DNA from: a virus
Lineage: Duplodnaviria; Heunggongvirae; Uroviricota; Caudoviricetes
Direction: 5' to 3' (one strand)
IMG/VR virus record: IMGVR_UViG_2721755711_000002
DNA length: 64,000 nt
Part shown: piece after piece, positions 1 to 64,000 of the stretch
Layout: each line of letters begins with the position of its first letter
How positions within the stretch are numbered: position 1 is the stretch's first letter
The notes under the pieces: generated by a model
Databases searched by the model: none
Told to the model about the DNA's origin: nothing
The model's input: only the letters and a program-made list of their open reading frames with translations
Made by a program: the position numbers and the translations under genes

Positions 1-1206
1 GTGGAAGGGCGTCGTTCGTTTACCGAATTCATTCGTGAAGGGGTGGGTGTCCATACTTTTAATGGAGAAATTTTTGTCCAGCCTGTATGGGATGCGGAAT
101 CCACGTCATTATTCCGGACGAAATTCAAAACCATCAGCCCGAAGCGTGTCAGTACACCCGGTTATGGTACCGGCGATCGTTTTATGCGTGCCGGGGTGGA
201 AATAAACCGACACGGAAAAGCGCTGGCCTACCATGTTCAGGATGATGACTGGCCCGGCTACGGTGTCAGTAAATGGACACGAATTACGGCAACACTGCCT
301 TCCGGACGACCGGGAATGATCCATGTGTTTCAGCCACAGGAAGACGGGCAGACCCGCGGGGCCAACCAGTTTTATTCTGTAATGGAGCGTCTCAAGATGC
401 TCGACACACTGCAGGCCACGCAACTGCAGTCGGCGGTGGTTCGCGCCATGTATGCCGCCACGATTGAATCCACACTGGATTCGGAAAAAGCGTTTGAATA
501 TATCGCCGGGGTGGGAGATGGAGGTAAAAATCCCCTGAACACCATCATGAAAGGCTACGCGCGTTATTACGCCACCAATACGGTAAAACTGGGCGGGGTC
601 CGTATTCCGCATCTTTACCCGGGAGATTCACTGAATCTGCAGACAGCCCAGAATGCGGATAATGGTTTTTCTGAACTGGAAAAGGCGCTGTTACGTTACA
701 TTGCTGCCGGACTGGGTGTGTCGTATGAGCAGCTTTCCCGGGATTATTCACAGGTCAGTTATTCCAGTGCCAGGGCATCCGCCAATGAGTCGTGGCGGTA
801 TTTTATGGGAAAACGAAAATTTGTGGCCAGTCGCCTGGCGTCACAGATGTTTGCCTGCTGGCTGGAGGAAGCCCTTATTCGTGGTGTGATCCGTCCGCCG
901 AAATCCCGTTTCTCATTCTGGGAGGCTCGTTCCGGGTGGTGCCGTGCCGAGTGGATTGGTGCCGGTCGTATGGCGATTGATGGCCTTAAGGAAGTGCAGG
1001 AAGCGGTGATGCGCATTGAAGGCGGCCTGAGTACATACGAGAAAGAGCTGGCCCTGATGGGGGATGACTATCAGGAGATTTTCCGCCAGCAGCTACGGGA
1101 AACTCAGGAGCGACAGGCTGCCGGTCTTCCGCGTCCGGTCTGGATAAAGGACGCGTTTCAACAGCAGATCCGACAGACAACGGGAGAAAAAGGCGATGCG
1201 CTGTAA
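1..1206 (+). CDS. phage portal protein, lambda gpB-like (5' end cut by window edge)
   Basis: ORF open from base 1; sequence reads like the lambda B portal C-terminal region; followed by C, D, E homologues in lambda order. Confidence 0.8.
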   Translation: MEGRRSFTEFIREGVGVHTFNGEIFVQPVWDAESTSLFRTKFKTISPKRVSTPGYGTGDRFMRAGVEINRHGKALAYHVQDDDWPGYGVSKWTRITATLPSGRPGMIHVFQPQEDGQTRGANQFYSVMERLKMLDTLQATQLQSAVVRAMYAATIESTLDSEKAFEYIAGVGDGGKNPLNTIMKGYARYYATNTVKLGGVRIPHLYPGDSLNLQTAQNADNGFSELEKALLRYIAAGLGVSYEQLSRDYSQVSYSSARASANESWRYFMGKRKFVASRLASQMFACWLEEALIRGVIRPPKSRFSFWEARSGWCRAEWIGAGRMAIDGLKEVQEAVMRIEGGLSTYEKELALMGDDYQEIFRQQLRETQERQAAGLPRPVWIKDAFQQQIRQTTGEKGDAL

Positions 1207-2812
1207 TTTATCACATATTGCCGCGATGGCATTTAATGAGCCGCTTTTACTGGAACCCGCCTATGCGCGGGTTTTCTTTTGCGCACTGGGTAAGGAAATT
1301 GGGGCGGGCAGCCTTGCCGTTCCGCAGCAGGCCGTTCAGCTTGATGCCGATGGTATGCAGCTGGCGGTTACCGATTATATGACTGGTGGTCCGCGTCCGG
1401 TAAAGAGTTACCAGGTGAAAAATGGTATTGCCATTCTGCCGGTGAGCGGCACGCTGGTACATAAAATGGGCACCCTGCGGCCATATTCCGGTATGACCGG
1501 TTATGACGGTCTGACTGCCCGTCTTAAGTCAGCGGTGAACGACCCGGATGTACGCGGCATTTTACTGGATATCGACAGTCCGGGCGGTCAGGCTGCCGGG
1601 GCGTTTGACTGTGCTGACATGATTTACCGTCTGCGGGAACAGAAGCCCGTGTGGGCGCTGTGTAATGACATGGCCTGTTCAGCCGCCATGTTGCTGGCGG
1701 CGGCCTGTACGCGTCGGCTGGTCACGCAGACGGCAAAAATTGGTTCGATTGGTGTGATGATGGCGCACACCAGTTACGAGAAACAACTGGCACAGGAAGG
1801 CGTGGATATCACGCTGATTTACTCCGGGCAGCACAAGGTTGACGGCAACAGTATTCAGGCGTTGCCGACAGGTGTGCGTGCGGATTTTCAGCGCCGTATT
1901 GATGAGGCCCGCCGGATGTTTGTCGACAAGGTGGCACTTTATACGGGGCTGAGTTCAGCGGTGGTGATGAATACCGAGGCTGCCGTTTATGACGGTCAGG
2001 CAGGCATTGATACAGGCCTGGCTGATCAACTGATTAATGCTGCAGATGCCGTTGATGTAATGGTTTCTGCTCTGAACGACTCTGTTACACAGGAGAATAC
2101 GATGACAACAAAAAATCTCACCGTTGCTGAAGCGGTGTCCCAGGAAAATCAGCGCGTGATGGGGATCCTGAATTGTCAGGAGGCGAAAGGACGCGAAAAA
2201 CTGGCGCAGATGCTGGCAGGTCAGCAGGGAATGTCAGTTGAGCAGGCAAAAACATTACTGGCGGCAGCACCGGTTGCCGGTACTGACAGCACAGGCGATC
2301 AGATTGTGGCACTTCCGGAAGCAAAAGGACGTGAACAACTGGCACGGACGCTGGCTGAACAGCCGGGAATGACGGTGGAGCAGGCGAAAACGTTACTGGC
2401 AGCGGCACCGATTGCCGGTGCGGCAAGTACCGGCGAGCAGATTATGGCACTTCCGGAAGCAAAAGGGCGTGAACAACTCGCACAGGCGCTGGCTGAACAG
2501 CCGGGAATGACTGTGGAACAGGCGAAAATGCTACTGGCAGCGGCACCGGCAACCGGTACGGCAAGTACCGGCGATCAAATTATTGCGTTGCCGGAAGCAA
2601 AAGGACGCGAAAAACTGGCACAGGCGCTGGCCGAACAGCCGGGAATGACAGTGGAGCAGGCGAAAACACTGCTGGCAGCTGCGCCATCAGTATCGCAACC
2701 GTCACAGGTAACACTTTTTGAGCGCTTCATGGCACAGCATGCCGCCAGTGCCGTTTCCGGTGGCGGAACTGCCGGGAACGGGGAAGAAGAACTGCTGATG
2801 AGTATGCCGTAA
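1196..2812 (+). CDS. head maturation protease / scaffold fusion (S49 ClpP-like, lambda gpC-Nu3-like)
   Basis: 538 aa; N-terminal half resembles lambda C (S49 peptidase); C-terminal half is a repeat-rich scaffold-like domain; overlaps portal stop. Confidence 0.8.
   Translation: MRCNLSHIAAMAFNEPLLLEPAYARVFFCALGKEIGAGSLAVPQQAVQLDADGMQLAVTDYMTGGPRPVKSYQVKNGIAILPVSGTLVHKMGTLRPYSGMTGYDGLTARLKSAVNDPDVRGILLDIDSPGGQAAGAFDCADMIYRLREQKPVWALCNDMACSAAMLLAAACTRRLVTQTAKIGSIGVMMAHTSYEKQLAQEGVDITLIYSGQHKVDGNSIQALPTGVRADFQRRIDEARRMFVDKVALYTGLSSAVVMNTEAAVYDGQAGIDTGLADQLINAADAVDVMVSALNDSVTQENTMTTKNLTVAEAVSQENQRVMGILNCQEAKGREKLAQMLAGQQGMSVEQAKTLLAAAPVAGTDSTGDQIVALPEAKGREQLARTLAEQPGMTVEQAKTLLAAAPIAGAASTGEQIMALPEAKGREQLAQALAEQPGMTVEQAKMLLAAAPATGTASTGDQIIALPEAKGREKLAQALAEQPGMTVEQAKTLLAAAPSVSQPSQVTLFERFMAQHAASAVSGGGTAGNGEEELLMSMP
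2177..2700 (+). repeat. in-frame tandem repeat, 138-bp unit, about four copies, inside protease/scaffold gene
   Basis: CCGGAAGCAAAAGG motif recurs at 2315, 2453, 2591 (variant at 2177); protein repeat ALPEAKGREQLA..AEQPGMTVEQAKTLLAAAP. Confidence 0.85.
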
Positions 2813-2852
2813 GCGGGGATCCGTGATTCAGATAAATCAGGAGACTGAGAAA

Positions 2853-3188
2853 ATGATTAAAACCACCACAGAAAAGCGCGCGGACGGGCGCATTTTTGCC
2901 GGAAGCGATCCGGTGTATACCGCAACAGGTACCAGTGGTATCAGTGTTGCCACGCCTTCACTGACGCCACTGATGCTGGATGACGCCAGCGGAAAACTGG
3001 TGGCATGGGATGGTCAGAAAGCCGGAACGGCTGTGGGGGTGCTGGCACTGGCGCTGGCCGGGACCGAGCCCGTACTGACGTACTACAAAAGCGGTACGTT
3101 TGCCACCGAATCGCTGGTCTGGCCGGATTCGGTGGATGCGGTGAAAAAAGCCAACGCGTTTGTGGGAAGTGCCATCAGCCACGCCTGA
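2853..3188 (+). CDS. head decoration protein, lambda gpD-like
   Basis: about 111 aa after AGGAGA RBS; position between C and E; sequence recalls gpD family. Confidence 0.75.
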   Translation: MIKTTTEKRADGRIFAGSDPVYTATGTSGISVATPSLTPLMLDDASGKLVAWDGQKAGTAVGVLALALAGTEPVLTYYKSGTFATESLVWPDSVDAVKKANAFVGSAISHA

Positions 3189-3210
3189 TGGTGAAGTGAT
3201 TAACTGAAAA

Positions 3211-3243
3211 AAACGGGTCGTGATGCGGCCCGTTTGTGTTTTT
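3211..3243 (+). terminator. intrinsic terminator-like hairpin with T tract between D and E genes
   Basis: AAACGGGTCG-loop-CGGCCCGTTT followed by TGTGTTTTT. Confidence 0.45.
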
Positions 3244-3258
3244 AAAGGAAAGTCAATT

Positions 3259-4287
3259 ATGGGGTTATTTACCACGCGTCAGTTGCTCGGCTACACCGAG
3301 CAGAAAGTGAAATTCCGTGCGCTGTTTCTGGAGCTGTTTTTTCGTCGTACGGTCACTTTCCATACTCAGGAAGTGATGCTGGATAAAATCACCGGAAAAA
3401 CACCGGTTGCGGCATATGTGTCTCCGGTTGTGTCAGGTAAGGTACTGCGCAGTCGTGGTGGTGAAACCCGCGTGTTACGCCCCGGCTATGTTAAACCAAA
3501 ACACCGGCTGGATTATCAGCAGGCGGTGGAGCGTCTTCCGGGGGAAGATCCGGCCCGTCTTAATGACCCGGCCTACCGTCGCCTGCGTATTCTGACTGAC
3601 AACCTGAAACAGGAAGAGCAGGCGATTGTGCAGGTGGAAGAAATGCAGGCGGTCAGCGCTGTTCTGCAGGGTAAGTACACCATGAGCGGTGAACAGTTTG
3701 AGACGGTGGAAGTGGATTTTGGACGTTCTGCCGCCAATAACATTACGCAGGCAGGGGGACGCGAATGGTCAAAACAGAATGCTGACACCTTTGATCCGAC
3801 GCATGATCTGGATGCGTACTGCGATTTTGCTTCCGGTACCATCAATATTGCGATTATGGACGGTACTGTCTGGCGTATGCTGAACGGTTTTAAGCTGTTT
3901 CGTGAAAAACTGGATACCCGCCGTGGCTCAAAATCTGAACTGGAAACCGCGCTGAAAGATCTGGGTTCCGTGGTTTCTTTTAAAGGTTATTACGGTGATC
4001 TGGCCATCATGGTGGCGAAAACAACGTATGTTGATGAAAACGGGGATGAGCAGCGTTATCTGCCGGAAGGCACACTGATTCTTGGAAACACTCAGGTGGA
4101 GGGTGTCCGTTGTTATGGCGCAATCCAGGATAACCAGGCGCTGAGTGAAGGGATCACCTCTGCAATTCGTTATCCGAAACACTGGTTAGAGGTGGGGGAC
4201 CCGGGGTGCGAATATACCATGACGCAGTCTGCGCCGTTGATGGTGTTGCCGGATCCGGACGCGTTTGTGGTGGTTCAGGTGAAATAA
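3259..4287 (+). CDS. major capsid protein, lambda gpE-like
   Basis: starts MGLFTTRQLLGY; about 342 aa; recalls lambda E; ORF track start at 3220 probably too early. Confidence 0.85.
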   Translation: MGLFTTRQLLGYTEQKVKFRALFLELFFRRTVTFHTQEVMLDKITGKTPVAAYVSPVVSGKVLRSRGGETRVLRPGYVKPKHRLDYQQAVERLPGEDPARLNDPAYRRLRILTDNLKQEEQAIVQVEEMQAVSAVLQGKYTMSGEQFETVEVDFGRSAANNITQAGGREWSKQNADTFDPTHDLDAYCDFASGTINIAIMDGTVWRMLNGFKLFREKLDTRRGSKSELETALKDLGSVVSFKGYYGDLAIMVAKTTYVDENGDEQRYLPEGTLILGNTQVEGVRCYGAIQDNQALSEGITSAIRYPKHWLEVGDPGCEYTMTQSAPLMVLPDPDAFVVVQVK

Positions 4288-4337
4288 GGTCAGGCGGGAT
4301 ATTCCCGCCTTTTTCTTTATCGCACAGGAGAGATGTG

Positions 4338-4724
4338 ATGACAAAAGAAGAAATAACAGCGCGTCTTCAGGAGCTGGCGGCAGTACTCGGGCGCGATGCC
4401 GATATTTCAGGCTCTAAAGCTGATCTTGAACAGCGCCTGGCGGAATGGGAAGAGGAGGCCGCCGGATTCGATGGGGAAGGGACAGAACAGGATGATGTGC
4501 ATGATGAACAGCGTGATGCATCCGGAGGGGATGCCAGTAATGAGATGTATTCTGAGCGGGGACTCGTTCGGGTGCGCATGCTGAAAACGGCACATATGCC
4601 GTCCCGTGATGCGGTGACGGGCAAAATGTTGATGTTCGCCCTGGCCTCCAGTGTTGTGCTGGTTAATGAAGCCACAGTTCCTGCGTTGCTGGCGGACGGT
4701 CTGGCAGAAAAAATCCGGGAGTGA
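4338..4724 (+). CDS. DNA packaging protein FI-like
   Basis: MTKEEITARLQEL start after CAGGAGAG RBS; recalls lambda FI N-terminus; acidic middle. Confidence 0.6.
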   Translation: MTKEEITARLQELAAVLGRDADISGSKADLEQRLAEWEEEAAGFDGEGTEQDDVHDEQRDASGGDASNEMYSERGLVRVRMLKTAHMPSRDAVTGKMLMFALASSVVLVNEATVPALLADGLAEKIRE

Positions 4725-5128
4725 TGATGTCCGATAATCTGTTCGATCAGGCCATGAGTGATGCGGATGACATCATCCTGGATACGATGGGGACGGAAAT
4801 CAGCATATATCCGGGCGGCACGGAAAGAAAAATCCGTGCTGTTTTTGATGCCCCGGCAGATAACACCGGGATGAACACTGGCAGCGGCGAAATTCGTGAT
4901 ACTGCACCGGTGTTATTTACCCGGAGCGCATGGGTTGCCGGACTGAAAAAATATGACAGGGTCATGATCCACGGCGAACCCTACCAGGTGGTCGATCCTG
5001 GCTGGGATGAGTCAGGCACTGCGGGTCATGGTGTGATTACCATTACTCTTGCGCGGGGAGAACCCGGAAGAAGTACACCCGCCGCCCCTGTCCGACCGAG
5101 TAAACGTTATGACAGTCAGAGAGCATGA
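4721..5128 (+). CDS. head-tail joining protein FII-like
   Basis: MMMSDNLFDQAMSDADD recalls lambda FII MADFDNLFDAAI; ATGA overlap with FI stop. Confidence 0.6.
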   Translation: MMMSDNLFDQAMSDADDIILDTMGTEISIYPGGTERKIRAVFDAPADNTGMNTGSGEIRDTAPVLFTRSAWVAGLKKYDRVMIHGEPYQVVDPGWDESGTAGHGVITITLARGEPGRSTPAAPVRPSKRYDSQRA

Positions 5129-5831
5129 ACGAAGCACTGTCCGGCAGCGACGGCTGGCACGAAACCTCGTCGTCGATATTGACGAGGATGATGTGCTGAA
5201 AATTATCGCTAAACTGGGTGGTTCAAAAAGCCAGATCCGTAAAGCCTGGGGCGTGGCGCTGAAAAGAGCCGCGTCCGCACTGCGGATGAAGGCCATGGCA
5301 GAGTTTAAAAAACAGGTTGCGCCACGCAGCCAGAAAATGATCAAAAAACGTGTCCTGAATGCTTTTATCATTCGTCGAAATGGCGATGAGTTTGATGAGG
5401 TAAAGGTGTGGTTCGGCCTGAACGCCATCAAAGTGCGTGATCTGCGCGGACGCATCAGTGGGGGGCGACGCGGTGAACGCCATCAGCTGCGTGATGAACG
5501 GGGGCGTTTTGCACCGGCTTCCCGTCGCAGGAAAGCGCCGGAGATACGTTTTAAGCCCGCCGGGGAGGCAATACCGGTCACCACCTGGTCAGGTGACGAG
5601 GCTTTTGTTAATGAGTTTGAGTCTGAAAACCGGCGCGGACGCATTTCACGACGTAAGACGGTACTGGTCCGGCAGGCATCCGGACGACGAAGGGTGCGCG
5701 AAGCGGAAATTGATATTTATGAAGCCATGCTGAACCGTATAGAGGATTTTGTTTTCCCTGATGCGGAAGCACTGATCCTGAAAAATTTTGAGCATGAACT
5801 GAAATTCCGGGTATTTAAGGGGATGGAATGA
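5109..5831 (+). CDS. hypothetical virion protein (head-tail connector or tail completion position)
   Basis: about 240 aa basic protein between FII-like and baseplate V genes; no family recognised. Confidence 0.4.
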   Translation: MTVREHERSTVRQRRLARNLVVDIDEDDVLKIIAKLGGSKSQIRKAWGVALKRAASALRMKAMAEFKKQVAPRSQKMIKKRVLNAFIIRRNGDEFDEVKVWFGLNAIKVRDLRGRISGGRRGERHQLRDERGRFAPASRRRKAPEIRFKPAGEAIPVTTWSGDEAFVNEFESENRRGRISRRKTVLVRQASGRRRVREAEIDIYEAMLNRIEDFVFPDAEALILKNFEHELKFRVFKGME

Positions 5832-6394
5832 TGGAACCATTGATGATGGGAACCTGGCATCAGGCAGTGATTGACAGTCTGAAACAAATTCCCTGGGTGG
5901 AAGATGCCGATGAGTACCCGGAAAAAGTGACGCAACTGGTGACGCCTGCCGTGTTTGTGGATGTACCCGGCTGGGACAAGGCTCAGTTTGCCGACGGGCA
6001 GACACGGGTCACGCTGAAATGCGATCTGTTTGTGGTGACTGATCGGGCCGGAAAGACGGAAAACGTGCCAAAACCGCAGATATTTGCCCGCTGTCTGGCA
6101 ATGGATTTATCTGACTGGATTGATGGAGCCACGTTCGGGCTGGATAACGTTGATCCGGCGGTTTTTATTGATGCTGAGGTGGATACCTTCGACCGACTGC
6201 TGGACGACTACATCGTTTTCCGTGTCTCTTTTGAACAGGACATTCCGGTCGGCGAAGATCCGTTTGCGGCTCCGGCAGGTGTGCCGTTACAGGAAGTCTG
6301 GCTGGGTAAAGTACCGGAAACCGGTAAAAAGCATGTGCAGGATTATCGTCTTATCTGGAAAGCGGAGGGCACCGGCGATGAGTCTGGCGGATGA
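5828..6394 (+). CDS. hypothetical tail protein
   Basis: 188-aa ORF, ATGA overlap with upstream gene, inside structural operon. Confidence 0.4.
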   Translation: MMEPLMMGTWHQAVIDSLKQIPWVEDADEYPEKVTQLVTPAVFVDVPGWDKAQFADGQTRVTLKCDLFVVTDRAGKTENVPKPQIFARCLAMDLSDWIDGATFGLDNVDPAVFIDAEVDTFDRLLDDYIVFRVSFEQDIPVGEDPFAAPAGVPLQEVWLGKVPETGKKHVQDYRLIWKAEGTGDESGG

Positions 6395-7001
6395 AGTGGC
6401 AGAGTTACGCCGCAGGGTGGCGGACATGATCCGTCGCGGCGTGGTGGAAGAGGTGATCCCGGGTAACCCGGTGATGGTTCGGGTGGATATCGGAGATGTG
6501 CTTTCGCCGCCGTTGCCCTGGATTCAGATGCAGTCCGGGCGTTACATGCAGGTCAGTAATTACCCGGCACCAGGAGATGCGGTCACGGTGATATCGGAGG
6601 CGGGCGATCTGCGTAACGGTCGTGTGTATCCAGGGGCGAATATTGACGCCATTCCTGTACCGGCGGGCAGTGAACACGAGCATGTTATTTTGTTTGATAC
6701 CGGAACGGAAATCCGTTACGACCGTAAAGCCAATGCCCTGTCCATCACGCTGGCTGAAGGCGGCAGCTATAAAATCACCGGCAGGGGAACGCTGGACGGT
6801 CCGGTGGAAATCACGGATACCCTGACTGTGCAGGGAGAAACGAAGATTAATGCCGATACGCAGGTTCTGGGCAATATCGGTGCCTCACAGGAGATCACCG
6901 ATAAAACCGGCAGCATGAGTAAAATTCGCGAAATTTATAATACTCATGATCACCCTGGCGACAGCGGGGGAACCACCCGTAAACCTAACCAGGAAATGTG
7001 A
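6378..7001 (+). CDS. baseplate assembly protein V (spike), P2 gpV-like
   Basis: ATG at 6378 after GGAGGG; C-terminal HDHPGDSGGTT matches the P2 V family HKHPGDSGGTT motif. Confidence 0.75.
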   Translation: MSLADEVAELRRRVADMIRRGVVEEVIPGNPVMVRVDIGDVLSPPLPWIQMQSGRYMQVSNYPAPGDAVTVISEAGDLRNGRVYPGANIDAIPVPAGSEHEHVILFDTGTEIRYDRKANALSITLAEGGSYKITGRGTLDGPVEITDTLTVQGETKINADTQVLGNIGASQEITDKTGSMSKIREIYNTHDHPGDSGGTTRKPNQEM

Positions 7002-7035
7002 ACGCCGCACCGGCGTTTTTTTTCGGAAAAATTTC

Positions 7036-7392
7036 ATGATTGGTATTGATTCCGCCACCGGCAGATATCTGCACGGTAACGAACATCTGCGTCAGTCCGT
7101 CACCGATATTTTGTCAACACCAGTCGGCAGCCGGGTACTTCTCAGGGAATACGGCAGCAGGCTGTTCAGTCTGCTTGATAACCCGCAGGATGATTTCACA
7201 CGGGTGAGGATTGTCCGTGAGACGGTTACCGCTCTTGAACGCTGGGAACCGAGACTGACGATCCGCCGTGTGGAGGTGAGCTTCGGCGGTGAGGGAAATG
7301 TCATGTTGACGCTTTTGGGCGTGAATAACGAAACACAGGAAACAATTCGTCTGGAGGAAATCAGAATTGACAACGTCTCAGGCCATTATTGA
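7036..7392 (+). CDS. baseplate wedge protein W (gp25-like)
   Basis: about 118 aa, MIGIDSATGRY start; size and position between V and J as in P2. Confidence 0.7.
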   Translation: MIGIDSATGRYLHGNEHLRQSVTDILSTPVGSRVLLREYGSRLFSLLDNPQDDFTRVRIVRETVTALERWEPRLTIRRVEVSFGGEGNVMLTLLGVNNETQETIRLEEIRIDNVSGHY

Positions 7393-8281
7393 TTTGTCCG
7401 CGATACCTGTACCGGATGCGGTGGAGGTGCCGGACACCGCTGTGCTGGTCACTCAGATAGTGGCGAAATATCAGGAACTGGACACGTTGTTTTCGGCCCT
7501 GGTGGAATCAGATCCGGCGTATAAATGGGCGGAGGCGCTTGCTTTTCGGGTGGCGCTGATGCGCCAGCAGGTCAATGATGCAGTCCGGGCTGTACTGCTT
7601 GCCAGTGCCCGCAGGAACGATCTGGATCAGATTGGTGCGAATTTTCAGGTGCAACGTCTGGTGATTACTCCGGCAGATGACAGCACTATCCCGCCCACAC
7701 CGGCGGTGTATGAAGGGGATGATGCCTTTCGTGAGCGTATTCAGTTGTCGTGGGCGCGACTCAGTACAGCCGGTGCGAAAAATGCTTACCATTATTTTGC
7801 ACAGAGTGCTGATCCTGATGTGCTGGATGTGAAAGCCTACGGGCCGGAAACGCATTCACAGGAAGGGCGTGTTTTTCTTTATGTGTTATCGCGAACCGGA
7901 AACGGTACGGCATCGCAACCCCTGCTGGATAAGGTGGCAGCGTCAGTCAATGATGATGAAATTCGACCTCTGACGGATTTTGTCAGTGTCCGTGCGGCAG
8001 AAATTATTCCCTACGATGTGGTTGCAGATATTCATATTCCCTACGGGCTGGATGGTGAACTGGTGATGAAAAATGCCCGTCAGGCGCTGCAGACATACAC
8101 TGACAGTGTTCACCGGATTGGTTCTGTGGCGTCCTGCTCCGGTATGGACGGAGCCCTGCATCAGACGGGGGTGATTACGGTGGCACTGAAATCGCCGGCC
8201 AGTGATATTGTTCCGGCGATGGGACAGGCTCCATGGTGTCGCTCAGTCACACTGAACAAGGTGGAGGCAACCGATGAATGA
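7367..8281 (+). CDS. baseplate assembly protein J
   Basis: 304 aa; P2 J-like order and sequence character. Confidence 0.75.
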   Translation: MTTSQAIIDLSAIPVPDAVEVPDTAVLVTQIVAKYQELDTLFSALVESDPAYKWAEALAFRVALMRQQVNDAVRAVLLASARRNDLDQIGANFQVQRLVITPADDSTIPPTPAVYEGDDAFRERIQLSWARLSTAGAKNAYHYFAQSADPDVLDVKAYGPETHSQEGRVFLYVLSRTGNGTASQPLLDKVAASVNDDEIRPLTDFVSVRAAEIIPYDVVADIHIPYGLDGELVMKNARQALQTYTDSVHRIGSVASCSGMDGALHQTGVITVALKSPASDIVPAMGQAPWCRSVTLNKVEATDE

Positions 8282-8855
8282 CATCATCAGAAGCATACTT
8301 CCTGTCAGCGCCAGCCGGGCAGAGCGGGTGGTGGACAGTACCGCCGGTGATATGCTGGCGGAAATCGCGGTCTGTCTGATCCGCTATGTAAAAAATCCCG
8401 ATTTATGTCCGACGGAATTGCTGCCATGGCTGGCCTGGGAAATGTCGGTGGACACCTGGAATGAACACTGGACGGAGGCGGAAAAAAGAGCGGCGATAAA
8501 ACGTGCCGCTTATATCCATCGTCACCGGGGAACAAAAGCCGCCCTGAACGAATCACTGACAGACAGCCCGTTCCGGTCACAGATTGTGGAGTGGTATGAG
8601 CAGACGCCACCAGGTGAACCCTATACCTTCCGGTTGAATGTGGAGCAGAAGGATTTACCGGTACAGATGAATGACTATCAGGATCTGAAGCATGCGGTGC
8701 TCCGTGCCAAAAATCTGCGCAGCTGGTTCAGTGTTCATCTTTACGGAAACAGCAGGGGGCGTGTTTTTGGTTACGGTTATGTGATGGCAACAGAAAAAGT
8801 CAGTGGTATCAGTGCTGATGATACCCGGGGTATCCGGGATGAGTGGGTGGAGTGA
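8274..8855 (+). CDS. tail protein I
   Basis: 193 aa following J with overlapping stop/start. Confidence 0.7.
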   Translation: MNDIIRSILPVSASRAERVVDSTAGDMLAEIAVCLIRYVKNPDLCPTELLPWLAWEMSVDTWNEHWTEAEKRAAIKRAAYIHRHRGTKAALNESLTDSPFRSQIVEWYEQTPPGEPYTFRLNVEQKDLPVQMNDYQDLKHAVLRAKNLRSWFSVHLYGNSRGRVFGYGYVMATEKVSGISADDTRGIRDEWVE

Positions 8856-8858
8856 GTT

Positions 8859-10091
8859 GTGGGTATGCATGGACTAGTTTTGACAACAGCCGGGGCAGCC
8901 GAAATTGAAGCTGCATATCATGCCGGTGAGGTGGTGACCATCAGTCAGGTGATGATTGGTGACGGGGGCGGGAAAACACTGCCCTCAACGCCGGATGAGA
9001 TGGCGGCGATGGTCATGTTGTGTGGTGAGTTTGGTCGGGAGCCCTTTTCAGGCGGCGTGGTGGACGAAGGTTTTATCAGCGGGGATATTGTCATTGACTG
9101 TCAGTCATACCCGGGTAAGACCCTGCGCGAGCTGGGAATGGTGAGTCATCGTGGTACGCTGATTGCGTATGGTCGTTATCCGGATACGTATTTACCGGCA
9201 CAGACGGATTCCGTTATCAAGGAGGTGATACTGACACTGGTTCTTGCGCTTACACATACACAGAGTGTAACGCTGAATGTTGATCCGCACAGGGCGATTA
9301 TCACGCAGGAGGCCGGAGATAAACGATATCTGCGTATCAGTGAAAATCTTGCTGATGTGAAAGACAGGGATGAGGCTGTTGAAAACCTCGGATTAAAACC
9401 TACGGTGGACAAGGCAAAAAATGCCGTTCAGCGTGATGGCGACACCATGACAGGAAAGCTGACGCTGCCCCAGACCTCCGGATTTGGTGTTAACACTGAC
9501 AATGCCCTGGGCGGTAACTCAATTGCTCTCGGAGATAACGATACCGGTATAAAGCAAAACGGCGACGGCATTCTGGATGTTTATGCGAATGGTCAGCATG
9601 TATTTCGTTTTCAGAATGGCGTGGCGATGGCGTTAAAAAATATTCAGGCCGGAAATGGCAGAATGTTTACGCTATCCAGTTCTGACAGTTCCACGAAGAA
9701 CGTAGGGTTTAATTTATGGGGCAATCCATCCAGACCTGTAGTTGCAGAACTTGGTGATGATTCCGGCTGGCATTTCTACAGTCAGAGAAATACAGACGGT
9801 AGCGTCACATTCGCTGTAAACGGACAGATGACCCCATCAAACTACGCAAATTTTGATGCCCGCTATCAGACAAAAACAGGTGGCGTGCAGAATTTTCAGT
9901 ACACCAGTGAGGTGTTTTACAACCCGGGAGGGAACGAACTCAGCTGGACGTTCCGCGCACCGTCTGGTTGTACCCTGTCCGGTATTCTGGTTCAGGATAC
10001 CGGCAGAAACTCTGCGGATAATATCGGTGGTGTGTATTACAAACAGGCCCAGATTTATATAAATGGCGCATGGCGCTCAGTATCAGGTTAA
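8859..10091 (+). CDS. tail fibre protein, P2 gpH-like
   Basis: N-terminus TTAGAAE..VMIGDGGGK and C-terminal GDNDTGIKQNGDGILDVYAN..FRFQNGVA block recall P2 H. Confidence 0.8.
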   Translation: MGMHGLVLTTAGAAEIEAAYHAGEVVTISQVMIGDGGGKTLPSTPDEMAAMVMLCGEFGREPFSGGVVDEGFISGDIVIDCQSYPGKTLRELGMVSHRGTLIAYGRYPDTYLPAQTDSVIKEVILTLVLALTHTQSVTLNVDPHRAIITQEAGDKRYLRISENLADVKDRDEAVENLGLKPTVDKAKNAVQRDGDTMTGKLTLPQTSGFGVNTDNALGGNSIALGDNDTGIKQNGDGILDVYANGQHVFRFQNGVAMALKNIQAGNGRMFTLSSSDSSTKNVGFNLWGNPSRPVVAELGDDSGWHFYSQRNTDGSVTFAVNGQMTPSNYANFDARYQTKTGGVQNFQYTSEVFYNPGGNELSWTFRAPSGCTLSGILVQDTGRNSADNIGGVYYKQAQIYINGAWRSVSG

Positions 10092-10104
10092 TTAAGGAAA
10101 AATA

Positions 10105-10632
10105 ATGGAACTCGTAAACGTTACGCGTTACTACCCTGAAGACATGCCTTATGGTGAAGGCATTCAGTATTTCCGTAGTGAAGACGGGCAGGATTTTTAT
10201 GAATCACTGGATAAATTCACGAAGAAATACAAGCTGTGCACGCATCCTGAAACCGGCGTTATTTATTCAATGGCGGAAGACGTATCCCGGCTTTATCCGG
10301 CAGGTTTTACCATTGTGGAAGTGGATGAACTGCCGGAAGGTTTTGGCATTGAAGCCAGCTGGTATTACAAAGACGGAGAAGTGCTGCCGGTGCCTGTTGA
10401 TTACTCGCGACTGGCAGAAAAAAAACGCCAGAGCCTGCTGAATGAAGCAAAGGACATCACCTCCGACTGGAAAACCGAGCTGGAGCTGGGCACCATCAGC
10501 GATGATGACAAAGCCCGTCTTACGCAATGGATGGCATATATCAAAGCGGTAAAGGCGCTGGATTTAAGTCAGGTCAGTGATGAATCATCTTATAATGCCA
10601 TTGAGTGGCCAGTACCTCCACAGAACATCTGA
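10105..10632 (+). CDS. tail fibre assembly protein (Tfa, gpG-like)
   Basis: 175 aa directly after fibre gene; conserved C-terminal SYNAIEWPVPP-type end. Confidence 0.75.
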   Translation: MELVNVTRYYPEDMPYGEGIQYFRSEDGQDFYESLDKFTKKYKLCTHPETGVIYSMAEDVSRLYPAGFTIVEVDELPEGFGIEASWYYKDGEVLPVPVDYSRLAEKKRQSLLNEAKDITSDWKTELELGTISDDDKARLTQWMAYIKAVKALDLSQVSDESSYNAIEWPVPPQNI

Positions 10633-10651
10633 AAAAGAAGTTAATCAACAG

Positions 10652-10678
10652 ACCGCCTTTAAGGGCGGTTTTTTTATG
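10652..10678 (+). terminator. intrinsic terminator-like hairpin after tfa
   Basis: ACCGCC-TTTAAG-GGCGGT followed by TTTTTTTA. Confidence 0.5.
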
Positions 10679-10688
10679 GGAGAAATGT

Positions 10689-12164
10689 ATGTCCGGACTA
10701 CATGGTGTGGAAACCATTGAACTGACGACAGGCACGGTGGCCGTGCAGACCGTCTCCACGGCAGTGATTGGCCTCGTGGGGACAGCGCCGGACGCCTCCG
10801 GCGGTGTGTGTGCTTCCGGTACTGCCGGATCATGGTTGTTGAGTTCCGCGCTGGATTTTACAGCGAAAAAAGCCGGGCGGTCCGGCAATGAGATTTCAGT
10901 TGTGGCCAACGGAAGCACGCAGCAAAACGCAGAGACAACCGCGGCTCTGGAGGGAAACACCCTGACAATCACACTGGGCACAGATGAACATGGTGAGACG
11001 AATGCCACAGCGTCACGTGTGAAGGAGGTTGTGAATGCGCTGGAGGATTCACCGGTGATGGCCGATACCAGCATGCTGAATGCAGATTCTGTCGGGGAAG
11101 GAGTGGTATCTCCCTTTACCCTGACGTTGTCCGGCGGTGAGGATGAGGCATTTCCGGTTAATACGCCGGTGGTGGTGGCGGGGGCACTCACGCAGGCCGG
11201 AAAGCTGGGGGCTTCCGGAACGCTGTATCCTGCCCTGCGCGATATTTTTGACCAGACCGGTGCGCTGGTGATTGTGGTACGCGCGGAAAGCAAACCGAAA
11301 GCGAAGGAGACCGAACAGCGTGCTGCAGTGATTAAGGCCATGGAGGCGCTGACGTGGAGTAAAGGCGTAACGGGCTACCAGCCGCGTATTCTTGTCGCCA
11401 CCGGCTACAGCGAGGATGATGGTGTGGCAAAGGCGCTGGAAACGTATGCCGCGAAACTGCGGGCTGTTGCCTATATTGACTCCCCATCAATGGCAACGCC
11501 GCAGGATGTGGTTCAGCGCCGGACGTTATTTGGTGGGCGTGTTGAACTGCTTCGTCCGCGTGTGTCGGTGACGGATGACAGCGGACAAACAGTGTTTCGC
11601 CCGTATTCGGCACGCGCAGCCGGACTACGTGCCCGTATTGATTATGAAAAAGGATGGTGGTGGTCCAAATCAAATCAGGACGTGATGAATATCACCGGTC
11701 TTGAGCAGGCGGATACATTTATTCTCGGGGAGCAGAACTGCACGGCAAACCTGCTGAACATGGAAAACATCTCCACCATTATTCGTCATGACGGTTTTAA
11801 ACACTGGGGTAACCGCCTGTGTACATCTCACAGCCAGTTGCGCTTTGAGTCCGTGCGCCGTACAGCTGATGTGATTGAAGACAGTGTTCAGGAATCCATG
11901 TTGCCTTATGTTGACCGTCCGATTGATCGGGATGTAGCGGACGATATTCTCGGCAGTATTAATGCCTACATGCGCCAGCTTAAAAATCTGGGCGCGATCC
12001 ACGGTGGTAGCGCATGGCTGAACGACGAACTGAATACAGCAGAAACCCTGGCTGCCGGGCAGTTGTATATCGACTATGACTTCGGGCCGAAGTCACCACT
12101 GGAACGCCTGACGCTGCGGACAATGATCAACAATAAACTGGCACGGGAGGAACTGACAGTATGA
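10689..12164 (+). CDS. contractile tail sheath protein, P2 FI-like
   Basis: ATG 10689 after GGGAGA; about 491 aa; followed by tube, chaperone and tape-measure genes. Confidence 0.85.
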   Translation: MSGLHGVETIELTTGTVAVQTVSTAVIGLVGTAPDASGGVCASGTAGSWLLSSALDFTAKKAGRSGNEISVVANGSTQQNAETTAALEGNTLTITLGTDEHGETNATASRVKEVVNALEDSPVMADTSMLNADSVGEGVVSPFTLTLSGGEDEAFPVNTPVVVAGALTQAGKLGASGTLYPALRDIFDQTGALVIVVRAESKPKAKETEQRAAVIKAMEALTWSKGVTGYQPRILVATGYSEDDGVAKALETYAAKLRAVAYIDSPSMATPQDVVQRRTLFGGRVELLRPRVSVTDDSGQTVFRPYSARAAGLRARIDYEKGWWWSKSNQDVMNITGLEQADTFILGEQNCTANLLNMENISTIIRHDGFKHWGNRLCTSHSQLRFESVRRTADVIEDSVQESMLPYVDRPIDRDVADDILGSINAYMRQLKNLGAIHGGSAWLNDELNTAETLAAGQLYIDYDFGPKSPLERLTLRTMINNKLAREELTV

Positions 12165-12679
12165 TGTCATGCGAGAAAAAACTGCTACGGGCATGGGCGC
12201 TCTTTCTGCCGGGTGGTATTCGCCTTCAGGGGGCACATGAGTACACGCCTCCGGCCATCAATATCACGAAGGTGGATATCAAAACCGGTGCGATGGATGC
12301 GCCGGTGTCAGTGGATGACGGTATGGAGGCGCTGACCTGCTCGTTTAAAATTTACGGATACGACGTGGCCATACTGACTCTGCTGGGATTGCAGGCAGGG
12401 ATTTATTCGCCAGAAATTGTTGTCCGTCAGGCGTATCAGGTGGGCGGTGCAACAAGCGGTCTGGTGGAAACCCTTCAGGGAATGATCACCAGTATCACGC
12501 CGGATGCGCGTCCGTCCACCTCGCAGGCAGAAGCAGCGGTGTCGGTGGAAATGTCACTGAGTTATTACCGCCAGGCTGTCGATGGACTGGAGACCATCTG
12601 CATTATTCCGGAGCAGTTTGTACGGCGCATTAACGGTGTGAATGTGCTGTCGGATCTGAAAAAAATTATCCGGGTGTGA
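12161..12679 (+). CDS. tail tube protein, P2 FII-like
   Basis: 172 aa, ATGA overlap with sheath stop. Confidence 0.8.
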   Translation: MMSCEKKLLRAWALFLPGGIRLQGAHEYTPPAINITKVDIKTGAMDAPVSVDDGMEALTCSFKIYGYDVAILTLLGLQAGIYSPEIVVRQAYQVGGATSGLVETLQGMITSITPDARPSTSQAEAAVSVEMSLSYYRQAVDGLETICIIPEQFVRRINGVNVLSDLKKIIRV

Positions 12680-12739
12680 TCTGGAGAAGTGGTCATTCAG
12701 GCGGTTCAGGCCGCCTTTTCTTTTTAAGAGGAAATCAAT

Positions 12740-13042
12740 ATGCCAGAGATAAACAGTATTCCCTGCAGCAGCGTGGAGATTGTGTTATCCGTGCCGTATG
12801 TCACTGCGTCAGGTCAGACAATCTCGCATGTCACCATGCGTGCACCCACCGTCCGCGATCGTCTGTTACATCGCCGGAGTACCAAGCCGGAAGCAGAAGC
12901 CGATCTGGATATGATAGCCGGCCTGTGCGGAATGGATGCGGCGGACATGATGAATATGGAAGCGTGTGATTACCTGTCCCTGGAGCGGCAGTTTAATGTT
13001 TTTTTGCTGCCGCCGGTCAGGCGGAAGAAGACAGCATCCTGA
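12740..13042 (+). CDS. tail assembly chaperone E
   Basis: 100-aa ORF upstream of tape measure, contains T7G slippery run near 3' end. Confidence 0.7.
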   Translation: MPEINSIPCSSVEIVLSVPYVTASGQTISHVTMRAPTVRDRLLHRRSTKPEAEADLDMIAGLCGMDAADMMNMEACDYLSLERQFNVFLLPPVRRKKTAS

Positions 13043-13179
13043 CAGCGATACGGCGCGCCGGTGCCTGGTTCGGGTGGTCTCCCGGAGATGTGATGGCACT
13101 GCCGTATGCAGATTTTGTGTCAATGATGCTGGAGGAATCGGAAGAGAGGCGGCGACGTTATGGCAACGGTGGGCGATAA
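12740..13179 (+). CDS. tail assembly chaperone E+E' (predicted -1 frameshift product)
   Basis: -1 frame is open from 13006 to TAA at 13177-13179 with no upstream ATG; joins E at TTTTTTTG. Confidence 0.55.
12999..13006 (+). promoter_or_regulatory. programmed -1 ribosomal frameshift slippery site (T7 G)
   Basis: T TTT TTG in the E frame (codons GTT TTT TTG); same heptamer type as P2 E/E'. Confidence 0.6.
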
Positions 13180-14815
13180 CCTGAAAGCGAATATCAGGAT
13201 CGGCGGCACGATAGATCCGTCGTGGAAAAAATCGGTTGATGGACTGAAGCACGGATTATCAGGGGCAACGCAGGAAGTGGCTCGCCTGACTCGCCAGCAG
13301 GATGTACTGAAACGAAAAATTCAGGCTGGCGTACTGGCAGGGCAGGATATTACTGAACTGCGAAAGCAGTATGAAAAGCTGGGCAAAAAAATTCATGATG
13401 CCACCGGAGAGCAGGATAAATTTAACCGTAAGCTGGCACGTGCGGAACGTCTGGAACGCTGGAAAGGGCGTGGAAAGACCGCTCTGAAAGCGGGGTTAGG
13501 GCTTTCGGTCGGGGCAGGACTGACACTGGCAGGCGCTGCCGGTGCAGCACTTAGCCGGAACAGTGAAACTGCAGAGCGGGCAGGGATAGCCCGGAGTTAC
13601 GGTGTGGATTATGAGACGTATGCAGCGTGGGATTCGCTGGGTAAGCAGATGGGGCTGAACGGGGAAAACTTCGGGGATCTGTTTGAGGAGTACCGTAACA
13701 AGGTTTTTGATGATGATAATGGCGCATCGGATAAAGGTGCCATACAGCAGGTCTTCGGGGCGCTGGGGCTGAAAACCGGGGTGATGGCGGGAAAAAACAA
13801 CCAGGAGCAGGTTGAATTTCTTTTTGACCGATTGCTGCAGGTGAAGGATGAACAAAAGGCTGCCGGGATGGCGGATGCATTGTTTGGTGGTGAGGGTAAT
13901 AAGATCCTGACCTGGATACGTCTGTCAGGAAAAACTTACCGGGAGCTTATTGAGGAGCAGAAGCGCTATAACCTGGTGACCAGGGAAGGGGCGGATGGTG
14001 CCGTCCGGGGACATATCGCCGTCTCAAACCTCACCGGTGTTCTGGGTTCGTCCATTGATGAAATCTGTGGACAGCTGGGGAAAGAGCTGGCACCGAATAT
14101 TCAGCAGGTCACGGACGACCTGGCGGACTGGTTTAAAAACGGCGGGCTGGAAAAAATCAATACATTTATCAGAGAGGGCGCGCTGCCGATGTTGATCAAG
14201 GTGACGGCCTGGGCGTGGAATTTTGGAAAAGTCATTGCCGGGCTCACTGAAAAGGCCATCGAGTGGGGGCTGGCTGAAGATCCACGGAGTGACCGGCGTG
14301 AGGTGCTGGAATATCTGGCAAAAACAGGCTCACCAGAGCTGGCAAGGGCAGTGGCGAAGAGGAACGGGCAGGATAAATGGTTTGATGATCAGCTTAAAAA
14401 AAATCCCGATCTGACGAAGCAGGTTGTGAAGGCGTATACAGACACACGCGGTTTCCTGAGTGATGACGATAAAAAATTTGAGGCGTCCCTCGAGCCTTTT
14501 CTGGGGCCAGAAGACGATCCGGACTTTGACGGATGGGAAAAGAAAGCGCTTGATGTCCTCGCGAAGTATGACACCCCACCCGCTACAAAACAGGGGCAGG
14601 AAAAAACGGATCCTCTTTCTGCGCTTCACTACGTTCCGGGCAGTATCAGCCAGGTGGAAGTAAAACCCACGTATCAGATACGGGCTGAATTTAACCTCAC
14701 CCAGAAGCCCGGCGAGGATGCCGGACAGCTGGCAGACAGGGTGACGAAAAATCTGGGTGATATTGATTTTGGCCAGCGGGCCAGCATGACCGACAGTTAT
14801 GCATTCTGGGGGTGA
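13160..14815 (+). CDS. tail tape measure protein
   Basis: 551 aa, helical/charged, directly after chaperone pair. Confidence 0.7.
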   Translation: MATVGDNLKANIRIGGTIDPSWKKSVDGLKHGLSGATQEVARLTRQQDVLKRKIQAGVLAGQDITELRKQYEKLGKKIHDATGEQDKFNRKLARAERLERWKGRGKTALKAGLGLSVGAGLTLAGAAGAALSRNSETAERAGIARSYGVDYETYAAWDSLGKQMGLNGENFGDLFEEYRNKVFDDDNGASDKGAIQQVFGALGLKTGVMAGKNNQEQVEFLFDRLLQVKDEQKAAGMADALFGGEGNKILTWIRLSGKTYRELIEEQKRYNLVTREGADGAVRGHIAVSNLTGVLGSSIDEICGQLGKELAPNIQQVTDDLADWFKNGGLEKINTFIREGALPMLIKVTAWAWNFGKVIAGLTEKAIEWGLAEDPRSDRREVLEYLAKTGSPELARAVAKRNGQDKWFDDQLKKNPDLTKQVVKAYTDTRGFLSDDDKKFEASLEPFLGPEDDPDFDGWEKKALDVLAKYDTPPATKQGQEKTDPLSALHYVPGSISQVEVKPTYQIRAEFNLTQKPGEDAGQLADRVTKNLGDIDFGQRASMTDSYAFWG

Positions 14816-15306
14816 TGATGGTGGATTTTGTTGGCTTTGGCGCAAACATGATTGAGCGCAAGGCATGGGACAGGATTGGTTCATTAACCGATGTGGCCTC
14901 GCGGGTCATGCTGTCGTTTGGTGAGTTTGAGTTCAGTATTGATTCAGCGGCGTATAACGCCATGAAGCGCACCATGGAATGGCGATGGGATGAGCAGCAG
15001 TTAATCGGAAAAAAGGATCTGCTGCAGTATACCGGTAAGGGGGCCAGAACGATAAGCCTTGAAGGGATGGTTCATGCGGGATTTCGTGACGGTGTGGGGA
15101 TGGATGCCCTTGATACGCTGGTTCAGATGGTGGATAAAAATCCTGCGCCGCATCTGCTGGTTTCCGGGACGGGGGATGTGATGGGGTATTTTGTTGTAAC
15201 CGCCTATTCAGATAACACCACGTCCTTTCTTCCCGGCGGTGCGCCGAAAAACAAAACGTTCACACTGGAGCTGAAATACTATGGCGAAAAACTGGCGGAC
15301 CACTGA
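14812..15306 (+). CDS. tail protein U-like
   Basis: 164 aa between tape measure and X/D as in P2. Confidence 0.7.
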   Translation: MMMVDFVGFGANMIERKAWDRIGSLTDVASRVMLSFGEFEFSIDSAAYNAMKRTMEWRWDEQQLIGKKDLLQYTGKGARTISLEGMVHAGFRDGVGMDALDTLVQMVDKNPAPHLLVSGTGDVMGYFVVTAYSDNTTSFLPGGAPKNKTFTLELKYYGEKLADH

Positions 15307-15499
15307 CGGCGATATGCTGGATGATATCTGTCAGAGACACTACGGCAGCGCCGGACTCAACCAGTCACTGGCGGCGGTACTGGAGGCTAATCCCGGGCTG
15401 GCTGATCTTGGTCCGGTGTATCCGTCCGGGGTGGAAATCGTGTTACCGGACTGGACATATGAGCCGGAAGAGAAGGAGACGTTTCAGTTATGGGACTGA
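15281..15499 (+). CDS. tail protein X-like
   Basis: 72 aa, MAKNWRTTDGDMLDDICQRHYG, resembles phage tail X family. Confidence 0.65.
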   Translation: MAKNWRTTDGDMLDDICQRHYGSAGLNQSLAAVLEANPGLADLGPVYPSGVEIVLPDWTYEPEEKETFQLWD

Positions 15500-16566
15500 A
15501 TGAATATCAGCCGGATTTCAGTCTGACGGTGGAAGGCGAGGATATCACGAAAGCAATAAAACGCGGACTGGCTGAACTGCGTTATACCGATAATGGTGCT
15601 GCCACAAAGCGGGCTGATGAGTTAATGATAACGCTGTTCAGTGAAACGCTGGCATTGCCACCGAAAGGCGCAGTATTAACGCTGGGGCTGGGGTTTAACG
15701 GACGTCTGGTGAATAAGGGTAGCTTTACTGTCTGTCAGGTGGCAAGCGGTGGCCCTCCCCGCCGGATCACCATTTATGCCACAGCAGCCCCCATGAATGC
15801 GTCCAGGCATGGTGCAGATGTGACTGCACTGAAAACCCGCGCCTTCAGCGATGTCACGCTGGGTGACCTGGTAAAAACGATCGCCACTGAAAATAATCTG
15901 GTGGCGCGGGTATCTCCGGCACTGGAGAAAATTCGTATTCCGTGGGTGATGCAGTCATCTGAGTCGGATGCGTCCCTGCTTTCCCGGCTTGCAGGGATGT
16001 ACGGTGCCACCAGTAAACCGATGAACGGTTACTGGTTATTTCTGGAGTATGGTGCGTCGCAGAGTACCGGAGGCAGGGATGCCCCTGTGATGACCATCAC
16101 ACCGGATATGGTGTCAGACTGGGATTACCGGGAGGGCGATCGGCAGGGGGCATCCGGAGGCGGAAAAGGGGGAAAGGTTGGTGTCAGGTACTTTACTCCG
16201 TCTGATGGTCGCACGCGTGAACTTAAAGTGGATGTGGAGTCCACAGACAAGCGGCATCCCTTCACCCAGCCAGACCAGAGCACGGCAGAACATTGTGCAC
16301 AGTCGAAGGTAAAGCGGGTGCAGAAAGCGGGGCGTCAGATGACGATAACGCTGCCCTGCCGACCGGTATTGCTGAAAGCGGGGGCGGAAGTGCGCTTTAT
16401 CACACGGGGCTTCGGGGTACGGGAGGACCATAACTGGCAGGCAGAGTCAGTGGAATTTTCGTTGTCACCGGTGCAGGGATTTTCGCTGAATCTGTCGCTG
16501 GCCACGGATATTTCTGCAAAGGGGAAAGCCAGTGGCAAGAAAAAAGGCGTCAATTATTTTGGTTAA
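15490..16566 (+). CDS. tail protein D-like (baseplate hub)
   Basis: 358 aa after X; P2 D position. Confidence 0.75.
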   Translation: MGLNEYQPDFSLTVEGEDITKAIKRGLAELRYTDNGAATKRADELMITLFSETLALPPKGAVLTLGLGFNGRLVNKGSFTVCQVASGGPPRRITIYATAAPMNASRHGADVTALKTRAFSDVTLGDLVKTIATENNLVARVSPALEKIRIPWVMQSSESDASLLSRLAGMYGATSKPMNGYWLFLEYGASQSTGGRDAPVMTITPDMVSDWDYREGDRQGASGGGKGGKVGVRYFTPSDGRTRELKVDVESTDKRHPFTQPDQSTAEHCAQSKVKRVQKAGRQMTITLPCRPVLLKAGAEVRFITRGFGVREDHNWQAESVEFSLSPVQGFSLNLSLATDISAKGKASGKKKGVNYFG

Positions 16567-16590
16567 TGTTTTCTGAATCAGGAAATAAAA

Positions 16591-17226
16591 ATGTCTGTAT
16601 TAATTTCGGGTGTGCTGACGGATGGCGCGGGACTCCCCATGTCCGGATACCATATTATTCTGAAAGCCAGACAGAATACATCCGCAGTGGTCATGAGAAC
16701 GGTGGCTACAGTGATGACAGGTCCGGCAGGAGAATATGCTTTTGAAGCTCAGACCGGAAAATATGACGTTTATCTTCGGTCGTGTATTGAAAGGGAATAC
16801 TGTGTCGGTGATATTTCGGTTTACGACGACTCAAAGCCCGGCACGCTGAACGACTTTTTGACCGCTCTCGACGAAGGCGACCTCAAACCCGACGTGGTGA
16901 AACGCTTTGAGGAAATGGTGGCGCAGGCGCAGCAGGGTGCCGAAACTGCAACAGAAAGCGAACGACAGGCAGGGCAACATGCAGACGCTGCCGCCCGGGC
17001 AAAAGAAGATGTAAAAAAACTGGTGGAAGGTGTTCAGCAGAACGCCGACGCGGTTGCGGAGGGTAAACAACAGGCCGAAACTCTGGTCTCACAGGTTGAG
17101 GATACCGCCGCAGAGGTCAGGCAGGATGCTGAAGCCGCGAAAAAGGCCGCATCTGATGCAGAGCATGTCAGGGAGGATATTGACACTGCGTTATCTGCGA
17201 CACTGAAAACGGCGAATCGCCTGTAA
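16591..17226 (+). CDS. side tail fibre N-terminal domain protein (truncated Stf)
   Basis: MSVLISGVLTDGAG..ILKARQNTS..YDDSKPGTLNDFL recalls lambda Stf N-terminus; ORF stops at centre of inverted repeat. Confidence 0.7.
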   Translation: MSVLISGVLTDGAGLPMSGYHIILKARQNTSAVVMRTVATVMTGPAGEYAFEAQTGKYDVYLRSCIEREYCVGDISVYDDSKPGTLNDFLTALDEGDLKPDVVKRFEEMVAQAQQGAETATESERQAGQHADAAARAKEDVKKLVEGVQQNADAVAEGKQQAETLVSQVEDTAAEVRQDAEAAKKAASDAEHVREDIDTALSATLKTANRL

Positions 17227-17856
17227 ACGATTCGCCGTTTTCAGTGTCGCAGATAACGCAGTATCAATATCTGCTCTGGCCTGCTCTGCACCGGATGCGG
17301 CCTTTTTCGCGGCTTCAGCATCCTGCCTGACCTCCGCGGCGGTATCCTCAACCCGTGAGGCCAGATTTTCGGCCTGTTGTTTACCCTCCGCAACCGCGTC
17401 GGCGTTCTGCTGAACACCTTCCGCCAGTTTTTTTACCTCTTCTTTTGCCCGGGCGGCAGCGTCTGCATGTTGCCCTGCCTGTCGTTCACTTTCTGTTGCA
17501 GTTTCCGCGCTCTGCTGCGCCTGCGCCACCATTTCCTCAAAACGTTTCACCACGTCGGGCTTGAGGTCGCCTTCATCGGGGGCGGTCAGAAAATCATTCA
17601 GTGTGCCGGGCTTTGAGTCGTCGTATACAGCAATATCTCCAACACAGTACTCGTCGCGCCAGCCCTGCTTCAGATATACGCAGTATTTTCCGGTCTGCGC
17701 CTCAAAACAGTACTCGCCACAGTTTCCTGTCACCACGTCGGCAACTGTGCGCATCACCACCTCTGAGGTGTTTACCCGGGATTTCAGAATTATGTGGCAT
17801 CCGGACATGGGGATGCCTGCGCCATCAATCAGCGCACCTGATATCACTACAGACAT
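17191..17856 (-). CDS. side tail fibre N-terminal domain protein, inverted paralogue (truncated)
   Basis: 221 aa, near-identical to 16591-17226 product over C-terminal 130 aa; 3' ends overlap by 36 bp. Confidence 0.7.
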   Translation of the reverse strand: MSVVISGALIDGAGIPMSGCHIILKSRVNTSEVVMRTVADVVTGNCGEYCFEAQTGKYCVYLKQGWRDEYCVGDIAVYDDSKPGTLNDFLTAPDEGDLKPDVVKRFEEMVAQAQQSAETATESERQAGQHADAAARAKEEVKKLAEGVQQNADAVAEGKQQAENLASRVEDTAAEVRQDAEAAKKAASGAEQARADIDTALSATLKTANRLQAIRRFQCRR

Positions 17857-17879
17857 AGTTTTTCTCGCGATAAATTAAA

Positions 17880-18428
17880 TCAGGAAGAGGCTTCCGGAGA
17901 GACGGGCCATTCAATGGCGTTATATGAGGCTTTATCAGTGATGGTGCTGAAATCCATCGCCTGCAGCGATTTCGCGTAAATGCGGTACGCTTTCAGCTTT
18001 TCCCTGTCTTCGTCGCTGATTAATCCCAGCAGCAGGTCTTTTTCCCATTCGCTGGTCATGATACTGACCTGTTTTAACAGGGCATCACGCTCGTCTTCCG
18101 CTTTAAGTTTGTAGTCGAAAACAAATTCATCATTGCGGTAAAACCAGTAGCCTGATGCTTCAATGCGACGATTAGCGGTAATATCCGGCAACTCAATCAC
18201 GCTTTTATTTTCCGGGCAGATTGAGGTGATGTCTTTTCCGACCCAGACCACTTCGCCAGTTTTAACATAAATAACTTTCAGGGTGTCTGGTAGAAATTTT
18301 TCCTGGGCTTCGTGCCATTCCTGTCCATCATCTGAGAACAGCCACAATAAAAATTTATGCTGTCGCGCCAGCTGGTATTGCTCAATTGTTTTAGGGTTTT
18401 GTACCGTAATATTTTTTAAGTGCATCAT
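17880..18428 (-). CDS. tail fibre assembly protein (Tfa)
   Basis: 182 aa; C-terminus SYNAIEWPVSP matches the other Tfa in the window. Confidence 0.75.
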   Translation of the reverse strand: MMHLKNITVQNPKTIEQYQLARQHKFLLWLFSDDGQEWHEAQEKFLPDTLKVIYVKTGEVVWVGKDITSICPENKSVIELPDITANRRIEASGYWFYRNDEFVFDYKLKAEDERDALLKQVSIMTSEWEKDLLLGLISDEDREKLKAYRIYAKSLQAMDFSTITDKASYNAIEWPVSPEASS

Positions 18429-18430
18429 GA

Positions 18431-19924
18431 TTACAAACTCGCTACATTTCTCCAGACGCCATTAATCAGAACCTGCACCGGGCGTGCATTGGCCCAGTTC
18501 ACACTTTCACCGCCATCAACACCACTCAGTAAATGACCTGATGGCGCATTTCCCCCGCGTCCAATACCAATGGCGCTTCCCAGACGTACATCCTGCACGC
18601 CGCCTGTTTTGGTCTGATAGCGGGCATCAAAGTTTCCGTAGTTTGATGGAGTTATCTGCCCATTTACAGCGAATGTGACGCTATCGTCTGTATTTCTCTG
18701 ACTGTAGAAATGCCAGCCGGAATCATCACCAAGTTCTGCAACTACAGGTCTGGATGGATTACCCCATAAATTAAACCCTACGTTCTTCGTGGAGCTGTTG
18801 GAGCTGGATAGCGTGAATTTTTTACTATCCCCGGCCTGAACGTTTTTAAAAGCAATAGCAACTCCATTCTGAAAGCGAAATACGCGCTGATTATTAGCAT
18901 AAACATCCAGAATGCCATCGCCGTTTTGTTTTATACCGGTGTCGTTATCTCCGAGAGTAATGGAATTACCGCCCAGTGCGTTATCCGTACCAAGCGCCAG
19001 CCCACCATCAATTTTGGCCCCGTGGCTGACAGATATAGCACCTGTTCTCAGATTTATAGCAAATGGCCTTAATGGGCCAATATCGCCATTCTCGCCCTGA
19101 CCTTCACTGGTAGGGATAAGGTGCAGGCACTCTTCCGAACGACGAAAAATCAGGCCAAAAGCGTCGTTGAAAATCCTCAGCGCATTAACACCACGGATTT
19201 TCAGCTCCCCGGTCATCAAATCACCAGATTTTTTTACATATCGCAGATCAAAATCTGAATAGATATTGCCGGGGTTTATCACGCTGAAATAGCTTTTCTC
19301 GTTATCAAGAAGGCAAATCAAAGGAATACCTTTAATGATATCATTCGCTACCAGCTCGGACTTGTTCCCCTTATAAAGTGGGAACGTACCAAGAACCTTT
19401 CCGCCTAGTGTTAGTTGAAGTGTCGCCGCGTTGGTATTGTTCTGAACGGGGAAAACGATAATCGGGGTTCGTAGTGTCCAATCTGTACCTTCATTAACAA
19501 AAAACGTCGAGGGAAGCTCCAGCGTCAGTGTGTTTGCAGTGCCACCAGCAACACCCGCAATATAATGACCGCTCTGAAGCTGCGCTATCTGTACGAAATA
19601 GTTTTCCGAACCACGCGTGGCAAAGTTAGCCACAACGTCATTAAGGGACCAACCTTTCGCGGTTGTTCCTTCCTGCCCACGAATGACTTTCAGCACATCG
19701 CCGCTTACTGATACCAGGTGACAAATCTCAAATGCAGACTCTTTATTATCGGTAAGCGTAATTTTTGCATAGACGCGTTGCCCGTTCGATTTATTTTCAA
19801 AATCGGCAGAAAGCAATTTTGCAAATTTAGCTCCCGTGCCCGGCATCACCGGAATATCAGTCTGAATCGTCGTGATATCGCCAGCCAGTGCTGAAACAAC
19901 GTTATTGCCAAATCCAAGAATCAT
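18431..19924 (-). CDS. tail fibre protein with P2 H-like C-terminal domain
   Basis: 497 aa; C-terminal 170 aa almost identical to 8859-10091 product. Confidence 0.8.
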   Translation of the reverse strand: MILGFGNNVVSALAGDITTIQTDIPVMPGTGAKFAKLLSADFENKSNGQRVYAKITLTDNKESAFEICHLVSVSGDVLKVIRGQEGTTAKGWSLNDVVANFATRGSENYFVQIAQLQSGHYIAGVAGGTANTLTLELPSTFFVNEGTDWTLRTPIIVFPVQNNTNAATLQLTLGGKVLGTFPLYKGNKSELVANDIIKGIPLICLLDNEKSYFSVINPGNIYSDFDLRYVKKSGDLMTGELKIRGVNALRIFNDAFGLIFRRSEECLHLIPTSEGQGENGDIGPLRPFAINLRTGAISVSHGAKIDGGLALGTDNALGGNSITLGDNDTGIKQNGDGILDVYANNQRVFRFQNGVAIAFKNVQAGDSKKFTLSSSNSSTKNVGFNLWGNPSRPVVAELGDDSGWHFYSQRNTDDSVTFAVNGQITPSNYGNFDARYQTKTGGVQDVRLGSAIGIGRGGNAPSGHLLSGVDGGESVNWANARPVQVLINGVWRNVASL

Positions 19925-20547
19925 TTTTGAATCACCGTTGTTGCATAGGAATAAATAAAAGGGAGTTTTACATATTTCTGGTCAATGGCATCTTTCAGAA
20001 AATAGCCTATACCATCACCATATTCTGGTATCTGAATAGAAAAAACACTGTCCGATACAGTCACACTCACATCAAAAGTGTGCTGCAACGGCGGGTCTAT
20101 CCCGTTTTTTCCGTGAATGAACCGCGCCACACGTCGCTTTAACCAGTCAATGCAGAAGTGCGAGCCGTCAGCCTTATAAAAATTCCACGTCAATATTCGC
20201 TTGAAATAATCATCAGGAACATACGATGCCTGCCCCGGAACGTAATTCCGCATTGCCGCATACGGGATCGTATTGTATTCAATGGTATCGTATGCACCGC
20301 GTGCAATAGCCTCCTCGGAAACCTGTAGTAAAGGCCTTTCAACGCCATAAATCCCGAGTGCAATCCAGTCCAGCAATTGCCCGGTTATTGATTCTGATGT
20401 CCAGCATGGCAATGCCAGATTGTTGAGTGAATCGAGGTATTCCTGAGCAATTTCATTGTATGCATCAAAGAACGCAACAACATTCGGATCATCTCTGTAC
20501 TGCACAAATGGATAAGCAGGGAGAATTTTCTCAGTCAGATATTGCAT
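19921..20547 (-). CDS. tail/baseplate protein (gpI / Mu gp48 position)
   Basis: about 208 aa from MQYLTEKILPAYP; between J-like and fibre genes. Confidence 0.55.
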   Translation of the reverse strand: MQYLTEKILPAYPFVQYRDDPNVVAFFDAYNEIAQEYLDSLNNLALPCWTSESITGQLLDWIALGIYGVERPLLQVSEEAIARGAYDTIEYNTIPYAAMRNYVPGQASYVPDDYFKRILTWNFYKADGSHFCIDWLKRRVARFIHGKNGIDPPLQHTFDVSVTVSDSVFSIQIPEYGDGIGYFLKDAIDQKYVKLPFIYSYATTVIQK

Positions 20548-21757
20548 ACTTGTTGACCTGAACCTGTGATGCCACCGTTGAAAAATAGGAATAGGTATCG
20601 CCATAAACCAGGCTTGTGTCTTTCGCCGGAAGAACAATATGGCCGTTAATACCAATGCTCACACTGATTGTTGAGATCAACGTCGCATCAACCAGCAACC
20701 TGACGGAACTGGTAAAAATATCCTGGATACGCAGAAGATTTATCGGGTGTCCGACTTCAATTGAATTGATGTAATCAGCAACGTTTTGCTGCACAGCCAT
20801 AGCAATACCCGCCGGATCAACATAATCATCAGACACCGTGTTCCAGGTGATTAGCACCATGACGTTTTGTGATGACGGGATAACGAACGGTACCTGATAA
20901 ACGTCCGGCGAAACGGTTATTGAAACCGTGCGTTTTTCCACTGCCGCACCGGATGGATTGCTAACATCGTTGGTCAGTTTCGAAATGTCCGGTACAGATT
21001 TGTAAATCGCATAAGCCACATCATACGGATCACCGCCACCAACAACCGCAACCCATTTCCCCAGCGACGACTGCCGGAAAGAAATCAGGTTTTCGCGCAC
21101 ACCGCTTACTGATTTGAGCATCGCTTTAAAGCAATCCGGTGTTCCCTGCACACCAAACATGCCAGACTCCATGACTTCGGCGCGGTAAGATGCCCACGTC
21201 TGCTCCTCCTGACCTGGCATCCCTGCGGTAAGGTTCGTGCATTTTACAGGCTGGTCTTTGGGTACTGATGTAATAACCTGCGTCACGGTCCCTTCCGGTA
21301 CAGCCCATGAGCCTGACGTTGTGGCCACACAGTAAACTGGCTCAGTCTGCCCGCTTTCCGGTACCACAGTATCGCGGGAAACCGCATACTGGTAGTTACC
21401 GTCTCCAACCACAAATCCTTTAGGGATACCAAACCCCGGCAACGCTTCAAACACCACGTATACCGCCGTATTTGTACTTAATCCCTTCTGTGCTCCATAT
21501 ATGTTTCCGAGTTGCATCAGTAACGGAATATTCGCGCCGTATGGGCTTACGGAGTTAATAAGATCAACCCGCGCCTGGTCTATTAATGCCAGCGCCCCTA
21601 CTGCCGTGCTGGCAAGGTCTGTAATAAGTCCTGCCGGAAGGTTGGCTGTATATCCAGGTACTTTTTCAGCAACTCTGGTGATAAGATTTGCGAGCAAATC
21701 ATTGGGTGGCGTAGGCTGCGCACCCGCACTGGTCATAGTAATTGGTATTTCAGACAT
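20531..21757 (-). CDS. baseplate J-like protein (gp47 family)
   Basis: 408 aa; size and position typical of J/gp47 wedge protein. Confidence 0.65.
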   Translation of the reverse strand: MSEIPITMTSAGAQPTPPNDLLANLITRVAEKVPGYTANLPAGLITDLASTAVGALALIDQARVDLINSVSPYGANIPLLMQLGNIYGAQKGLSTNTAVYVVFEALPGFGIPKGFVVGDGNYQYAVSRDTVVPESGQTEPVYCVATTSGSWAVPEGTVTQVITSVPKDQPVKCTNLTAGMPGQEEQTWASYRAEVMESGMFGVQGTPDCFKAMLKSVSGVRENLISFRQSSLGKWVAVVGGGDPYDVAYAIYKSVPDISKLTNDVSNPSGAAVEKRTVSITVSPDVYQVPFVIPSSQNVMVLITWNTVSDDYVDPAGIAMAVQQNVADYINSIEVGHPINLLRIQDIFTSSVRLLVDATLISTISVSIGINGHIVLPAKDTSLVYGDTYSYFSTVASQVQVNKYAISD

Positions 21758-21771
21758 ATCTACCCCATAAA

Positions 21772-21797
21772 AAAACCGCCGAAGCGGTTTTAAGTTA
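21772..21797 (-). terminator. intrinsic terminator of moron gene
   Basis: minus strand: AACCGC-TTCG-GCGGTT then TTTTTTTATGG. Confidence 0.6.
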
Positions 21798-21799
21798 AC

Positions 21800-22546
21800 T
21801 TATTTTGCCTGTTTCATTTTTTCCACCCTCTCAAGCATTCTTTTTACATTTGATGGAGGATAGTTAAATTCATCGCCGTCTCCAAAAGAAATTTTTATAG
21901 GCTTCATTTTCATAACCAATTCTTTCAGAACCGCTTTACCAATTTCAGTTTTTGGTACTATAAAACCATTTCCATACAAGCATGATTTATAAGTTTTATA
22001 ATATTCACCATTAATCAAAATTGGTGGATACTCTAATGGCCCATCAATTTGCACTGAATTATCGCAAAATCCATTGCCTTTAGATTTTGAAGCAATAAAA
22101 ATAGCTATTGTCCCATCATCGCCATACATCAGGAATCTATTTTTACTAACACCTTCCAGTGGAGGTAATATTATCAGTGCACCATCAATATACCATTCAG
22201 CGTAATTCTTTGATTCATTGATTATGTTCTCATTAATTTCATTTAAAGATGAATATTCCCTGAATGCATTAGAATACCATTGTCGAACACATGATTCTGT
22301 TTTGCACTTCTCTCTTTCATTCCACAAGTCTGAAACAATTTTTCTAAAAGCTTTCTTATCAGCGCTCTCTAACTTTACTTTTTGATATAAAGAATTTAAT
22401 TTATCATCAAGTTCAGATAATTCACTGTTGCTGCAAATTAACTTTTCAGAATATGATTTAGCTTTCGAGCAATCAAAAGATACCGCATTCGCAGTTCCGA
22501 TTTGTAATAAAAAAGCAAACACTACAAATAATTTAAACTTAATCAT
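21800..22546 (-). CDS. secreted protein with DUF1311/LprI-like N-terminal domain (moron)
   Basis: signal peptide MIKFKLFVVFAFLLQIGTANA; FDCSKAKSYSEKLIC..LDDKLNSLYQ; strong AAGGAG RBS; AT-rich. Confidence 0.6.
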   Translation of the reverse strand: MIKFKLFVVFAFLLQIGTANAVSFDCSKAKSYSEKLICSNSELSELDDKLNSLYQKVKLESADKKAFRKIVSDLWNEREKCKTESCVRQWYSNAFREYSSLNEINENIINESKNYAEWYIDGALIILPPLEGVSKNRFLMYGDDGTIAIFIASKSKGNGFCDNSVQIDGPLEYPPILINGEYYKTYKSCLYGNGFIVPKTEIGKAVLKELVMKMKPIKISFGDGDEFNYPPSNVKRMLERVEKMKQAK

Positions 22547-22670
22547 CCGTAATCTCCTTAAAAACAGGAGATTAAATTTTACCCATTCTTAATGTCCGTT
22601 CAAGTTCATACTTTACAACCGCGCCCAGTTGAGTATGATTAAGCGCATGAGGCGTCGAAACCTCTTCTCA

Positions 22671-22746
22671 GTGCGGTCACAACCAACCCCGTTAGTGTTG
22701 GATTTTTTATGCCTGCTATTTAGTGATGGCACAATGTGCGGTCACA
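22671..22746 (+). promoter_or_regulatory. pair of 11-bp direct repeats GTGCGGTCACA upstream of ant (possible operator sites)
   Basis: copies at 22671-22681 and 22736-22746 flank a hairpin plus T tract. Confidence 0.35.
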
Positions 22747-22878
22747 TCCCCGAACAATGTCGGGAGGGCGACGAATACAACACCCGAAAGGGGAATAAGT
22801 CCGCGGCCTCACTGAGCCGTTTCGAACCTCCCGGCTCCACTCCGATAGTGGAAATTCGAAAAAATCAGTGAGGTCGTT

Positions 22879-23448
22879 ATGACAATACAATTAATCCCCG
22901 TTTTCAACGGAACTATCTCAAACGAAACCGCCCTACTCTGTAATGCTCGTGATCTGCACGCTTTTCTTGGTGTAGGTAAGGTTTTCGCAGCCTGGATTAC
23001 ATCCCGCATCGCAGAATACGGATTTACAGAAAATCAAGATTACATTTTGCTTTCCAAAACAGGAAAGCAATCGTTAGGAGGCAGAGGAGGACATAACCGC
23101 AAGGACTACCACCTCACCCTAGACACCGCCAAAGAACTGGCAATGGTCGAGCGCAACGAAAAAGGACGCCAGATCCGCCGATACTTCATCGAGTGCGAGA
23201 AGAAGCTGCGCGAAGATACCACCAGCACACAATCCCCTCTGAATGTTGACATCATCATGCGCGTCAGAAACGGCTCGGTTACCCACATTGAGCACCACAA
23301 ATCAGGCTCAGTTATCACCACAGAATGGGCAATTCACTTACTACGCAAAAGTGGATGGATTGTCATGCCACGCGATGAACTTCTTAACACGCCACTGGCC
23401 CAATTGATGCCCGAAAACTTGCCTCAAACCGGAACCTGCGTCCGGTAA
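22879..23448 (+). CDS. phage antirepressor (AntA/AntB N-terminal domain family)
   Basis: ARDLHAFLGV..AAWITSRIAEYGFTENQDYIL..RRYFIECEKKL pattern recalled from Ant family; opposite strand to tail operon. Confidence 0.65.
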   Translation: MTIQLIPVFNGTISNETALLCNARDLHAFLGVGKVFAAWITSRIAEYGFTENQDYILLSKTGKQSLGGRGGHNRKDYHLTLDTAKELAMVERNEKGRQIRRYFIECEKKLREDTTSTQSPLNVDIIMRVRNGSVTHIEHHKSGSVITTEWAIHLLRKSGWIVMPRDELLNTPLAQLMPENLPQTGTCVR

Positions 23449-23771
23449 CTGGTTCCGTTAAAAAACACAACATCGATGTTATAGGTGGGGTTCTCTGCCC
23501 CATCTACTTTTGAAATTGCCAGCGATGCAAAATACCCGGCATACTGTTGCTGAACCATGTTCACATAGTAGTCCGGGTAAATCTGCTGCACGATGCACTG
23601 CTGCGCTGGAATGCCGTAATTCGCGTAAAACGGCGACTCCCCCAACCCCAGCTTTAACGTCTGAATGAGCGTCGTCAGCCAGCCGTAGGAGAAATCACCG
23701 TTGGTGTCAGATTCTACTGCAACCCATTTTTTGTTGCCGTTCGCGTCGTTGACGCGGCCCCATGTTCTCAT
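23424..23771 (-). CDS. hypothetical protein at baseplate W/gp46 position
   Basis: about 116 aa from MRTWGRV; no family recognised. Confidence 0.4.
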   Translation of the reverse strand: MRTWGRVNDANGNKKWVAVESDTNGDFSYGWLTTLIQTLKLGLGESPFYANYGIPAQQCIVQQIYPDYYVNMVQQQYAGYFASLAISKVDGAENPTYNIDVVFFNGTSYRTQVPV

Positions 23772-23778
23772 CGCGCCC

Positions 23779-23877
23779 TCACCACCATCGGATCTGACCA
23801 ACAAAATAACCAGACGCAAGAATCAGAAAGACCAACCAAATAAGCAAAAACTTCCAGGTGGATAATTTTTCAGCCAT
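23779..23877 (-). CDS. small hydrophobic peptide (32 aa, ends RWW)
   Basis: MAEKLSTWKFLLIWLVFLILASGYFVGQIRWW with GGAGA RBS, 7 nt upstream of next ATG; not in ORF track (too short). Confidence 0.3.
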   Translation of the reverse strand: MAEKLSTWKFLLIWLVFLILASGYFVGQIRWW

Positions 23878-23943
23878 AACTCGAATCTCCCGAATCAGTT
23901 TGCTAAAATCAAACACGACTTCTCCTTGCCTTATTCAAGGTCA

Positions 23944-23979
23944 GAAACAAAAAGCCCCGACTGTTTGCCCAGTCGGGGC
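23944..23979 (-). terminator. intrinsic terminator after baseplate spike gene
   Basis: minus strand GCCCCGACTG-loop-CAGTCGGGGC followed by TTTTTGTTT. Confidence 0.6.
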
Positions 23980-24018
23980 TTTCGCTTTATGGATAGAATT
24001 TAAAGTGAAATTAACCGG

Positions 24019-24732
24019 TTAACCCGGATTTGGTTGCTTCGACGTGATCGTGCTGCCGCCGCTTTGAACGCCAGTCACATCGTGGCTGTGGCCGCTGGCG
24101 CTCACGCCGTTGATAACTGCATCTTTCTCGACCTTAAGAGGGCCAATCAGCGAAGCGGTTGTATCCTTCATCTGGGCTTTGTCCTGGACGATCGGTCCGT
24201 TGAGGTGAATTTTCCCGTTCAGGAAAATATCTTCGGCCTCAAGGTAAACAGCTTTCGACTTTTGCCTGATTTCTTCCGGAGCCACCGTTACCGAGCTACT
24301 GCCGTCCTCTGTTTTGAGGATCGCGCCATCCGGACCGTACAAAACGATTTTTTGCGGATCTTCGTCGGACCAGTCCTTGTTTGCCAGTGGCACGAAAAAC
24401 AGGGGAGTGAGCGACATCGAGTAAGAGAGCGTCGCCATACCAGTTCCCAACCCGGACACACCGCGCAGGGATACATCAGCGGCAATTGTTACTCCTCGAT
24501 CGCCCGGCTGTATCGGGTAACGGATATACGGGAATGTGGCGACAGGGATTGTTATCTGCGGAAAGTTGATCCCCTCGGGGAGCATATCAAACTGAACTGT
24601 CACTATCTGCCCGCTGACATCGACAACATGGCAGGGCAATTCACGGCCTTTAAGCTCGGCTTGCTGGTTACCAGAACTGGTCATCATCTCCGACAGCGTT
24701 CGGAGAAACGGTATTTTTTGAGCGTTTGACAT
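24019..24732 (-). CDS. baseplate spike protein (V / Mu gp45-like)
   Basis: 237 aa, position after hub gene; Gly/Ser-rich C-terminus. Confidence 0.55.
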   Translation of the reverse strand: MSNAQKIPFLRTLSEMMTSSGNQQAELKGRELPCHVVDVSGQIVTVQFDMLPEGINFPQITIPVATFPYIRYPIQPGDRGVTIAADVSLRGVSGLGTGMATLSYSMSLTPLFFVPLANKDWSDEDPQKIVLYGPDGAILKTEDGSSSVTVAPEEIRQKSKAVYLEAEDIFLNGKIHLNGPIVQDKAQMKDTTASLIGPLKVEKDAVINGVSASGHSHDVTGVQSGGSTITSKQPNPG

Positions 24733-25739
24733 TACACCCTCGCCCAGTTCTCAGCATATGCCTCGAATACCGTCACCCAGGCATCGCCATCGGCTGTCAG
24801 ATACGAACCAATGTGTCTGACCGATTTCACAAGAAATTTCCCGGTAAACGTGGTCGAGTTTTTGGAGATAACGCCAGGAGCCATTGTATTAGCCATCACA
24901 ATCGACGCGGCGCCCGAATAAAGCCCCTCCGGCAAATTAACCACATCACCACATCTGATATCGCCCCTCATCGGGCATTTGAAGCTGACGGTAAACGGCG
25001 CTACCCATGTCGGCTGCCCGACCAGTTCATGGGCATGAATTGTTTTTGGCTCACCCCACTTTGCCGATGCGTTATCGTAGATTCGTATTCTGTCGGAAAG
25101 AATACTGATGGCGATTCCGCTATACCTTTCATTACGCATCATCGCAATAGAGGCGTTTTTTACGACCATTGCCAGAGAACCAATCTCTGTATATTTACCC
25201 GTCCACGGCTCTGGCAAAACTAGGTTGTCGCTGACTGTGCAATCAATCAATTTATTGGGATATGCTTTTTGCAAAGCGCGGACTAAAACATCGCCAACCC
25301 TTTCGCCTGCTTCCCCCTGCCCCTCAATTGAAAAAGGTTTACCGTCATCGGTTTTGCGTATGCTTGGATTTATTACCAGGTTTAAAGTCTGGTTCGTGCC
25401 GATCCAGTTGGCATAGGCCAGATAAATTTCACCATAGATTACCTCCCCCTGTTGATCCTTATTTGCCAGTGGTAACCCCTGAACAAAGCCTGCTTTCATA
25501 CGGACCAGACAACCCTGCAAGCTTACGCTTTGCTTCAGCATGTCAATTGGTAATCCATAGATCGTCAGCATCGTGCCCGAACAGACTACATCCAGGCCGG
25601 TTACTTCAAAGTCAAATTCAACATGCAACCCACATCCTGGTGTTTCACTGGTATCAAAAGGTCCAATGGGTTTTCCATTGCTATCCACTGGCGGCTTGCC
25701 TGTTTTAGGATTAATAATTTCCAGTCGGTAATAACGCAT
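24732..25739 (-). CDS. baseplate hub protein (D / Mu gp44-like)
   Basis: 335 aa; position between DNA-circulation-like genes and spike. Confidence 0.55.
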   Translation of the reverse strand: MRYYRLEIINPKTGKPPVDSNGKPIGPFDTSETPGCGLHVEFDFEVTGLDVVCSGTMLTIYGLPIDMLKQSVSLQGCLVRMKAGFVQGLPLANKDQQGEVIYGEIYLAYANWIGTNQTLNLVINPSIRKTDDGKPFSIEGQGEAGERVGDVLVRALQKAYPNKLIDCTVSDNLVLPEPWTGKYTEIGSLAMVVKNASIAMMRNERYSGIAISILSDRIRIYDNASAKWGEPKTIHAHELVGQPTWVAPFTVSFKCPMRGDIRCGDVVNLPEGLYSGAASIVMANTMAPGVISKNSTTFTGKFLVKSVRHIGSYLTADGDAWVTVFEAYAENWARV

Positions 25740-26005
25740 TACGAAACCTCAAACTGATTCGTACTTTCGCGAAAAACAAGTTTCCCCGGTGAGCAAGGCA
25801 GCGCCAGATTGATGTCGTAACTGTCAGGTGACGCGATCAACGGCATGTACACAATCACGTCGCCAGAACTGTCTTTCAGTTCCAGGTAGTAACGATTTGC
25901 ATACAGATTAAACGGAACGCGGGCGAATGTTTCATATTCTCCAATTCTGGCCGTGAACTGAAACGGGCCTCGCCCGTCAGGTTTAAAAGGAATTAACGTT
26001 GTCAT
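25739..26005 (-). CDS. hypothetical tail protein
   Basis: 88-aa ORF tightly packed in tail operon. Confidence 0.4.
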   Translation of the reverse strand: MTTLIPFKPDGRGPFQFTARIGEYETFARVPFNLYANRYYLELKDSSGDVIVYMPLIASPDSYDINLALPCSPGKLVFRESTNQFEVS

Positions 26006-26670
26006 AAGCCAATACCAAACTCCTGCACGACCTGGTTCTTAATGCCTGACCACGATAGCGGCCCGTCTGACGGCATCCCTTTATCAAATTTATCCAGAAC
26101 ACTAGCCAGCGTCTTTACTGTTTGTTCGACAGACGACAATGGTTGCTCAAACTCAATCAGCCAGGTGTGCTGCACTTGCTTGTTCTGCTCAGAGAAACCA
26201 GATGTATCGATAAACGACCGCATCAGGCAGCGCGTGTAGATAAACGAGGGAGTCATAACGGTATAACAACCGCCATACTGGTTATGCATATCAAGCGCCA
26301 TTTTCAGCGCCGTAAACGTCATCCCCTTAGTGGTGTAGCCACCGTCCTCCGTTGATACCGGACGGATCATCTGCATGACTACCCGGTTAGGCTTCCTGAC
26401 GGTCGCATTCGCTGCCGTTACCTGGTTATAGAAATTCAGGTTGCAAATATCCTGCTGGACCAGCGTTGTCCCGGCCATTGGCGTGAATGCCGCCATCGAG
26501 CGTGTATGAATCTCTCCATGCAGCAGACCGTTCGCGATACTTAGTCCTTCGGTCAGAACAGCAATCGGCATCACCCCGCCGGGAATTTTCGACGCTATGC
26601 CATCAACTAAAAGAATGGGCGAAACTTCAAACGCCAGTTTGAAAGCTTGTCCAAAGTAATTAAGTGACAT
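26002..26670 (-). CDS. hypothetical tail protein (Mu gp43 / U position)
   Basis: 222-aa ORF after tape measure. Confidence 0.4.
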   Translation of the reverse strand: MSLNYFGQAFKLAFEVSPILLVDGIASKIPGGVMPIAVLTEGLSIANGLLHGEIHTRSMAAFTPMAGTTLVQQDICNLNFYNQVTAANATVRKPNRVVMQMIRPVSTEDGGYTTKGMTFTALKMALDMHNQYGGCYTVMTPSFIYTRCLMRSFIDTSGFSEQNKQVQHTWLIEFEQPLSSVEQTVKTLASVLDKFDKGMPSDGPLSWSGIKNQVVQEFGIGL

Positions 26671-26673
26671 CTT

Positions 26674-28647
26674 TTACCCCGGTATTTGTTGCGTTCCGGC
26701 GAGTTGTGCCAGTATGTCGGAACCCGGCGATTGTCGCACCTGAAGCTCAATTATTGCGCGGGCATTTTTGCCAGCACCCTGAAGGTTATCTCTGGCATTT
26801 CTTAGCTGATTCATAATACCAGGGTGTTGATCCAAAGCTCCCTGTATCTGAGGCAATAATTTAATTAAATATTTTACAGTCTCCATTCTCAAACTTAGAT
26901 TTCCATCTCTATCAATACGACCTCCGTTATATGCCGTAAGCATTTTTGCCACATCGCCTTTATAACGCCGGTTCAGATCATTTAAAAAGCGGCCAGCCGC
27001 AAGAGTGGATTTATTTGGGTCATAAACATCATCACCCACCAGACCATACTGTTTTGCGGTGCTATCCCAGAATTGCCACAACCCCTTAGCGAATCTACCT
27101 TTTTCATCTGGAGTTCCTCTTGCCAGAGGATTCCACGAAGATTCAACCTCCGCGATAGCTGACATCATATTTTTAGGAAGTCGATAAGTATTATTGGCTT
27201 GCTCTACAAAGTTCTGAATATTTCTCTTTAAATCATTAGGCATACGGTAATTTTTATATACATCATCCTGTTTATAAAACTCACCCGTATACTGATTTGT
27301 CATCGGGTTTGCTCCCGGCAACGCACCACCGAGATATTTATTCCCAAATGCCGCAAGAACTGGATCTGCCTGTTCAGCACCAACTCCGGTTCCGGGGAGA
27401 TATTTATCTTCCCCACCGATCCATTTGATAGCTGACCATATTGCTTTTGCAATCCGGCTCACCGCCAGAGAAAAATCGTCAAGATCATTTTTAAATTGTT
27501 CGCTATTCAGCCACTTACCAAGTTTCTCCAGCCCTTCGCCAGCCTCAGTGAGAATTTTCTGAAAATTTCCACCATTCAGAAAACCTTCAATATTGGATGT
27601 CAGCCCATCAGATGCACCTGTGATTAGTGGGTTATATCTGGCGAGAGCTGCATACCAGGAATTTGATATTCTGTTTCCATTTACCATCAGGTTACTCACC
27701 GTATCCTGATAACCTGACTGCATAGCTGGCGTGAGGTAAGCACCGAGCAACCTGGTATTTGATGCAAATTTCTCGTTCAGTTGGGGGATCTTGTCCAGAT
27801 TCGCTTCCACCTGGTTAGTTGTCGCGACATCAACAAATCCAAGCCCTTGTCCGTTGAGAATCCCCTGAGTAAGTCCTGAACCTTTATATTGCTTAACGAG
27901 AGATGCAAGCGCGCTCATAAGTTTGGGCAGATTCTTTGCTGCACCATCTCGAGGATCAATTCCAAGACTGACCAGACCAGCATAGTTTGGATCATTCGGA
28001 TTTTTCTGTGCGTTCGCCAGATGCTGAACCAGTTCTTCTGTGCCAGAAAAATATGGCGAATAGGTGGCACGTGCGGCCTGCATCTGTGCGGTTTCCATAC
28101 CCAGCCCCTGAGCCACGCTGTATTGCGCTGCAACCTTGCTCGCCATATATCCGTACCCGAAAGCACCGACCGAACCAAGCGCCGCAATTTTGCTCCCCCA
28201 GGATACAGTCGTTTTAAACAGCGTTTTCAGTCGTGAATTGGTCGTTTTAAGCGTTGAATTGATCTGCTTGTAAGTTTTCAGCGTCCCCTGAGCGTTTTTA
28301 CCCAGACTACTGAGATACTTATCAAACATCGTTTCGCCGCGACCTTTATAGTTGCTCACCAGCGAATCAGGTGTTTTTCCGCTACCGACAAAGCTCCCTT
28401 TTTCATCCCTTAAACGTCCATCGGTGGGCGCAGGTGAAGATGGTTTCCTGGGAGCCTGATTGGCTTCTCCGCCCGAGGTTGCCTGCTGCGTGCCACCTCC
28501 TAGACCTGTATTTGAAGGTATTTTAAGCGGCGTCCCCGCAGGGCCAATCATCAGCCCATTGCGATACTTTTCAAATATCGCCTCAAGTCGCTTAAGGTGT
28601 TCTTCATTAACGTCCAGTGTCAGAACTGGCATCTGATTACCTGACAT
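26674..28647 (-). CDS. tail tape measure protein with lytic transglycosylase-like domain
   Basis: 657 aa; C-terminal AIAEVESSWNPLA..GLWQF reads like an SLT motif. Confidence 0.7.
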   Translation of the reverse strand: MSGNQMPVLTLDVNEEHLKRLEAIFEKYRNGLMIGPAGTPLKIPSNTGLGGGTQQATSGGEANQAPRKPSSPAPTDGRLRDEKGSFVGSGKTPDSLVSNYKGRGETMFDKYLSSLGKNAQGTLKTYKQINSTLKTTNSRLKTLFKTTVSWGSKIAALGSVGAFGYGYMASKVAAQYSVAQGLGMETAQMQAARATYSPYFSGTEELVQHLANAQKNPNDPNYAGLVSLGIDPRDGAAKNLPKLMSALASLVKQYKGSGLTQGILNGQGLGFVDVATTNQVEANLDKIPQLNEKFASNTRLLGAYLTPAMQSGYQDTVSNLMVNGNRISNSWYAALARYNPLITGASDGLTSNIEGFLNGGNFQKILTEAGEGLEKLGKWLNSEQFKNDLDDFSLAVSRIAKAIWSAIKWIGGEDKYLPGTGVGAEQADPVLAAFGNKYLGGALPGANPMTNQYTGEFYKQDDVYKNYRMPNDLKRNIQNFVEQANNTYRLPKNMMSAIAEVESSWNPLARGTPDEKGRFAKGLWQFWDSTAKQYGLVGDDVYDPNKSTLAAGRFLNDLNRRYKGDVAKMLTAYNGGRIDRDGNLSLRMETVKYLIKLLPQIQGALDQHPGIMNQLRNARDNLQGAGKNARAIIELQVRQSPGSDILAQLAGTQQIPG

Positions 28648-29340
28648 TCAATACCCCTCCCGGCGTCGTGCATTTACGCAGCTCACGAAACTGAGCTGCT
28701 GTTTTTACATTCAGACCGGAATTTGCCCAGATGTCGCTGAATCCGTCTCCGGCTGAGTAGTCGAGGATGTCGCTGATAACGTGCTCGCCGTCGCGCCAGA
28801 ACTGGCGACAGGCTTCAATGTCGGCAATGAAGCAATCCATTCCGTAAGACTCAAGGATGAAGTGCGACTGTTCCACATTCCACTGACTACCAGCATCATC
28901 TGTTCCGTCTGCTCCGGTGTGTTTATCGACGAGACGCATGTAAAAAAAACGAGTTCACCTGCCACATCATCAAATTCAACGATGCCGCGCTCTAGCGCCA
29001 TATCAAGCGGGATCGTGTCGTAGCCTTTCCCTTCGACTGGGTAAACCAGATTCGCAAGACGAATGATTTCATTCACGAGCGTATTGCGAACGCCCTTTTC
29101 GCCATCCCAGATATTCATATCTGAGGAGATCCGTTCCAGCATAAGGCAGGCGATACGCGGCCCCGAAACGACGCCAAGACCTTCTGAAAAAATGGCAGAA
29201 AAGGTTTTACTCAGAATAAAGAAATGCTCTTTAAACACCTCTTTGCTGATCGGCGTGGCATGGATCCAGCCGTTCCCCTTTTCTGTCCGGACAGGAATAA
29301 TCAGATTCAAATTTCGCGCGATTTTCATACCAGATCCCAC
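28637..29340 (-). CDS. tail assembly chaperone, predicted -1 frameshift fusion product
   Basis: ORF 28637-28939 is in the -1 frame relative to 28711-29340 and begins at the slippery run. Confidence 0.5.
28711..29340 (-). CDS. tail assembly chaperone (upstream frame)
   Basis: 209 aa between tube and tape measure; contains T8 slippery run; alternative start at 29328. Confidence 0.6.
   Translation of the reverse strand: MGSGMKIARNLNLIIPVRTEKGNGWIHATPISKEVFKEHFFILSKTFSAIFSEGLGVVSGPRIACLMLERISSDMNIWDGEKGVRNTLVNEIIRLANLVYPVEGKGYDTIPLDMALERGIVEFDDVAGELVFFTCVSSINTPEQTEQMMLVVSGMWNSRTSSLSLTEWIASLPTLKPVASSGATASTLSATSSTTQPETDSATSGQIPV
28942..28949 (-). promoter_or_regulatory. programmed -1 frameshift slippery site (T8 on coding strand)
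   Basis: coding strand reads CTC GTT TTT TTT ACA; -1 slip continues as TAC ATG CGT. Confidence 0.55.
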
Positions 29341-29768
29341 ATTTCAGAGTTGATGTAATACGTACCGGTAATGGTGATGGCTACACCAGGCTCGCCCCCG
29401 GCGAAGGTCATATCCTGCACGTTGGTGATCGCCGTGTTATAGATATCGAAGTCACCGAATACCGTGCTGTCGCTATACACTTTTGCGTCGCCGATCGTGG
29501 CGTTCTTTTCCCATTGAGCCTTGAATTGTTTTCCCAGCGCCTGGCTACGCAGCAGATGAACACGCGCCTGTAAAATCATGTATGGCTGCGGCGACTGCAC
29601 GGCTCCCGTCATGGCGGGTAAAAACTCCGTAATATTGCCCTGAAAGGACAATTCGACGCCTTCTTTTGCCAGAAATGAGGCGGACACATTCAGTTCGGAA
29701 TGAGAGGTGAATTTAACGCTGGCGCGAACCCGGTTAAGGGTGCCAACAGGGATCATTGGATTAGGCAC
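29325..29768 (-). CDS. tail tube protein
   Basis: 147 aa immediately downstream of sheath gene. Confidence 0.65.
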   Translation of the reverse strand: MPNPMIPVGTLNRVRASVKFTSHSELNVSASFLAKEGVELSFQGNITEFLPAMTGAVQSPQPYMILQARVHLLRSQALGKQFKAQWEKNATIGDAKVYSDSTVFGDFDIYNTAITNVQDMTFAGGEPGVAITITGTYYINSEMWDLV

Positions 29769-29779
29769 GGTTCAGTCCC

Positions 29780-31117
29780 TCACGAAAGCTGCATTGTCAC
29801 ATTGATGTTAAAAATGATTTCGACAAATCCGCGCATCGGCGTATAGGAGGCCGAAAGGCCCGCATAACGCCCGATACCGTAATCATTCGGATTCGTGTTG
29901 ATATACTGGCGGAAAGGCACTGCATCGACGACAGGCTGGCCGTTGACCAGGCCGTAAGATACGCCCGTATTGAACACCGCCTGTGCGACCTGCTGTAGAC
30001 GGTCGATCCCGTCCTGGTTGTAGTAAAGCGGGTTAATTGGGTTATTGCTGCCGTTGATCACCGTGTTGGCGAGCTGCATATCGACATTAATCTGCACCCA
30101 GTCCACGGAATACCAGTACGTCATATCGTTACCGTCACTGGTAACGCCTTTCACCAGAATCGTGTTGGAGATTCCGCCCTCAGCCCCCGTTTCGACGTAG
30201 TTAATATTCTGCTTCGTCATCGTGGCCAGAATGGAATTTTTGCCCTTGTGGGCGTTTACCGCCTGTAGATAGCGAAATGCCATCGGCGGCACCTTGTTGA
30301 TTTCTGAAGGTGATGCGGAAACATAGTTCCACATTACGGCTGCTGCCGCGTTTGTCGCCGGGTACGTATCATCCGCCGTTGCAATAACCGACTTAATACC
30401 GGCATAAGGCGAAACGTAATTCGTGTCGTCCGGCGTTTTCGTCAGCACGAAGAAATACTGCATCGCTTCGTTGGCGGTGTGGAGTTTTGCCAGACTGATA
30501 AACTCCGCGTCGCCATCCCACGTCTGCGGTACCAGATAAGCGTAAAAACGCTGGAGCGGATCTTCCATATAAGATTTCAGCGCAGCGATTTCCTTACTGA
30601 CTCCGCCTTTCTGTACTCCCAGCTCCAGCAGGTAAATCCCCACTGAATTTCCCTGGGCAAAAAACGTGTTTACTGCCGTCACCAGATTTTCACTGCCAGC
30701 AATAGAAAACTGCCCCAGCGTCACTGGAGAACCGGAAAGCTGAGAACCAGTAATAGTCCAGGTCAGTGTTTTTTCATCCGTGACGGTAGCAGTATATTCG
30801 CCATTCCACGCGTCGGGCGAACACCCGGAAACAACAATTTTCACCTCAGAACTGTTTTCGCGTCGGATGTTGCTCCCTTCCGGAAGCGTCATCGTTACGA
30901 TGACGCTTGCCGCAGATCTTCCTGCGACAGCTGCCGACAAGGCAACAATCGGATTTTTAACCAGTTCGTTAATGTCCTGATTACGGGTGAGTAATACGGG
31001 TTTTCCCGGCTCATGAGTCGTGGAACCAAACGAGAGAACCGCAGACATCTGCTGCAAATTCGAGGGAATGGCCCCGATGGTCTGGGACACATTCACCGTG
31101 ACGATATTAAATCCCAT
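29780..31117 (-). CDS. contractile tail sheath protein
   Basis: 445 aa, position before tube/chaperone/tape measure. Confidence 0.7.
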   Translation of the reverse strand: MGFNIVTVNVSQTIGAIPSNLQQMSAVLSFGSTTHEPGKPVLLTRNQDINELVKNPIVALSAAVAGRSAASVIVTMTLPEGSNIRRENSSEVKIVVSGCSPDAWNGEYTATVTDEKTLTWTITGSQLSGSPVTLGQFSIAGSENLVTAVNTFFAQGNSVGIYLLELGVQKGGVSKEIAALKSYMEDPLQRFYAYLVPQTWDGDAEFISLAKLHTANEAMQYFFVLTKTPDDTNYVSPYAGIKSVIATADDTYPATNAAAAVMWNYVSASPSEINKVPPMAFRYLQAVNAHKGKNSILATMTKQNINYVETGAEGGISNTILVKGVTSDGNDMTYWYSVDWVQINVDMQLANTVINGSNNPINPLYYNQDGIDRLQQVAQAVFNTGVSYGLVNGQPVVDAVPFRQYINTNPNDYGIGRYAGLSASYTPMRGFVEIIFNINVTMQLS

Positions 31118-32061
31118 TATTTAACCTCATATTTACAAATAACTTTTTCAATCAACTGCCGGGATATTTCCCGGGCGGTGCTCTGGTAGTAATTCACGTC
31201 AAAATCGACAATCTTTTTCTTCGCCAGAGCGTTGATTTCAACCTGTCCCGACTTTGCGTCCTGAACCACCGGAATATTGGTTACACCAAACTTTTCCTCC
31301 TCCAGCGCCCTGTTCACCACCGAGTCGACAAGATCCAGCGCCATTTTGTTGCTGAATCCGTAAAGCGTCAGGCGAACCGAATCCTGGACTAGCTGGAACC
31401 GCTCACCTCCGAAAACAACGGGAGCCACCTGCAACGGAATACTGTTGCGAACATCCACCGCGATATACGGAGGGCGAAGGTTCTGCGGTACCAGGTAAGA
31501 CGGATACACGGTCGCGGCATCTTTCATTTGCAGCCAGATCGGGATGCTGTTGGAGATGATCTGCTCGTCGCTGATATCCTCCTCGCAGTCGATAATCTGG
31601 GAACGCATGGTTGGTAAAATCGCCATGCCGCGATAATGAAAAATACCCGACTGCTGATAACGGCTCTCCATTCGTGAAAAAGCGAACTGGACGCCTCCGT
31701 ACTCACCGAGATAGATCGCATCGGGATTTTCCACATTAAAATCATCAACCTGCTGAACAGGCGTGAAAATAATGTTGTTCACATCCTTCGAGACAGACTC
31801 GTCCTGAATCGCAATAACCTGACGATGCAGGCTGCCTTTGATTTTCAGACGAGTTGGTGACTCAATATTCAGGCGACACAGTTCATCGCAACTGATGATT
31901 TCCGCATTAACCCAATAGACAAAGCCATCCAGCGGCAGAACCTGCCGGACATAGAGCCTGAACGTGATTTCCTGGTCTGACGAGATGGTTTCAACTGCGG
32001 ATTTAAGAACGGATGAGAGCTGCGAACTGTGCTGTTCGGCTAATTCCTCAAGACTCGGCAT
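31117..32061 (-). CDS. hypothetical neck/tail protein
   Basis: 314-aa ORF, ATGA-coupled to sheath gene. Confidence 0.4.
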   Translation of the reverse strand: MPSLEELAEQHSSQLSSVLKSAVETISSDQEITFRLYVRQVLPLDGFVYWVNAEIISCDELCRLNIESPTRLKIKGSLHRQVIAIQDESVSKDVNNIIFTPVQQVDDFNVENPDAIYLGEYGGVQFAFSRMESRYQQSGIFHYRGMAILPTMRSQIIDCEEDISDEQIISNSIPIWLQMKDAATVYPSYLVPQNLRPPYIAVDVRNSIPLQVAPVVFGGERFQLVQDSVRLTLYGFSNKMALDLVDSVVNRALEEEKFGVTNIPVVQDAKSGQVEINALAKKKIVDFDVNYYQSTAREISRQLIEKVICKYEVK

Positions 32062-32503
32062 TGTTATCTATCCACGCTATAAAGCTGCCCTTAAACAGGC
32101 CACCGTCTATGAATGACGGGCGCCGCTCCCCGGTATATTTGTCCTTAAGCCTGGAGTTAACGCCCAGTAGCGCGGCCTGAGTTGGCACAGGGTTTCCGTT
32201 AATCGTCATCCCGGCCATTTCTTCAGTTTCCAGAAAAATATGGAAAATCTTCCCGGTCCCTTCCAGAAAATGCTCGCCAGGTAGCGGAGCCTTATACTTG
32301 AAGTGATTGACCAACTGGTACGCCAGTTCAGTACCTGCCTCCTGGATAATCTCGTCCTTATGCATTTCCCAGAAGTGCGTAAAAATTTCGTATCGCTCCT
32401 CGAGGTCACAGGCCACGTCAAACGTGGTTTTTCCCGGTTCGTCGCCGTAGTCATACGGCTGGTCGATAACCCCAAAACAAAGTTTCATGGCGTGTAACCC
32501 CAT
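32048..32503 (-). CDS. hypothetical head-tail connector protein
   Basis: 151 aa in structural operon. Confidence 0.4.
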   Translation of the reverse strand: MGLHAMKLCFGVIDQPYDYGDEPGKTTFDVACDLEERYEIFTHFWEMHKDEIIQEAGTELAYQLVNHFKYKAPLPGEHFLEGTGKIFHIFLETEEMAGMTINGNPVPTQAALLGVNSRLKDKYTGERRPSFIDGGLFKGSFIAWIDNNAES

Positions 32504-32925
32504 ACCGTGCCCATCTGCATCAGCACCGCAACAACCTGTCGTCCATACGGATCCTGTAACATCTGCAAATCCAGCAAAGACAGATTACTCAGCGCGTCGC
32601 TGATGGTGATCGAACCCGATGTCCCCTGGTCTGCTGCCGCGCTGACAAGCCCGGTAGCCAGTTTCCCAAGGTTGAGTTTTTTTCTCAGGTCGGCAAACCA
32701 CGAGCCGGGAGCGAAATTCAGGAGAAATGAGGCGGCAGCGTTATAAACCGTTCGCACATAGATGATGGGTAAACGCTCCAGCCCCTGATCGTGAGGGATT
32801 AGCTCCATCGCAGACTGAAAGCAACATTCCAGCGTCGGATCATCGTCAGCAATAGCGTGAACCGGTACTTTCATGTCGTCACGAACAAAGCGAATAAACC
32901 CCTCCAGTGACGGACGCAGGGTCAT
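32485..32925 (-). CDS. hypothetical head-tail connector protein
   Basis: 146 aa in structural operon. Confidence 0.4.
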   Translation of the reverse strand: MTLRPSLEGFIRFVRDDMKVPVHAIADDDPTLECCFQSAMELIPHDQGLERLPIIYVRTVYNAAASFLLNFAPGSWFADLRKKLNLGKLATGLVSAAADQGTSGSITISDALSNLSLLDLQMLQDPYGRQVVAVLMQMGTVWGYTP

Positions 32926-33410
32926 TATTTTTTAACCTTAATATTTCGCTTTGTGCTGGGCGGATTTTCCTGTTCGGTGTTAACCGCTTCCCCGGTGATT
33001 TCCATTTCAATACCACCTGGTTGAGGTTTTTCGCCACTCTGAATCACTGCCTGATCCACTGCGTTATTCAGCGATACGGCGCTGGCTGCGAGAATTTCTT
33101 CTGACAGGGATTCCAGATTTTCCGTTTTCTGCTCCGCGCAATCCTCAATGCGACCAACGCTCACAGGTTTATCGATGGAATAGCAGATACCAGAAAAATT
33201 CTTGTCCACCTTGTCACAACGCTGGAATCCGTAAGGCTCATGCTGTCGGATGATGTGGTCGATAATATCGGACTGATTTTCGATCATATGCTGACGTCCG
33301 GACGGAATTGTCACACCGAACGACTGCGTTTTTTCGGGGAGTTTGTAGTTGAACGTGTGCGGCTGACGTGAGCAGTTAGCGATGTAGAGCTTCATAAATT
33401 TTTCCCACAA
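32925..33410 (-). CDS. hypothetical head completion protein
   Basis: 161 aa, acidic C-terminus; alternative start at 33395. Confidence 0.4.
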   Translation of the reverse strand: MWEKFMKLYIANCSRQPHTFNYKLPEKTQSFGVTIPSGRQHMIENQSDIIDHIIRQHEPYGFQRCDKVDKNFSGICYSIDKPVSVGRIEDCAEQKTENLESLSEEILAASAVSLNNAVDQAVIQSGEKPQPGGIEMEITGEAVNTEQENPPSTKRNIKVKK

Positions 33411-33452
33411 AAAAGGGGAGCATTTAGCTCCCCGCGTTATCAGGTTGAACGT

Positions 33453-34481
33453 TTATGCGTATTTGGCAGACAACAGGGTGATCCCCTCAGGGCGGAAGTT
33501 CCAGCCCGGCGTCGCGCGCATGGTATACAACGTGGTCAGGCCACCATCCGGCATAGGGGATGGTATTTCCGTCGGCGCTGCCATATCACAGAACATCACG
33601 TTGACGGCCTGCTGGTTAGGAACCAGCGTGGAGAAAATATTGGTGTTAATGGTATGACGCGCTTCCGGAACCTCAATCGTCGGGTTCGTAACGATGATCA
33701 GGTCATTACCACCAGCGCCTTTACCGATCAGCGTGTCGTCCTGGCAGAAAATGATGTCGTCGCCTGTCGCCTTATCGGCGACATCTTTAACCATCGTTCC
33801 CACCGTTCCGGTACCACCACCAGGACGCTGATAACTGGTCAGCTCAACAATTCCTGTCCACTCCAGCGCCTTCATGAATCGCTGTGGACTCAGAATAACA
33901 GTCGTTAATGGCTGCCCCAGCAGCAACATGCGGGTTTTCTGGTCAGCAATCAGGCCAAGCATAAATTTAGCCATCTCGCCGGAATCCCAGGTGGTGTACG
34001 AATCGTTACCTTTGCTGTCGTTGCCCAGATTCAGCGTCACTGCATTCGGGGAGTTGGTGATCCCTTCGTTATTCTTCGCTTCAACACCGTACAGCAGCAT
34101 ATTACGCAACATTTGAGCGTGTCCCTGGCGGTTAGCCAGGCGCAGGCCTTCAATCAGAGAATAGCCCCAGCGATCTGCTGCATCAGTATCGAGATAGCTG
34201 TATTGCGAGCGGGAAGAAATTCGGTAAGTCATCATCCCGTCATAGCCACCAGAGATACTGGAAGACGGTAACTGGCCCGGCAGAGACTGGCTGACCTGCG
34301 CCTGCGAGGTCATGCGCAGATATTTCTGATAGACCATCAAATCACTGGAACTGATTTTTACTGCCGGAGCACCACCAGCCAGGACTTCAAACGCCCCGGA
34401 AGCCATGCTCTGTTGCACGATCATTTCCGGCAGCACCATTGACGGCGACACAATAGTAGTCGCAGGAGTAAATGCGCTCAT
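33453..34481 (-). CDS. major capsid protein (candidate)
   Basis: 342 aa, strong expression context, downstream of scaffold-like gene. Confidence 0.55.
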   Translation of the reverse strand: MSAFTPATTIVSPSMVLPEMIVQQSMASGAFEVLAGGAPAVKISSSDLMVYQKYLRMTSQAQVSQSLPGQLPSSSISGGYDGMMTYRISSRSQYSYLDTDAADRWGYSLIEGLRLANRQGHAQMLRNMLLYGVEAKNNEGITNSPNAVTLNLGNDSKGNDSYTTWDSGEMAKFMLGLIADQKTRMLLLGQPLTTVILSPQRFMKALEWTGIVELTSYQRPGGGTGTVGTMVKDVADKATGDDIIFCQDDTLIGKGAGGNDLIIVTNPTIEVPEARHTINTNIFSTLVPNQQAVNVMFCDMAAPTEIPSPMPDGGLTTLYTMRATPGWNFRPEGITLLSAKYA

Positions 34482-34495
34482 TAATTAATATCCCC

Positions 34496-35113
34496 TTAAA
34501 TTAAAAACAGGCCGCACGGTTTGCCGATTTCCCAGACAACGTTACCGCCATCCTCTTTTTTCACCGTCAGGTTTCCGTCAACTGAAACCATCAGCAGCTT
34601 AATATCCACTTTCGGATTAGTGCCGGGTGATCCCGAATAAACATCAATCATGTTTTTCGTCAGATCCCACACAAAACCACAGGCAGCAACGGTGTTATTT
34701 CCATCAGCCAGCGCAACAACTTCTGCACTGACAGGGAGAGGAATGCGGGCACCTGAACCGACGCGGTAATAGTGAACAAAGCCACCCGCGAGATATAACG
34801 GCACCGGATTATCCGGCGTGGTAATGCCATGAAATGCCTGATTAAAGACAGTAAAGGCGTTACAGGCGTCCTTCGTGGCCTGCTTGATAACCGCCCCGTT
34901 AACGCTGTCTTTCGCGGGAGCGATGCACTCGATAACACCGACACCACCCCATACCGGTTCACTGATTTTGCTGTCCAGTCGTCCGGAGCAAAGTTGCAGA
35001 CGAATTGCCGGATCATCCTGCGCATCCCCCTGCATCAGCCCACGGGATTCGACGTTAAAAAGGCCACCAAATGCTCCACGGTTTTTAAACGGATGAAAGT
35101 TAATATCAGCCAT
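34496..35113 (-). CDS. hypothetical head protein (decoration candidate)
   Basis: 205 aa between scaffold-like gene and capsid gene. Confidence 0.4.
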   Translation of the reverse strand: MADINFHPFKNRGAFGGLFNVESRGLMQGDAQDDPAIRLQLCSGRLDSKISEPVWGGVGVIECIAPAKDSVNGAVIKQATKDACNAFTVFNQAFHGITTPDNPVPLYLAGGFVHYYRVGSGARIPLPVSAEVVALADGNNTVAACGFVWDLTKNMIDVYSGSPGTNPKVDIKLLMVSVDGNLTVKKEDGGNVVWEIGKPCGLFLI

Positions 35114-36428
35114 TGTTCAGGCTCCCTTGAGTGTTAATTTTTGCCAGACGACGCCCCGGAATTTTGAAGGCACTCAGCCAGACGTTCGGATCGCCCTGAT
35201 ATTCAGTAATGCGACGCCCGGCTTCATCGTTGCGGATACGTTTATGCAGTTGCCCCTGCGTACTCATCATTTCTTTTTCGATGGACTGACGGGCGGCACT
35301 GAAAATTGCGTCCTCAAGCACAGCCAGCGTTGCAGAATCCGCAATCGCGCGAATATTGACGTCCTTATGTGCCGGAGAGTGTTTCTGCATAGCGATTAGC
35401 GCACGCTTGCGGTAGTCCAGCGCATTTTCACCAGAAAACGGTGCTGGCGCGTTTTTACCGCAGGCACTGAATGCGGAGTCGGCTTTTGCCTGCGCTTCTG
35501 CCAGGGCAGAGTCATTGCGTTCTTTTTCTGCCTCCTCGTCAGCCTTACGCTGTTCTTCCGCTTCGGAATCAGCCTTTGCTTTCTCCTCAGCGTCTTTAGC
35601 TGCCGCCTCGTCAGCTTTGGCTTTTTCTTCCGCCTCCTTTGCCGCAGCTTCATCAGCTTTACGCTGTTCCTCTGCGGCTTCATCGGCTTTGGCCTTTTCT
35701 TCGGCCTCTTTTTTCGCCTGTTCTTCGGCATCCGCCCGCGCTTTGTCCCGCTGTTCCAGTGAGTCCATGCGCGTAACGACACCATCGATTTTCTGATTAA
35801 TGCCTTGCAGGGCATCGCTCACAACCCCCTGTAACAGGGCCTGGAGTTCTTCTTTTTCCATCTCGATTTCACCTGTGTTTGTCACTTCAACCCCTGCGGG
35901 GATCCGGTCTTTATCCCACACGCCCAGCGAGCCGTGGGCTTTCGTCACCAGGGCGATGTGATCAACCAGGAAAGGAACGCCTTCGATTAAAAAATTGGTG
36001 TCACCTTCCTGTACTTCCACATTTCCTGATGTGCTGTTGAACACCACCGACGGGCTTGTCGAAACATCCCCCTCAGTGATTTCTTCAACAATGCTCTGGA
36101 GGTAAACGCGGCACACCGCCCATACCTCATCACCCCGGATATACGGCAGCATGACGCTACCGACGATCCGCGATTTAAAGTCCTCCTCCGTCAGAACTGC
36201 GTCGTCAGGATGGTTTGCGATAACCGGAAGGCCATTGCATCGCCTTAAAAACTCCTCGTTCAGATAGAGCTTTGGATCACGCCAGACGTGCTCTTTCAGC
36301 CCGGCGCGATAGGCAAGCCCGGTTCCGGTTATTCGCAAATTCACCAGCCACATGTTGGAGAATTTCACCGGAGACGGTACGGTTCCGTCCCTGATGCGTT
36401 CTGCCACTTCAAGCTCGGTTAAACTCAC
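35106..36428 (-). CDS. head scaffold / maturation protein with EA-rich coiled-coil repeats
   Basis: 440 aa; central AEEKAKADEAA repeats (about 35480-35760) create mirror ORFs on both strands. Confidence 0.5.
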   Translation of the reverse strand: MSLTELEVAERIRDGTVPSPVKFSNMWLVNLRITGTGLAYRAGLKEHVWRDPKLYLNEEFLRRCNGLPVIANHPDDAVLTEEDFKSRIVGSVMLPYIRGDEVWAVCRVYLQSIVEEITEGDVSTSPSVVFNSTSGNVEVQEGDTNFLIEGVPFLVDHIALVTKAHGSLGVWDKDRIPAGVEVTNTGEIEMEKEELQALLQGVVSDALQGINQKIDGVVTRMDSLEQRDKARADAEEQAKKEAEEKAKADEAAEEQRKADEAAAKEAEEKAKADEAAAKDAEEKAKADSEAEEQRKADEEAEKERNDSALAEAQAKADSAFSACGKNAPAPFSGENALDYRKRALIAMQKHSPAHKDVNIRAIADSATLAVLEDAIFSAARQSIEKEMMSTQGQLHKRIRNDEAGRRITEYQGDPNVWLSAFKIPGRRLAKINTQGSLNNG

Positions 36429-37242
36429 GTTTGCCCTTCTCCGTTAAAAATTCGTCGGGTAGTTTCTGAGGGGCGTAGATCGGCAGTGCATCGCAACTGC
36501 AATAAACCTCCTCCCCAGCAGCAGTGATTTCGTCATAAAAACCATATACGGGCTTAATCAGCCCCTGCTCCAGCGCCCACGAATTGCGGAGGAGATAAAT
36601 TTTCTCGTCGCGCTCTTTGTGGTCCTGTCGGTATTTGTAGCCCGGACGCCGCCAGTTAGAATGCCAGCGCAGAGCAATCGCTCCACTCTGAACAGCCAGC
36701 AGATACTTAACGTTGCTTGCCAGCTTATGCCCCTGGTCAATTGCCACCCGGCGACTGATAAAATCCATATCCTTCACGGACTTCTGAAAACCGGACTTCA
36801 CTTCCCGGCGATCAATTTCGCTCACCCCGTCAGGCGGAATGGACGTAACCCACCCCTGAAAACGCTGTATGGTTTTCTCGATGGCCTGTTCGCGGTTGAG
36901 TTTTATCAGGTTGGCACTGGCGAAAATTCGCCTGTCGAGTTCCTTGCGAAACTCAGGTTTCAGTTTTTCAACAGTGACTTTTTTAGGGCCGTCAGGAGGC
37001 TGCTCCCGTAATGCCCCGCCGTCGATGACAAGACGGCTGTAGATGGCGGTGAGATGTTTTCTGGCTACGGTATCATCAGGGGTTTCTCGCTGAGCGGCTA
37101 CACGGAGTTTCCGGCACCATTCGAGCAATGATTTTTCGCTATCCCACCCGTGATTTACGTAGTAGTTAACGGCATCCGTCAGAACCTCATATAGCGTCCT
37201 GATCCGTTTCTTCTTCCTCACCGCCCGGCTGGAAATTGCCAT
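36409..37242 (-). CDS. head morphogenesis protein (candidate)
   Basis: about 277 aa after portal; start uncertain. Confidence 0.4.
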   Translation of the reverse strand: MAISSRAVRKKKRIRTLYEVLTDAVNYYVNHGWDSEKSLLEWCRKLRVAAQRETPDDTVARKHLTAIYSRLVIDGGALREQPPDGPKKVTVEKLKPEFRKELDRRIFASANLIKLNREQAIEKTIQRFQGWVTSIPPDGVSEIDRREVKSGFQKSVKDMDFISRRVAIDQGHKLASNVKYLLAVQSGAIALRWHSNWRRPGYKYRQDHKERDEKIYLLRNSWALEQGLIKPVYGFYDEITAAGEEVYCSCDALPIYAPQKLPDEFLTEKGKREFNRA

Positions 37243-38626
37243 CAGGCGTCTCCTGCTTCGGTGGTTCATAATTCGCCAGCGCGTCCACATCAATGATGAG
37301 TGGAGCTTCGCCATAGGTTTGCGTGGCATTAACAAGGCTTGCCAGCCATTCAGTGACGGCGGCACGGTTTTCAGGATCAACCTGTGGCGACACGGCAGAG
37401 AAAAGTGCTATCGCCTGTTGAATCACTTTACTGTCGCTTTCCCGGCGTTTGTCCGGCGACTCCTCCACCAGCTCCTGCCATGTCGCGGTAAATTCACGTC
37501 GCCACTGGTAAAACGTGGTTTTATAGTCATCAGTTATGATGTCCGGGTAATCATTTTTCAGCGACTGATAAAATTCCTCGTTCCAGGCGATGTACTGCAC
37601 CAGGCGTTCGAAATAATCCATCACAGGTTCAATCTGCTGGCGTACACCATCGATATACTGGCTGATAGCTTTCGAATCCTCAGTTCCTTCACCGAAACCA
37701 TTCGAGAAAGCCTCCTCCTTGATGAGAATCGCGGGAACATCGCTACCTGATGCAATATCGGAAATAATGTTGTCGCGGGCGGCATTTAGCGCGCCATCGA
37801 TGTTTTGTAAATTCAGCGAGGTAACGTCCTCATCCTTCCCGATACTAAGCACACCTTTATTTTTTGCCTCTTTGACATTTTCCCTTTTTCGTCCCGTGGC
37901 GGCAGCCATGATCCCGTCAAGTTTCGAACCGTTTTGCACAACTTTAGCTACCAGTACGCCCGCTTTCTGACTGACGAGATCATTCGCCTCCATCGTGTTG
38001 ATATAGGATTTCAGGGAATAAAGAACGCGCTGAAACACGCTTCGCCCGGTGAATCCGAACGATGAACTCTGAAACTCCAGATAAATCGGTGTGCCGTTGA
38101 AAATTTTCAACGTGCGTGACGGATGCCAGTCTTTTCCGCCAATCTTCAGCTTTTTATTGGCTTCCTGGAAAAACGGACTGTTTGGGTTCTGGTCAGTCAC
38201 CATCGAACCGGAAGCGTTCAACGGATCCCACGCGTTGATATACACATCCTCTTCTGTCAGTCCGAACGTCGGAAGCGGTTCACGACATGAAACACTGTCG
38301 GTGCCCACGCCGATCGCTGCGGCACCGTAGCAACGAGACAGAAAAAACAGATTTTTAATCTTCTCGTTGACTTTCATACGTTCCCATACCTCCTGAAAAC
38401 GCCGCACAACCCTCTCGTCAGGATCTGTCTCCACGTTATACTGTCGCGGCTTACACATCGCCATCAGTATGGGTTTTTCGACAAGTTTTCCGCCCAGAGG
38501 ATGGAATTGCCACAGCAGCTTACACAGTTCATAGCCGATATCGGTTCCCGGCTGAATTTCTTCAGCCTCAAGAATACGCATCAGTGCCGAACCGAGGCCG
38601 CCAGTAATCTCGATCTCTGCCATCAA
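37187..38626 (-). CDS. portal protein
   Basis: 479 aa directly downstream of large terminase; acidic C-terminus. Confidence 0.65.
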   Translation of the reverse strand: MMAEIEITGGLGSALMRILEAEEIQPGTDIGYELCKLLWQFHPLGGKLVEKPILMAMCKPRQYNVETDPDERVVRRFQEVWERMKVNEKIKNLFFLSRCYGAAAIGVGTDSVSCREPLPTFGLTEEDVYINAWDPLNASGSMVTDQNPNSPFFQEANKKLKIGGKDWHPSRTLKIFNGTPIYLEFQSSSFGFTGRSVFQRVLYSLKSYINTMEANDLVSQKAGVLVAKVVQNGSKLDGIMAAATGRKRENVKEAKNKGVLSIGKDEDVTSLNLQNIDGALNAARDNIISDIASGSDVPAILIKEEAFSNGFGEGTEDSKAISQYIDGVRQQIEPVMDYFERLVQYIAWNEEFYQSLKNDYPDIITDDYKTTFYQWRREFTATWQELVEESPDKRRESDSKVIQQAIALFSAVSPQVDPENRAAVTEWLASLVNATQTYGEAPLIIDVDALANYEPPKQETPDGNFQPGGEEEETDQDAI

Positions 38627-38641
38627 AAATATCCTGATTTT

Positions 38642-39970
38642 TTACAACGCCGCGTAATTACCGTGCGCAATGATCAATCCATAGGTGTAACAATCGAAAA
38701 GGTCATCAGCACGTTTATGCGCGTCTTTGTCTGCCAGGTGGAACCCGGCGATTTGTTTGATGAGGTGGTTTGCGGTTGTGCGCTTGAATGAAACGGTTTT
38801 GTCGTAAGCCTCGCGGGTAATTTTGCATTTACCCTGGTAATGGTGGCTGGAAGCCAGCACCGCGCGCTCGTCTTTCCCTTTGCTGGTTAACGCTGATTTA
38901 ATCGGCGTCATATCCCAGCCTTCGGTTTCCGCTTTCTGGTTGAGGATTGCGCCCATTGCGGCATCCTCCATGAATACCCCCTGACTCCCCAGGCGCGGGC
39001 GGCAGAGTTGCGCCAGCCGCTCGAGGTTGTCATAAACACCGGGGATATACTCAGGAAGCAGCGACGCTTTAATTTGCGTCACATCCCAGTCGATAACGGT
39101 CAGTTTCGGCTCATCGGAATACGTGGACTCATACGCGAAGTAAACCACGCCTGTCCCGTCGTTCTCCGTCCCGCCTTTCAGCGCCGTATCCATTACCGCA
39201 AAAATCATGTCGCAGTGTCGCGGCATCTCAACCGGCTGGCCATCCACCAGCAGCTTATCGACATCGAGTAACGCGTCTTTGGACCAGTCTACGAACTCTG
39301 CAAGATATTCCTGCTGCCAGACGCGCGGATCGGATTTCTTCTCCGTTTCCTCCAGTTCTTCTTTCGGAATATACGGATTCGATGAAGTTGGCGCATGGTG
39401 CATAACAAATCCCAGGGATTCATCGTGGCATATCGCGTAGAAAAAATTGCTCTCGTCGATACCGTTTGGTGTGGAAAATACCCACGCACAGCCGCGGTAA
39501 TCGACAAGCGTCGGGCGTATCGCTCGGGGCCAGATTTCCTCGAGCATTTCCGGCGATTTAGTGAATGCGGCCTCATCAATCAGCACAGCGTGATATTTAC
39601 GCCCACGCCCGGCCAGTTTGTTATTGTCCGTTACCCAAAAGTCGATGCGCCCCCCATTACGGAGAATGATGCGCTTTTCATTTTTTGACTGACTGAGGAT
39701 CAGCGGTTGCAGAACGGCGCTAATTTCATCCCAGATTTCCTGGTACTGGCGGTATTGCGCGGTAAAAATCCCCACCCTACCCGCGATAAGTTGCCCAGTG
39801 GTAGGAACGGCAAATTTCCGCGTAGCGAAACTGGTAGCGATGTTCACCAGCATCACCGTTTTACCCCAGCGACGACCACAGCATACCGCGTGGAAGCGTT
39901 CCTCTATTGCCGCCGTCCATGCAGCTATTTGCCCCTCATGAGGTTTTGGGAGGTAGATTTCAATCGACAT
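38642..39970 (-). CDS. terminase large subunit
   Basis: 442 aa; Walker A-like GRRWGKT near N-terminus. Confidence 0.8.
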   Translation of the reverse strand: MSIEIYLPKPHEGQIAAWTAAIEERFHAVCCGRRWGKTVMLVNIATSFATRKFAVPTTGQLIAGRVGIFTAQYRQYQEIWDEISAVLQPLILSQSKNEKRIILRNGGRIDFWVTDNNKLAGRGRKYHAVLIDEAAFTKSPEMLEEIWPRAIRPTLVDYRGCAWVFSTPNGIDESNFFYAICHDESLGFVMHHAPTSSNPYIPKEELEETEKKSDPRVWQQEYLAEFVDWSKDALLDVDKLLVDGQPVEMPRHCDMIFAVMDTALKGGTENDGTGVVYFAYESTYSDEPKLTVIDWDVTQIKASLLPEYIPGVYDNLERLAQLCRPRLGSQGVFMEDAAMGAILNQKAETEGWDMTPIKSALTSKGKDERAVLASSHHYQGKCKITREAYDKTVSFKRTTANHLIKQIAGFHLADKDAHKRADDLFDCYTYGLIIAHGNYAAL

Positions 39971-41051
39971 TATCCACTCCCGGCATCGGCAGAGAGTTGT
40001 GGATAATTATTTCGTTATTCTCACCACCCACGCCTTTTTTGAGGTTTTCAATCTCAGTGCGCAGCTTTTCGTTGCGAAGCCTCAGTCCTTCAAGCTCCAG
40101 ATCATTGCGACTGTCAGTTGCACCACCAGCAGAACTTCCTTTCGTCGCCATTATCAGCTTGATAAGTTCGCGCCGGGCGGCAGCCTTATCCTCCAGCAGG
40201 ATCTCAACACCAAATTTCCCGAGCTTTGCCCCTGCATATAATTGTCGCGCATCCCCATCAAGCAGAGTGGTATCAGCCATATAAAGCTGTCCCGTTCCCT
40301 CACCGCAGCACTTCGGACAATCCGGATTGGGTATGGCGTTATCAACAAAGCCGAGGCCTCCATATTCCGGCTCGGGTTTGCCATCTCTGGAGGCCTGTGC
40401 CGCTGCCTTATCGAATTCTGCAATATCACGCCACTGGTAGAGATGATTCTCGCCCCAGCAATAACGGCAGTTAACACGGCGAAATTGTGCCAACTGATTG
40501 GGGTCGGCCTGGACAATAGCCATCAACTGACTCACCAGTAAATCCAGGTCTGCGGTATAGCGTTTCTGATACTGATTGCGGAAGTAGCTGATAGCACGAT
40601 AAACCCTGGCATTTCTAAGCATACGGCTGGCGTTGCTGTTAGCTGTCGCACCTTGCCCCTCATAACCAGCCAGTCGGTATGCCTCTGTCGGCTTTTTCCC
40701 CTGAGCAACAAGCATCGCAAACTTAGCCTGCTGGTCAGAAATGCCGAATTCATCGGGGCAGAACGAAAATTCCTCCGCGTCGCCCTCATTCAGGCACGCA
40801 TCGGATACTGGCTTTTTTTTCTGAGATTTTCCGTTCCGCTTTTGCGCAGTCTGCGCAGATTTTTTCTGCGCACTTTGTTGCGCAGTTTTGCGCATTTCTG
40901 TCTGCGCATTTTTCGGAGGTTTTTTGATGTAACGACGGGCTGTTGCGTAATTCAGTCCCCTTGCCTCACACCATGCCACCGGAGATACACCGGAGCGGGT
41001 GTATTCAGCAATATATTCCTGCTGCAACGCCCCCCAGTCCGGTCTGCTCAT
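39960..41051 (-). CDS. terminase small subunit (candidate) with N-terminal HTH
   Basis: 363 aa immediately upstream of TerL; basic linker; Cys cluster. Confidence 0.5.
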   Translation of the reverse strand: MSRPDWGALQQEYIAEYTRSGVSPVAWCEARGLNYATARRYIKKPPKNAQTEMRKTAQQSAQKKSAQTAQKRNGKSQKKKPVSDACLNEGDAEEFSFCPDEFGISDQQAKFAMLVAQGKKPTEAYRLAGYEGQGATANSNASRMLRNARVYRAISYFRNQYQKRYTADLDLLVSQLMAIVQADPNQLAQFRRVNCRYCWGENHLYQWRDIAEFDKAAAQASRDGKPEPEYGGLGFVDNAIPNPDCPKCCGEGTGQLYMADTTLLDGDARQLYAGAKLGKFGVEILLEDKAAARRELIKLIMATKGSSAGGATDSRNDLELEGLRLRNEKLRTEIENLKKGVGGENNEIIIHNSLPMPGVDNVD

Positions 41052-41054
41052 TAG

Positions 41055-41306
41055 TTAGTCCTGATTTTTATCCACCCTGAGTAGTTCACGCAGGGCAAAG
41101 GCATCCCCTTTTCTGGCAAGCTTAAACAATGCCGCCCGTAGTTCGGCTTCACCTTTCGCTCTGCCCTTACGGATGGATGCGTAAAAATCTGTCATTGCTT
41201 CCCGATTTTCTTTCAGTCGGTTCAGATCAACATCCAGAACGTCAGCGATTTGTTGTGCAGTCATCCGGCACGCTGCCAGAGACTCGACTTTCGAATACGG
41301 AATCAT
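41055..41306 (-). CDS. small HTH-like protein
   Basis: 83 aa helical protein upstream of terminase genes. Confidence 0.4.
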   Translation of the reverse strand: MIPYSKVESLAACRMTAQQIADVLDVDLNRLKENREAMTDFYASIRKGRAKGEAELRAALFKLARKGDAFALRELLRVDKNQD

Positions 41307-42174
41307 TTGTCACCCCCATTGATATGCAGGGTGTCTTCTTCCTGTATTTTTCGTGAAGGATTTTTACTGCAGCGTTGTTCCAGGTGACCTGATGGTGAAT
41401 GCGTTTATGGCTGGCCCCCATCAGTGAGATTTTTACGCACGAGGGCGCATACATGACGGAGTAAAAACTTTTAACGTAGGTTCCGGAATCCAGATACAGC
41501 TCGGTCATTCCGCCGCTGTTTTTCTGCGTCTGTTTCTGCCCTAACTGGACAGCACCGATCGTCATAAACAATTCACCACAGCGACCGAGATTCGTGTACG
41601 TATTCACATCCTCGTTAATGCGCCCCATGAATGAGAACGGTCGATCAACCGAACAGATAAAGCTGTTCATTGCCTTGCGTTTCACCCACGAAGCATGGCC
41701 GCCATTGTCACCAAGAAAATCCCCGCCCTGCGACATAGCGATGGAAAGCGCGGGTATTGATTCGTAATACGCCAGCATTTCAGAAAGGATCGCATCCAGT
41801 TTCCTTATCGGGAAATAGGCCTGGTCATAGTTGCGATCCACCCGAAACTGGAACTCGTGATAATCATCATCGAGCTGAATGAAGTATTTACACCCGACCA
41901 TTTTTGCCAGGTCGAAACAGGCATTACGGGCGTAAAAAATTGAGCGGCGGTCACCGAAATTATCGGCTTCGTCAAAACGACTGGCGATATCGGCTTTGGA
42001 AAACACCAGCACCTGTTCACCAAATTCAGCTATGTACTGATGCCGTGTCTTATCTTCATCATCAACAACGATAAAAATTTTCCCGGTATAGCCAGCACGA
42101 CGCAACGTCCGGTAAGTCAGAACTTTGTCCGGTCGCCCGTGAGTCAGAATAAAGGCGCAAAAATCATCACGCAT
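41242..42174 (-). CDS. GT-A fold (family 2-like) glycosyltransferase, soluble
   Basis: FILTHGRPD..IFIVVDDEDKT..ARNACFDLAK..YFIQLDDDY fits GT2 N-terminal pattern and DxD motif; no TM segments. Confidence 0.5.
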   Translation of the reverse strand: MRDDFCAFILTHGRPDKVLTYRTLRRAGYTGKIFIVVDDEDKTRHQYIAEFGEQVLVFSKADIASRFDEADNFGDRRSIFYARNACFDLAKMVGCKYFIQLDDDYHEFQFRVDRNYDQAYFPIRKLDAILSEMLAYYESIPALSIAMSQGGDFLGDNGGHASWVKRKAMNSFICSVDRPFSFMGRINEDVNTYTNLGRCGELFMTIGAVQLGQKQTQKNSGGMTELYLDSGTYVKSFYSVMYAPSCVKISLMGASHKRIHHQVTWNNAAVKILHEKYRKKTPCISMGVTNDSVFESRVSGSVPDDCTTNR

Positions 42175-42955
42175 ATTCCTCCTCCCCGCCATGCATGATC
42201 TCCACCATGCGCTGCGTCATCCGGACAAAACCATTTTCGATGGCTTGCTGATAATCAATGATCACCAGTGCCGACTCCTCAAAAAGGCCCTGAATTTCAG
42301 CGGGGGCGTGAGCGTAATAGTCTGCAATTCTGCTGAAATTAAACACCGTGTGGCGTTCTGCCGCGCACAGGAGGAATTTTTCGATATCAGGCTCAAGGGA
42401 CGCCGTACGTATCCGGCTGACCAGCTCCTGAGTTTTCGTATCGTCGTACAGTTCACTGATATCCGGTTCATCCCCTGACGGCTCATAAACAGGCGTATCA
42501 ATTTTCGTCGTGTACGGCTCATCCTCATTCGCTGTACCTGGCAAAACATCCGTTAATAGTTCGTCAATTTCTGTCGGGCAGAATCCTGTCAGGGAGATAT
42601 CAAAATCAGCATTGATTAGGTCCGACAGCTCCATCCGTAACAGATCTTCATCCCAGCCAGCACTCATCGGCAGGCGATTATCAGCCAGGCGGTACGCCTT
42701 TTTCTGATCATCCGTCAGACCAGACAGAACAATGACCGGAACCGAATCCATTTTGAGCGCCTCAGCCGCCATAACACGCCCGTGCCCCGCAATAATTTCA
42801 CCCTTTTCATCAATCAGCACCGGATTTGTCCAGCCGAATTGCTTAATGCTTTCAACCAGCTGTGTCACCTGTTCAGGAGAGTGTGTCCTTGCATTGTGCA
42901 CATACGGAGACAACTCTTGTAACAGTCGATAGACAATATTCAATTTTTCGCTCAT
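42167..42955 (-). CDS. ParB-like nuclease domain protein
   Basis: N-terminus LSPYVHNARTHSPEQ..GWTNPVLID..IIAGHGRVMAA resembles ParB/Srx domain; acidic C-terminal half. Confidence 0.55.
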   Translation of the reverse strand: MSEKLNIVYRLLQELSPYVHNARTHSPEQVTQLVESIKQFGWTNPVLIDEKGEIIAGHGRVMAAEALKMDSVPVIVLSGLTDDQKKAYRLADNRLPMSAGWDEDLLRMELSDLINADFDISLTGFCPTEIDELLTDVLPGTANEDEPYTTKIDTPVYEPSGDEPDISELYDDTKTQELVSRIRTASLEPDIEKFLLCAAERHTVFNFSRIADYYAHAPAEIQGLFEESALVIIDYQQAIENGFVRMTQRMVEIMHGGEEEYA

Positions 42956-43353
42956 ACAACCTCGCTTTATGAATAAAAAACTAACAGCAGCCAGTGGAGA
43001 GCATTTATCATTAACATTTACAGATAAGATGACGTACATCATTGAAACGCCATTCAGCCATATACCGGCAGCATTCGTAGTTGCACTCCGTAACTCTGCG
43101 ACTAAGGTTAAAAACATGGCCCTCTTTCGCCACCGGCAAATCTTCCATGGATTTCCCCTGCCGGTTTTTTATTTTCGTCGATGCATAACATTGCATTTAC
43201 ATCAATACCGTCTATTGTCATAAGTATGTTGTACCGATGCTCGGGTGATATTGGCGGTCTTCGCCGGCCGGTTCTGTGTAGCTGTTCCCTGTGACCGGTT
43301 TTTTATTTCTCACATTATCGCAGCCCCTCGCTGAAGGGCTGCTGTAATGTCTG

Positions 43354-43653
43354 TTACTCTGTAACAACCGCACCTTCCGGTAATTCCATGCCGGCAAATA
43401 CCGGACAACCCGGATGACGATCATCTTCTGTTGCTTCCAGCATTGACTCACCAAACCACTGCGTCGTGGCGCGACCATCTGCAGCCTTGTAGTGGATCAA
43501 GTACTGGTTTTCGCCATCCGCATACTGCGCGCGGGCTTTAACCTCACCCCATTCATCACTGATGCGCATCTCCACCAGTTGAGACAACTCAAACTTAAAC
43601 GGAGCAGCATCAGCACCAATTACAATCGGTTTGTTTTCTGTTTTTTCCATCAT
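43354..43653 (-). CDS. hypothetical protein
   Basis: about 100 aa from MMEKTENKP; followed by hairpin. Confidence 0.4.
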   Translation of the reverse strand: MMEKTENKPIVIGADAAPFKFELSQLVEMRISDEWGEVKARAQYADGENQYLIHYKAADGRATTQWFGESMLEATEDDRHPGCPVFAGMELPEGAVVTE

Positions 43654-43824
43654 CGTCTCCTGATATCGAAGCCCGTCGCCGCACCGGGCGCTGATCAACA
43701 TTTGAGTATTCGCGGCGACAGAAAGAATTTATTTAATTGAGTAGCCACAAACACAGAATTTCATGCTTTCCGGACGCTGACACATCCTTCATTTTTCAGC
43801 AAAATATTCTGCTCTTACAGGCGA

Positions 43825-44007
43825 TCAGTTCTGCAGACACTGCCGAACACCGTCGACAATTTCACAGACCTGAGAAGCTGTATCAAAAAGCTGGCGCGCT
43901 TTATCCAGGCTGACACATCCCACCAGGAAAAAAGGCACCAGTATCGCTACCAGCGCCCATTTCACCGCCGTTCGAGGCATTCTGTGTGTCCAGTGTTTTC
44001 GGCTCAT
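43825..44007 (-). CDS. small lipoprotein (60 aa)
   Basis: signal peptide with LVGC lipobox; three Cys in mature part. Confidence 0.5.
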   Translation of the reverse strand: MSRKHWTHRMPRTAVKWALVAILVPFFLVGCVSLDKARQLFDTASQVCEIVDGVRQCLQN

Positions 44008-44008
44008 G

Positions 44009-44122
44009 TCACCACCAACGCACAGCCCAAATCAGAACAGCGACCGCCACAAGGCGAATTGCAAAGGCCGCAGCCCTTGTCAAATCAAGGCTCGCGGGAG
44101 TTTCCACTTCAATACCTTTCAT
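44009..44122 (-). CDS. small membrane peptide (37 aa, ends RWW)
   Basis: MKGIEVETPASLDLTRAAAFAIRLVAVAVLIWAVRWW; stop 1 nt before lipoprotein ATG; GAGG RBS; below ORF-track size cutoff. Confidence 0.35.
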   Translation of the reverse strand: MKGIEVETPASLDLTRAAAFAIRLVAVAVLIWAVRWW

Positions 44123-44203
44123 AATGGACAACCTCAAAAAGAATCTTTTATACTTTCCCACGAGGATTTTCTCCGTACTCACTACTCACAATTTCCTCTT
44201 TGA

Positions 44204-44244
44204 CGTGAAAACTAAAAACCCCGGACTGTTCCAGCAGCCGGGGT
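44204..44244. terminator. bidirectional intrinsic terminator after lysis operon
   Basis: CCCCGG-13 nt-CCGGGG flanked by A tract and TTTTGTTTTTT. Confidence 0.6.
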
Positions 44245-44252
44245 TTTGTTTT

Positions 44253-44534
44253 TTATTTACTGCCTTGGGTGCGGCATCTGGCTATTTCATTCCTGGCTTT
44301 ACTGTCACCGCGACAGATACAACGCACCGTGTCTCCGGTCAGCGTGGTAATGTAAGCCTCATCCTCTTTTTCTACCGGAATACATGGAATATCCCCGCCC
44401 AGGCAATACTCAATTTTTGCTGCAAGATGAGTGTCACGCGGATAGAACTCCAGACGATACATATTCCCCAGAACATGCACTTCTTCAACCTGACGACCAT
44501 CTTTAGTTACCGTGATTTTTTTCAGTGCGTACAT
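44253..44534 (-). CDS. Cys-rich small protein downstream of endolysin
   Basis: 94 aa from MYALKK after GGAGG RBS; CLGGDIPC..CICRG..RC. Confidence 0.45.
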   Translation of the reverse strand: MYALKKITVTKDGRQVEEVHVLGNMYRLEFYPRDTHLAAKIEYCLGGDIPCIPVEKEDEAYITTLTGDTVRCICRGDSKARNEIARCRTQGSK

Positions 44535-44604
44535 ACGTACCTCCGTTCTTTCGTTTTTTGAGCAATAAAAAAGCCGCTCATGGCGGCCCTGTATGTTTTG
44601 CAAG

Positions 44605-44988
44605 CTATCGCTTCAATTGAAAATGTGGGCCGTCTTTAAGCGTCCGCCAGTCACCGCCCCATTCGATGGCAGTTCCAAGCTCTGCGGCAGCTTGCTTAAA
44701 TGCCTGTGCGATTTTCTCGTACAGAGGCCAGTCCCATGACACCTGGCTGCCAACATAAGCCACAACATCCACAGCATCACCGGTCAGGTGGCGGCTGTTC
44801 ATGGTCTGGCTCTTACCTTCTGCAACCAGCTGTTTCTGGCGATACTTACTGCGCAGACCTTCCGTAATACCGAAATCAACCTCCGTCAGCTCCAGCGCAC
44901 GGCGAACAACAGCAACCAGCTGTGGTTTGACGCCCTCCAGATTTTTTTCACTGCGACGACTGAATCTGAATTTACCCGACATGCTCAC
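44605..44988 (-). CDS. endolysin, peptidase M15 family (L-alanyl-D-glutamate peptidase type)
   Basis: HLTGDAVDV..WGGDW..DGPHFQL motifs typical of M15 endolysins. Confidence 0.75.
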   Translation of the reverse strand: MSMSGKFRFSRRSEKNLEGVKPQLVAVVRRALELTEVDFGITEGLRSKYRQKQLVAEGKSQTMNSRHLTGDAVDVVAYVGSQVSWDWPLYEKIAQAFKQAAAELGTAIEWGGDWRTLKDGPHFQLKR

Positions 44989-45260
44989 CTCCGGAATGAA
45001 AGGATTTTTGAAACGTTCCCGCGTGCACGTATCACCAGCACGCAGAACAGCAGATTAAGCCCCACCGCCAGCCAGTTCGCCGCTAACGGGCGACCGCACA
45101 GATAGCTGAGTGGTGCAAAGGCATAAAGCAGCATCAGTAGCCAGGCCAGCCATGACATCAGCGCTTTATGTCTGGAATCACGGCGACGATAAAAAAAGAG
45201 CGTCAGCACGATAACCGTGCTTAACACCACATTCAGTAATCCGGGAAGGTTACTTAACAT
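44985..45260 (-). CDS. holin-like membrane protein
   Basis: 91 aa with three hydrophobic segments, between holin and endolysin. Confidence 0.55.
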   Translation of the reverse strand: MLSNLPGLLNVVLSTVIVLTLFFYRRRDSRHKALMSWLAWLLMLLYAFAPLSYLCGRPLAANWLAVGLNLLFCVLVIRARGNVSKILSFRR

Positions 45261-45639
45261 TACCGCCTCCTCCCCGCAGACGGGAGAACAGCCCGAATAC
45301 CAGCGATGCGATATCCTGCTGGTGGATGAATGAGAGAATCTTCACCGACACCACCGATACCAGTACCGCGCAAAGCGCGTCGAGAGATGTGCTGTGGAGA
45401 TTCAGTTTTTCAACCAGGTAAGACGCCATCACATCCGCCCCCAGCACGCCAACAATGAACGACACCAGAAAATGCGCTGCCACACGCCAGACAGAAATCT
45501 TCTGTGGTATCGTGGCCACAAACAGCGCCCCTGCGAATGCACCAAACACAATCCCGAAATCCGTTCCGGTAAACAGCCCGAATACCGTCGCCCCACCGAG
45601 CGCCGCAGCCGTGCCGGAACCGGATAAGGGTTCAGACAT
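45250..45639 (-). CDS. holin-like membrane protein
   Basis: about 130 aa from MSEPLSG after AGGAGA RBS; Gly/Ala-rich TM segments. Confidence 0.55.
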   Translation of the reverse strand: MSEPLSGSGTAAALGGATVFGLFTGTDFGIVFGAFAGALFVATIPQKISVWRVAAHFLVSFIVGVLGADVMASYLVEKLNLHSTSLDALCAVLVSVVSVKILSFIHQQDIASLVFGLFSRLRGGGGNVK

Positions 45640-45650
45640 ACTTTTTCTCC

Positions 45651-45680
45651 TGTAAATAAAAAAGGGCCGCTGTCGGCCCG
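45651..45680 (-). terminator. intrinsic terminator abutting holin RBS (tR'-like)
   Basis: minus strand GGGCCG-ACAG-CGGCCC followed by TTTTTTATTT. Confidence 0.6.
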
Positions 45681-45732
45681 TAAAAAAACCCCCCGTCAAA
45701 GGCACCCACAGATGCCTTTTGTGTGGTGCTAT

Positions 45733-45939
45733 TTATTGCTTTAGTGTCATTTGCGCTTCAATAAAGCGACGGCGGTTCTCCGCAATAACAAACGCCATTG
45801 CCAGCCCTTTGACGGCTGCATCATGACCATACCGGGTCTGAGCAGCAGCAAACCTTCGTTCTATCGCTGCTACAGAATCAATGGCAGAATCTGCTATGCA
45901 ATTTTCAAATTCAGTTATCACTTCTGTCGAAGAGGTCAT
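45733..45939 (-). CDS. small hypothetical protein (68 aa), uncertain
   Basis: helical-looking ORF in late-operon orientation; its ATG is back to back with the ATG at 45940. Confidence 0.3.
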   Translation of the reverse strand: MTSSTEVITEFENCIADSAIDSVAAIERRFAAAQTRYGHDAAVKGLAMAFVIAENRRRFIEAQMTLKQ

Positions 45940-46620
45940 ATGTACTCCCTGAAAATTAGATGCCCGTACTGCCTTCATCAGGTTCATATTTCTCTGAATG
46001 AGGTCACCCAGTACCACAGCAGGCGCCCGGCTACAGAAAACAAGCTTTACGTGCAACAGCCGCGCACCTCTGAAATAACATCAGCAAAAGCATACTCAAC
46101 AGACTTTTGCACAGAATGTAACAACCCATTAATGATCGCATTCGAATGTTCAGTCAGTGAACTGGTGGACATGAAAAAAGCCATCAACAACAAAGCCTGG
46201 GTGCTGAATGCTCCACTTGAGGGAAGCATCAAAATCTATCCTGAACTCAGGCTGCCCGATGACTCCCCCCACTATCCCGAAAAAATTCGCGCAGTCTTCA
46301 CCGAGTTGCAAGAGGATGTTCGGTCCGGCAGAACCGCCCCGCGTATCATTGTTGGCTGCCGTAGCGTCCTCGAGGTTGCCCTCCGTGCCCTGGGGTACGA
46401 AAAAGGCAATCTGCTGTCACGCATTGAACTGGCACGGCAGGACGGCATACTGACGGAATCAATGAGAAACTGGGCTCACCGAATCCGTATGGAAGGCAAT
46501 GAGGCTGTGCACGAGCTCGAGGCCAGTGGTGAACAGGCAAAAGAGTTTGTGGCGTTTCTCCGCCTGTTCCTTGAAGTGGCATTTGTGCTACCGGAACGCA
46601 TTAAGGAACAGCAGCAATAA
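45940..46620 (+). CDS. Cys-pair / HEPN-like (DUF4145-type) protein, candidate defence effector
   Basis: C-terminal ..MRNWAHRIRMEGNEAVHELE.. fits R-x-x-x-G-N-x-A-V-H signature recalled for DUF4145; CPYC and CTEC pairs; start could be 46132 or 46171. Confidence 0.45.
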   Translation: MYSLKIRCPYCLHQVHISLNEVTQYHSRRPATENKLYVQQPRTSEITSAKAYSTDFCTECNNPLMIAFECSVSELVDMKKAINNKAWVLNAPLEGSIKIYPELRLPDDSPHYPEKIRAVFTELQEDVRSGRTAPRIIVGCRSVLEVALRALGYEKGNLLSRIELARQDGILTESMRNWAHRIRMEGNEAVHELEASGEQAKEFVAFLRLFLEVAFVLPERIKEQQQ

Positions 46621-46627
46621 AAATGCA

Positions 46628-46646
46628 GCGGGCTTTCAATGCCCGC
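46628..46646. terminator. bidirectional terminator between convergent genes
   Basis: GCGGGC-TTTCAAT-GCCCGC between stop at 46620 and minus-strand ORF end. Confidence 0.5.
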
Positions 46647-46654
46647 TCAAATAA

Positions 46655-46813
46655 TCAGCTGTTGTTTTTGTTCCGGAATAAAGGCCGGAGCACGACCAGC
46701 GCCATCGCCACCAGTACACCATCAGCCAGTACCGACATCAGCCGTCCGGTGAAATCCACCGCCACTACCAGAAACAGCAGGACGGCAGCCAGCGCAAGGC
46801 GTGCACTTTTCAC
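46655..46813 (-). CDS. small membrane peptide (52 aa, GTG start overlapping TerB stop)
   Basis: VKSARLALAAVLLFLVVAVDFTGRLMSVLADGVLVAMALVVLRPLF; hydrophobic; read by hand. Confidence 0.3.
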   Translation of the reverse strand: MKSARLALAAVLLFLVVAVDFTGRLMSVLADGVLVAMALVVLRPLFRNKNNS

Positions 46814-47235
46814 AGGTACTGCTCCAGCGGTAACTGCAGCGCCTGAGCAATTTTCTTGAGCTGTGCTTCTTCATCCGGACCAATGCCATCCTGGTCTGCG
46901 ATATCCAGACACAGGCACAGCACATTAACGGCATCATCAGTACCGGCGACATCAGCCAGTTGACGGAGGGCTTCAGCATTGGCAGAACGCGGCGATGCTT
47001 CATAACGGGCGCGGATATTCGCGCTCATCTGGGCAATCTCACCGGAGAACGGCGCAAAGGCAGGAAGTGCTGCAATGGTTTTCTCCAGTACCGCAATTTC
47101 TTTCGCGTCACAGGTGTCGTCAGCGTATGCAATGGAATACGCGCCCCAGACGGTCGCCTCCACCGCGTCGCGGTTCTCCATTTTCTTCACTTCAGTAATA
47201 GCCTTACGGGTTTTCTTTTTGAAAATACCAAACAT
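46810..47235 (-). CDS. TerB-domain protein
   Basis: MFGIFKKK start after AGGA RBS; C-terminal VLCLCLDIADQDGIGPDEEAQLKKIAQAL typical of TerB-like fold. Confidence 0.55.
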   Translation of the reverse strand: MFGIFKKKTRKAITEVKKMENRDAVEATVWGAYSIAYADDTCDAKEIAVLEKTIAALPAFAPFSGEIAQMSANIRARYEASPRSANAEALRQLADVAGTDDAVNVLCLCLDIADQDGIGPDEEAQLKKIAQALQLPLEQYL

Positions 47236-47432
47236 CGTGACTTTTCCTTTTAGTGGGTGAGCCTCGCCCCGGGATGAGCAGCCCACAGAGAAAGTCACAC
47301 TGACCATCCCGTAAGCTCCCCCCTGAAAGGCTCTGTGGTTTTTTGATGTGCGCCGGGCGTGGCGCAGATATGAAAAAGGCCACGCACGTGCGCAGCCTGA
47401 TAATTTTCTGAATCAGCGGAGTGTCAGCTGGT

Positions 47433-47924
47433 TTACCCTTTCACTTCTGAAAGGGATTTTTTGCCAAACGTCACTTCATTCATTGACATAAGTATGCTGT
47501 CTTTAATGTATTCGCACACTTCATTAATTTTTGCGTTGGTATCCACATGCGAAAATGTCCTGGCCTGATAACCATCAACCGAAATCGTCATGTTGTCGCC
47601 ATCAAGTAACAGAATACTCACTGTAATATTCACACTTACAGACTGGCGGGGATCATCATCAACAACCGTATATAAATTAAAAGTAACCCCATCCTGAAAA
47701 TCTACCTGCAAATCCTCCGGTTTCTCACAACAACTATCATGAGAAAGATAAACATAGGGATGGGAGTTACCGTCAATATCCAGCCATCGTGGTTTCGGCA
47801 ATGCCAGTGAGTCTTCATAGGTCTTGACCAGCCTTTTTGCCATATCCCGCAGTCGCTGGATGTACTCCTGTCTGGCCTCCTGAATTTCAGCCTGCTTTGC
47901 CCGAATGTCTGCATATGTGATCAC
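47433..47924 (-). CDS. hypothetical protein (164 aa), AT-rich cargo gene
   Basis: GTG start at 47924 with GGAGA RBS; N-terminal helix then beta-rich region; no family recognised. Confidence 0.45.
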   Translation of the reverse strand: MITYADIRAKQAEIQEARQEYIQRLRDMAKRLVKTYEDSLALPKPRWLDIDGNSHPYVYLSHDSCCEKPEDLQVDFQDGVTFNLYTVVDDDPRQSVSVNITVSILLLDGDNMTISVDGYQARTFSHVDTNAKINEVCEYIKDSILMSMNEVTFGKKSLSEVKG

Positions 47925-48020
47925 AGTCTCAATTCTCCTGTATACAGAAAAATAAAACATAATAATAGCCAACCGGGAAAAGATGAAAAATGCCATAACA
48001 GAACAGGCATTGCGCACGGA

Positions 48021-48047
48021 TAAAAAAATGCCCGTCATGAGACGGGC
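48021..48047 (-). terminator. intrinsic terminator downstream of tRNA gene
   Basis: minus strand GCCCGTC-TCAT-GACGGGC followed by TTTTTTTA. Confidence 0.55.
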
Positions 48048-48100
48048 TAAAACATTCATCATGCAAGAGTTAAGCAGGATTACTTGTATCGAATTATCGG

Positions 48101-56872: not shown

Positions 56873-57633
56873 TTCATCTGCCGTACAATATCCCGGTGCT
56901 TGTTAAGCTCCCGCAGCGCCGCGCAGACTCGCTCCCACTTCCGGACATGATTTTTCGCCCGACGCAGTTCGCGGTTTGCCATGTGCAGCGATGGTAAAAT
57001 CAGGTCATTCGCACGCGTTTCGGTAAACGATGGCAGCGACTGCACAATGTCCGCCACAGTTTCTGTTTTAATATCTTCCTGTGTTGCAACCTCCTGTACT
57101 GGTAACGCAACCCCCGCTGGCTGAGGAAAGGCTTTACCATCAGTTTTCGCTACCGATACAAATTTCGGCTCTGCTGGTAAATTTTCCCCGGTTTCTTTTA
57201 CCAGCATCCACTTACACCCCTTCCCCTGTCCCAGCTTAATCGCCATGCCATCGCGGCAAAGCTTTTCCATCGCAGAAACCAGCGACCTGACGCAATCAGC
57301 ACGCCCCACAGCAATTGCAATCTCAGCGGTGGTCATTGCCCCACCATGAGCAAGTGTGGACAGGATGTCGCAGCGATTCAGTGGCTCACGGTCTTTTCTG
57401 CTGACCACCATGCGGGATTTTCTTTCCGCTTTACACACCGGCACTGTTTTTTCTTTCACGCCACTTTGTCGTTCTGAAACAGACCAGTAACCATTAACCG
57501 ATACAACTTCTCCCTGCTCTTCGTACTCCCGCAACATTTTAATCGCCTCAGCCGGTGCAATGCCCAAACTGGTAGCAAGCTCAGTGCACGTCACCTTTTG
57601 CATCGCTTTTAACGTATCAATCAACGTTTCCAT
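56848..57633 (-). CDS. replication-associated protein (P position), winged-helix-like
   Basis: 261 aa immediately downstream of O-like gene; no Walker motif. Confidence 0.4.
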   Translation of the reverse strand: METLIDTLKAMQKVTCTELATSLGIAPAEAIKMLREYEEQGEVVSVNGYWSVSERQSGVKEKTVPVCKAERKSRMVVSRKDREPLNRCDILSTLAHGGAMTTAEIAIAVGRADCVRSLVSAMEKLCRDGMAIKLGQGKGCKWMLVKETGENLPAEPKFVSVAKTDGKAFPQPAGVALPVQEVATQEDIKTETVADIVQSLPSFTETRANDLILPSLHMANRELRRAKNHVRKWERVCAALRELNKHRDIVRQMNCSREDVK

Positions 57634-57678
57634 TAAAATTTCTCCCGTTAAAAATTATTTACCAATCTCAAACAAAAC

Positions 57679-58644
57679 TTACCCCCTGAACCCTGGTGGA
57701 ATTTCGGTGTCCGGTTCAGAAATGTGATTCACACAACGCTGCGCGGGACCACGCCACAGTCGAATAACCAGCTCATCCCATTTTTCACGGAGTTTTTCCG
57801 GGCTCTTGATGTTTTTTATCCAGAACGGATCCCGTTGTGCCCGACTGAACATTTCGCAAATTTGTCTGTGACTTCTTCCATCCAGCATCCGCATTGTGCG
57901 CACATCATTGGCCCACGTAGTCCAGTTGGGCTCTTTCGGTCGCGTGATCTCACCATCATCGCTCGCAGCCTGCTCGTACAGGTTTAAAACCCGCCCCCAG
58001 ATCCACTGCGCACACGTCAAATCCTCCCGGGTTCCCCACTGGCGTTTTTTTACACTGAACACAGCTGCGTCAGGATGGCGGGTTAAAAACTCCTGTTCAG
58101 CCGTCTGCTCGTCCGGTTGCGAAGCGTCCGGACAAGAGAGTTTTTTATTCTCTGTAGTAATCTCTGTTGTATTCTCTGTAGGATCATCGGGCCATTTTGA
58201 CCTGATGACATTGGGTCGTTTTGAACCAATGGAGTGTGTCATTTTGGCATCTTCCATCGTGTCATTTTGACCTGATGGAGCGGCGCATTTTGACCTGATG
58301 GATTCGCTCAATTTGCCATCATCTAAAAGCTTGCTCTCGTAATTGATCGTGTAGAAATTAGTCATATCGCGCTTTGATTTATTGAGCTTTTCGCAACGCA
58401 AAAGCCCCAGCGTTTTCAGACTTGCAAATGCACGTTTTAACGTTGACTCTGACCAGAACGGGAACTGTTCCAGCCATTGTTCCGTTGTGTTATAAATCCA
58501 GCGAACACCATCACATTCCATGCCGGAACTGGTATCTCTCAACCAGTAATGCAGCTGCTGCAACACGATGGCTTCGTTCAGACCAATTTTCATCGCCAGC
58601 TGCGTGTTTATAACCAGCGGGCGTTCAGCAAAAAGGAGCTTCAT
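57679..58644 (-). CDS. replication initiation protein, lambda O-like
   Basis: N-terminal MKLLFAERPLVINTQLAMKIGLNEAIVLQQLHYW; ori iterons lie inside the gene. Confidence 0.65.
   Translation of the reverse strand: MKLLFAERPLVINTQLAMKIGLNEAIVLQQLHYWLRDTSSGMECDGVRWIYNTTEQWLEQFPFWSESTLKRAFASLKTLGLLRCEKLNKSKRDMTNFYTINYESKLLDDGKLSESIRSKCAAPSGQNDTMEDAKMTHSIGSKRPNVIRSKWPDDPTENTTEITTENKKLSCPDASQPDEQTAEQEFLTRHPDAAVFSVKKRQWGTREDLTCAQWIWGRVLNLYEQAASDDGEITRPKEPNWTTWANDVRTMRMLDGRSHRQICEMFSRAQRDPFWIKNIKSPEKLREKWDELVIRLWRGPAQRCVNHISEPDTEIPPGFRG
58130..58325. other. origin of replication: iteron array (about 23-bp period) plus AT-rich flank
   Basis: CATTTTGACCTGATG at 58193, 58263, 58286; degenerate copies at 58216, 58240, 58309; TTCTCTGTAG repeats at 58148-58180. 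Confidence 0.7.
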
Positions 58645-58664
58645 CCCACCCCCATAACACGTTA

Positions 58665-59090
58665 TCAATGCGCGACCACGGCATTTCCCGCCGGGCCGCC
58701 ACGATTCATCTGATTGAAACCAGCAATCGCCACTGCGACAAAATCATCAGCGTCTCTCACCAGTCGTTCCCGCGTCTCCACCAGTTCCCGAAACCAGGCT
58801 GAACTGTGGCTGCGCATTCGGGCCACCAGCAGAGGTGGCATTGCTTTTTCGATCGCTGGTAACAACGCCTGAATTTTTTTAACCGCATCAGGAGTGTCTT
58901 TCTCCACCCAGCGGAAAATTTTCTGGGTGTTACGGCCCAGGGCTTCCGGATGGCTGTCGTCGTACAATTCCGGGAACGTCATACCGAGTTCGAAATACGC
59001 TTTGGTAATTTTCGCAGCCGGTACTTTCTCGCCGTCTGGATGCGCCCAGGCATTCATCGCCATGCGGATGTGTTCATGCTTGATTTTCAT
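58665..59090 (-). CDS. YdaT-like protein (CII position)
   Basis: 141 aa downstream of Cro-like gene. Confidence 0.45.
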   Translation of the reverse strand: MKIKHEHIRMAMNAWAHPDGEKVPAAKITKAYFELGMTFPELYDDSHPEALGRNTQKIFRWVEKDTPDAVKKIQALLPAIEKAMPPLLVARMRSHSSAWFRELVETRERLVRDADDFVAVAIAGFNQMNRGGPAGNAVVAH

Positions 59091-59346
59091 GAATCAACTC
59101 CGGCGCATTTGATGTGTTAACCTTACATCCAACAGGTAAACCGTCGGTTGGGTTAGGGTATTTATCAGGGCGCAATTCATGCGGAGTCACTCCCCAGCCA
59201 AGCGCCTCACATGCTGGAATGACCTCCTCCGCAGGAACTCGTTTTTTAAACCACCCACTTATAGTTTGTGGAGTTTTACCAAGACGACGCCCTAACTCTG
59301 ATTGGCTCATTATCGACAGGATTTTCACTTGAGTACTTTTTTGCAT
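59074..59346 (-). CDS. Cro/YdaS-like HTH regulator
   Basis: MQKSTQVKILSIMSQSELGRRLGKTPQTISGW after GGAGGG RBS; divergent from repressor. Confidence 0.65.
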   Translation of the reverse strand: MQKSTQVKILSIMSQSELGRRLGKTPQTISGWFKKRVPAEEVIPACEALGWGVTPHELRPDKYPNPTDGLPVGCKVNTSNAPELIHENQA

Positions 59347-59378
59347 GTTTCCCTCCAAACTTTACGATGGCACCGATA

Positions 59379-59418
59379 ATTACAAATTTAATTTTAATTT
59401 TCAACTTCTATTTGTAAT
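59379..59418. promoter_or_regulatory. candidate operator: inverted 9-mers ATTACAAAT / ATTTGTAAT in divergent promoter region
   Basis: 59379-59387 and 59410-59418 between cro-like and repressor genes. Confidence 0.45.
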
Positions 59419-59472
59419 GCCACTTATCAATTTTTTCTGTAGGATTGCAGGATTAGTTTTCGAGGGGTGGTG

Positions 59473-59865
59473 ATGATCTTTGTAAAACGCCTTCAGCAGG
59501 TGTTGCAGGAATTGAATATAAACCAGTCAGAGCTGGGAAGACGTCTTGGTGTAAAACCCCAATCCGTGCAAGGTTGGTTGAAAGGCGTGATGCCAAGAAT
59601 GGATAAATTGGAAAAATTAGCAGAGCTCTCACAACATCCCGTCCATTGGTTCTTTATGGAAGAAGAAACTCTCGGCGATAAGATGGCTGTATCCAGTAAT
59701 GACAACCAACCGCAACTTACAGAACAACAACGAAAAATCATATCGCTTTTAGATGAGTTACCTCAAAGCGACGCAGAGCAGATCATTCGGGATATGGAGC
59801 AAAAACGCGATTTCTATAAACGCAAACTTGAAGAGTTACTGCGGCAGAAAAACAAAACTGCCTGA
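59473..59865 (+). CDS. prophage repressor, DicA/RacR-like HTH
   Basis: MIFVKRLQQVLQELNINQSELGRRLGVKPQSVQGW after GAGGGG RBS. Confidence 0.65.
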   Translation: MIFVKRLQQVLQELNINQSELGRRLGVKPQSVQGWLKGVMPRMDKLEKLAELSQHPVHWFFMEEETLGDKMAVSSNDNQPQLTEQQRKIISLLDELPQSDAEQIIRDMEQKRDFYKRKLEELLRQKNKTA

Positions 59866-59911
59866 TGCGTTCCTTTTCTGGAACGAGCATCAGGCAAATG
59901 ACTAACAGATT

Positions 59912-60271
59912 TTATAATCCCACCAGGCTTTCCAAGGGGATACCAAATTGATTATGAAGACGGCGAATCATTGGTAACGTAAGGCTTCTGGTGCCATTCA
60001 ACACCTCGTAAACCCGATTTTTTTTTCCAATTGCGGGTTCCAAATCTTTCACGGTCAGCCCCTGCTGTTCCATGCGAAATCTTATAGCTTCAATTGGGGA
60101 TGGTGGCTCAATGGGATAATGTTTTTTTTCATATTCCGCTATTAGCAAACACATCACCTCAAAGAAATCCCCCTCAGGCGTGTTAATTTCCGGCTCATTG
60201 TCGAACATGGGCTCAACAGCACGCAACGCGGCTTCATAATCTTGCTCTGTACGAATAGGTTTGATGTTCAT
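59912..60271 (-). CDS. higA: HigA-like antitoxin (XRE HTH)
   Basis: 119 aa downstream of HigB-like toxin. Confidence 0.65.
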   Translation of the reverse strand: MNIKPIRTEQDYEAALRAVEPMFDNEPEINTPEGDFFEVMCLLIAEYEKKHYPIEPPSPIEAIRFRMEQQGLTVKDLEPAIGKKNRVYEVLNGTRSLTLPMIRRLHNQFGIPLESLVGL

Positions 60272-60273
60272 GC

Positions 60274-60576
60274 TTACTCCAGTTCAATGGTATCAGCATC
60301 AATGGCATCGTATTCCTTGTGGTTTCCGATGAATTTAACAAATACCCATCCTCGCTGATACGCAATTGCAACAATTAAACGGTAATGATTACCTTTTATG
60401 TTGAATACCACGCGCCGGTTTTTCAATATACTGGCCGTTCGGTATTGTGCCTTAATGTCTGCCGGGCTTTTCCAGTCAGCCTTTGCTGCCTCATCCACCC
60501 ATGCCCTTAGCGGTTGTTCTGCATCGGGATTCTCCGCCCAAAAATCCCTAAGCGTTTTAACTGAGATGATCTTCAT
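60274..60576 (-). CDS. higB: HigB-like toxin (RelE/ParE superfamily)
   Basis: 100 aa; ..NIKGNHYRLIVAIAYQRGWVFVKFIGNHKEYD typical of HigB. Confidence 0.7.
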   Translation of the reverse strand: MKIISVKTLRDFWAENPDAEQPLRAWVDEAAKADWKSPADIKAQYRTASILKNRRVVFNIKGNHYRLIVAIAYQRGWVFVKFIGNHKEYDAIDADTIELE

Positions 60577-60586
60577 AACTGTATGG

Positions 60587-60605
60587 TAGTCCCATTTCGG
60601 GACTA
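60587..60605. promoter_or_regulatory. palindromic operator candidate upstream of higB
   Basis: TAGTCCC-ATTTC-GGGACTA 11 nt upstream of higB start. Confidence 0.5.
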
Positions 60606-60851
60606 ATGCAATCGGCCTCAGCTACAAATTTAATGATAAATATATTGACCAATTAAATTTTAATTTGTAGATTATACTCACCAACCAACTCCCCGCCCCA
60701 CAGAACGCAGGGCAATACTTCGAGTTACCAGGCAGTGGTCAGGGGTTAAGTAGCCAGCCCGAGGCGTAAGAACATGACGGCAGGGTTCAACTTTAACTAT
60801 GCAGCAGGTTTTTGTTCCGCCACCCCGGCGTTAAAGGGAAATGAGGTCAGC

Positions 60852-61004
60852 ATGGATACTATCGATCTTGGCAACAACAAATCTCTGGTATACGGCGTGT
60901 TTCCAAACCAGGACGGTACGTTCACCGCGATGACGTATACCAAAAGCAAAACGTTTAAAACCGAAGCTGGCGCGCGTCGCTGGTTAGCCAGAAATACTGA
61001 CTGA
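60852..61004 (+). CDS. ydfA: YdfA-like small protein
   Basis: MDTIDLGNNKSLVYGVFPNQDGTFTAMTYTKSKTFKTEAGARRWLARNTD. Confidence 0.6.
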   Translation: MDTIDLGNNKSLVYGVFPNQDGTFTAMTYTKSKTFKTEAGARRWLARNTD

Positions 61005-61015
61005 TGAGGTTAACG

Positions 61016-61651
61016 ATGGAATTTAAAGACTTACCGCTATCAATCCAGGAGATTGCAGCACACACACTACGTCAACATCTGAACGAAGCTATGGCTGAAT
61101 CTGCAAAGAAAGAAACCATTGATAACATGGCTCGTAATGTGCACGATGCGTTTACCGGATTGTATTTCTGTGCGTCTGTAAATAAACACGACCCAGAGAG
61201 TGTGGCAAAGAAAATTGCAGAAACGACAGTGCAAAACATCAATACGAAACAAACCGAAGACGAAATTGACCAGCCTGCCAGTGAACAAAAGAAAGAAAAA
61301 TCGCCATATGCGGGGAACATGTTTGTTTATGACAAACTTATCCGAATTCGTGGCGAAATTCCGACTGAATACCTGGCAAAAATTCACCAGGCATTACTTA
61401 AAAATCTGGAAACGGAAGTATTTGATGGCAACACCAACGGCTCCTTCGTGGTGTCAGCCCTCACAAAAGAGTGGGATACAGATAATCGCCGGAATGTTGC
61501 TACATGGTTATTCAGCAACAAAGCTGCTGCCCTGGAAGCTGCGGCCTGTATTTGCGACCTGCTAAGGACAGACCGCAAATACAACCTGGATGTGTATAGC
61601 TATATTTATGCTGAACACTATCCGCTCTGGATTGACTGGTTTAAAGGGTAA
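61016..61651 (+). CDS. hypothetical protein (211 aa)
   Basis: ATG 61016 after GAGG; occupies ydfB/ydfC position. Confidence 0.45.
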   Translation: MEFKDLPLSIQEIAAHTLRQHLNEAMAESAKKETIDNMARNVHDAFTGLYFCASVNKHDPESVAKKIAETTVQNINTKQTEDEIDQPASEQKKEKSPYAGNMFVYDKLIRIRGEIPTEYLAKIHQALLKNLETEVFDGNTNGSFVVSALTKEWDTDNRRNVATWLFSNKAAALEAAACICDLLRTDRKYNLDVYSYIYAEHYPLWIDWFKG

Positions 61652-61813
61652 CACCTGCGGGACCGAGCCGACCAGCACCACGATTATTTTATCCTCCATT
61701 AAGGGGTGAATTAAAAATGGAGACCAACACGCTGCTACGTGTGGTCGTGCGCCGGACACGGATAACCTTCCGGCATGCTCTTTAACAATCTGGATATCCA
61801 CAACAGCAATAAC

Positions 61814-62332
61814 CTACGGATTGCTGCTCAATGCTCTACCTATCTCTTCTTCAGATGGGGGCGGTATATAGTCATCATTGCGTTCAAATTTAAAGCGCGA
61901 ATCACATTTCAGGCATTTAGAAATATGGAACTTATCATGCTCACCAATTTCAACAGGTTGAAGTATTGCTATTACACCATGCTGATAGCAATTGGGACAG
62001 GCATAGTAAAAACATGTGTCTTCTTCGTCGAGGCTGTTCCTGAAAGCATAGACAAAATGCCCAAAACCAGTTTTGTGTATCGTATAGCATTCAAGTTTTC
62101 GATTACGCTCGTCAATTTCATGACATTTTTGCTTAAGCAAGAGTATTTCCTCGTACTGAAGCGCGAGCGTTTTCGCTAGCTCTGCGTTCTGTATTTGTAA
62201 GTCTGCCAGTTGGCGACGCATTTCGTAGACAGCCTTTTCACGTTCAGATTGGCTTTTTGCATCAAGTATTACCTGTAATAAATCAATCGAGACTTTAATT
62301 GCCGTTATTGATGAAGTTATTCCAGATAGCAT
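61814..62332 (-). CDS. coiled-coil protein with C-terminal Cys4 zinc-ribbon-like motif
   Basis: 173 aa; CPNC..(20)..CLKC; AT-rich; convergent with 61016-61651. Confidence 0.45.
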   Translation of the reverse strand: MLSGITSSITAIKVSIDLLQVILDAKSQSEREKAVYEMRRQLADLQIQNAELAKTLALQYEEILLLKQKCHEIDERNRKLECYTIHKTGFGHFVYAFRNSLDEEDTCFYYACPNCYQHGVIAILQPVEIGEHDKFHISKCLKCDSRFKFERNDDYIPPPSEEEIGRALSSNP

Positions 62333-62635
62333 TCTTAACTCTCTTTGTTGTTGGGGTATCCGGATTATACAAATTTCTTGTCGTTGGGGAATGACGGAAA
62401 CCACCTCGCCTGACGTGGTTAAAAGCAGGCACACAACGCGAAAGCGCACGGCGAAGGTTTCTTTTCCTTAGAAGGCTTGTCGTTAGATTTCTTCGACCGT
62501 GCACTTCCGGTTGTGGCAATCCGCGAAATGGCGCGGCGGTAAGTATGGCGGGTTATCCTTACCCCCATTGTGGCACCGGGTTGGCAGGTTGACCATACGC
62601 TTAAGTGACAACCCCGCTACAACACTCCATGTTGA

Positions 62636-62694
62636 TTTGTACCTTTGGCGGCATCAGTTTCATTGCTGGCTGATGTCCGCCCTTTTTAAAGTGA
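62636..62694 (+). ncRNA. dicF: DicF-like small RNA
   Basis: TTTGGCGGCATCAGTTT..CTGATGTCCGCCCTTTTT closely resembles DicF as recalled; upstream of dicB homologue. Confidence 0.6.
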
Positions 62695-62867
62695 ATTTTG
62701 TGATGCGGTGAATGCGGCTCAGCGCACGCGGAACAGTTAAAAAGCGATTAGTTCCCCCGTATCGGGTGTTTATGGGTTCCCTGTATCCGGCGTTAATTGT
62801 TAACTGGTTAACGTCACCTGGAGGCACCAGGCACCGCATCACAAAATTCATTGTTGAGGACGCGATA

Positions 62868-63056
62868 ATGGAAACGTTATTACTCAATTCCACTACGCCT
62901 GAAACTCGTTTTGAAATTGGCGTTATCACTGGCGATAAAACTTTTATTGAGGATGCCATTAACCAGATAAAGCATGAGCCGGATTCATTAAATAAGGTTT
63001 GCATTGTTTCAATGATGGCCCGTTCACGCCTGATGCAAAAAGGATACTGGCAATGA
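62868..63056 (+). CDS. dicB: DicB-like cell division inhibitor
   Basis: METLLLNSTTPETRFEIGVITGDKTFIEDAINQIKHEPDSLNKVCIVSMMARSRLMQKGYWQ. Confidence 0.7.
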   Translation: METLLLNSTTPETRFEIGVITGDKTFIEDAINQIKHEPDSLNKVCIVSMMARSRLMQKGYWQ

Positions 63057-63256
63057 ATACCACATTTGCACTTGTTCTGACGGTTTTTCTTGTTTCCGGT
63101 GAACCAGTTGACATGGTTACTGGCGTATACAGCTCAATGAAAGAATGCATGGCTGCCGCAGATGAACAGAAAATTCCCGGTAACTGTTATCCGGTCGATA
63201 AAGTTATTCGCATGGATAATAACGAAGTCCCGGCAGGACTTAAAACAGCACCGTAA
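63053..63256 (+). CDS. ydfD: YdfD-like small membrane protein
   Basis: MNTTFALVLTVFLVSGEPVDM.. ; ATGA overlap with dicB stop. Confidence 0.5.
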   Translation: MNTTFALVLTVFLVSGEPVDMVTGVYSSMKECMAAADEQKIPGNCYPVDKVIRMDNNEVPAGLKTAP

Positions 63257-63332
63257 TTAATATCCGGTTTCATTTTTATATGTCAGAAATGGCAGGGATT
63301 TGTTCACCCTAAAAATAGTTACGAGGTTTATC

Positions 63333-64000
63333 AATGAGCGCTGATAAAGAAGAAATTGCACTATATTACGAAGCCAAAAATGACAAAGTCAGAAAACGCC
63401 TTGGGATTAAAGGCGGTTTTTACTGGCGCACAGCAAAAAAATTATCGGTTGCAATATCACGCGGTGTTGTCGCAATGGACGATGCCGGATTTGACGAAGA
63501 GGATTTTAAAAAACCTGTTCGCGTCCATTTACCCATTGTGAATGACCTTCCTCCGGAAGGCGTGTTTGATACCGAATTCTGCAATCGATACGAAAAAGGC
63601 GGGGAAGATGGTATAACAATGGTATTTATTGAGACATCTCACTCTGCGCAGGACAAACCAGCCAGCACTGACAATACCAACGTCAACGGCGAAGACATGA
63701 CGGAGATTGAGGAGAACATGCTCCTGCCGGTTTCAGGTCAGATTCTGCCTGTTCGATGGCTGGCACAGCACGGCAGCGAAAAACCGATCACACACGTTTC
63801 GCGGGACGAACTGCGCGCATTACATAACGCACAGGATGAAAAACTTCCCGCCGTTACCGCTCTGGCCATCTCAAATAAAGCAGCGCAACTCGAACCGCTG
63901 GAAATTCGCGATCTCCACAAACTGGTTCGTGACACGGACAAAGTTTTCCCTAATCCTGGTAATTCAGACCTGGGACTGATGACTGCTTTTTTCGAAGCAT
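63333..64000 (+). CDS. hypothetical protein (ydfE position), 3' end beyond window
   Basis: hand translation from ATG 63333 is open to base 64000; absent from ORF track because no stop is reached. Confidence 0.5.

Follow-up and report, generated by a model that had tools for sequence, protein, structure and literature searches.

Inverted repeats within tail-fibre genes are found in the G segment of Mu (Gin), the C segment of P1 (Cin), and the P segment of e14 (PinE). The tail-fibre coding sequences of these switches are convergent and comprise one constant N-terminal part and two alternative C-terminal-plus-tfa cassettes between 26-bp crossover sites, with a serine invertase gene adjacent.

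Long inverted repeats that have a short spacer and form a single-stranded DNA hairpin are represented by the engineered palindromes of the Leach laboratory, the arms of which are identical (PMC4245961, PMC3315005). SbcCD+ E. coli does not survive a perfect palindrome of 460 bp (Azeroglu et al., PMC4245961). Interrupted palindromes are cleaved and then repaired in E. coli (PMC4245961; see also PMC3315005), and rec+ E. coli tolerates them (PMC4245961, PMC3315005). Long palindromes in bacteria have so far been studied mainly with engineered constructs.

Nearly precise excision of Tn10 was reportedly described by Weston-Hafer and Berg as a palindrome-associated deletion in E. coli. Such events are said to use direct repeats of several bp, to lose the distal part of the inverted repeat, and to leave a short palindromic remnant with endpoints set by the geometry of the stem. 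Homologous recombination between prophages causes chromosomal inversions and deletions in E. coli; its substrates are paralogous prophage tail genes and its products are full-length hybrids. Repeat mis-joins in bacterial assemblies have their breakpoints at the edge of a multi-copy block, and typically pass through the repeat (A-R-D).

The junction described here lies in a 64-kb stretch of viral DNA, called the window, and joins two side-tail-fibre genes, stf1 and stf2. It resembles the Gin, Cin, and PinE switches in its inverted, convergent tail-fibre sequences but has neither an invertase nor a crossover site, and two N-terminal parts stand face to face with nothing between them. It shares the long inverted repeat, short spacer, and hairpin of the engineered palindromes, whereas its arms are diverged paralogues (84% identical overall, 92% across the inner 425 nt). 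Its endpoints can be likened to those of a Tn10-type remnant, but here the remnant measures 1.27 kb, with 0-1 nt of microhomology at the join. In contrast to the hybrids of prophage recombination, two N-terminal halves are joined on opposite strands. Judged from the closest relatives, the breakpoints probably lie at a repeat edge, as those of repeat mis-joins do, although the repeat itself is missing and one side is flipped, an outcome that is unusual for standard assemblers. The reading favoured here, with a probability of roughly 0.5, is a two-locus assembly mis-join at a repeat boundary. The feature is a breakpoint scar, of rearrangement or of assembly, without sign of function or selection.

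Structure of the quasi-palindrome

The features around the junction are collected in Table 1. The products of both stf genes match PF08400 (phage_tail_N) in Pfam over residues 1-133 of 134, with E values of 9.5e-57 for stf1 and 3.4e-62 for stf2, and both genes keep their native ribosome-binding context. The two convergent Stf N-terminal-domain ORFs of the preliminary description are both present. Its statement that both stop at the centre of symmetry applies to stf1 (TAA at 17224-17226), but stf2 runs 30 nt beyond the axis.

Table 1. Features of the window around the stf1-stf2 junction
Feature	Coordinates	Strand	Remarks
Tape-measure gene	13160-14815		Left tail operon, before gpU
gpU	14812-15306		Left tail operon
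gpX	15281-15499		Left tail operon, before gpD-like gene
gpD-like tail/late-control gene	15490-16566	+	Weak PF05954 match; last intact gene of left tail operon
Left arm of quasi-palindrome	16584-17219		Contains perfect 35-bp inner stem 17185-17219
stf1, truncated side-tail-fibre gene	16591-17226	+	211 aa; left prophage, P2-type contractile tail
stf2, truncated side-tail-fibre gene	17191-17856	-	221 aa; right phiP27-type prophage
Centre of symmetry (junction)	17220-17227		Axis 17223/17224
Right arm of quasi-palindrome	17228-17863		Contains perfect 35-bp inner stem 17228-17262
Tfa, tail-fibre assembly gene	17880-18428	-	Caudo_TAP PF02413, E 2.4e-22
Fibre gene	18431-19924	-	497 aa; ahead of Tfa on - strand
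Baseplate J gene	20531-21757	-	PF04865; ahead of Tfa on - strand

The quasi-palindrome has 636 bp per arm and a total length of 1.27 kb. A repeat search returned inverted arms at 16795-17219 and 17228-17652 (425 nt, 92% complementary, 8 nt apart) and outer extensions at 16584-16721 and 17726-17863 (73%). When the arms are mirrored on the axis, they align without gaps from each ATG to the axis and mismatch at 104 of 633 nt. Most of the mismatches lie within 230 nt of the gene starts, and third codon positions account for most of them. Those nearest the axis are at distances 1, 3, and 4, and are followed by 35 perfect pairs. The exact inner complementarity reported earlier is real, but it measures 35 rather than 32 bp per side, and one of the four pairs in the supposedly asymmetric 8-bp core (17222/17225) is in fact complementary. 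As single-stranded DNA, the central 200 nt (17124-17323) fold into a single hairpin of -111.5 kcal/mol with an 8-nt loop (z = -24 against shuffles). The inverted repeat is genuine and well above chance expectation. A promoter and terminator scan found nothing specific at the palindrome centre and is uninformative.

Invertase switches classically occur in tail-fibre genes, and CGTTTAT (stf nt 628-634) is also found in the e14 pix site TTCTCCCAAACCAACGTTTATGAAAA. A Gin/Pin/Hin-type switch, whether remnant or variant, is contradicted by the lack of a serine recombinase gene in the 64 kb (PinE tblastn, best E 0.34). Only 8 nt separate the arms, so there is no invertible segment, and what is inverted is the constant N-terminal half of each gene rather than alternative C-terminal halves. 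Neither the junction nor native stf contains a hix/gix/pix-like site with more than 14/26 matches, whereas shuffling the whole window still yields a best match of 16-20/26, which places these scans at chance level. The earlier view that this is no Gin/Pin switch agrees with both searches. A one-locus fold-back sequencing artefact is ruled out by the diverged arms and the unmirrored flanks, which are unrelated operons (gpD versus Tfa). A switch remnant or a fold-back is extremely improbable.

The two prophages

The left 17 kb of the window are a prophage late region in which lambda-type head genes are combined with a contractile tail of P2 type; the tail genes follow the order sheath, tube, tape measure, gpU, gpX, gpD, and stf. 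The gpU-gpX-gpD order is collinear with annotated genes in STEC316, PapRG-04-4, A10, and L015. Over its whole length the left tail module has 98.5-98.8% nucleotide identity to L015 and L017, and it matches the ompW-inserted prophage of E. coli PapRG-04-4 and the draft contig DABZOS010000103 at the same level (98.5-98.8%).

A phiP27-type prophage is collinear with the window from 17224 as far as 42000 at least, and the window ends inside its early region. Compared with the prophage that E. coli F2_407_2_2 carries at Rac/uspF, positions 17221-24100 have 99.9% nucleotide identity, and positions 17224-42000 (24.8 kb) have 99.0% over 94% of the stretch. The genes stf1 and stf2 belong to two different prophages. 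The placement of each stf as the last gene of a separate tail operon was confirmed by the upstream genes, which are gpD-like on the left and a Caudo_TAP Tfa on the right. Neither host DNA nor Ns are present in the 64-kb window, long ORFs are intact throughout, and the sequence appears to be of high quality at base level.

Intact relatives and the missing C-terminal halves

Full-length stf relatives have 474-490 aa (F2_407_2_2, STEC316, phiP27, 2013C-3264, PapRG-04-4). In these, stf is followed by a DUF4376 gene (~190 aa) at the extreme end of the prophage. The relatives read ...TANRL/SELADEGEE... across residue 211 and continue to the full 474-490 aa, with the translated motif SELADEGEEAQQESR in the C-terminal part. 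The native sequence of both genes in the window ends at that same residue (...TLKTANRL / SELADEGEE...). A tblastn search with the relatives' proteins gave two matches covering residues 1-211 (1-214 in the right copy, a few codons past the axis), and neither the C-terminal half of stf nor DUF4376 was found anywhere in the window. The full-length genes that the preliminary description proposed to seek by alignment to related genomes do exist, and the absence of both C-terminal halves, on which its tail-to-tail fusion reading was built, is borne out, since the C-terminal part of the relatives' stf and DUF4376 both lack a counterpart here.

The stf1 product has 96% amino acid identity to P0001, and stf1 is identical to the copy in L015 at 606 of 633 nt. 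In stf2, 632 of 633 nt are identical to the 474-aa stf of F2_407_2_2. The stf-DUF4376 cassette is nearly identical between unrelated prophages.

The junction at nucleotide level

The join consists of stf1[1..633] and the reverse complement of stf2[1..633]. The native sequence of stf1 reaches nt 633 at 17223 and that of stf2 reaches nt 633 at 17224, in both cases codon L211. The microhomology is 0-1 nt, with at most one ambiguous shared T. The window reads ...AAT CGC CTG / TAA ACG ATT... at this point, while a codon-level alignment of native alleles gives AAT CGT TTA TCA GAG and AAT CGC CTG TCA GAG. The CCTG of the core is the end of the stf1 codons R210-L211 (CGC CTG), and its TAAA comes from the same codons in stf2 (CGT TTA), read as reverse complement. 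The CGC CTG allele is seen directly in E. coli 2013C-3264. For the Rac-locus stf of PapRG-04-4 (its stf2), it was deduced from the mismatches at nt 630, 631, and 633 to the CGT TTA copy in the ompW prophage (its stf1). The CGT TTA allele is carried by F2_407_2_2, L015, and stf1 of PapRG-04-4.

The "8-bp asymmetric core" is thus a natural synonymous dimorphism at R210-L211, viewed from each side, and the perfect inner stem is ordinary conservation, likewise found between intact alleles. As ordinary allelic features, the core and the stem are uninformative about the junction. The preliminary description had treated the core and the exact inner 32 bp as junction features, and this does not hold, because CGC CTG and CGT TTA are both natural alleles. 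For the same reason, the core is rejected as filler or inserted DNA. Homogenisation of the centre after its formation (quasi-palindrome correction) has no evidence in its favour, as intact alleles share the 35-bp identity.

Further mechanisms were rejected. Fold-back priming through the CTG/CAG or TCAG...CTGA mini-repeats by the break predicts, when worked out by hand, CGCCTGATAAACG or a junction that keeps TCAGAGCTGGCTGA, unlike the observed CGCCTGTAAACG. Symmetric trimming by RecBCD guided by Chi was rejected, as inspection by eye shows no GCTGGTGG in the vicinity of the break; the closest sequence resembling Chi, ACTGGTGG, lies ~200 nt off and has no mirror counterpart. No restriction or type III site fits at the break by eye. 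Homologous recombination between the prophages would give full-length hybrids in any orientation, never an N/N* mirror junction. Annealing-driven processes (template switching, single-strand annealing, chimeric library extension) would yield N-C hybrids.

The join itself supplies the TAA stop codon of stf1, which is the Leu211 codon of stf2 (TTA) read as its reverse complement, and the last 10 codons of the stf2 ORF are antisense of stf1. Both are by-products of the join. This bears on the proposal that the short ORFs are complete, selected genes for N-terminal-domain-only fibres and that the palindrome is a bidirectional terminator or regulatory hairpin. An intact PF08400 domain, the native ribosome-binding context of both ORFs, and the very stable hairpin would suit such genes. 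The proposal is nevertheless highly improbable: the proteins and the junction occur in no other searched genome, the stop codons and the ten antisense-derived codons of stf2 come from the join, the centre consists of ordinary alleles without palindrome-specific evolution, and the terminator scan gave nothing specific there. Even when taken together, functional short genes, an invertase remnant, and a fold-back have very little probability.

Position of the break relative to the shared repeat

The final differences between the arms of the window are at nt 630, 631, and 633. The closest relatives of the left and right arms, L015 and F2_407_2_2, are identical at nt 586-967, where 967 is the end of the L015 contig and bounds the comparison; from nt 634, they are therefore identical for at least 334 nt. 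Between nt 634 and about nt 1900, DUF4376 included, the two cassettes of PapRG-04-4 share 98-100% identity. The break in the window immediately follows the last polymorphic site and, judged from these alignments, precedes a block that is probably identical in the two copies. This repeat boundary is read from the closest relatives of each arm. A break at the edge of a block common to the closest relatives is a break at a branch point of the assembly graph.

Draft assemblies routinely break within stf. Nearly all protein-database homologues of stf are labelled "partial", and the 187-kb draft contig LCVH01000230.1 terminates at nt 630 of its stf, 3 nt from the break in the window. The preliminary description held that the divergence of the outer arms speaks against a fold-back artefact of assembly. 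It does so for a one-locus fold-back, as do the unrelated flanks, but not for every assembly artefact: with both breakpoints at the same homologous nt 633, at a probable repeat edge, arm divergence argues only against the one-locus case.

Genome layout and uniqueness of the junction

Three complete genomes, PapRG-04-4, 52F4, and STEC276, contain both prophage types. In all three, one stf is in an ompW-inserted prophage and the other in a prophage at the Rac/uspF locus, and the two genes lie 143-148 kb from each other as direct repeats on one strand. A further site, zinT in strain A10, is occupied by relatives of the left prophage. Starting from the direct-repeat layout, the join in the window needs an inversion, the reciprocal product of which is a near-perfect R*/R palindrome with zero spacer. 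A real deletion would require convergent and adjacent prophages, an arrangement found in 0/3 of the complete genomes that carry both prophage types.

The junction 22-mer was not found in GTDB representative genomes, IMG/VR, or JGI metagenomes. None of 5,426 complete E. coli genomes aligns across the junction, a weak negative since only 4/5,426 carry the inner allele, and synthetic mirror junctions built from other allele combinations also had no match in the complete E. coli genomes. Exact protein look-up gave no record of the truncated stf1 and stf2 proteins, or of the exact gpD and tape-measure proteins. The short stf genes inside long contigs (P0060, P0061, P0107, P0111) are frameshifts or ordinary deletions, not mirror junctions.

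Origin of the junction

A join between the same nucleotide of two genes on opposite strands has only three routes: a hairpin, a cut at the same site followed by ligation, or the abutment of contig ends. The paralogous second-tail-fibre genes are each located at the distal end of a different prophage. In the last of the three routes, the shared repeat (the C-terminal half of stf plus DUF4376, ~1.3-1.9 kb) would have been dropped during assembly or finishing, and the two unique contig ends flanking it would then have been abutted, one of them flipped. The native sequence past 17223/17224 would read TCAGAGCTGGCTGATGAAGG... on both sides, and we infer that the join would be absent from the cell's DNA.

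A mis-join of this type is favoured by the zero-overlap join at the same homologous nucleotide of both genes, and by the break after the last polymorphic site, at a graph branch point. The frequent breakage of stf in drafts, LCVH01000230.1 included, the uniqueness of the junction in the searched collections, and the undecayed arms (the right one is 632/633 identical to an intact allele) point the same way. So does the direct-repeat layout, as the reciprocal palindrome is expected to be lethal with SbcCD. On the other side, assemblers seldom emit junctions that no read or k-mer supports. De Bruijn contigs usually extend k-1 bases into a repeat, past its edge, so a blunt abutment implies an unusual scaffolding or finishing step. 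The window has no Ns, its base-level quality is high, and its long ORFs are intact. The left-prophage relatives also occur at zinT (A10), and the window holds no host DNA to fix the layout.

A junction that is present in the cell, made by hairpin-guided or same-site-cleavage head-on fusion, is possible at somewhat less than even odds. The hairpin route would be a recent, real deletion between convergent and nearby prophages; it is the main rival of the mis-join, though less probable. The stf-DUF4376 cassettes would form a long inverted repeat (A-R-X-R*-B*), and the copies would pair on a single-stranded template. A 4-nt mismatch bubble marks the base of the perfectly matched part of the stem; replication would step across there, so that R-X-R* would be lost and a 1.27-kb quasi-palindrome with an 8-nt loop would remain. 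Intrastrand pairing of inverted copies is among the few processes that align the same homologous nucleotide, and it explains mirror-exact breakpoints at the edge of perfect identity. The product still folds into one long hairpin, and rec+ E. coli tolerates interrupted palindromes (PMC4245961, PMC3315005). In addition, the contig is continuous and of high quality, standard assemblers rarely output read-unsupported junctions, and deletions linked to palindromes or hairpins are established E. coli biology. Yet all three genomes with both prophages show direct repeats ~145 kb apart, and the microhomology is just 0-1 nt where slippage deletions normally need at least 4-9 bp. The stem runs for 35 perfect bp below the bubble, leaving the hairpin base poorly defined, and no second example was found in the searched collections.

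The remaining route, in which both stf genes were cut at the same sequence and the ends rejoined without homology, is unlikely. The cutter would be a sequence-specific nuclease, gyrase, or another enzyme, and the outcome would be an inversion of the ~145-kb interval or a join of phage genomes that were excised or replicating. The identical breakpoints and the blunt, homology-free join would follow from a shared cut site, and this route is compatible with the direct repeats of PapRG-04-4, 52F4, and STEC276. However, no nuclease or recombinase site was recognised at the break (restriction and Chi sites by eye; hix/gix/pix tested). E. coli is not known to have classical NHEJ, which also counts against this event. 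The reciprocal junction of such an inversion, a near-perfect palindrome, should be lethal in the presence of SbcCD (PMC4245961).

Significance

The junction is no new regulatory or phase-variation system under either reading. If the favoured mis-join is correct, the surroundings of 17223/17224 are unusable for gene content, prophage adjacency, and synteny. About 1.3-1.9 kb per prophage, namely the C-terminal half of stf and DUF4376, would be wrong, and the orientation of a large interval may be wrong too.

A junction present in the cell would be a rare natural case of mirror-exact fusion between diverged inverted paralogues. It would have produced a 1.27-kb quasi-palindrome in the chromosome of a wild enterobacterium and disabled the second tail fibre of each prophage. 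The palindrome would have formed without homology or microhomology in a species lacking classical NHEJ. It would be expected to serve as a natural SbcCD substrate, and would bear on the origin and persistence of long palindromes in bacteria. The stf-DUF4376 cassette, moving almost unchanged between prophage backbones, is a recurrent source of both assembly breaks and recombination.

Composition of the two prophages

The left prophage, as compared with Escherichia coli A10, is a hybrid of two kinds of module: a P2-type contractile tail and baseplate are joined to head genes of lambda type (portal, S49 protease, decoration, major capsid, and FI). In the right prophage, homology places genes for an LprI-family lysozyme inhibitor, an AntA/AntB antirepressor, and an anti-CBASS protein of the Acb1 family amid the structural genes, and the last part of the window lies in the early region. 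In a draft contig closely related to the left tail module (L015), the H/G region (fibre/tfa), of P2 type, has 96% identity to the C-terminal part of the right prophage's 497-aa fibre gene with the adjoining tfa. The left prophage also matches this fibre C-terminal part and tfa in parts of its fibre region, at 82-89% identity and in inverted orientation. The two prophages in the window thus share a second inverted homology.

Coordinates of prophage features and of the compared loci, with the basis of gene assignment
Feature	Location	Basis
Left prophage	window 1-17226	
Left fibre region, matching parts	window 9495-10404	
Right fibre C-terminal part and tfa	window 17896-19216	
LprI-family, AntA/AntB, and Acb1-family genes	window ~21800-23448 and elsewhere in 17224-42000	homology to annotated relatives
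Right early region: HigB-family toxin, DicB cell-division inhibitor, Rha regulator, RecE-type exonuclease	window 59000-64000	matches to relatives' annotated genes
H/G region of draft contig, matching part	L015 2710-4030	
Cassette of E. coli 2013C-3264	L016 5416-7411	
e14 pix site (K-12)	L018 4604-4630	
stf to DUF4376, E. coli A10	L020 23770-26803	
Terminal stf of LCVH01000230.1	L021 3001-3630	

The breakpoint and damaged cassettes

The 187-kb draft contig LCVH01000230.1 (GCA_001637635.1) terminates at nt 630 of the side-tail-fibre gene stf, 3 nt from the breakpoint in the window, and so assemblies appear to break at the dimorphic nucleotide cluster found there. The heptamer CGTTTAT is common to stf nt 628-634, at the breakpoint, and the crossover site pix of e14, TTCTCCCAAACCAACGTTTATGAAAA. 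The full pix site matches the breakpoint sequence only at chance level, and the shared heptamer is thus taken as a coincidence.

The 147-aa E. coli protein P0060, from a 537-kb contig, comprises stf residues ~1-111 fused in frame to the C-terminal end of DUF4376. Two short stretches of similar sequence, EEMVAQAQ and AMVQAQVDRN, apparently bounded the deletion that produced it. Such a deletion would be a natural route to cassette destruction that differs from the junction in the window. In A10, stf is annotated as a partial pseudogene, and an unannotated ~2.2 kb separates it from DUF4376, which points to insertion or degradation there.

Distribution of the stf-DUF4376 cassette

Three unrelated prophage backbones carry the cassette, each at its extreme end (2013C-3264 and the relatives' loci L001, L002, L003, L017, and L019). 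These are a P2-type tail backbone, a phiP27-type backbone, and a lambdoid prophage adjoining ssrA, where the cassette follows that prophage's own stf/tfa. Since its distal halves are near-identical between backbones, stf-DUF4376 behaves as would a 'second fibre' cassette that is mobile or undergoes frequent conversion.

Follow-up and report, generated by a model that had tools for sequence, protein, structure and literature searches.

Morons, i.e., extra genes situated between conserved late genes of HK97/lambda-type phages (e.g., HK97 gp15, lambda lom and bor), are a known phenomenon and also occur inside tail operons. In phage P22, the late operon contains, before the tailspike gene, the immI module, in which sieA-mnt-arc-ant is combined with the sar antisense RNA. 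Phage T4 possesses Spackle, a periplasmic inhibitor of the tail lysozyme gp5 that acts in superinfection exclusion. Morons have reportedly been treated by Juhala et al. 2000 and Cumby et al. 2012.

The sar antisense RNA of P22 and the mechanism of the c4 antisense RNA (RF01695) of the icd/ant genes in phages P1 and P7 are described in PMC12197685. sRNA-Xcc1 (RF02221) is an sRNA of Xanthomonas integrons, published as trans-acting and linked to virulence (PMC2996969); its position upstream of symE in these integrons and of an ORF6N gene in the APSE phage was noted earlier, without a mechanism. LprI-domain proteins are periplasmic, and LprI of M. tuberculosis is a lysozyme inhibitor. LprI-domain proteins are also encoded beside lysozyme-like T6SS effectors, and those of Pantoea are putative T6SS orphan immunity proteins (PMC9796082), whereas the family member ScwA of Salmonella, which contains two disulfides, regulates peptidoglycan hydrolases, controls the levels of MltD (PMC7933661) and does not inhibit lysozyme.

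Organization of the tail operon and its cargo slots

The locus compared here to these systems is situated in a window of 64,000 nucleotides, i.e., the whole stretch of DNA that was analysed. It belongs to a full-length Rac-type prophage of E. coli, a lambdoid phage of the Rac family with a contractile tail, a complete structural module and a Q antiterminator gene (50226-50921; Phage_antiter_Q match of 298 bits); the Q/nin region contains Q of family PF06323, vs. DUF1133 in NZ_CP074756.1. The original prediction had described a moron island within a Mu-like baseplate operon, and all features it listed are present at their positions; "Mu-like" fits the gene order, but not the phage itself. In the closest reference genome, the integrase is interrupted by IS903B, and some relatives contain IS elements in the region of the island; Rac-SA53 and pPE4 have been deposited as phage genomes, and the strains come from livestock and gut sources.

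The flanks of the island are formed on the minus strand by the V-like baseplate spike gene upstream (24019-24732) and the J-like baseplate gene downstream (20531-21757). The spike gene matches TIGR01644 (phage_P2_V; GpV Apex motif) weakly, with 19.5 bits, and the copies of relatives are annotated as baseplate protein; the J-like gene matches PF04865 with 33.1 bits and PHROG 6, a baseplate wedge subunit. Between them lies a gene of 115 aa (23424-23771, minus strand; here also W), which had been counted among the cargo as a 116-aa protein of unclear identity. It extends from the ATG at 23771 to the stop at 23424 and is not cargo: the order hub-V-115aa-J-I is colinear in all 22 related tail clusters compared, from about 20 genera, and the 115-aa gene is also present in all E. 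coli relatives.

The ancestral order is hub-spike(V)-115aa-J-I with abutting genes, and the cargo has gathered at three junctions round the 115-aa gene. Since this gene in the midst of the island belongs to the core, the interruption consists of three independent junction slots; of the predicted island, the exchangeable cargo is real, but not its unity. Slot A, between J and ant, contains an AT-rich cassette of 889 bp (21759-22647, minus strand; G+C around 0.32) with the gene of a secreted LprI-like protein. Slot B, between ant and the 115-aa gene, is empty in this phage and elsewhere contains a YafO toxin-antitoxin pair. Slot C, between the 115-aa gene and the spike gene, contains a 45-aa membrane peptide; relatives have between one and four of these peptides, or a Rha gene, at this junction. 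The synteny comparison that had been proposed for setting the insert boundaries gave clear limits by BLAST: homology to Rac-SA53 and other relatives ends precisely at 21758, the start codon of J, and sets in again at 22560-22648, and further breakpoints are situated at 23434-23448 and at 23771/23889-23924. We regard this architecture, together with the core status of the 115-aa gene, as very likely, and the best overall explanation of the locus is probably a hotspot of accessory genes within the late (tail) operon, with a content like that of an immunity-I-type module.

Slot A exhibits at least seven different gene sets among 13 E. coli-type loci; the other alleles are mostly small signal-peptide proteins of low G+C, and the replacing genes are unrelated and often lie on the opposite strand. 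The cassette of this phage was found in 11 of 5426 complete E. coli genomes (the J gene in 88), with 96.8-99.9% identity across the 11. Among 21 distant relatives, the W-J gap measures at most 85 nt in 13 and contains inserts of 257-1554 nt in eight, compared to 1666 nt in this phage; these inserts code for lipoproteins or proteins with a signal peptide, for YafO, or for TM peptides. As inserts at W-J also exist in the loci L014 and L016, the view that cargo in a baseplate operon is unusual was overstated. The W-J junction is rather a recurrent cargo site of one contractile-tail lineage across many Proteobacteria, mostly for exported proteins, and is thus worth searching for factors of exclusion or conversion; for annotation, it matters that the "island" is a set of junction slots.

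A moron hotspot is a known kind of locus, and the cassette shares with described morons the insertion between genes that lie side by side in related phages (W-J gap and breakpoints), the deviant base composition (G+C of 0.31-0.33 in the cassette gene vs. around 0.50 in the flanks), and, as had been predicted for this AT-rich gene, an own ribosome-binding site (AAGGAG) and an own terminator, t2. Further similarities would be an envelope-protein product and a late operon read through under Q antitermination. Differences concern the site (W-J and V-W junctions among the baseplate genes of a contractile tail instead of the siphovirus tail/side-tail-fibre region), the presence of three adjacent slots, and the promoter and the expression from the repressed prophage, which are putative here.

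Terminator t2 (21769-21791, minus strand; AAAACCGC-TTCG-GCGGTTTTTTT, also read as AAAACCGC TTCG GCGGTTTT TTT) lies 12 nt ahead of the J start (21757), has a folding energy of -10.3 kcal/mol (z = -1.85) and was missed by the consensus scan. Two putative promoters diverge within 22576-22639, one toward the LprI-like gene (22603-22576, minus strand; TTGAAC/16/TAAAAT, 9/12 of the sigma-70-like consensus) and one toward ant (22612-22639, plus strand; TTTACA/16/TATGAT, 10/12). The consensus scan for promoters and terminators as a whole did not exceed shuffled expectation; the hairpin of t1, the terminator after the spike gene, alone was clearly above it. Because the phage encodes a Q antiterminator, late transcription should run past both internal terminators. 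In the lytic cycle, RNA polymerase modified by Q would pass t1 and t2, such that W and J would be made despite the inserts, and late transcription would cross ant in antisense direction; in the lysogen, the terminators would insulate the cargo, which would be transcribed from its own weak promoters.

The LprI-like protein of slot A

The cassette gene (21800-22546, minus strand) encodes a secreted two-domain protein of 248 aa, which begins, on inspection of the translation, with a textbook signal peptide (MIKFKLFVVFAFLLQIGTANA|VS), followed by a helical DUF1311/LprI-like N-domain with four cysteines (residues around 22-105) and a rare C-terminal domain with two (around 114-247). Its Shine-Dalgarno (SD) sequence is enclosed in a hairpin (22574-22550, -11.3 kcal/mol). 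The predicted signal peptide holds, but the match to the Pfam LprI family (PF07007) remains below the gathering score (18.2 vs. 22 bits, E = 0.0033, profile positions 1-47 of 106); only five of 57 aligned homologues match PF07007 at E<=1e-3, and one distant match carries it. C26, C38 and C81 are invariant or nearly so in the alignment of 57 sequences, and C86 is read from the translation, such that the protein would be exported with two cysteine pairs, as expected of the family from the two disulfides of ScwA. A periplasmic location is very likely, judged from the sequence.

While the N-domain has 3732 homologues and is modelled by AF2 with a pLDDT above 90, the C-domain yields few matches, in only 8 clusters of 5.8e9, and a pLDDT below 50. 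Foldseek against the PDB returned nothing below E = 0.98, profile searches (A3, A5) against PDB sequences nothing credible, and for the C-domain no relative was found in PDB or Pfam. PADLOC profiles matched neither this protein nor the 115-aa protein, the 45-aa peptide or Ant, and the NCBIfam search of the cargo assigned no family, its sole match being A1S_1983 (24.5 bits vs. a cutoff of 150). In L014 and L016, slot A contains a stand-alone C-domain homologue, and a divergent homologue (P0230) is situated in a true Mu-like tail cluster that also encodes an SLT tape-measure protein. In this phage, an SLT domain is contained in the protein at the tape-measure position, and the endolysin is an M15 peptidase.

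The protein resembles LprI/DUF1311 proteins in its export, its helical four-cysteine domain and its horizontally acquired low-G+C gene. It differs from them in the sub-threshold Pfam score, in the fusion to a rare C-domain of unassigned fold and in being phage-borne in a fixed slot of a tail operon; moreover, ScwA demonstrates that the domain alone does not imply lysozyme inhibition. We tentatively consider the protein an inhibitor or exclusion factor, though with somewhat less than even confidence. After export, it would act in the periplasm of the lysogen, most likely by binding and inhibiting cell-wall-cleaving enzymes that arrive from outside; candidates are incoming phage tails with an SLT-domain tape-measure protein, or T6SS- or lysozyme-type muramidases, and blocking them would make it a superinfection-exclusion or protection factor. 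The proposed target is a guess because of the low pLDDT of the C-domain and its lack of PDB and Pfam relatives. T4 Spackle serves as working analogy, in that a small, phage-encoded, Sec-exported protein could neutralise the wall-cutting enzyme of incoming tails; the two have no sequence or structural kinship, and the likeness is purely inferential. By this analogy, the protein with its DUF1311 and C-domains, which is linked to the W-J slot in tails with SLT tape-measure proteins, may be a Spackle-like periplasmic inhibitor of this SLT tail enzyme.

A role in lysogenic conversion, i.e., a benefit to the host rather than phage exclusion, is less likely than not. Examples would be orphan immunity against lysozyme-like T6SS effectors, protection from animal lysozyme, or a ScwA-like modulation of host peptidoglycan hydrolases. 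This reading agrees with the occurrence of LprI-domain proteins beside lysozyme-like T6SS effectors and as orphan immunity genes, with the control of MltD by ScwA, with the small, secreted, low-G+C proteins of the other slot A alleles, and with the livestock and gut origin of the strains. However, members of the C-domain family occur almost exclusively in this slot of phage tail clusters, which suggests a phage-related target, and no T6SS context was seen, neither point being decisive.

The antirepressor gene and its sRNA-Xcc1 leader

On the plus strand, and hence antisense to the tail operon, lies ant (22879-23448), which overlaps the 115-aa gene convergently with 25 nt of its 3' end. The predicted Ant-family antirepressor was borne out by a PF08346 (AntA) match of 90.5 bits (gathering score 27; residues 22-93) and by matches to PHROG anti-repressor families down to E = 1e-66. 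The gene is conserved among the E. coli relatives and is not part of the swappable cassette; L016 possesses a Bro-N gene instead, and truncated copies exist in pPE4 (5' end) and ETEC4090 (3' end). LexA control was considered and rejected: no CTGT-N8-ACAG site lies near ant, and the window-wide count of such sites does not exceed chance.

The leader of ant contains, 35 nt upstream of the gene, an element that had gone unnoticed in the original prediction, namely a full-length sRNA-Xcc1 (22759-22843, plus strand; 72.4 bits vs. a gathering score of 53, model positions 1-87). The loop of its hairpin 2 (anti-SD, 22804-22815) is complementary to the SD region of ant (22865-22876; TCAGTGAGGTCG vs. 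CGGCCTCACTGA) at 11 of 12 positions (inverted repeat I11), and the two segments are paired in the MFE fold of the leader (-51.2 kcal/mol, z = -4.2). Among the relatives, the element precedes every ant or Bro-N gene and is gone where ant is absent or 5'-truncated, and the loop/SD complementarity co-varies across seven sequence versions. In viral contigs, 72 distinct hypervariable loops co-vary with the SD of the adjacent gene: a perfect complement of at least 7 nt occurs in 58% of cognate vs. 3.1% of non-cognate pairings, and the loop target ends 7-11 nt ahead of the start codon in 75 of 96 cases. The genes downstream represent six domain types (AntA, Bro-N, ORF6N, P22_AR_N, KilA-N, pRha), and Stx phage TL-2011c exhibits the same arrangement of sRNA-Xcc1 and antirepressor.

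The complementarity suggests that ant is probably repressed by loop-SD pairing. The loop would pair with the SD sequence of ant, acting in cis or after processing into an antisense RNA, and block ribosome binding, such that Ant would be silenced post-transcriptionally, with the loop sequence as phage-specific determinant of specificity, as in the c4 RNA of P1/P7. A processed sRNA-Xcc1 acting in trans on the ant mRNA is compatible with this explanation. That the RNA is instead a trans-acting sRNA on host mRNAs, as proposed for Xanthomonas/Xylella, and stands before ant by coincidence, appears improbable: a discrete RNA of around 88-100 nt is detected in Xanthomonas and the published target predictions are host or plant genes, but the co-variation of loop and adjacent SD in 72 variants with its excess of matches of at least 7 nt (58% vs. 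3.1%), the position of the loop target at the SD, and the linkage of the RNA to six antirepressor domain types and its loss where ant is absent or 5'-truncated speak against this reading. The 24B_1 RNA of microRNA size from Stx phages was also considered as a fragment of sRNA-Xcc1 and rejected, as it maps downstream of lom; its proposed d_ant target lies downstream of R, likewise a different locus from sRNA-Xcc1.

The arrangement preferred here, pairing of the loop with the SD of ant, is most similar to that of c4 in P1/P7. Both are structured RNAs of around 80 nt upstream of their target in the same transcription unit, with loop sequence that complements the ribosome-binding site in front of the next gene and co-varies with it between phages, and with a shared logic of specificity or heteroimmunity. 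In both, a CCA-like tail stands behind the closing stem, in the form of NCCA-like bases in sRNA-Xcc1; c4 is a translational repressor that RNase P processes from a precursor. The c4 model (RF01695) has no match at E<=1 in 21500-24200. sRNA-Xcc1 has one loop and one target, whereas c4 has a'/b' with a1b1/a2b2, and the target here is the SD of ant itself, not that of icd. Both RNAs can stand in tandem: in L020, a copy of sRNA-Xcc1 is situated beside a C4 RNA (RF01695 model match), with C4/a1b1/isrK.

With P22 immI, the locus shares an antirepressor and exclusion-type membrane or periplasmic genes among virion genes, and possibly, judging from the complementarity, an antisense RNA that blocks translation initiation of ant. 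Unlike P22, this phage possesses no Mnt/Arc repressors, its RNA is read from the same strand, upstream of ant, rather than as a true antisense transcript, and its Ant is of the AntA type and oriented against the late operon.

sRNA-Xcc1 as published, and as currently annotated genome-wide (a trans-acting "virulence" sRNA), differs from the phage copies, which form leaders of antirepressor genes and whose loop fits the SD of the respective gene. The RNA family may instead be a widespread, c4-like, same-strand antisense module in front of antirepressor genes that represent six or more domain types, and of the SymE toxin in integrons. Its hypervariable loop may occlude the cognate SD, and the loop/SD pair may act as a bar-code for which prophages silence each other's antirepressors. 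That the locus combines such a bar-code module with a Spackle-like DUF1311/C-domain inhibitor of a tail enzyme is a joint proposal we put forward with some reserve. The link between the RNA and ant is apparently new, no description having been found in the searchable literature, and the RNA is the more interesting consequence of the locus: should loop-SD pairing prove functional, this common Rfam family would gain a concrete mechanism and target, and antirepressor control in many prophages, Stx phages included, would gain an RNA immunity layer with readable specificity, such that the published trans-target predictions for sRNA-Xcc1 would need re-examination.

The 115-aa gene, terminator t1 and the peptide of slot C

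Concerning its identity, the 115-aa protein belongs to PHROG 7986, an unannotated family of 700 clusters with a constant length of 114-116 aa. The gp25/GPW profile PF04965 did not match it at E<=0.1 in Pfam or NCBIfam, and the family profile found nothing among PDB sequences. Its fold matches lean toward gp25/W/Mu gp46 (weakly to 2ia7, to IraD, and to many gp25-like BFVD models). Like T4 gp25, P2 gpW and Mu gp46, it is always present between the spike gene V and J, and it is similar to them in size and possibly in its alpha/beta fold, whereas the missing GPW_gp25 Pfam match and the unannotated PHROG set it apart. It is likely to be a gp25/W/Mu gp46-like wedge protein (sheath initiator), which would give this unannotated core family a probable identity.

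That the inserts are decaying junk, i.e., non-functional recombination remnants in a defective prophage, is a very improbable reading. The integrase split by IS903B, the IS elements of some relatives and the truncated ant copies of pPE4 and ETEC4090 would agree with it, but in this phage every ORF is intact and the structural module complete, the copies of the cassette in 11 genomes share 96.8-99.9% identity, the co-variation of RNA and SD and the conservation of cysteines speak for purifying selection, and Rac-SA53 and pPE4 were deposited as phage genomes. Likewise very improbable is that every gene from the spike gene to J is a conserved structural or assembly component of the baseplate, the case which the original prediction had named as its own refutation: it holds for the 115-aa gene, the peptide and LprI-like genes are co-oriented with the operon and relatives have C-domain homologues at this position as well, but of the 88 E. 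coli genomes with the J gene only 11 contain the cassette, which is otherwise swapped for unrelated genes, often on the other strand, and has a G+C of 32% vs. 50%, W and J abut in 13 of 21 distant relatives, Ant belongs to a regulator family, and the LprI-like protein carries a Sec signal peptide and therefore leaves the cytoplasm, where tails assemble.

The intrinsic terminator t1 after the spike gene (23941-23983, minus strand; hairpin 23983-23950, T-run to 23941) was predicted correctly; it has a G+C-rich stem of 14 bp with 8 G-C pairs and -29.3 kcal/mol (z = -6.8 vs. shuffles). It lies within a block conserved among the E. coli relatives (23924-25800) and is missing in L014, where V and the 115-aa gene abut. 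On the plus strand, t1 could also end ant transcripts. Matches to Rfam "sar" (24 bits) and SSRC10 at this site remain under the gathering scores and were judged to represent the terminator hairpin.

The hydrophobic peptide of slot C exists as predicted, but the proposed 32-aa form corresponds to an internal ATG (23874). The better call is a single-pass membrane peptide of 45 aa (23779-23916, minus strand) from a GTG at 23916 behind AAGGAGA: PHROG 6632 matches residues 1-45 (E = 2e-28), and residues ahead of the internal Met are also conserved in the paralogues of relatives. Its Kyte-Doolittle mean over 19 residues reaches 2.16 in WKFLLIWLVFLILASGYFVG. In its place, relatives carry another small TM peptide, several of them, or Rha.

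sRNA-Xcc1 in the leaders of antirepressor genes

The antirepressor gene ant on the plus strand, whose product matches AntA with 90.5 bits and thus bears out its earlier assignment to the Ant family, is preceded by an sRNA-Xcc1 element (RF02221; 22759-22843, plus strand, i.e., the strand of ant; Rfam scan, 72.4 bits versus a gathering score of 53), which ends 35 nt ahead of the ant ATG. The original prediction had missed this element and its pairing with the antirepressor leader, which is the one element of the region that could surprise a specialist. sRNA-Xcc1 is situated at the same place in every relative with ant. In two loci (L016 and L017) a Bro-N gene is found in place of ant, and the element lies ahead of it; where ant is missing (L014) or 5'-truncated (pPE4), the element is absent.

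Among the aligned relatives, the loop of hairpin 2 is hypervariable, and each version is complementary to bases 5' of, or overlapping with, the GAGG of the downstream gene. In the window, the loop CCTCACTGA corresponds to TCAGTGAGG on the Shine-Dalgarno side; the equivalent pairs are TCTTTTGG and CCAAAAGA in L005, TCTTTTTGC and GCAAAAAGA in L010, TGTTTGT and ACAAACA in L007, TCGTGAA and TTCACGA in L008, CTATCTG and CAGATAG in L016, and CTTGTA and TACAAG in L002. The two arms of the window (22804-22815 and 22865-22876, 12 nt each) are complementary at 11 of 12 positions, and both are paired in the minimum-energy fold of the ant leader (-51.2 kcal/mol, z = -4.2).

When viral contigs were searched for the conserved core of sRNA-Xcc1, at least 120 loci were reached, and 13 of the 15 scanned loci tested exceeded the gathering score of RF02221. 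The pairing of loop and Shine-Dalgarno side concerns the window, L002, L005-L013, L016, L017, L019-L138, and L161. From the scan, 118 unique sequences of RNA plus downstream region, with 72 distinct loops among the matches listed, were analysed. The loop with one flanking base on each side was compared to the 113-nt downstream region for perfect Watson-Crick complements. Among the matches listed, complements of at least 7 nt occurred in 58% of cognate versus 3.1% of non-cognate pairings, those of at least 6 nt in 78% versus 12.6%, and the mean duplex energy was -8.8 kcal/mol for cognate versus -5.6 kcal/mol for non-cognate pairings. In 75 of 96 cases among the matches listed, the target ended 7-11 nt (mode 9) ahead of the first start codon to open an ORF of at least 50 aa, i.e., at the position of a Shine-Dalgarno sequence. 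Concerning these downstream ORFs, 81 of 96 belong to one BLAST-linked set, and ten are proteins of around 85 aa without identity (both among the matches listed); representatives carry one of six antirepressor domain types, namely AntA, Bro-N (plus P22_AR_C), ORF6N, P22_AR_N, KilA-N, or Phage_pRha. The Stx phage TL-2011c likewise possesses sRNA-Xcc1 before its antirepressor gene, with a match between loop and Shine-Dalgarno side of 8 bp including one G-U pair.

The arrangement would share its logic with the c4 RNA of phages P1 and P7, in which pairing of the loops to the ribosome-binding region in the ant operon has a specificity that underlies heteroimmunity (PMC12197685). sRNA-Xcc1 constitutes a separate Rfam family, and the C4 model gives no match to the element in the window. 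In previous work, sRNA-Xcc1 has been treated as a trans-acting sRNA of Xanthomonas and Xylella (PMC2996969, PMC12189769), and its position upstream of symE (in a preprint on Xanthomonas integrons) and of an ORF6N gene (in a paper on APSE phages) is mentioned without a mechanism. A link to the ribosome-binding sites of antirepressor genes was not found in the literature searched, the coverage of which is incomplete, such that priority cannot be asserted.

Some further features of these leaders were noted. Two direct repeats, GTGCGGTCACA(A/T)CC, lie at 22671-22684 and 22736-22749 (plus strand) with a spacing of 65 nt, between a putative ant promoter on one side and sRNA-Xcc1 on the other, and could serve as an operator or as a signal for processing; TL-2011c shares the second copy (L161, around 1557-1570). 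TL-2011c contains a second sRNA-Xcc1 copy (L161, 1040-1129, plus strand) before a 94-aa hypothetical gene upstream of the antirepressor gene. In L020 (662-1794, minus strand), matches to the c4-a1b1, isrK/C4, sRNA-Xcc1, and isrJ models follow each other around a single antirepressor-type gene; several predicted antisense-RNA modules are stacked in one leader.

Cargo junctions around the 115-aa gene

All features listed in the original prediction between the spike and J genes were found in the window, some of them with altered limits. The small hydrophobic peptide exists, but instead of the proposed 32 aa a length of 45 aa (GTG at 23916, behind AAGGAGA) is preferred, because PHROG 6632 (45 residues) aligns with it end to end and the residues N-terminal to the internal Met are conserved in its paralogues in relatives. 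The ORF reported as 116 aa comprises 115 aa (348 nt). What had been regarded as a single moron island does contain exchangeable cargo, but the 115-aa gene is always present, and the cargo occupies separate junctions. The synteny comparison suggested for defining the insert (BLAST of the window versus 12 related loci) gave sharp breakpoints, but these split the insert into three slots.

Slot A is situated between J and ant and holds the 248-aa LprI-like gene in the window. Homology to the 12 loci stops each time one base beyond the J start (21758) and returns at 22560-22648, which delimits an exchangeable cassette at 21759-22647. ETEC4090 possesses here a 356-aa protein with the same N-terminal domain as the 248-aa protein and a different C-terminal domain, and other relatives contain rac62 plus rac61 or other single genes or pairs. 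Nearly all of these genes have a G+C content of 0.27-0.37 and encode signal peptides or transmembrane segments, and they lie on either strand. Among 5426 complete E. coli genomes, the slot-A cassette of the window was found in 11 and the J gene in 88.

Slot B, between the stop codons of ant and of the 115-aa gene, is empty in the window, and contains a YafO toxin with a partner in TUM9812 and L016. Cargo consisting of a YafO-family toxin gene and, upstream of it, a partner gene recurs at this baseplate junction (115-aa gene to ant or J) at L006 2979-3969, L016 1140-2098, and L144 6662-7776, the carriers being E. coli TUM9812, a metagenomic relative, and Serratia oryzae. Slot C, between the start of the 115-aa gene (23771) and around 23924, contains only the 45-aa peptide in the window, and in relatives an added Rha gene or one to four other small single-transmembrane peptides. 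Such arrays (1-4 peptides of 45-68 aa; L007 3560-3960, L010 3700-4470, L012, and L013) include duplicated paralogues of the 45-aa peptide.

In a survey of 22 distant loci from around 20 genera (among them Yersinia, Pantoea, Serratia, Arsenophonus, Caballeronia, and Rhodanobacter, and also a Desulfobulbia MAG), the homologues of hub, V (spike), the 115-aa gene, J, and I, placed by tblastn, were colinear on one strand in all 22. The 115-aa gene abuts J (gap of at most 85 nt) in 13 of 21 loci; the ground state is therefore V-115aa-J. The remaining 8 of 21 carry inserts of 257-1554 nt at this junction, often of lower G+C content: lipoproteins or secreted proteins (Erwinia, Pantoea, Serratia, Caballeronia), a YafO pair, or a small transmembrane peptide. 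Judging from these comparisons, the junctions around the 115-aa gene, above all that with J, are a recurrent insertion site. The hotspot is a fresh instance of a well-known phenomenon, at a specific and recurrent site.

The 115-aa gene itself is present in every related locus. Its product matches PHROG 7986, and its homologues form 700 clusters with a length of 114-116 aa; no match was found in Pfam or NCBIfam. The AF2 model (42-sequence alignment, pLDDT 76) shows a beta-beta-alpha...alpha-beta-beta-beta topology, and the named matches among the best 50 in a Foldseek search versus BFVD come for the most part from GpW/gp25/IraD, 'baseplate wedge', 'phage baseplate assembly protein W', 'Mu-like prophage protein gp46', DUF2634, and 'sheath initiation protein', each match being weak. 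Sequence profiles do not place the protein in the gp25/W family; the fold matches together with its size, its position between V and J, and its universality make it a strong candidate for gp25/W.

The LprI-like protein

The AT-rich gene in slot A has, as predicted, its own ribosome-binding site (AAGGAG) and terminator (t2, 21791-21769, minus strand, 12 nt ahead of the J start codon), a G+C content of 32% versus 50%, and a canonical signal peptide. The AAGGAG site lies inside a 9-bp hairpin (22550-22574, minus strand, AAUCUCCU...AGGAGAUU, -11.3 kcal/mol, z = -3.5), which may be a translational control element.

The proposed DUF1311/LprI-like domain is retained in a weaker form, as the Pfam LprI match (18.2 bits) lies under the 22-bit threshold. 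The N-terminal part (residues 1-105) has 3732 homologues in a representative library (E<=1e-3), fused to many different C-terminal domains; C26, C38, and C81 are completely or almost completely conserved, C86 is also seen in the sequence, and AF2 predicts a bundle of helices (pLDDT above 90). As PF07007 is matched at E<=1e-3 by no more than 5 of 57 aligned homologues, the N-terminal part counts as a marginal branch within DUF1311/LprI. The C-terminal part (residues 114-247), with two invariant cysteines, is represented by 8 clusters among 5.8 billion, has no credible relative in PDB or Pfam, and gave an unusable AF2 model (pLDDT below 50). It also occurs in stand-alone proteins of 158 aa with a signal peptide, at the junction of the 115-aa gene and J in more distant tail clusters (L014, L016), and in a divergent signal-peptide/DUF1311 protein (P0230, L162 6001-6723) directly after the DNA-circulation gene of a true Mu-like tail cluster, where the tape-measure protein also bears an SLT domain. 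The secreted DUF1311/C-domain family seems to be tied to contractile-tail modules with SLT.

Concerning its function, LprI of M. tuberculosis is reported to inhibit lysozyme, and proteins with this domain are candidate orphan immunity proteins of T6SS versus lysozyme-like effectors (PMC9796082), whereas the periplasmic, doubly disulfide-bonded ScwA of Salmonella gives no lysozyme protection and controls MltD levels (PMC7933661). As a tentative working model, by analogy with T4 Spackle, the protein might act in the periplasm by binding a wall-cutting enzyme that arrives from outside; for lysis, the window encodes two holins plus an endolysin of the M15 peptidase type, such that a binder of this kind would not inhibit the phage's own lysis, which fits a Spackle-like model. 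That the protein is instead an immunity factor benefiting the host is nearly as likely as the binder role.

Prophage setting and transcription

The 5.3 kb around the region share 99.9% identity with E. coli F2_407_2_2 (NZ_CP074756.1) and, piecewise, 92-97% with Escherichia phage Rac-SA53 and 'Actinobacillus' phage vB_Apl-pPE4. In the annotated reference, they belong to a Rac-family prophage of full length, located between ompN/uspF and ttcA, with recET, kilR, ydaS/T, replication, lysis, terminase, head, and contractile-tail genes. On the minus strand of the window, the tail genes follow the order SLT protein (657 aa, at the tape-measure position, with the SLT domain at around residues 481-578), 222-aa protein, 88-aa protein, hub (24732-25739, PHROG baseplate hub), spike (24019-24732), the region, J (20531-21757, Baseplate_J), 208-aa protein, and fibres.

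The predicted terminator after the spike gene is confirmed as a strong hairpin (t1, 23983-23950, -29.3 kcal/mol, z = -6.8). Since t1 and t2 lie inside a late operon presumably dependent on the Q antiterminator (50226-50921, minus strand; PF06323, 298 bits), Q-modified polymerase should ignore both and would pass them in the late phase, and in the lysogen they would serve to insulate the cargo; t1 could in addition end ant transcripts on the plus strand. Read-through is required in any case, because Rac-SA53 has three plus-strand genes between the 115-aa gene and J, with the J start merely 22 nt from the divergent rac62 start. A consensus scan found promoter-like hexamers facing both ways at 22576-22639, without statistical support.

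The Q/nin region (48619-52336) differs from the otherwise near-identical prophage of NZ_CP074756.1: where the reference has DUF1133/DUF1364/DUF1367, the window contains PF06323 Q, RusA, DUF968, and a DNA methylase, which reads as a mosaic exchange of the late-regulation module. At 16591-17856, downstream of the fibre genes, near-mirror ORFs of 211 aa (plus strand) and 221 aa (minus strand) face each other, and their similar C-terminal sequences of tail-fibre type suggest an invertible or duplicated host-range segment. In the early region, a match to sok antitoxin RNA (Rfam, 113.5 bits; 54159-54333, minus strand) marks a predicted type I toxin-antitoxin locus (hok/sok). In the prophage, the portal-position gene (L001 28755-29301, L004 265-1701) bears the RefSeq name 'anti-CBASS protein Acb1 family protein', which may be a mis-transferred name or reflect a fused domain.

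Follow-up and report, generated by a model that had tools for sequence, protein, structure and literature searches.

A ParB-fold protein and a TAGT-family sugar transferase form a conserved phage gene pair with a possible role in DNA modification

Two overlapping genes of a lambdoid Escherichia coli prophage encode a sugar transferase of the TAGT family and a ParB-fold partner, and the two are found together across many bacterial phyla and in an archaeal virus. They may constitute a self-contained, horizontally mobile phage module. In the reading that we favor, and to which we would give about an even chance, the enzyme is tethered to DNA, or activated there, by its ParB partner, and late sugar modification serves as a counter-defense. 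Within this reading we infer the DNA acceptor, the modified atom, the sugar, the clamp or tether role, the NTP dependence, and the benefit in counter-defense. In the literature searched there was no experimental work on the ParB-TAGT pair (an earlier computational mention of the pairing is possible) and no report of modified DNA in any carrier phage.

The stretch of DNA analyzed here (the window) is 64,000 nucleotides long (IMG/VR record IMGVR_UViG_2721755711_000002) and comes from the prophage, where the pair lies upstream of terS and terL. The initial annotation had described two overlapping minus-strand genes ahead of the terminase, and the list of open reading frames (ORFs) bears this out. 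The gene for the ParB-fold partner occupies 42167-42955 (minus strand; 262 aa) and is defined by its ORF, ribosome-binding site, ATG, and matches to Pfam ParB_N and phrog_620. The gene for the TAGT-family GT-A sugar transferase occupies 41242-42174 (minus strand; 310 aa). The stop of the former and the start of the latter overlap by 8 nt (ATGCGTGA, 42167-42174, minus strand), an arrangement that, as read from the sequence, is consistent with translational coupling. The partner gene has a GAGG ribosome-binding site 5 nt before its ATG. The longest transferase ORF covers 41242-42192; homologs and the PGAP annotation begin at the ATG at 42174, which gives the 310-aa product and is preceded by a ribosome-binding site (GGAGGAGG). 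In E. coli annotations the partner gene carries the name ynaK, and PGAP describes its product as a “ParB/Srx family N-terminal domain-containing protein.” The pair was found in 1247 of 5426 complete E. coli genomes (~23%). We also considered K-12 ydaY as a possible transferase remnant, and rejected it when tblastn found no transferase similarity in K-12 Rac.

The pair shares its orientation with the late genes of the prophage and directly adjoins them. Its conserved downstream neighbors, terS (39960-41051) and terL (38642-39970), both on the minus strand, were identified by matches to Pfam Terminase_2 and Terminase_6N and to phrog_51 and phrog_2. Between the transferase gene and terS lies a small minus-strand ORF (41055-41306; 69 aa in PGAP, which calls it hypothetical, and 83 aa at most; phrog_309, 2e-22). 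An ORF of ~75-86 aa takes this position in nearly all enterobacterial-type loci and only inconsistently in other phyla; the small ORF is context, outside the pan-phylum cassette. A promoter scan gave no surplus of promoter-like sites, terminator-like sites were about threefold commoner than in shuffled sequence, and no strong-stem terminator-like site was present from 43354 to the start of the ParB gene.

Profile and structure searches, as recommended in the initial annotation, placed both proteins. The transferase matches Pfam TAGT (PF20691) at 121.5 bits (cutoff 27.5), over model positions 4-205 of 205, and the partner matches Pfam ParB_N at 28.4 bits (cutoff 26.3), its predicted structure matching ParB-CDP in Foldseek (6sdk, 9e-6). 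The transferase also matches phrog_842 (1e-102) and has thousands of homologs; with such a score and so many relatives, the family match is far beyond chance. No NCBIfam model matched it, and a PDB sequence search returned no match.

The transferase has the GT-A (nucleotide-diphospho-sugar transferase) fold, and three motifs could be located on the minus strand: the catalytic HGRPD (aa 12-16, from 42141), which contains R14; the metal- and NDP-sugar-binding DDD (aa 102-104; 41863-41871); and the catalytic NEDV (aa 187-190; 41605-41616). R14, D102-D104, and E188-D189 are invariant among 20 homologs of 59%-82% identity. The R...DDD...ED(Y/F) motif set, as defined for phage GT-A DNA transferases and JGT (bioRxiv 10.1101/2023.12.21.572611), is present, with Val at the third position of the last motif. 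The Pfam match stops near aa 222, and a C-terminal extension beyond the model (aa 216-282; 41329-41529, minus strand) is strongly conserved and poorly modeled (pLDDT 30-55). No membrane-like segment was detected in the transferase (maximum Kyte-Doolittle 19-residue mean 1.08). The enzyme had at first been read as GT2-like, with a DDD motif and no membrane segment; the motif and the solubility stand, whereas the family is TAGT rather than CAZy GT2 proper. It should be noted that the window transferase is both soluble and phage-encoded.

The TAGT family (PF20691) includes the second glucosyltransferase of T2/T6, the base-J glucosyltransferase, and GREB1. Iyer et al. are said to have defined TAGT in 2013 and to have discussed ParB in modification clusters. 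The T2/T6 enzyme acts on DNA (PMC13216743), as does the TAGT relative JGT (bioRxiv 10.1101/2023.12.21.572611), and TAGT is the one GT-A family whose characterized phage and kinetoplastid members glycosylate DNA bases. GREB1, also a family member, O-GlcNAcylates protein (PMC7968844). Solitary TAGTs with undefined function occur in 288 of 753 phage genomes (PMC13216743).

The sequence matches of the partner extend to phrog_620 (3e-86) and, in the PDB, to ParB/Spo0J. In its AF2 model, an NBD (aa 1-95) is followed by a helical part (103-134), a disordered linker (137-169), and a second set of helices (172-255). The ParB-CTPase-fold N-terminal domain (aa 1-95; 42671-42955, minus strand) is modeled with pLDDT 71-91 and contains the conserved N21-A-R23-T-H25, G57-H-G-R60, and A-D-N93; besides ParB-CDP, Foldseek matched Noc, MxParB, KorB, and Srx (sulfiredoxin). 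By motif inspection, R23, R60, and N93 were assigned as the equivalents of R54, R95, and N127 of MxParB, which contact phosphate in the NTP pocket; where the canonical ParB GERR box has its catalytic Glu, the partner has His58. Residues 1-142 also match ParB-methyltransferase fusions (phrog_498, 6e-49; PADLOC MTase_II, 6e-37). The helical segment that leads to the linker (aa 103-134; 42554-42649, minus strand) is modeled as helices 103-115, 120-123, and 127-134. Within the disordered acidic linker (aa 137-169; pLDDT <50) is a conserved linear motif, YTTKIDTPVYEP (aa 148-159; 42479-42514, minus strand). Across the window protein and 51 diverse partners, the pattern Y-t-x-K-I-x-x-P-x-Y-e-P is at least 90% conserved, except for its t and e (70%-90%). 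The remainder is a C-terminal helical “adaptor” domain (aa 172-255; 42191-42442, minus strand) that is conserved across phyla, matches no Pfam model, and forms a family of 1191 clusters at 50% identity. The motif and adaptor also exist as a stand-alone protein of 130-140 aa adjoining TAGT genes.

The ParB/Srx-like domain with an acidic C-terminal half that had been proposed from the sequence holds up: the ParB_N and Srx matches are as given above, and residues 100-262 have a pI of 4.05 (37 D+E versus 10 K+R). The protein as a whole is very acidic (pI 4.4), and an HTH DNA-binding domain was found neither by family match nor in the AF2 model. Since the partner has no recognizable HTH and is so acidic, a tether or activator is, going by the model, a more fitting description of it than the DNA-binding or nuclease protein that was first suggested; a ParB domain does not in itself imply nuclease activity. 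A ParB of a partition (ParABS) system was considered and rejected, as there is no parA nearby, the TIGR00180 score is 35.4 bits against a cutoff of 58.45, and the model has no HTH. Near the genes, parS-like repeats amounted to short, chance-like matches, with no convincing palindromic site.

The association of the two proteins is very consistent. Among 62 diverged loci from many bacterial phyla (transferase identity 42%-83%), the first gene of the operon is a ParB homolog in 61. In 60 a full-length homolog is directly upstream, and in most of these it overlaps the beginning of the transferase gene by 4-11 nt. Of the two exceptions, one (L117) carries ParB followed by a TAGT::SAM-methyltransferase fusion and then a TAGT. 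In one case (P0499) a TAGT is naturally fused to the whole ParB partner, with 38% identity to the window ParB (E = 2e-48). The pairwise identities of the transferase correlate with those of the partner (r = 0.85), and the correlation is highest for the C-terminal half of the partner (r = 0.87). Transferase identity is 42%-60% across Gram-negative and Gram-positive bacteria and ~43% in the archaeal virus, and so wide a range of hosts speaks for an acceptor that is universal, as DNA is. Across phyla, no third gene is conserved alongside the two. The pair is also present in virulent phages; four cultured phages of Lactobacillus delbrueckii (LL-Ku, phiLdb, Ld17, and Ld25A) have a broken transferase gene or have lost it.

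Position in the genome is likewise conserved. A large ORF lies 0.3-2 kb downstream in 49 of 51 loci, and all of those tested (43 of 43) are TerL, from four Pfam families. The cultured phages c5 and phi jlb1 keep the ParB-TAGT-terminase order; HHTV-2, the archaeal virus, has TerL ~2.9 kb downstream of the pair. In phage c5, the ParB gene begins 79 nt past the cos site. The stand-alone adaptor and its TAGT occur in replication modules: between DNA polymerase A and the phage sliding clamp (L130 and L132), beside a C5 DNA methylase (L134), and between primase/exonuclease genes and a helicase gene (Vibrio phage pv27). In L130, a phosphatase/cytidylyltransferase-like protein is an additional neighbor.

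In the mechanism that we propose, ParB would be an obligate partner built from the N domain, the helical segment, the acidic linker with YTxKIxxPxYEP, and the C-terminal adaptor. The motif and adaptor would bind the transferase, and probably activate it, and the N domain, as an NTP-gated dimer or clamp, would carry the complex to DNA. Lying just ahead of terS/terL, the pair would be expressed along with the late operon, and around the time of packaging, either shortly before it or while it proceeds, the transferase would move a sugar from an NDP-sugar to phage DNA that has been replicated; the sugar-modified genome, once injected, would be protected in the next host. NTP-site mutations in the ParB176/5mYOX176 system left function unabolished (PMC13229309), and the clamp part of the idea may thus be wrong.

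An important complication is the acceptor. To our knowledge, every characterized TAGT-family enzyme requires a hydroxyl, on 5hmU, glucosyl-5hmC, or Ser/Thr. In the window prophage we found no TET/JBP-type dioxygenase, hydroxymethylase-type ThyS homolog, or first glucosyltransferase, with the caveat that divergent dioxygenases could escape Pfam. No co-encoded source of a hydroxyl acceptor was found in five further loci (L002-L006), and no hydroxymethyl-pyrimidine pathway in the complete 31.8-kb, 50-ORF genome of Lactobacillus phage c5, in which no unassigned ORF exceeds ~208 aa and the ones tested had no TET/ThyS match. The first 50 kb of the T4-like Vibrio phage pv27 encode a thymidylate synthase, DHFR, and dNMP kinase, which are ambiguous as hydroxymethylase evidence. 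The missing hydroxymethyl acceptor makes the chemistry of sugar transfer a directly testable question. We tentatively suggest, as a minority view of our own, that the ParB-linked TAGT clade puts sugar directly on canonical DNA (a base heteroatom, the backbone, or ends) with no hydroxymethyl handle, and that delivery is processive, by the ParB-type ring in temperate phages or by the phage sliding clamp in lytic ones. We know of no precedent for sugar transfer onto canonical DNA. The original suggestion of DNA or nucleotide modification has gained from the TAGT assignment, the ParB module shared with methyltransferase fusions, and the relatives in replication modules, although we still infer it, no hydroxymethyl-pyrimidine source was found in the window prophage, and GREB1 acts on protein.

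Other readings of the same data need to be weighed. One, which we consider unlikely, is O-glycosylation of a protein by the transferase, the simplest target being its own partner at YTxKIxxPxYEP, to give a modified effector such as a decoy or regulator. GREB1 provides the example of protein O-GlcNAcylation by a TAGT (PMC7968844), the partner is the sole universally co-occurring gene product, its linker motif offers Tyr148, Thr149, and Tyr157, and the carrier phages examined have no hydroxymethyl base. However, Thr149 is not invariant, the genomic contexts are centered on DNA (polymerase, clamp, helicase, DNA methylase, terminase), the ParB N module is common to DNA methyltransferase fusions, and the tandem TAGTs, the TAGT::methyltransferase fusion, and the phosphatase/cytidylyltransferase-like neighbor in L130 resemble DNA-glycan clusters. 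Slightly less probable still is ordinary TAGT chemistry on 5-hydroxymethyl-pyrimidines, the base being made by an unrecognized phage or host enzyme, or the target being the hydroxymethylated DNA of other phages. Family membership with intact motifs fits this, as do the C5 DNA methylase beside adaptor and TAGT in L134 and the nucleotide-metabolism genes of pv27, and many phage 5mYOX enzymes are missed by the Pfam TET_JBP model (PMC13229309). Against it, no candidate was seen in the complete c5 genome or the window prophage, and no third gene accompanies the pair across phyla.

The location immediately upstream of terS/terL, with four terminase families, and the proximity to cos in c5 could instead point to a packaging accessory, in which ParB marks or organizes the DNA around pac/cos on behalf of the terminase, with the GT-fold protein in a structural or regulatory role. 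This seems very improbable to us, given that the catalytic residues are strictly conserved, that the transferase has been broken or lost in the four L. delbrueckii phages, that adaptor and TAGT occur in replication modules with no terminase gene nearby, and that the ParB has no HTH for site recognition. We assign the smallest likelihood of all to prophage defense or lysogenic conversion, in which the lysogen would benefit from modification of its surface or of superinfecting phage DNA. Morons are often found in this part of lambdoid prophages, and hypermodification of invading genomes by prophage glycosyltransferases is a speculation of Pyle et al.; yet the pair is contiguous and co-oriented with late genes, occurs in virulent phages, and is conserved from Gram-negative and Gram-positive hosts to an archaeal virus, the transferase lacks a membrane segment and a Gtr-type partner, and the PADLOC match is only to the shared methyltransferase N module. 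A surface-polysaccharide role for the transferase, the assignment against which the initial annotation had set its own proposal, is effectively excluded: the enzyme is soluble, there is no gtrA/gtrC-type neighbor, and conservation crosses phyla and Gram types and reaches the archaeal virus.

If the module does modify DNA, then ~23% of complete E. coli genomes carry prophages that can sugar-coat their own DNA with just two genes, and the same would hold for many temperate phages of Bacteroides, Veillonella, Lactobacillus, Clostridia, and haloarchaea. This would bear on escape from restriction and CRISPR, on the choice of phages for therapy, and on the sequenceability of phage DNA. Direct addition of sugar to canonical DNA, if true, would be a new DNA modification chemistry, in viruses of both bacteria and archaea. 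The partner would extend the recently described role of orphan ParB-fold activators from dioxygenases to glycosyltransferases, and the adaptor domain, given its many clusters and the lack of a Pfam model, could help to predict which “solitary” TAGTs are functional.

Compared with known TAGTs (T2/T6, base-J, metavirome GT-A, and GREB1), the window enzyme shares the family threshold, the GT-A fold, and R...DDD...ED. It differs in its extra conserved C-terminal region of ~65 aa, in its pairing with a ParB/adaptor protein, and in its occurrence in phages in which no 5hmC/5hmU pathway was found; it is only 23%-26% identical to TAGTs of T4-like Aeromonas phages, and those of T2/T6 were not detected by tblastn. 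The T4 alpha-glucosyltransferase works with the replisome/gp45 clamp (as summarized in PMC13216743), and there is a likeness in the idea of a sugar transferase tethered to a ring on DNA, the clamp link here consisting of gene adjacency only (L130 and L132). The T4 enzyme, unlike the window system, has a GT-B fold and no adaptor. GtrABC/GT2 seroconversion likewise involves a GT-A fold enzyme of temperate phages. Enzymes of the GtrB type are anchored in the membrane and work together with a flippase and a serotype-specific transferase, whereas the window transferase has neither a membrane segment nor Gtr neighbors, is in a late-operon position, and is flanked by ParB and terminase genes.

A ParB-fold, NTP-binding protein accompanies a DNA-modifying enzyme in the DpdA/DpdB and DndB systems also (7-deazaguanine and phosphorothioate, respectively). 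These differ in their unrelated chemistry and in being part of cellular defense islands rather than phage late operons. DndB is mentioned along with the prophage fusions of a ParB-CTPase fold to DNA methyltransferases (PMC12704722), to which the N-terminal 140 residues of the window partner are closely related, and both are enriched in prophages. In those fusions the enzyme is part of the same chain, whereas the ParB module here is fused to an adaptor that would recruit a separate enzyme, and a sugar, not a methyl group, would be added. The layout has a precedent in ParB-like proteins with an NBD, helices, linker, and CTD and no HTH, on which a class of phage thymine dioxygenases depends for activity on dsDNA (PMC13229309). 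Like ParB176, the window partner is an orphan ParB fold with the order NBD-helices-disordered linker-CTD and no HTH, and its gene adjoins that of the modifying enzyme, which for ParB176 is the post-replicative DNA-modifying enzyme 5mYOX176 (PMC13229309). The neighbor in the window is a TAGT glycosyltransferase rather than a dioxygenase, and its activation by the partner is putative; both 5mYOX176 and the window transferase carry a clade-specific C-terminal extension.

From about 17 kb onward the window is a lambdoid E. coli prophage, and the 2.2 kb queried around the pair (41000-43200) is 100% identical to E. coli OkiPb01716. The initial annotation placed two overlapping minus-strand genes upstream of the terminase genes, and this is borne out: the ParB partner gene (42167-42955, 262 aa) and the transferase gene (41242-42174, 310 aa) are each preceded by a Shine-Dalgarno sequence, and the ParB stop and transferase ATG overlap by 8 nt (ATGCGTGA). 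The transferase ORF reaches 42192; its start was taken as the ATG at 42174, as in homologs and in PGAP. The order on the minus strand is lysis genes, ParB partner, transferase, an ORF of 69-83 aa, terS (39960-41051), and terL (38642-39970). For the gene after terL (37187-38626, minus strand), in the portal position, PGAP gives the label “anti-CBASS protein Acb1 family protein” in the identical E. coli record. Exact copies of the 9-mer GATTTTTAC number only seven across the whole 64 kb, and the 9-mer is clustered at 41063-41436 (exact at 41181 on the minus strand and at 41359 and 41428 on the plus strand, with a one-mismatch copy at 41063, plus strand), covering the 3' end of the transferase gene and the small ORF. 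Because the cluster lies just upstream of terS, these may be candidate pac/TerS-binding repeats. The pair is present in 1247 of 5426 complete E. coli genomes.

The transferase matches the Pfam TAGT family (PF20691) at 121.5 bits (cutoff 27.5) and phrog_842 at 1e-102. Residues R14, D102-D104, and E188-D189, unchanged throughout an alignment of 20 homologs, match the R...DDD...EDY/F motif set of phage GT-A DNA glycosyltransferases and the base-J glucosyltransferase (bioRxiv 10.1101/2023.12.21.572611). The DDD motif noted earlier is thus invariant, and the description of the enzyme as soluble also stands, as hydropathy of the protein sequence revealed no membrane-like segment. Its identity to the TAGTs of T4-like Aeromonas phages is only 23%-26%, and those of T2/T6 were not detected by tblastn. 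About 65 conserved residues in the C-terminal part extend beyond the Pfam model and are poorly modeled in the predicted structure.

Residues 1-95 of the partner (ynaK in E. coli annotations) adopt a ParB-CTPase fold, based on profile, PDB sequence, AF2 model, and Foldseek comparisons. This agrees with the ParB-like domain proposed initially, as does the acidic C-terminal half (pI 4.05; whole protein, 4.4). Given the motifs N21-A-R23, G57-H-G-R60, and D92-N93, the positions that contact phosphate in canonical ParB seem to be kept and the catalytic Glu to be replaced by His, correspondences that were set by motif inspection. Residues 1-142 are strongly similar to the N-terminal module of ParB::DNA-methyltransferase fusions (phrog_498, 6e-49; PADLOC MTase_II, 6e-37). 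In the AF2 model, helices (103-134) are followed by a disordered acidic linker (137-169) with YTTKIDTPVYEP and then a helical C-terminal domain; no HTH was found. The ynaK of K-12 Rac (87 aa; L128, NC_000913.3 1425377-1425640) corresponds to the first 89 codons of the partner gene (89% identity). The remainder and the entire transferase gene are deleted there, with no transferase remnant and no similarity of ydaY to the transferase by tblastn.

Transferases 42%-60% identical to that of the window occur in prophages or contigs of Bacteroides, Veillonella, and Clostridia, as well as in a Virgibacillus plasmid, Saccharibacteria, Desulfovibrionaceae, Acidobacteriota, and a MAG labeled archaeal. 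Of the 62 loci whose transferase is <90% identical, 60 have a full-length ParB homolog immediately upstream (phmmer E-values 1e-24 to 1e-118), in most cases with a 4-11 nt overlap at the transferase start. One exception (L125) is a truncated transferase. In the other (L117, a Hyphomonadaceae MAG, 2722-6161), ParB is followed by a 565-aa TAGT with a C-terminal SAM-methyltransferase-like domain and then by a second TAGT, a gene set suggestive of a methylated product with two sugars. An ORF of at least 380 aa begins 0.3-2 kb downstream in 49 of the 51 loci with enough sequence, and the 43 that were tested all encode large terminase subunits, from four Pfam families (Terminase_6N, 28; Terminase_3, 11; GpA, 3; TerL_ATPase, 1). 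Cultured viruses share this arrangement. Lactobacillus phage c5 has cos at 1-11, ParB at 90-863, and the transferase at 835-1713, then TerS and TerL; the gene order is the same in Lactobacillus phage phi jlb1. In haloarchaeal virus HHTV-2 the pair is genes 21 and 22, and TerL follows some 2.9 kb downstream. Beyond the terminase genes, no gene is conserved with the pair.

The linker motif and C-terminal domain of the partner (the adaptor, residues about 148-250) also occur free-standing, as proteins of 130-140 aa always adjoining TAGT genes. That of Vibrio phage pv27, 55% identical to window residues 148-244, lies between primase/exonuclease genes and a helicase gene. Two lytic-type phage contigs encode PolA, sliding clamp (phrog_947), adaptor, TAGT, TAGT, a histidine-phosphatase/cytidylyltransferase-like fusion that may be a candidate maker of the sugar donor, RecU, and RecA (L130, 5891-10098), and PolA, TAGT, adaptor, TAGT, and clamp (phrog_947; L132, 6150-9333). 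A third contig (L134) has a C5 DNA methylase, a 75-aa ORF, adaptor, and TAGT, with DnaB and RusA farther along. Clustering at 50% identity gives 1191 clusters for the adaptor family, mostly the C-terminus of 250- to 310-aa ParB proteins, and no Pfam model matches it. In one 534-aa protein (P0499), a TAGT domain (Pfam 4e-33) is fused to an entire partner, which is 38% identical to the window ParB (E = 2e-48). Across loci, identities of transferase and partner covary (r = 0.85), most highly for the C-terminal half (r = 0.87). Stand-alone adaptors, fusion, and covariation together make the adaptor the putative transferase-binding part, and the ParB N domain a probable add-on characteristic of the version next to the terminase genes, found mostly in temperate phages.

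The acceptor of all characterized relatives is a hydroxyl, in 5hmU or glucosyl-5hmC (PMC13216743, bioRxiv 10.1101/2023.12.21.572611) and, for GREB1, in Ser/Thr (PMC7968844). We found no TET/JBP dioxygenase or hydroxymethylase in the window prophage, in five independent neighborhoods of the pair, or in the whole 50-ORF phage c5 genome. With the hydroxymethyl base absent, three options are live: canonical DNA is glycosylated by a new chemistry; a protein is the acceptor, possibly at the motif of the partner itself; or an unrecognized hydroxymethylase supplies the acceptor. The huge host range of the pair argues for a universal acceptor.

The same prophage carries an N6/N4 DNA methyltransferase (Pfam 7.5e-45; 48619-49665, minus strand) near antiterminator Q (50226-50921), probably a further DNA-modification gene, independent of the pair. 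The stretch from the holin genes to the Q region encodes a DUF4145 protein on the opposite, plus strand (45751-46620), adjoined by a TerB-like “tellurite resistance” protein (phrog_632; 46810-47307, minus strand); both look like moron/accessory genes. The early region of E. coli OkiPb01716 is Rac-like (recE/recT, kilR, ralR, intR), and tRNA genes follow its lysis genes, in contrast to DUF4145, TerB-like, methylase, Q, and DUF968 genes in 43000-64000 of the window. Given the identical cassette stretch, cassette and packaging genes are thus common to mosaic prophages. In several Lactobacillus delbrueckii phages (phiLdb, Ld17, LL-Ku, Ld25A; records H50-H60, H73-H74), the transferase is matched in two pieces or as a C-terminal remnant only, and is therefore dispensable for growth. 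The persistence of the ParB gene beside these broken transferases indicates that virulent dairy phages lost the enzyme repeatedly.

Both protein families are already known and annotated (PGAP: “GREB1-related protein” and “ParB/Srx family N-terminal domain-containing protein”). Solitary TAGTs have been flagged as undefined (PMC13216743), and ParB genes near phage glycosyltransferases have been mentioned (bioRxiv 10.1101/2023.12.21.572611). In the literature searched, which did not extend to the founding bioinformatic paper, we found no description of an obligate ParB-TAGT operon, the adaptor domain, the fixed position before the terminase genes, or independence from hydroxymethyl-pyrimidine pathways.

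Overall, the reading best supported by the evidence is that of a sugar transferase directed at DNA and a partner that tethers it there or activates it; the acceptor atom, sugar, NTP dependence, and biological benefit are what we infer. Modification of DNA about to be packaged would fit the late-operon position. Tethering of the enzyme to the clamp is suggested by the sliding-clamp genes adjoining adaptor and TAGT in lytic-phage contigs and, by analogy, by the reported association of T4 alpha-GT with the replisome (PMC13216743). The closest experimental precedent is one class of phage thymine dioxygenases, which depend on ParBs needed specifically on dsDNA (PMC13229309); these share the domain layout of the window partner and, like it, lack an HTH.

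Follow-up and report, generated by a model that had tools for sequence, protein, structure and literature searches.

Organization of the lysis locus

The window, meaning the whole 64-kb stretch of DNA analysed here, is phiP27-like E. coli prophage DNA that carries its lysis cassette within a Q-dependent late operon. The gene for a Q-type late antiterminator (50226..50921, minus strand; Pfam PF06323 Phage_antiter_Q, E=4.9e-89) is located upstream of the lysis genes, which comprise a first holin-like protein (Phage_holin_8; 45250..45639, minus strand; PF16931, E=2.5e-22; phrog_198 holin), a second, three-TM holin-like protein (Phage_holin_3_7; 44985..45260, minus strand; PF05449, E=5e-20; phrog_217 holin) and an M15 peptidase endolysin (44605..44988, minus strand; PF13539, E=2.9e-12; phrog_465 endolysin, E=3.5e-75). 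The ORF of the first holin-like protein extends to 45705 from a GTG, but its RefSeq homologue has 129 aa, and translation probably begins at the ATG that yields MSEPLSG.... An intrinsic-terminator-like hairpin (44570..44590, minus strand) stands immediately 3′ of the endolysin gene, and a bidirectional intrinsic terminator (44210..44255; stem 44219-44243, U-runs on both strands, fold z = -5.0) follows further on. Between the two lies an inserted ORF of 93 aa (44253..44534, minus strand; phrog_33497), which is missing from most related cassettes.

Beyond the bidirectional terminator the minus strand carries two small ORFs, exactly as the earlier note had described them: an ORF of 37 aa (44009-44122) and, 1 nt further on, a lipoprotein ORF of 60 aa (43825-44007), the junction consisting of the TGA stop of the peptide, one base (C) and the ATG of the lipoprotein. 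The 37-aa ORF encodes MKGIEVETPASLDLTRAAAFAIRLVAVAVLIWAVRWW and is the form starting at ATG 44122 of a small single-pass membrane protein with an RWW end (44009..44161, minus strand; phrog_4493), hereafter the RWW peptide. The 60-aa ORF (phrog_7528), the last gene of the cassette, encodes MSRKHWTHRMPRTAVKWALVAILVPFFLVGC-VSLDKARQLFDTASQVCEIVDGVRQCLQN, where the break falls between MSRKHWTHRMPRTAVKWALVAILVPFFLVGC and VSLDK.... RefSeq lists the two as hypothetical proteins with lengths of 37 and 51 aa, respectively. The pair had been placed after the terminator of the lysis operon, and the bidirectional terminator is indeed upstream of it; nevertheless, the pair probably still belongs to the late operon. 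Lambdoid Q antiterminators read through intrinsic terminators, and the terminators do not isolate the pair here because the Q gene lies upstream on the same strand, because relatives without a terminator exist (most have none between endolysin and lipoprotein), and because the terminators flank an inserted ORF.

Both the lipoprotein and the RWW peptide are real genes under purifying selection rather than chance ORFs, and both were found to be conserved in related prophages. Neither matched any entry in Pfam (at E<=1 for the lipoprotein), NCBIfam or PADLOC, where the related small peptides were scanned as well; PHROGs returned families of unknown function for both, and a profile search against PDB sequences gave chance-level matches only.

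Sequence, start codon and predicted structure of the lipoprotein

The lipoprotein precursor consists of a basic n-region of 17 aa, a lipobox (LVGC) and a mature peptide of 30 aa. The LVGC lipobox and the three cysteines (C31, C48 and C57) reported previously were confirmed, as was the absence of Pro-richness, since the 30-aa mature part holds no Pro at all and is not Rz1-like in sequence or composition. Among the homologues, M1, the h-region, G30 and C31 of the lipobox, C48 and C57 are invariant, and the +2 residue is V, A, T, G, S or E but never D. The pN/pS ratio of the gene was 0.155 (39 unique sequences), compared with 0.12 for the endolysin and 0.35 for the second holin. Met10, the start of the 51-aa RefSeq call, varies (M/I/V/T/A), whereas homology across cassette architectures ends exactly upstream of the first ATG; because of both observations the product is taken to be the 60-aa form, and on these sequence comparisons the RefSeq call is too short.

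The mature part has a net charge of -1 (three basic and four acidic residues), and the C-terminal 30 residues (VSLDKARQLFDTASQVCEIVDGVRQCLQN) are hydrophilic, with no C-terminal transmembrane domain. An AlphaFold model of only moderate confidence (pLDDT 69) features an amphipathic helix (residues 32-44) and a beta-hairpin (47-51/54-58) that brings C48 opposite C57, so that a C48-C57 disulfide may be formed. In this model the small fold, apparently stapled by the disulfide, resembles a specific ligand rather than an agent that disrupts membranes. Judging from its Sec/Lsp-type lipoprotein signal, the protein would be lipid-anchored at the inner leaflet of the outer membrane.

The signal-peptide coding region contains a conserved 11-bp hairpin with a U-tract (43928..43958, minus strand). 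Synonymous changes are depleted there: third-position diversity was 0.020 within the hairpin and 0.131 elsewhere in the gene (Fisher p=0.027), and six of the seven stem or loop variant types retain all 11 pairs.

The lipoprotein family is small, with only 25 clusters recovered by an exhaustive profile search among 1.84 billion representatives. Among complete E. coli genomes about 4% (223/5426) carried the gene, including those with Stx2e and Stx2k phages, and it is also contained in five phage records, where it is annotated as hypothetical or left unannotated. A divergent subfamily follows the pattern ...LLVGC-xx-EKARNWFGVAADVC-x9-C....

The RWW peptide and related minigenes

Relatives of the RWW peptide were retrieved with a 57-aa extended ORF and the DNA pattern W-A-[VI]-R-W-W-stop. 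Read in its own frame, the peptide gene gave a pN/pS ratio of 0.10, compared with 1.17 and 4.56 for the two alternative frames, and 24 of 36 variable sites fell at third codon positions. Conservation among relatives extends to the 13 codons ahead of the ATG (GKYKRFFLRLSI), whose inclusion lifts the match to phrog_4493 from 58.8 to 83.8 bits and whose first codon, the start, varies among GTG, ATG and TTG. In the paralogous phrog_1115 family the equivalent codons begin with an ATG start behind an AGGAG site and show conservative replacements and a one-codon in-frame indel. Because of the conserved leader codons, the rise in score and the equivalent start in phrog_1115, the peptide is probably 50 aa long and starts at GTG 44161; the earlier description of a 37-aa peptide with a single TM segment and an RWW end thus stands for its ORF, TM segment and RWW end, but probably not for its length. 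The 50-aa product would probably have a basic N-terminal amphipathic segment and one TM segment with a conserved Arg/Lys, with only RWW beyond it.

The place of the peptide in the cassette would suit a holin or antiholin, and the possible dual start (GTG 44161/ATG 44122) recalls holin-antiholin pairs; comparison of the peptide with holin families gave no matches, and one of its relatives is encoded among tail genes. The peptide was also considered as an N-out analogue of an i-spanin and rejected, given its basic N-terminal leader and its occurrence before complete Rz/Rz1 genes.

The second RWW-ending peptide noted at 23779-23877 was confirmed as a small membrane ORF in the tail/baseplate region and extends over 23779-23916 (minus strand; phrog_6632) when read from an upstream GTG. 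Ahead of this ORF lie a terminator hairpin of 14 bp (23950-23983) and then a conserved 5′ element (23920-23947), and in other phages phrog_6632 is located between endolysin and Rz. A common 5′ element, CTGACCTTGAnTAAGGCAAGGGAGAA, directly follows the terminator hairpin in phrog_6632, in phrog_1115 and in the RWW peptide of the Rz context, and from this arrangement the three look like interchangeable minigenes for small membrane proteins. The stretch UGG-UGG-UGA, which forms the end of the RWW gene with its stop, agrees with the extended Shine-Dalgarno sequence GGAGGUGA in 7 of 8 positions, and each of the two copies in the window has the next start codon 1-7 nt further on. A functional RWW motif was considered for this recurrence and set aside for a simpler explanation, namely a Shine-Dalgarno sequence for the next gene together with mosaic kinship of the peptides; the recurrence is likely to reflect largely ribosome-binding-site constraint and shared ancestry.

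The leader of the RWW peptide contains a promoter-like site on the opposite strand (TGGACA-18-TATACT, 10/12; 44125..44154, plus strand), which points at the bidirectional terminator and from which an antisense RNA of about 95 nt (44161-44255, plus strand) could be made. The same site was found in an Rz context (L178). The second RWW locus lacks the antisense promoter, no sense promoter was found for the RWW peptide, and, because the promoter hexamers fall within the coding leader of the peptide, their conservation is confounded. The Rfam matches were sub-threshold (sar, 20.5 bits against a gathering score of 43; ohsC, 19.7 bits) and driven mainly by the terminator hairpin.

Genomic contexts of the lipoprotein gene

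Using the lipoprotein as query, 80 IMG/VR loci were retrieved and inspected with 4-kb flanks, and in all of them the lipoprotein gene closes the lysis cassette. The M15 endolysin stop is followed by a gap of 15-18 nt and then directly by the lipoprotein gene, with no ORF between, at 35 of the 80 loci. An RWW peptide of the window type precedes the lipoprotein at 23 loci and a different small TM peptide (phrog_4906-like) at 16; five loci have other upstream contexts, including three of the phiP27 type and one with a different RWW-ending peptide, and one lies too near a contig end for its class to be assigned. The endolysin that precedes the lipoprotein is either an M15 peptidase or a GH108 muramidase, and where the lipoprotein gene directly follows the M15 gene there is an AGGTG ribosome-binding site and no promoter-like site.

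Divergent homologues of the lipoprotein begin 4-18 nt after the endolysin gene, or overlap it, in every case, and their cassettes are of several kinds. One combines holin_8 and holin_3_7 with an M15 endolysin among myovirus-type genes (L205), another has the lambda-S-family holin_3_1 and an M15 endolysin, with a Q antiterminator upstream and siphovirus-type tail genes (L206/L207), a third pairs holin_3_1 with GH108 (L211/L212), and a fourth has holin_8, holin_3_7 and GH108 in a Mu-like setting with GemA, Mor and Portal_Mu (L209/L210). Apart from the lipoprotein itself, no cassette component is constant across these contexts, and no i-spanin was found in any of them or within the 4-kb flanks of about 120 loci. 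Since the holin and endolysin families vary, a conserved partner of the lipoprotein is lacking among them, and a phage-encoded inner-membrane partner is unlikely because the cassette components vary and an i-spanin is absent from all contexts. A partner encoded by the host, or by the phage at a distance beyond the 4-kb flanks, may exist.

The earlier note had treated the two small genes as a pair. No fixed pair was found, as 35 of the 80 lipoprotein loci lack the peptide and the peptide stands equally often before canonical Rz/Rz1. In terms of gene order, the RWW peptide is an optional gene that stands immediately 5′ of the outer-membrane lysis gene, whichever of the two kinds that is.

Relation to spanins and other lysis proteins

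A lipobox scan of the 64-kb window returned the lipoprotein as the sole convincing lipobox ORF, and no type-II membrane ORF, as a candidate i-spanin, was found near the lysis cassette. One and the same RWW gene, with an identical TGA-N-ATG junction, precedes either the lipoprotein or a lambda-type Rz with embedded Rz1, the latter in S21-pinholin/SAR-endolysin cassettes. An intact lipoprotein gene together with Rz/Rz1 was found at none of about 200 loci. The only loci with both, four near-identical ones of a single lineage, have Rz/Rz1 and, some 770 nt downstream of it, a lipoprotein pseudogene that contains three in-frame stops. These gene arrangements place the lipoprotein in the spanin slot of the lysis cassette. 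Tblastn searches with lambda Rz and Rz1 gave no relation to the lipoprotein. Among the features by which o-spanins are recognised, the lipoprotein has the lipobox signal, a +2 residue other than Asp and the position in the lysis cassette, but neither an adjoining or embedding i-spanin gene nor the combined periplasmic length. As 30 residues cannot bridge the periplasm, its target would have to be the outer membrane itself or some envelope protein of the host.

The spanin survey of Kongari et al. (2018; PMC6139136) lists phiP27 as having a 'separated' two-component spanin. The o-spanin entry is the 51-aa call of the present lipoprotein, with a periplasmic part of 30 residues predicted to be 83% helical, and the i-spanin entry is a 64-aa ORF with a TTG start (20348-20542); together they offer 62 periplasmic residues, the shortest of 528 systems, and both form singleton families (PMC6139136). 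Among the loci retrieved here, the 64-aa ORF matches phiP27 alone, and because it is confined to that phage the proposed pairing fails for the family. The same survey reports that a recognisable spanin is missing from about 13% of the phages that infect Gram-negative bacteria, and that 31 of the genomes contain an orphan lipoprotein and no i-spanin, the mechanism being left open there (PMC6139136). The earlier view that the pair is not spanin-like thus holds for the peptide, which is far too short for a canonical i-spanin, and for the sequence of the lipoprotein, which is unlike Rz1; it does not hold for the gene position, the mutual exclusion with Rz/Rz1 or the phiP27 homologue catalogued as an o-spanin. 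The two holin-like proteins were also considered as i-spanins and rejected: each crosses the membrane several times and has short loops, and in some cassettes that carry the lipoprotein a lambda-S-type holin stands in their place.

Comparison with characterised systems gives a mixed picture. Like Rz1 and other o-spanins, the lipoprotein has a signal for the outer membrane, a position 3′ of the endolysin gene, periplasmic Cys and the slot behind the RWW gene; however, Rz1 is Pro-rich and unstructured, whereas the mature part of the lipoprotein is 30 aa long, Pro-free and predicted to be helical with a hairpin, and o-spanin genes adjoin, overlap or are embedded in an i-spanin gene, whereas the lipoprotein has no conserved i-spanin gene and no similarity to lambda Rz1. 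The unimolecular spanin of T1 (gp11) is likewise encoded by one gene that takes the spanin slot and has its lipobox at the N-terminus, yet proteins of this type have a C-terminal transmembrane domain, which the lipoprotein lacks, and the latter is far too short to bridge the membranes. Colicin lysis proteins, or bacteriocin release proteins (BRPs), compromise the outer membrane without a partner by means of a mature lipopeptide of about 30 aa, and their quasi-lysis is OmpLA-dependent. They (PF02402) resemble the lipoprotein in a precursor of 45-60 aa, an LxGC-type lipobox and the size of the mature lipopeptide, for which the family range is about 27-35 aa, and the conserved, unusual signal peptide of the lipoprotein recalls the stable BRP signal peptide. 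On the other hand, the lipoprotein is phage-encoded, belongs to a holin-endolysin cassette rather than a colicin operon, has two extra Cys and gave no match to Pfam PF02402. By analogy, colicin lysis proteins would be its nearest functional precedent.

Two further phage proteins are of interest. The 'disruptin' gp28 of E. coli phage phiKT is a small single protein proposed as a spanin replacement (bioRxiv 10.1101/515445); it is a cationic amphipathic peptide without a lipobox, whereas the lipoprotein is lipid-anchored by prediction and of net negative charge. Lcc6 of Shewanella phage LambdaSo is a very small single-pass membrane lysis factor encoded beside holin, endolysin and spanin (bioRxiv 10.1101/2024.01.23.576932), and it is needed for LambdaSo lysis, whereas the RWW peptide is missing from many otherwise identical cassettes. 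Searches of the literature returned neither a mention of the accession numbers of the small genes nor a characterised solo lysis lipoprotein.

Alternative explanations

The reading that we favour, with somewhat better than even confidence, is that the lipoprotein is a stand-alone outer-membrane lysis protein that occupies the spanin slot without a phage i-spanin, and that the RWW peptide is a separate inner-membrane accessory. A minimal two-component spanin, in which the lipoprotein pairs with the RWW peptide or with the 64-aa ORF of phiP27, could be argued from the catalogue entry for phiP27 as a separated system with 62 periplasmic residues (PMC6139136), from the finding that roughly half of the loci have a small TM ORF immediately upstream of the lipoprotein gene and coupled to its translation, and from the remark of Kongari et al. 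(2018) that a protein whose TMD lies at its C-terminus could in principle be an i-spanin (PMC6139136). We consider it quite improbable, as no ORF separates endolysin from lipoprotein at the 35 of 80 loci noted above or in any divergent context, the 64-aa ORF matched phiP27 alone, the RWW peptide also stands before complete Rz/Rz1 genes that already include their own i-spanin, and with its strongly basic leader the peptide would expose only about three residues to the periplasm. A role of the lipoprotein as a lysis regulator, timing or localising endolysin or holin from the periplasmic side, is given similarly little weight: the gene is always co-transcribed with holin and endolysin, and extra small lysis factors such as Lcc6 do exist, but the lipoprotein accompanies two unrelated endolysin families and two holin sets, leaving no conserved phage target, and it is specifically Rz/Rz1 that it replaces.

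It is unlikely, if less so, that the lipoprotein is a moron unrelated to lysis and serves in superinfection exclusion or receptor masking, in the manner of T5 Llp or phi80/N15 Cor, or in host fitness, in the manner of lambda Bor. T5 Llp and phi80 Cor are small outer-membrane lipoproteins with a disulfide that act in superinfection exclusion, and the mature part of the lipoprotein is, as in Llp, small and probably folded, with a predicted disulfide. The region after the lysis genes is moreover a known moron hotspot, lipoprotein morons such as lambda bor adjoin lysis genes too, and the window has its 93-aa ORF inserted there. However, Llp and Cor are encoded beside receptor-binding genes and have mature parts about twice as long, whereas the lipoprotein stays with the lysis cassette across myovirus, siphovirus-type and Mu-like modules; it follows the endolysin gene by 4-18 nt and lacks its own promoter-like site, it and Rz/Rz1 exclude one another, with decay of the lipoprotein gene where it lies beside them, and it has no PADLOC match. 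The earlier suggestion of a small toxin or exclusion module fared worse, and we regard a toxin/exclusion pair, or a type I toxin peptide controlled by a cis-antisense RNA, as very improbable. The RWW peptide is small (37/50 aa) and hydrophobic and has one TM segment, the antisense promoter-like site faces the bidirectional terminator at about 95 nt both here and in the Rz context, and Rfam gave the weak antisense-RNA matches to sar and ohsC; yet these lie far below the gathering scores, a sense promoter for the peptide was not found, the antisense promoter is absent at the second RWW locus, its hexamer conservation is confounded with coding, the peptide and lipoprotein genes assort independently, and PADLOC again gave no match. 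Among the options offered earlier, an unrecognised lysis accessory came closest.

Proposed mode of action

In the favoured reading of a stand-alone lysis lipoprotein, outer-membrane targeting, the disulfide, lytic function and autonomy are all deduced rather than observed. After export, the lipoprotein would receive its lipid at C31 and be delivered to the inner leaflet of the outer membrane, where it would fill the slot of lambda Rz/Rz1, both genomically and functionally, without an inner-membrane partner from the phage. Once the endolysin has removed the wall, it would weaken or breach the outer membrane, either directly or via a host envelope protein. The RWW protein would be an inner-membrane accessory, dispensable in many relatives and translationally coupled to the next gene, and our best guess is that it modulates lysis timing. 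A bolder version, which we hold to be possible but rather doubtful, is that the lipopeptide is a self-sufficient disruptor of the outer membrane and represents a third class of final-step lysis protein beside spanins and disruptins, acting in lambdoid and Mu-like enterobacterial phages from the inner leaflet with no connection to the inner membrane, and with the intragenic terminator hairpin silencing the gene when Q antitermination is absent.

Implications for phage lysis

The lipoprotein is best described as an o-spanin-like lysis lipoprotein without an i-spanin, one that had already been flagged bioinformatically but was mis-paired. Two annotations are corrected by the analysis, namely the 51-aa start in RefSeq and the 'i-spanin' of phiP27 in the spanin catalogue. 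For the question of how spanin-less phages pass the outer membrane, the family provides a clean and genetically tractable example in E. coli, in which a single gene of 60 codons swaps with Rz/Rz1 at the same position and occurs alongside several holin and endolysin types. If the lipoprotein acts alone, it would represent a new minimal mode of breaking the outer membrane and a candidate permeabilising lipopeptide; if it needs a host partner, it would point to a vulnerability of the host envelope.

Possible accessory genes around the lysis cassette

A 93-aa Cys-rich ORF of phrog_33497 (44253-44534, minus strand) is inserted between the endolysin gene and the RWW-ending single-TM peptide, with a terminator on each side; most related cassettes lack it, and it resembles a moron. 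In the interval that separates the terminase from the lysis cassette, the minus strand encodes a ParB_N-domain protein followed by a TET-associated glycosyltransferase (PF20691) (41242-43117), which together probably constitute a DNA hypermodification module. On the other side, a DUF4145 protein (45751-46620, plus strand) is encoded immediately upstream of the holins and on the strand opposite to them, and the stretch from the holins to tRNA-Gly (48328-48400) also carries a conserved ORF of 52 aa with two TM segments and the gene for a TerB-like protein (46655-46813 and 46810-47307, both minus strand). These last three proteins could possibly represent accessory or defence cargo of the late region.

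Small transmembrane ORFs and their 5′ elements

In three related loci, L183 (1828-2391), L039 (3662-3996) and L134 (2002-2254), the interval from the endolysin to the spanin slot carries an array of two to four different single-TM ORFs of 28-60 aa, and these arrays show mosaic recombination within a common AFAIR/AFAIK transmembrane segment. A conserved 5′ element, composed of a terminator hairpin, CTGACCTTGAnTAAGGCAAGGGAGAA and the start codon, was found ahead of three distinct families of small TM ORFs, namely phrog_6632, phrog_1115 and phrog_4493. Copies with the terminator hairpin are located at 23920-23983 (minus strand) amid the tail/baseplate genes of the prophage, at about 3615-3661 in L039, and at 9700-9765 in L178, a locus in which the peptide precedes Rz/Rz1. 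In the latter context, the GTG start of the RWW peptide is overlapped by an 8-codon mini-ORF (MGREVLSL).

The leader of the RWW peptide also contains an antisense promoter-like site (44125-44154, plus strand; 10/12 match), directed at a bidirectional terminator (to 44255), and L178 has the same arrangement of site and terminator. An antisense RNA of ~95 nt (44161-44255), with a good predicted fold (z=-5.0), could arise from this site. In Rfam, P22 sar RNA matched at 20.5 bits and ohsC at 19.7 bits, both far under threshold.

Lipoprotein gene and the spanin slot

The published spanin catalogue lists a 64-aa TTG-start ORF as the phiP27 i-spanin (Kongari et al. 2018, PMC6139136). This ORF (3789-3983 of the phiP27 locus, L002, in gene orientation; NC_003356 20348-20542) is restricted to phiP27, with conservation failing even in the nearest relative, L016, and it is probably not a spanin. 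The same E. coli-type lysis cassette, with the lipoprotein, is also present at 88-95% identity in PP818812.1 (H4, H62), a record named Actinobacillus phage vB_Apl-pPE4, which is unexpected given a Pasteurellaceae host.

Within the lipoprotein gene, the signal-peptide coding region contains an 11-bp hairpin followed by U5-6 (43928-43958, minus strand; about -15.7 kcal/mol). Third-position diversity is 0.020 in the hairpin region versus 0.131 elsewhere in the gene (Fisher p=0.027), and all 11 pairs are preserved in six of the seven stem or loop variant types; the Mu-like homologue lacks the intragenic hairpin. The hairpin may act as an intragenic terminator, by which expression of the lipoprotein gene would be blocked unless antitermination by Q is active.
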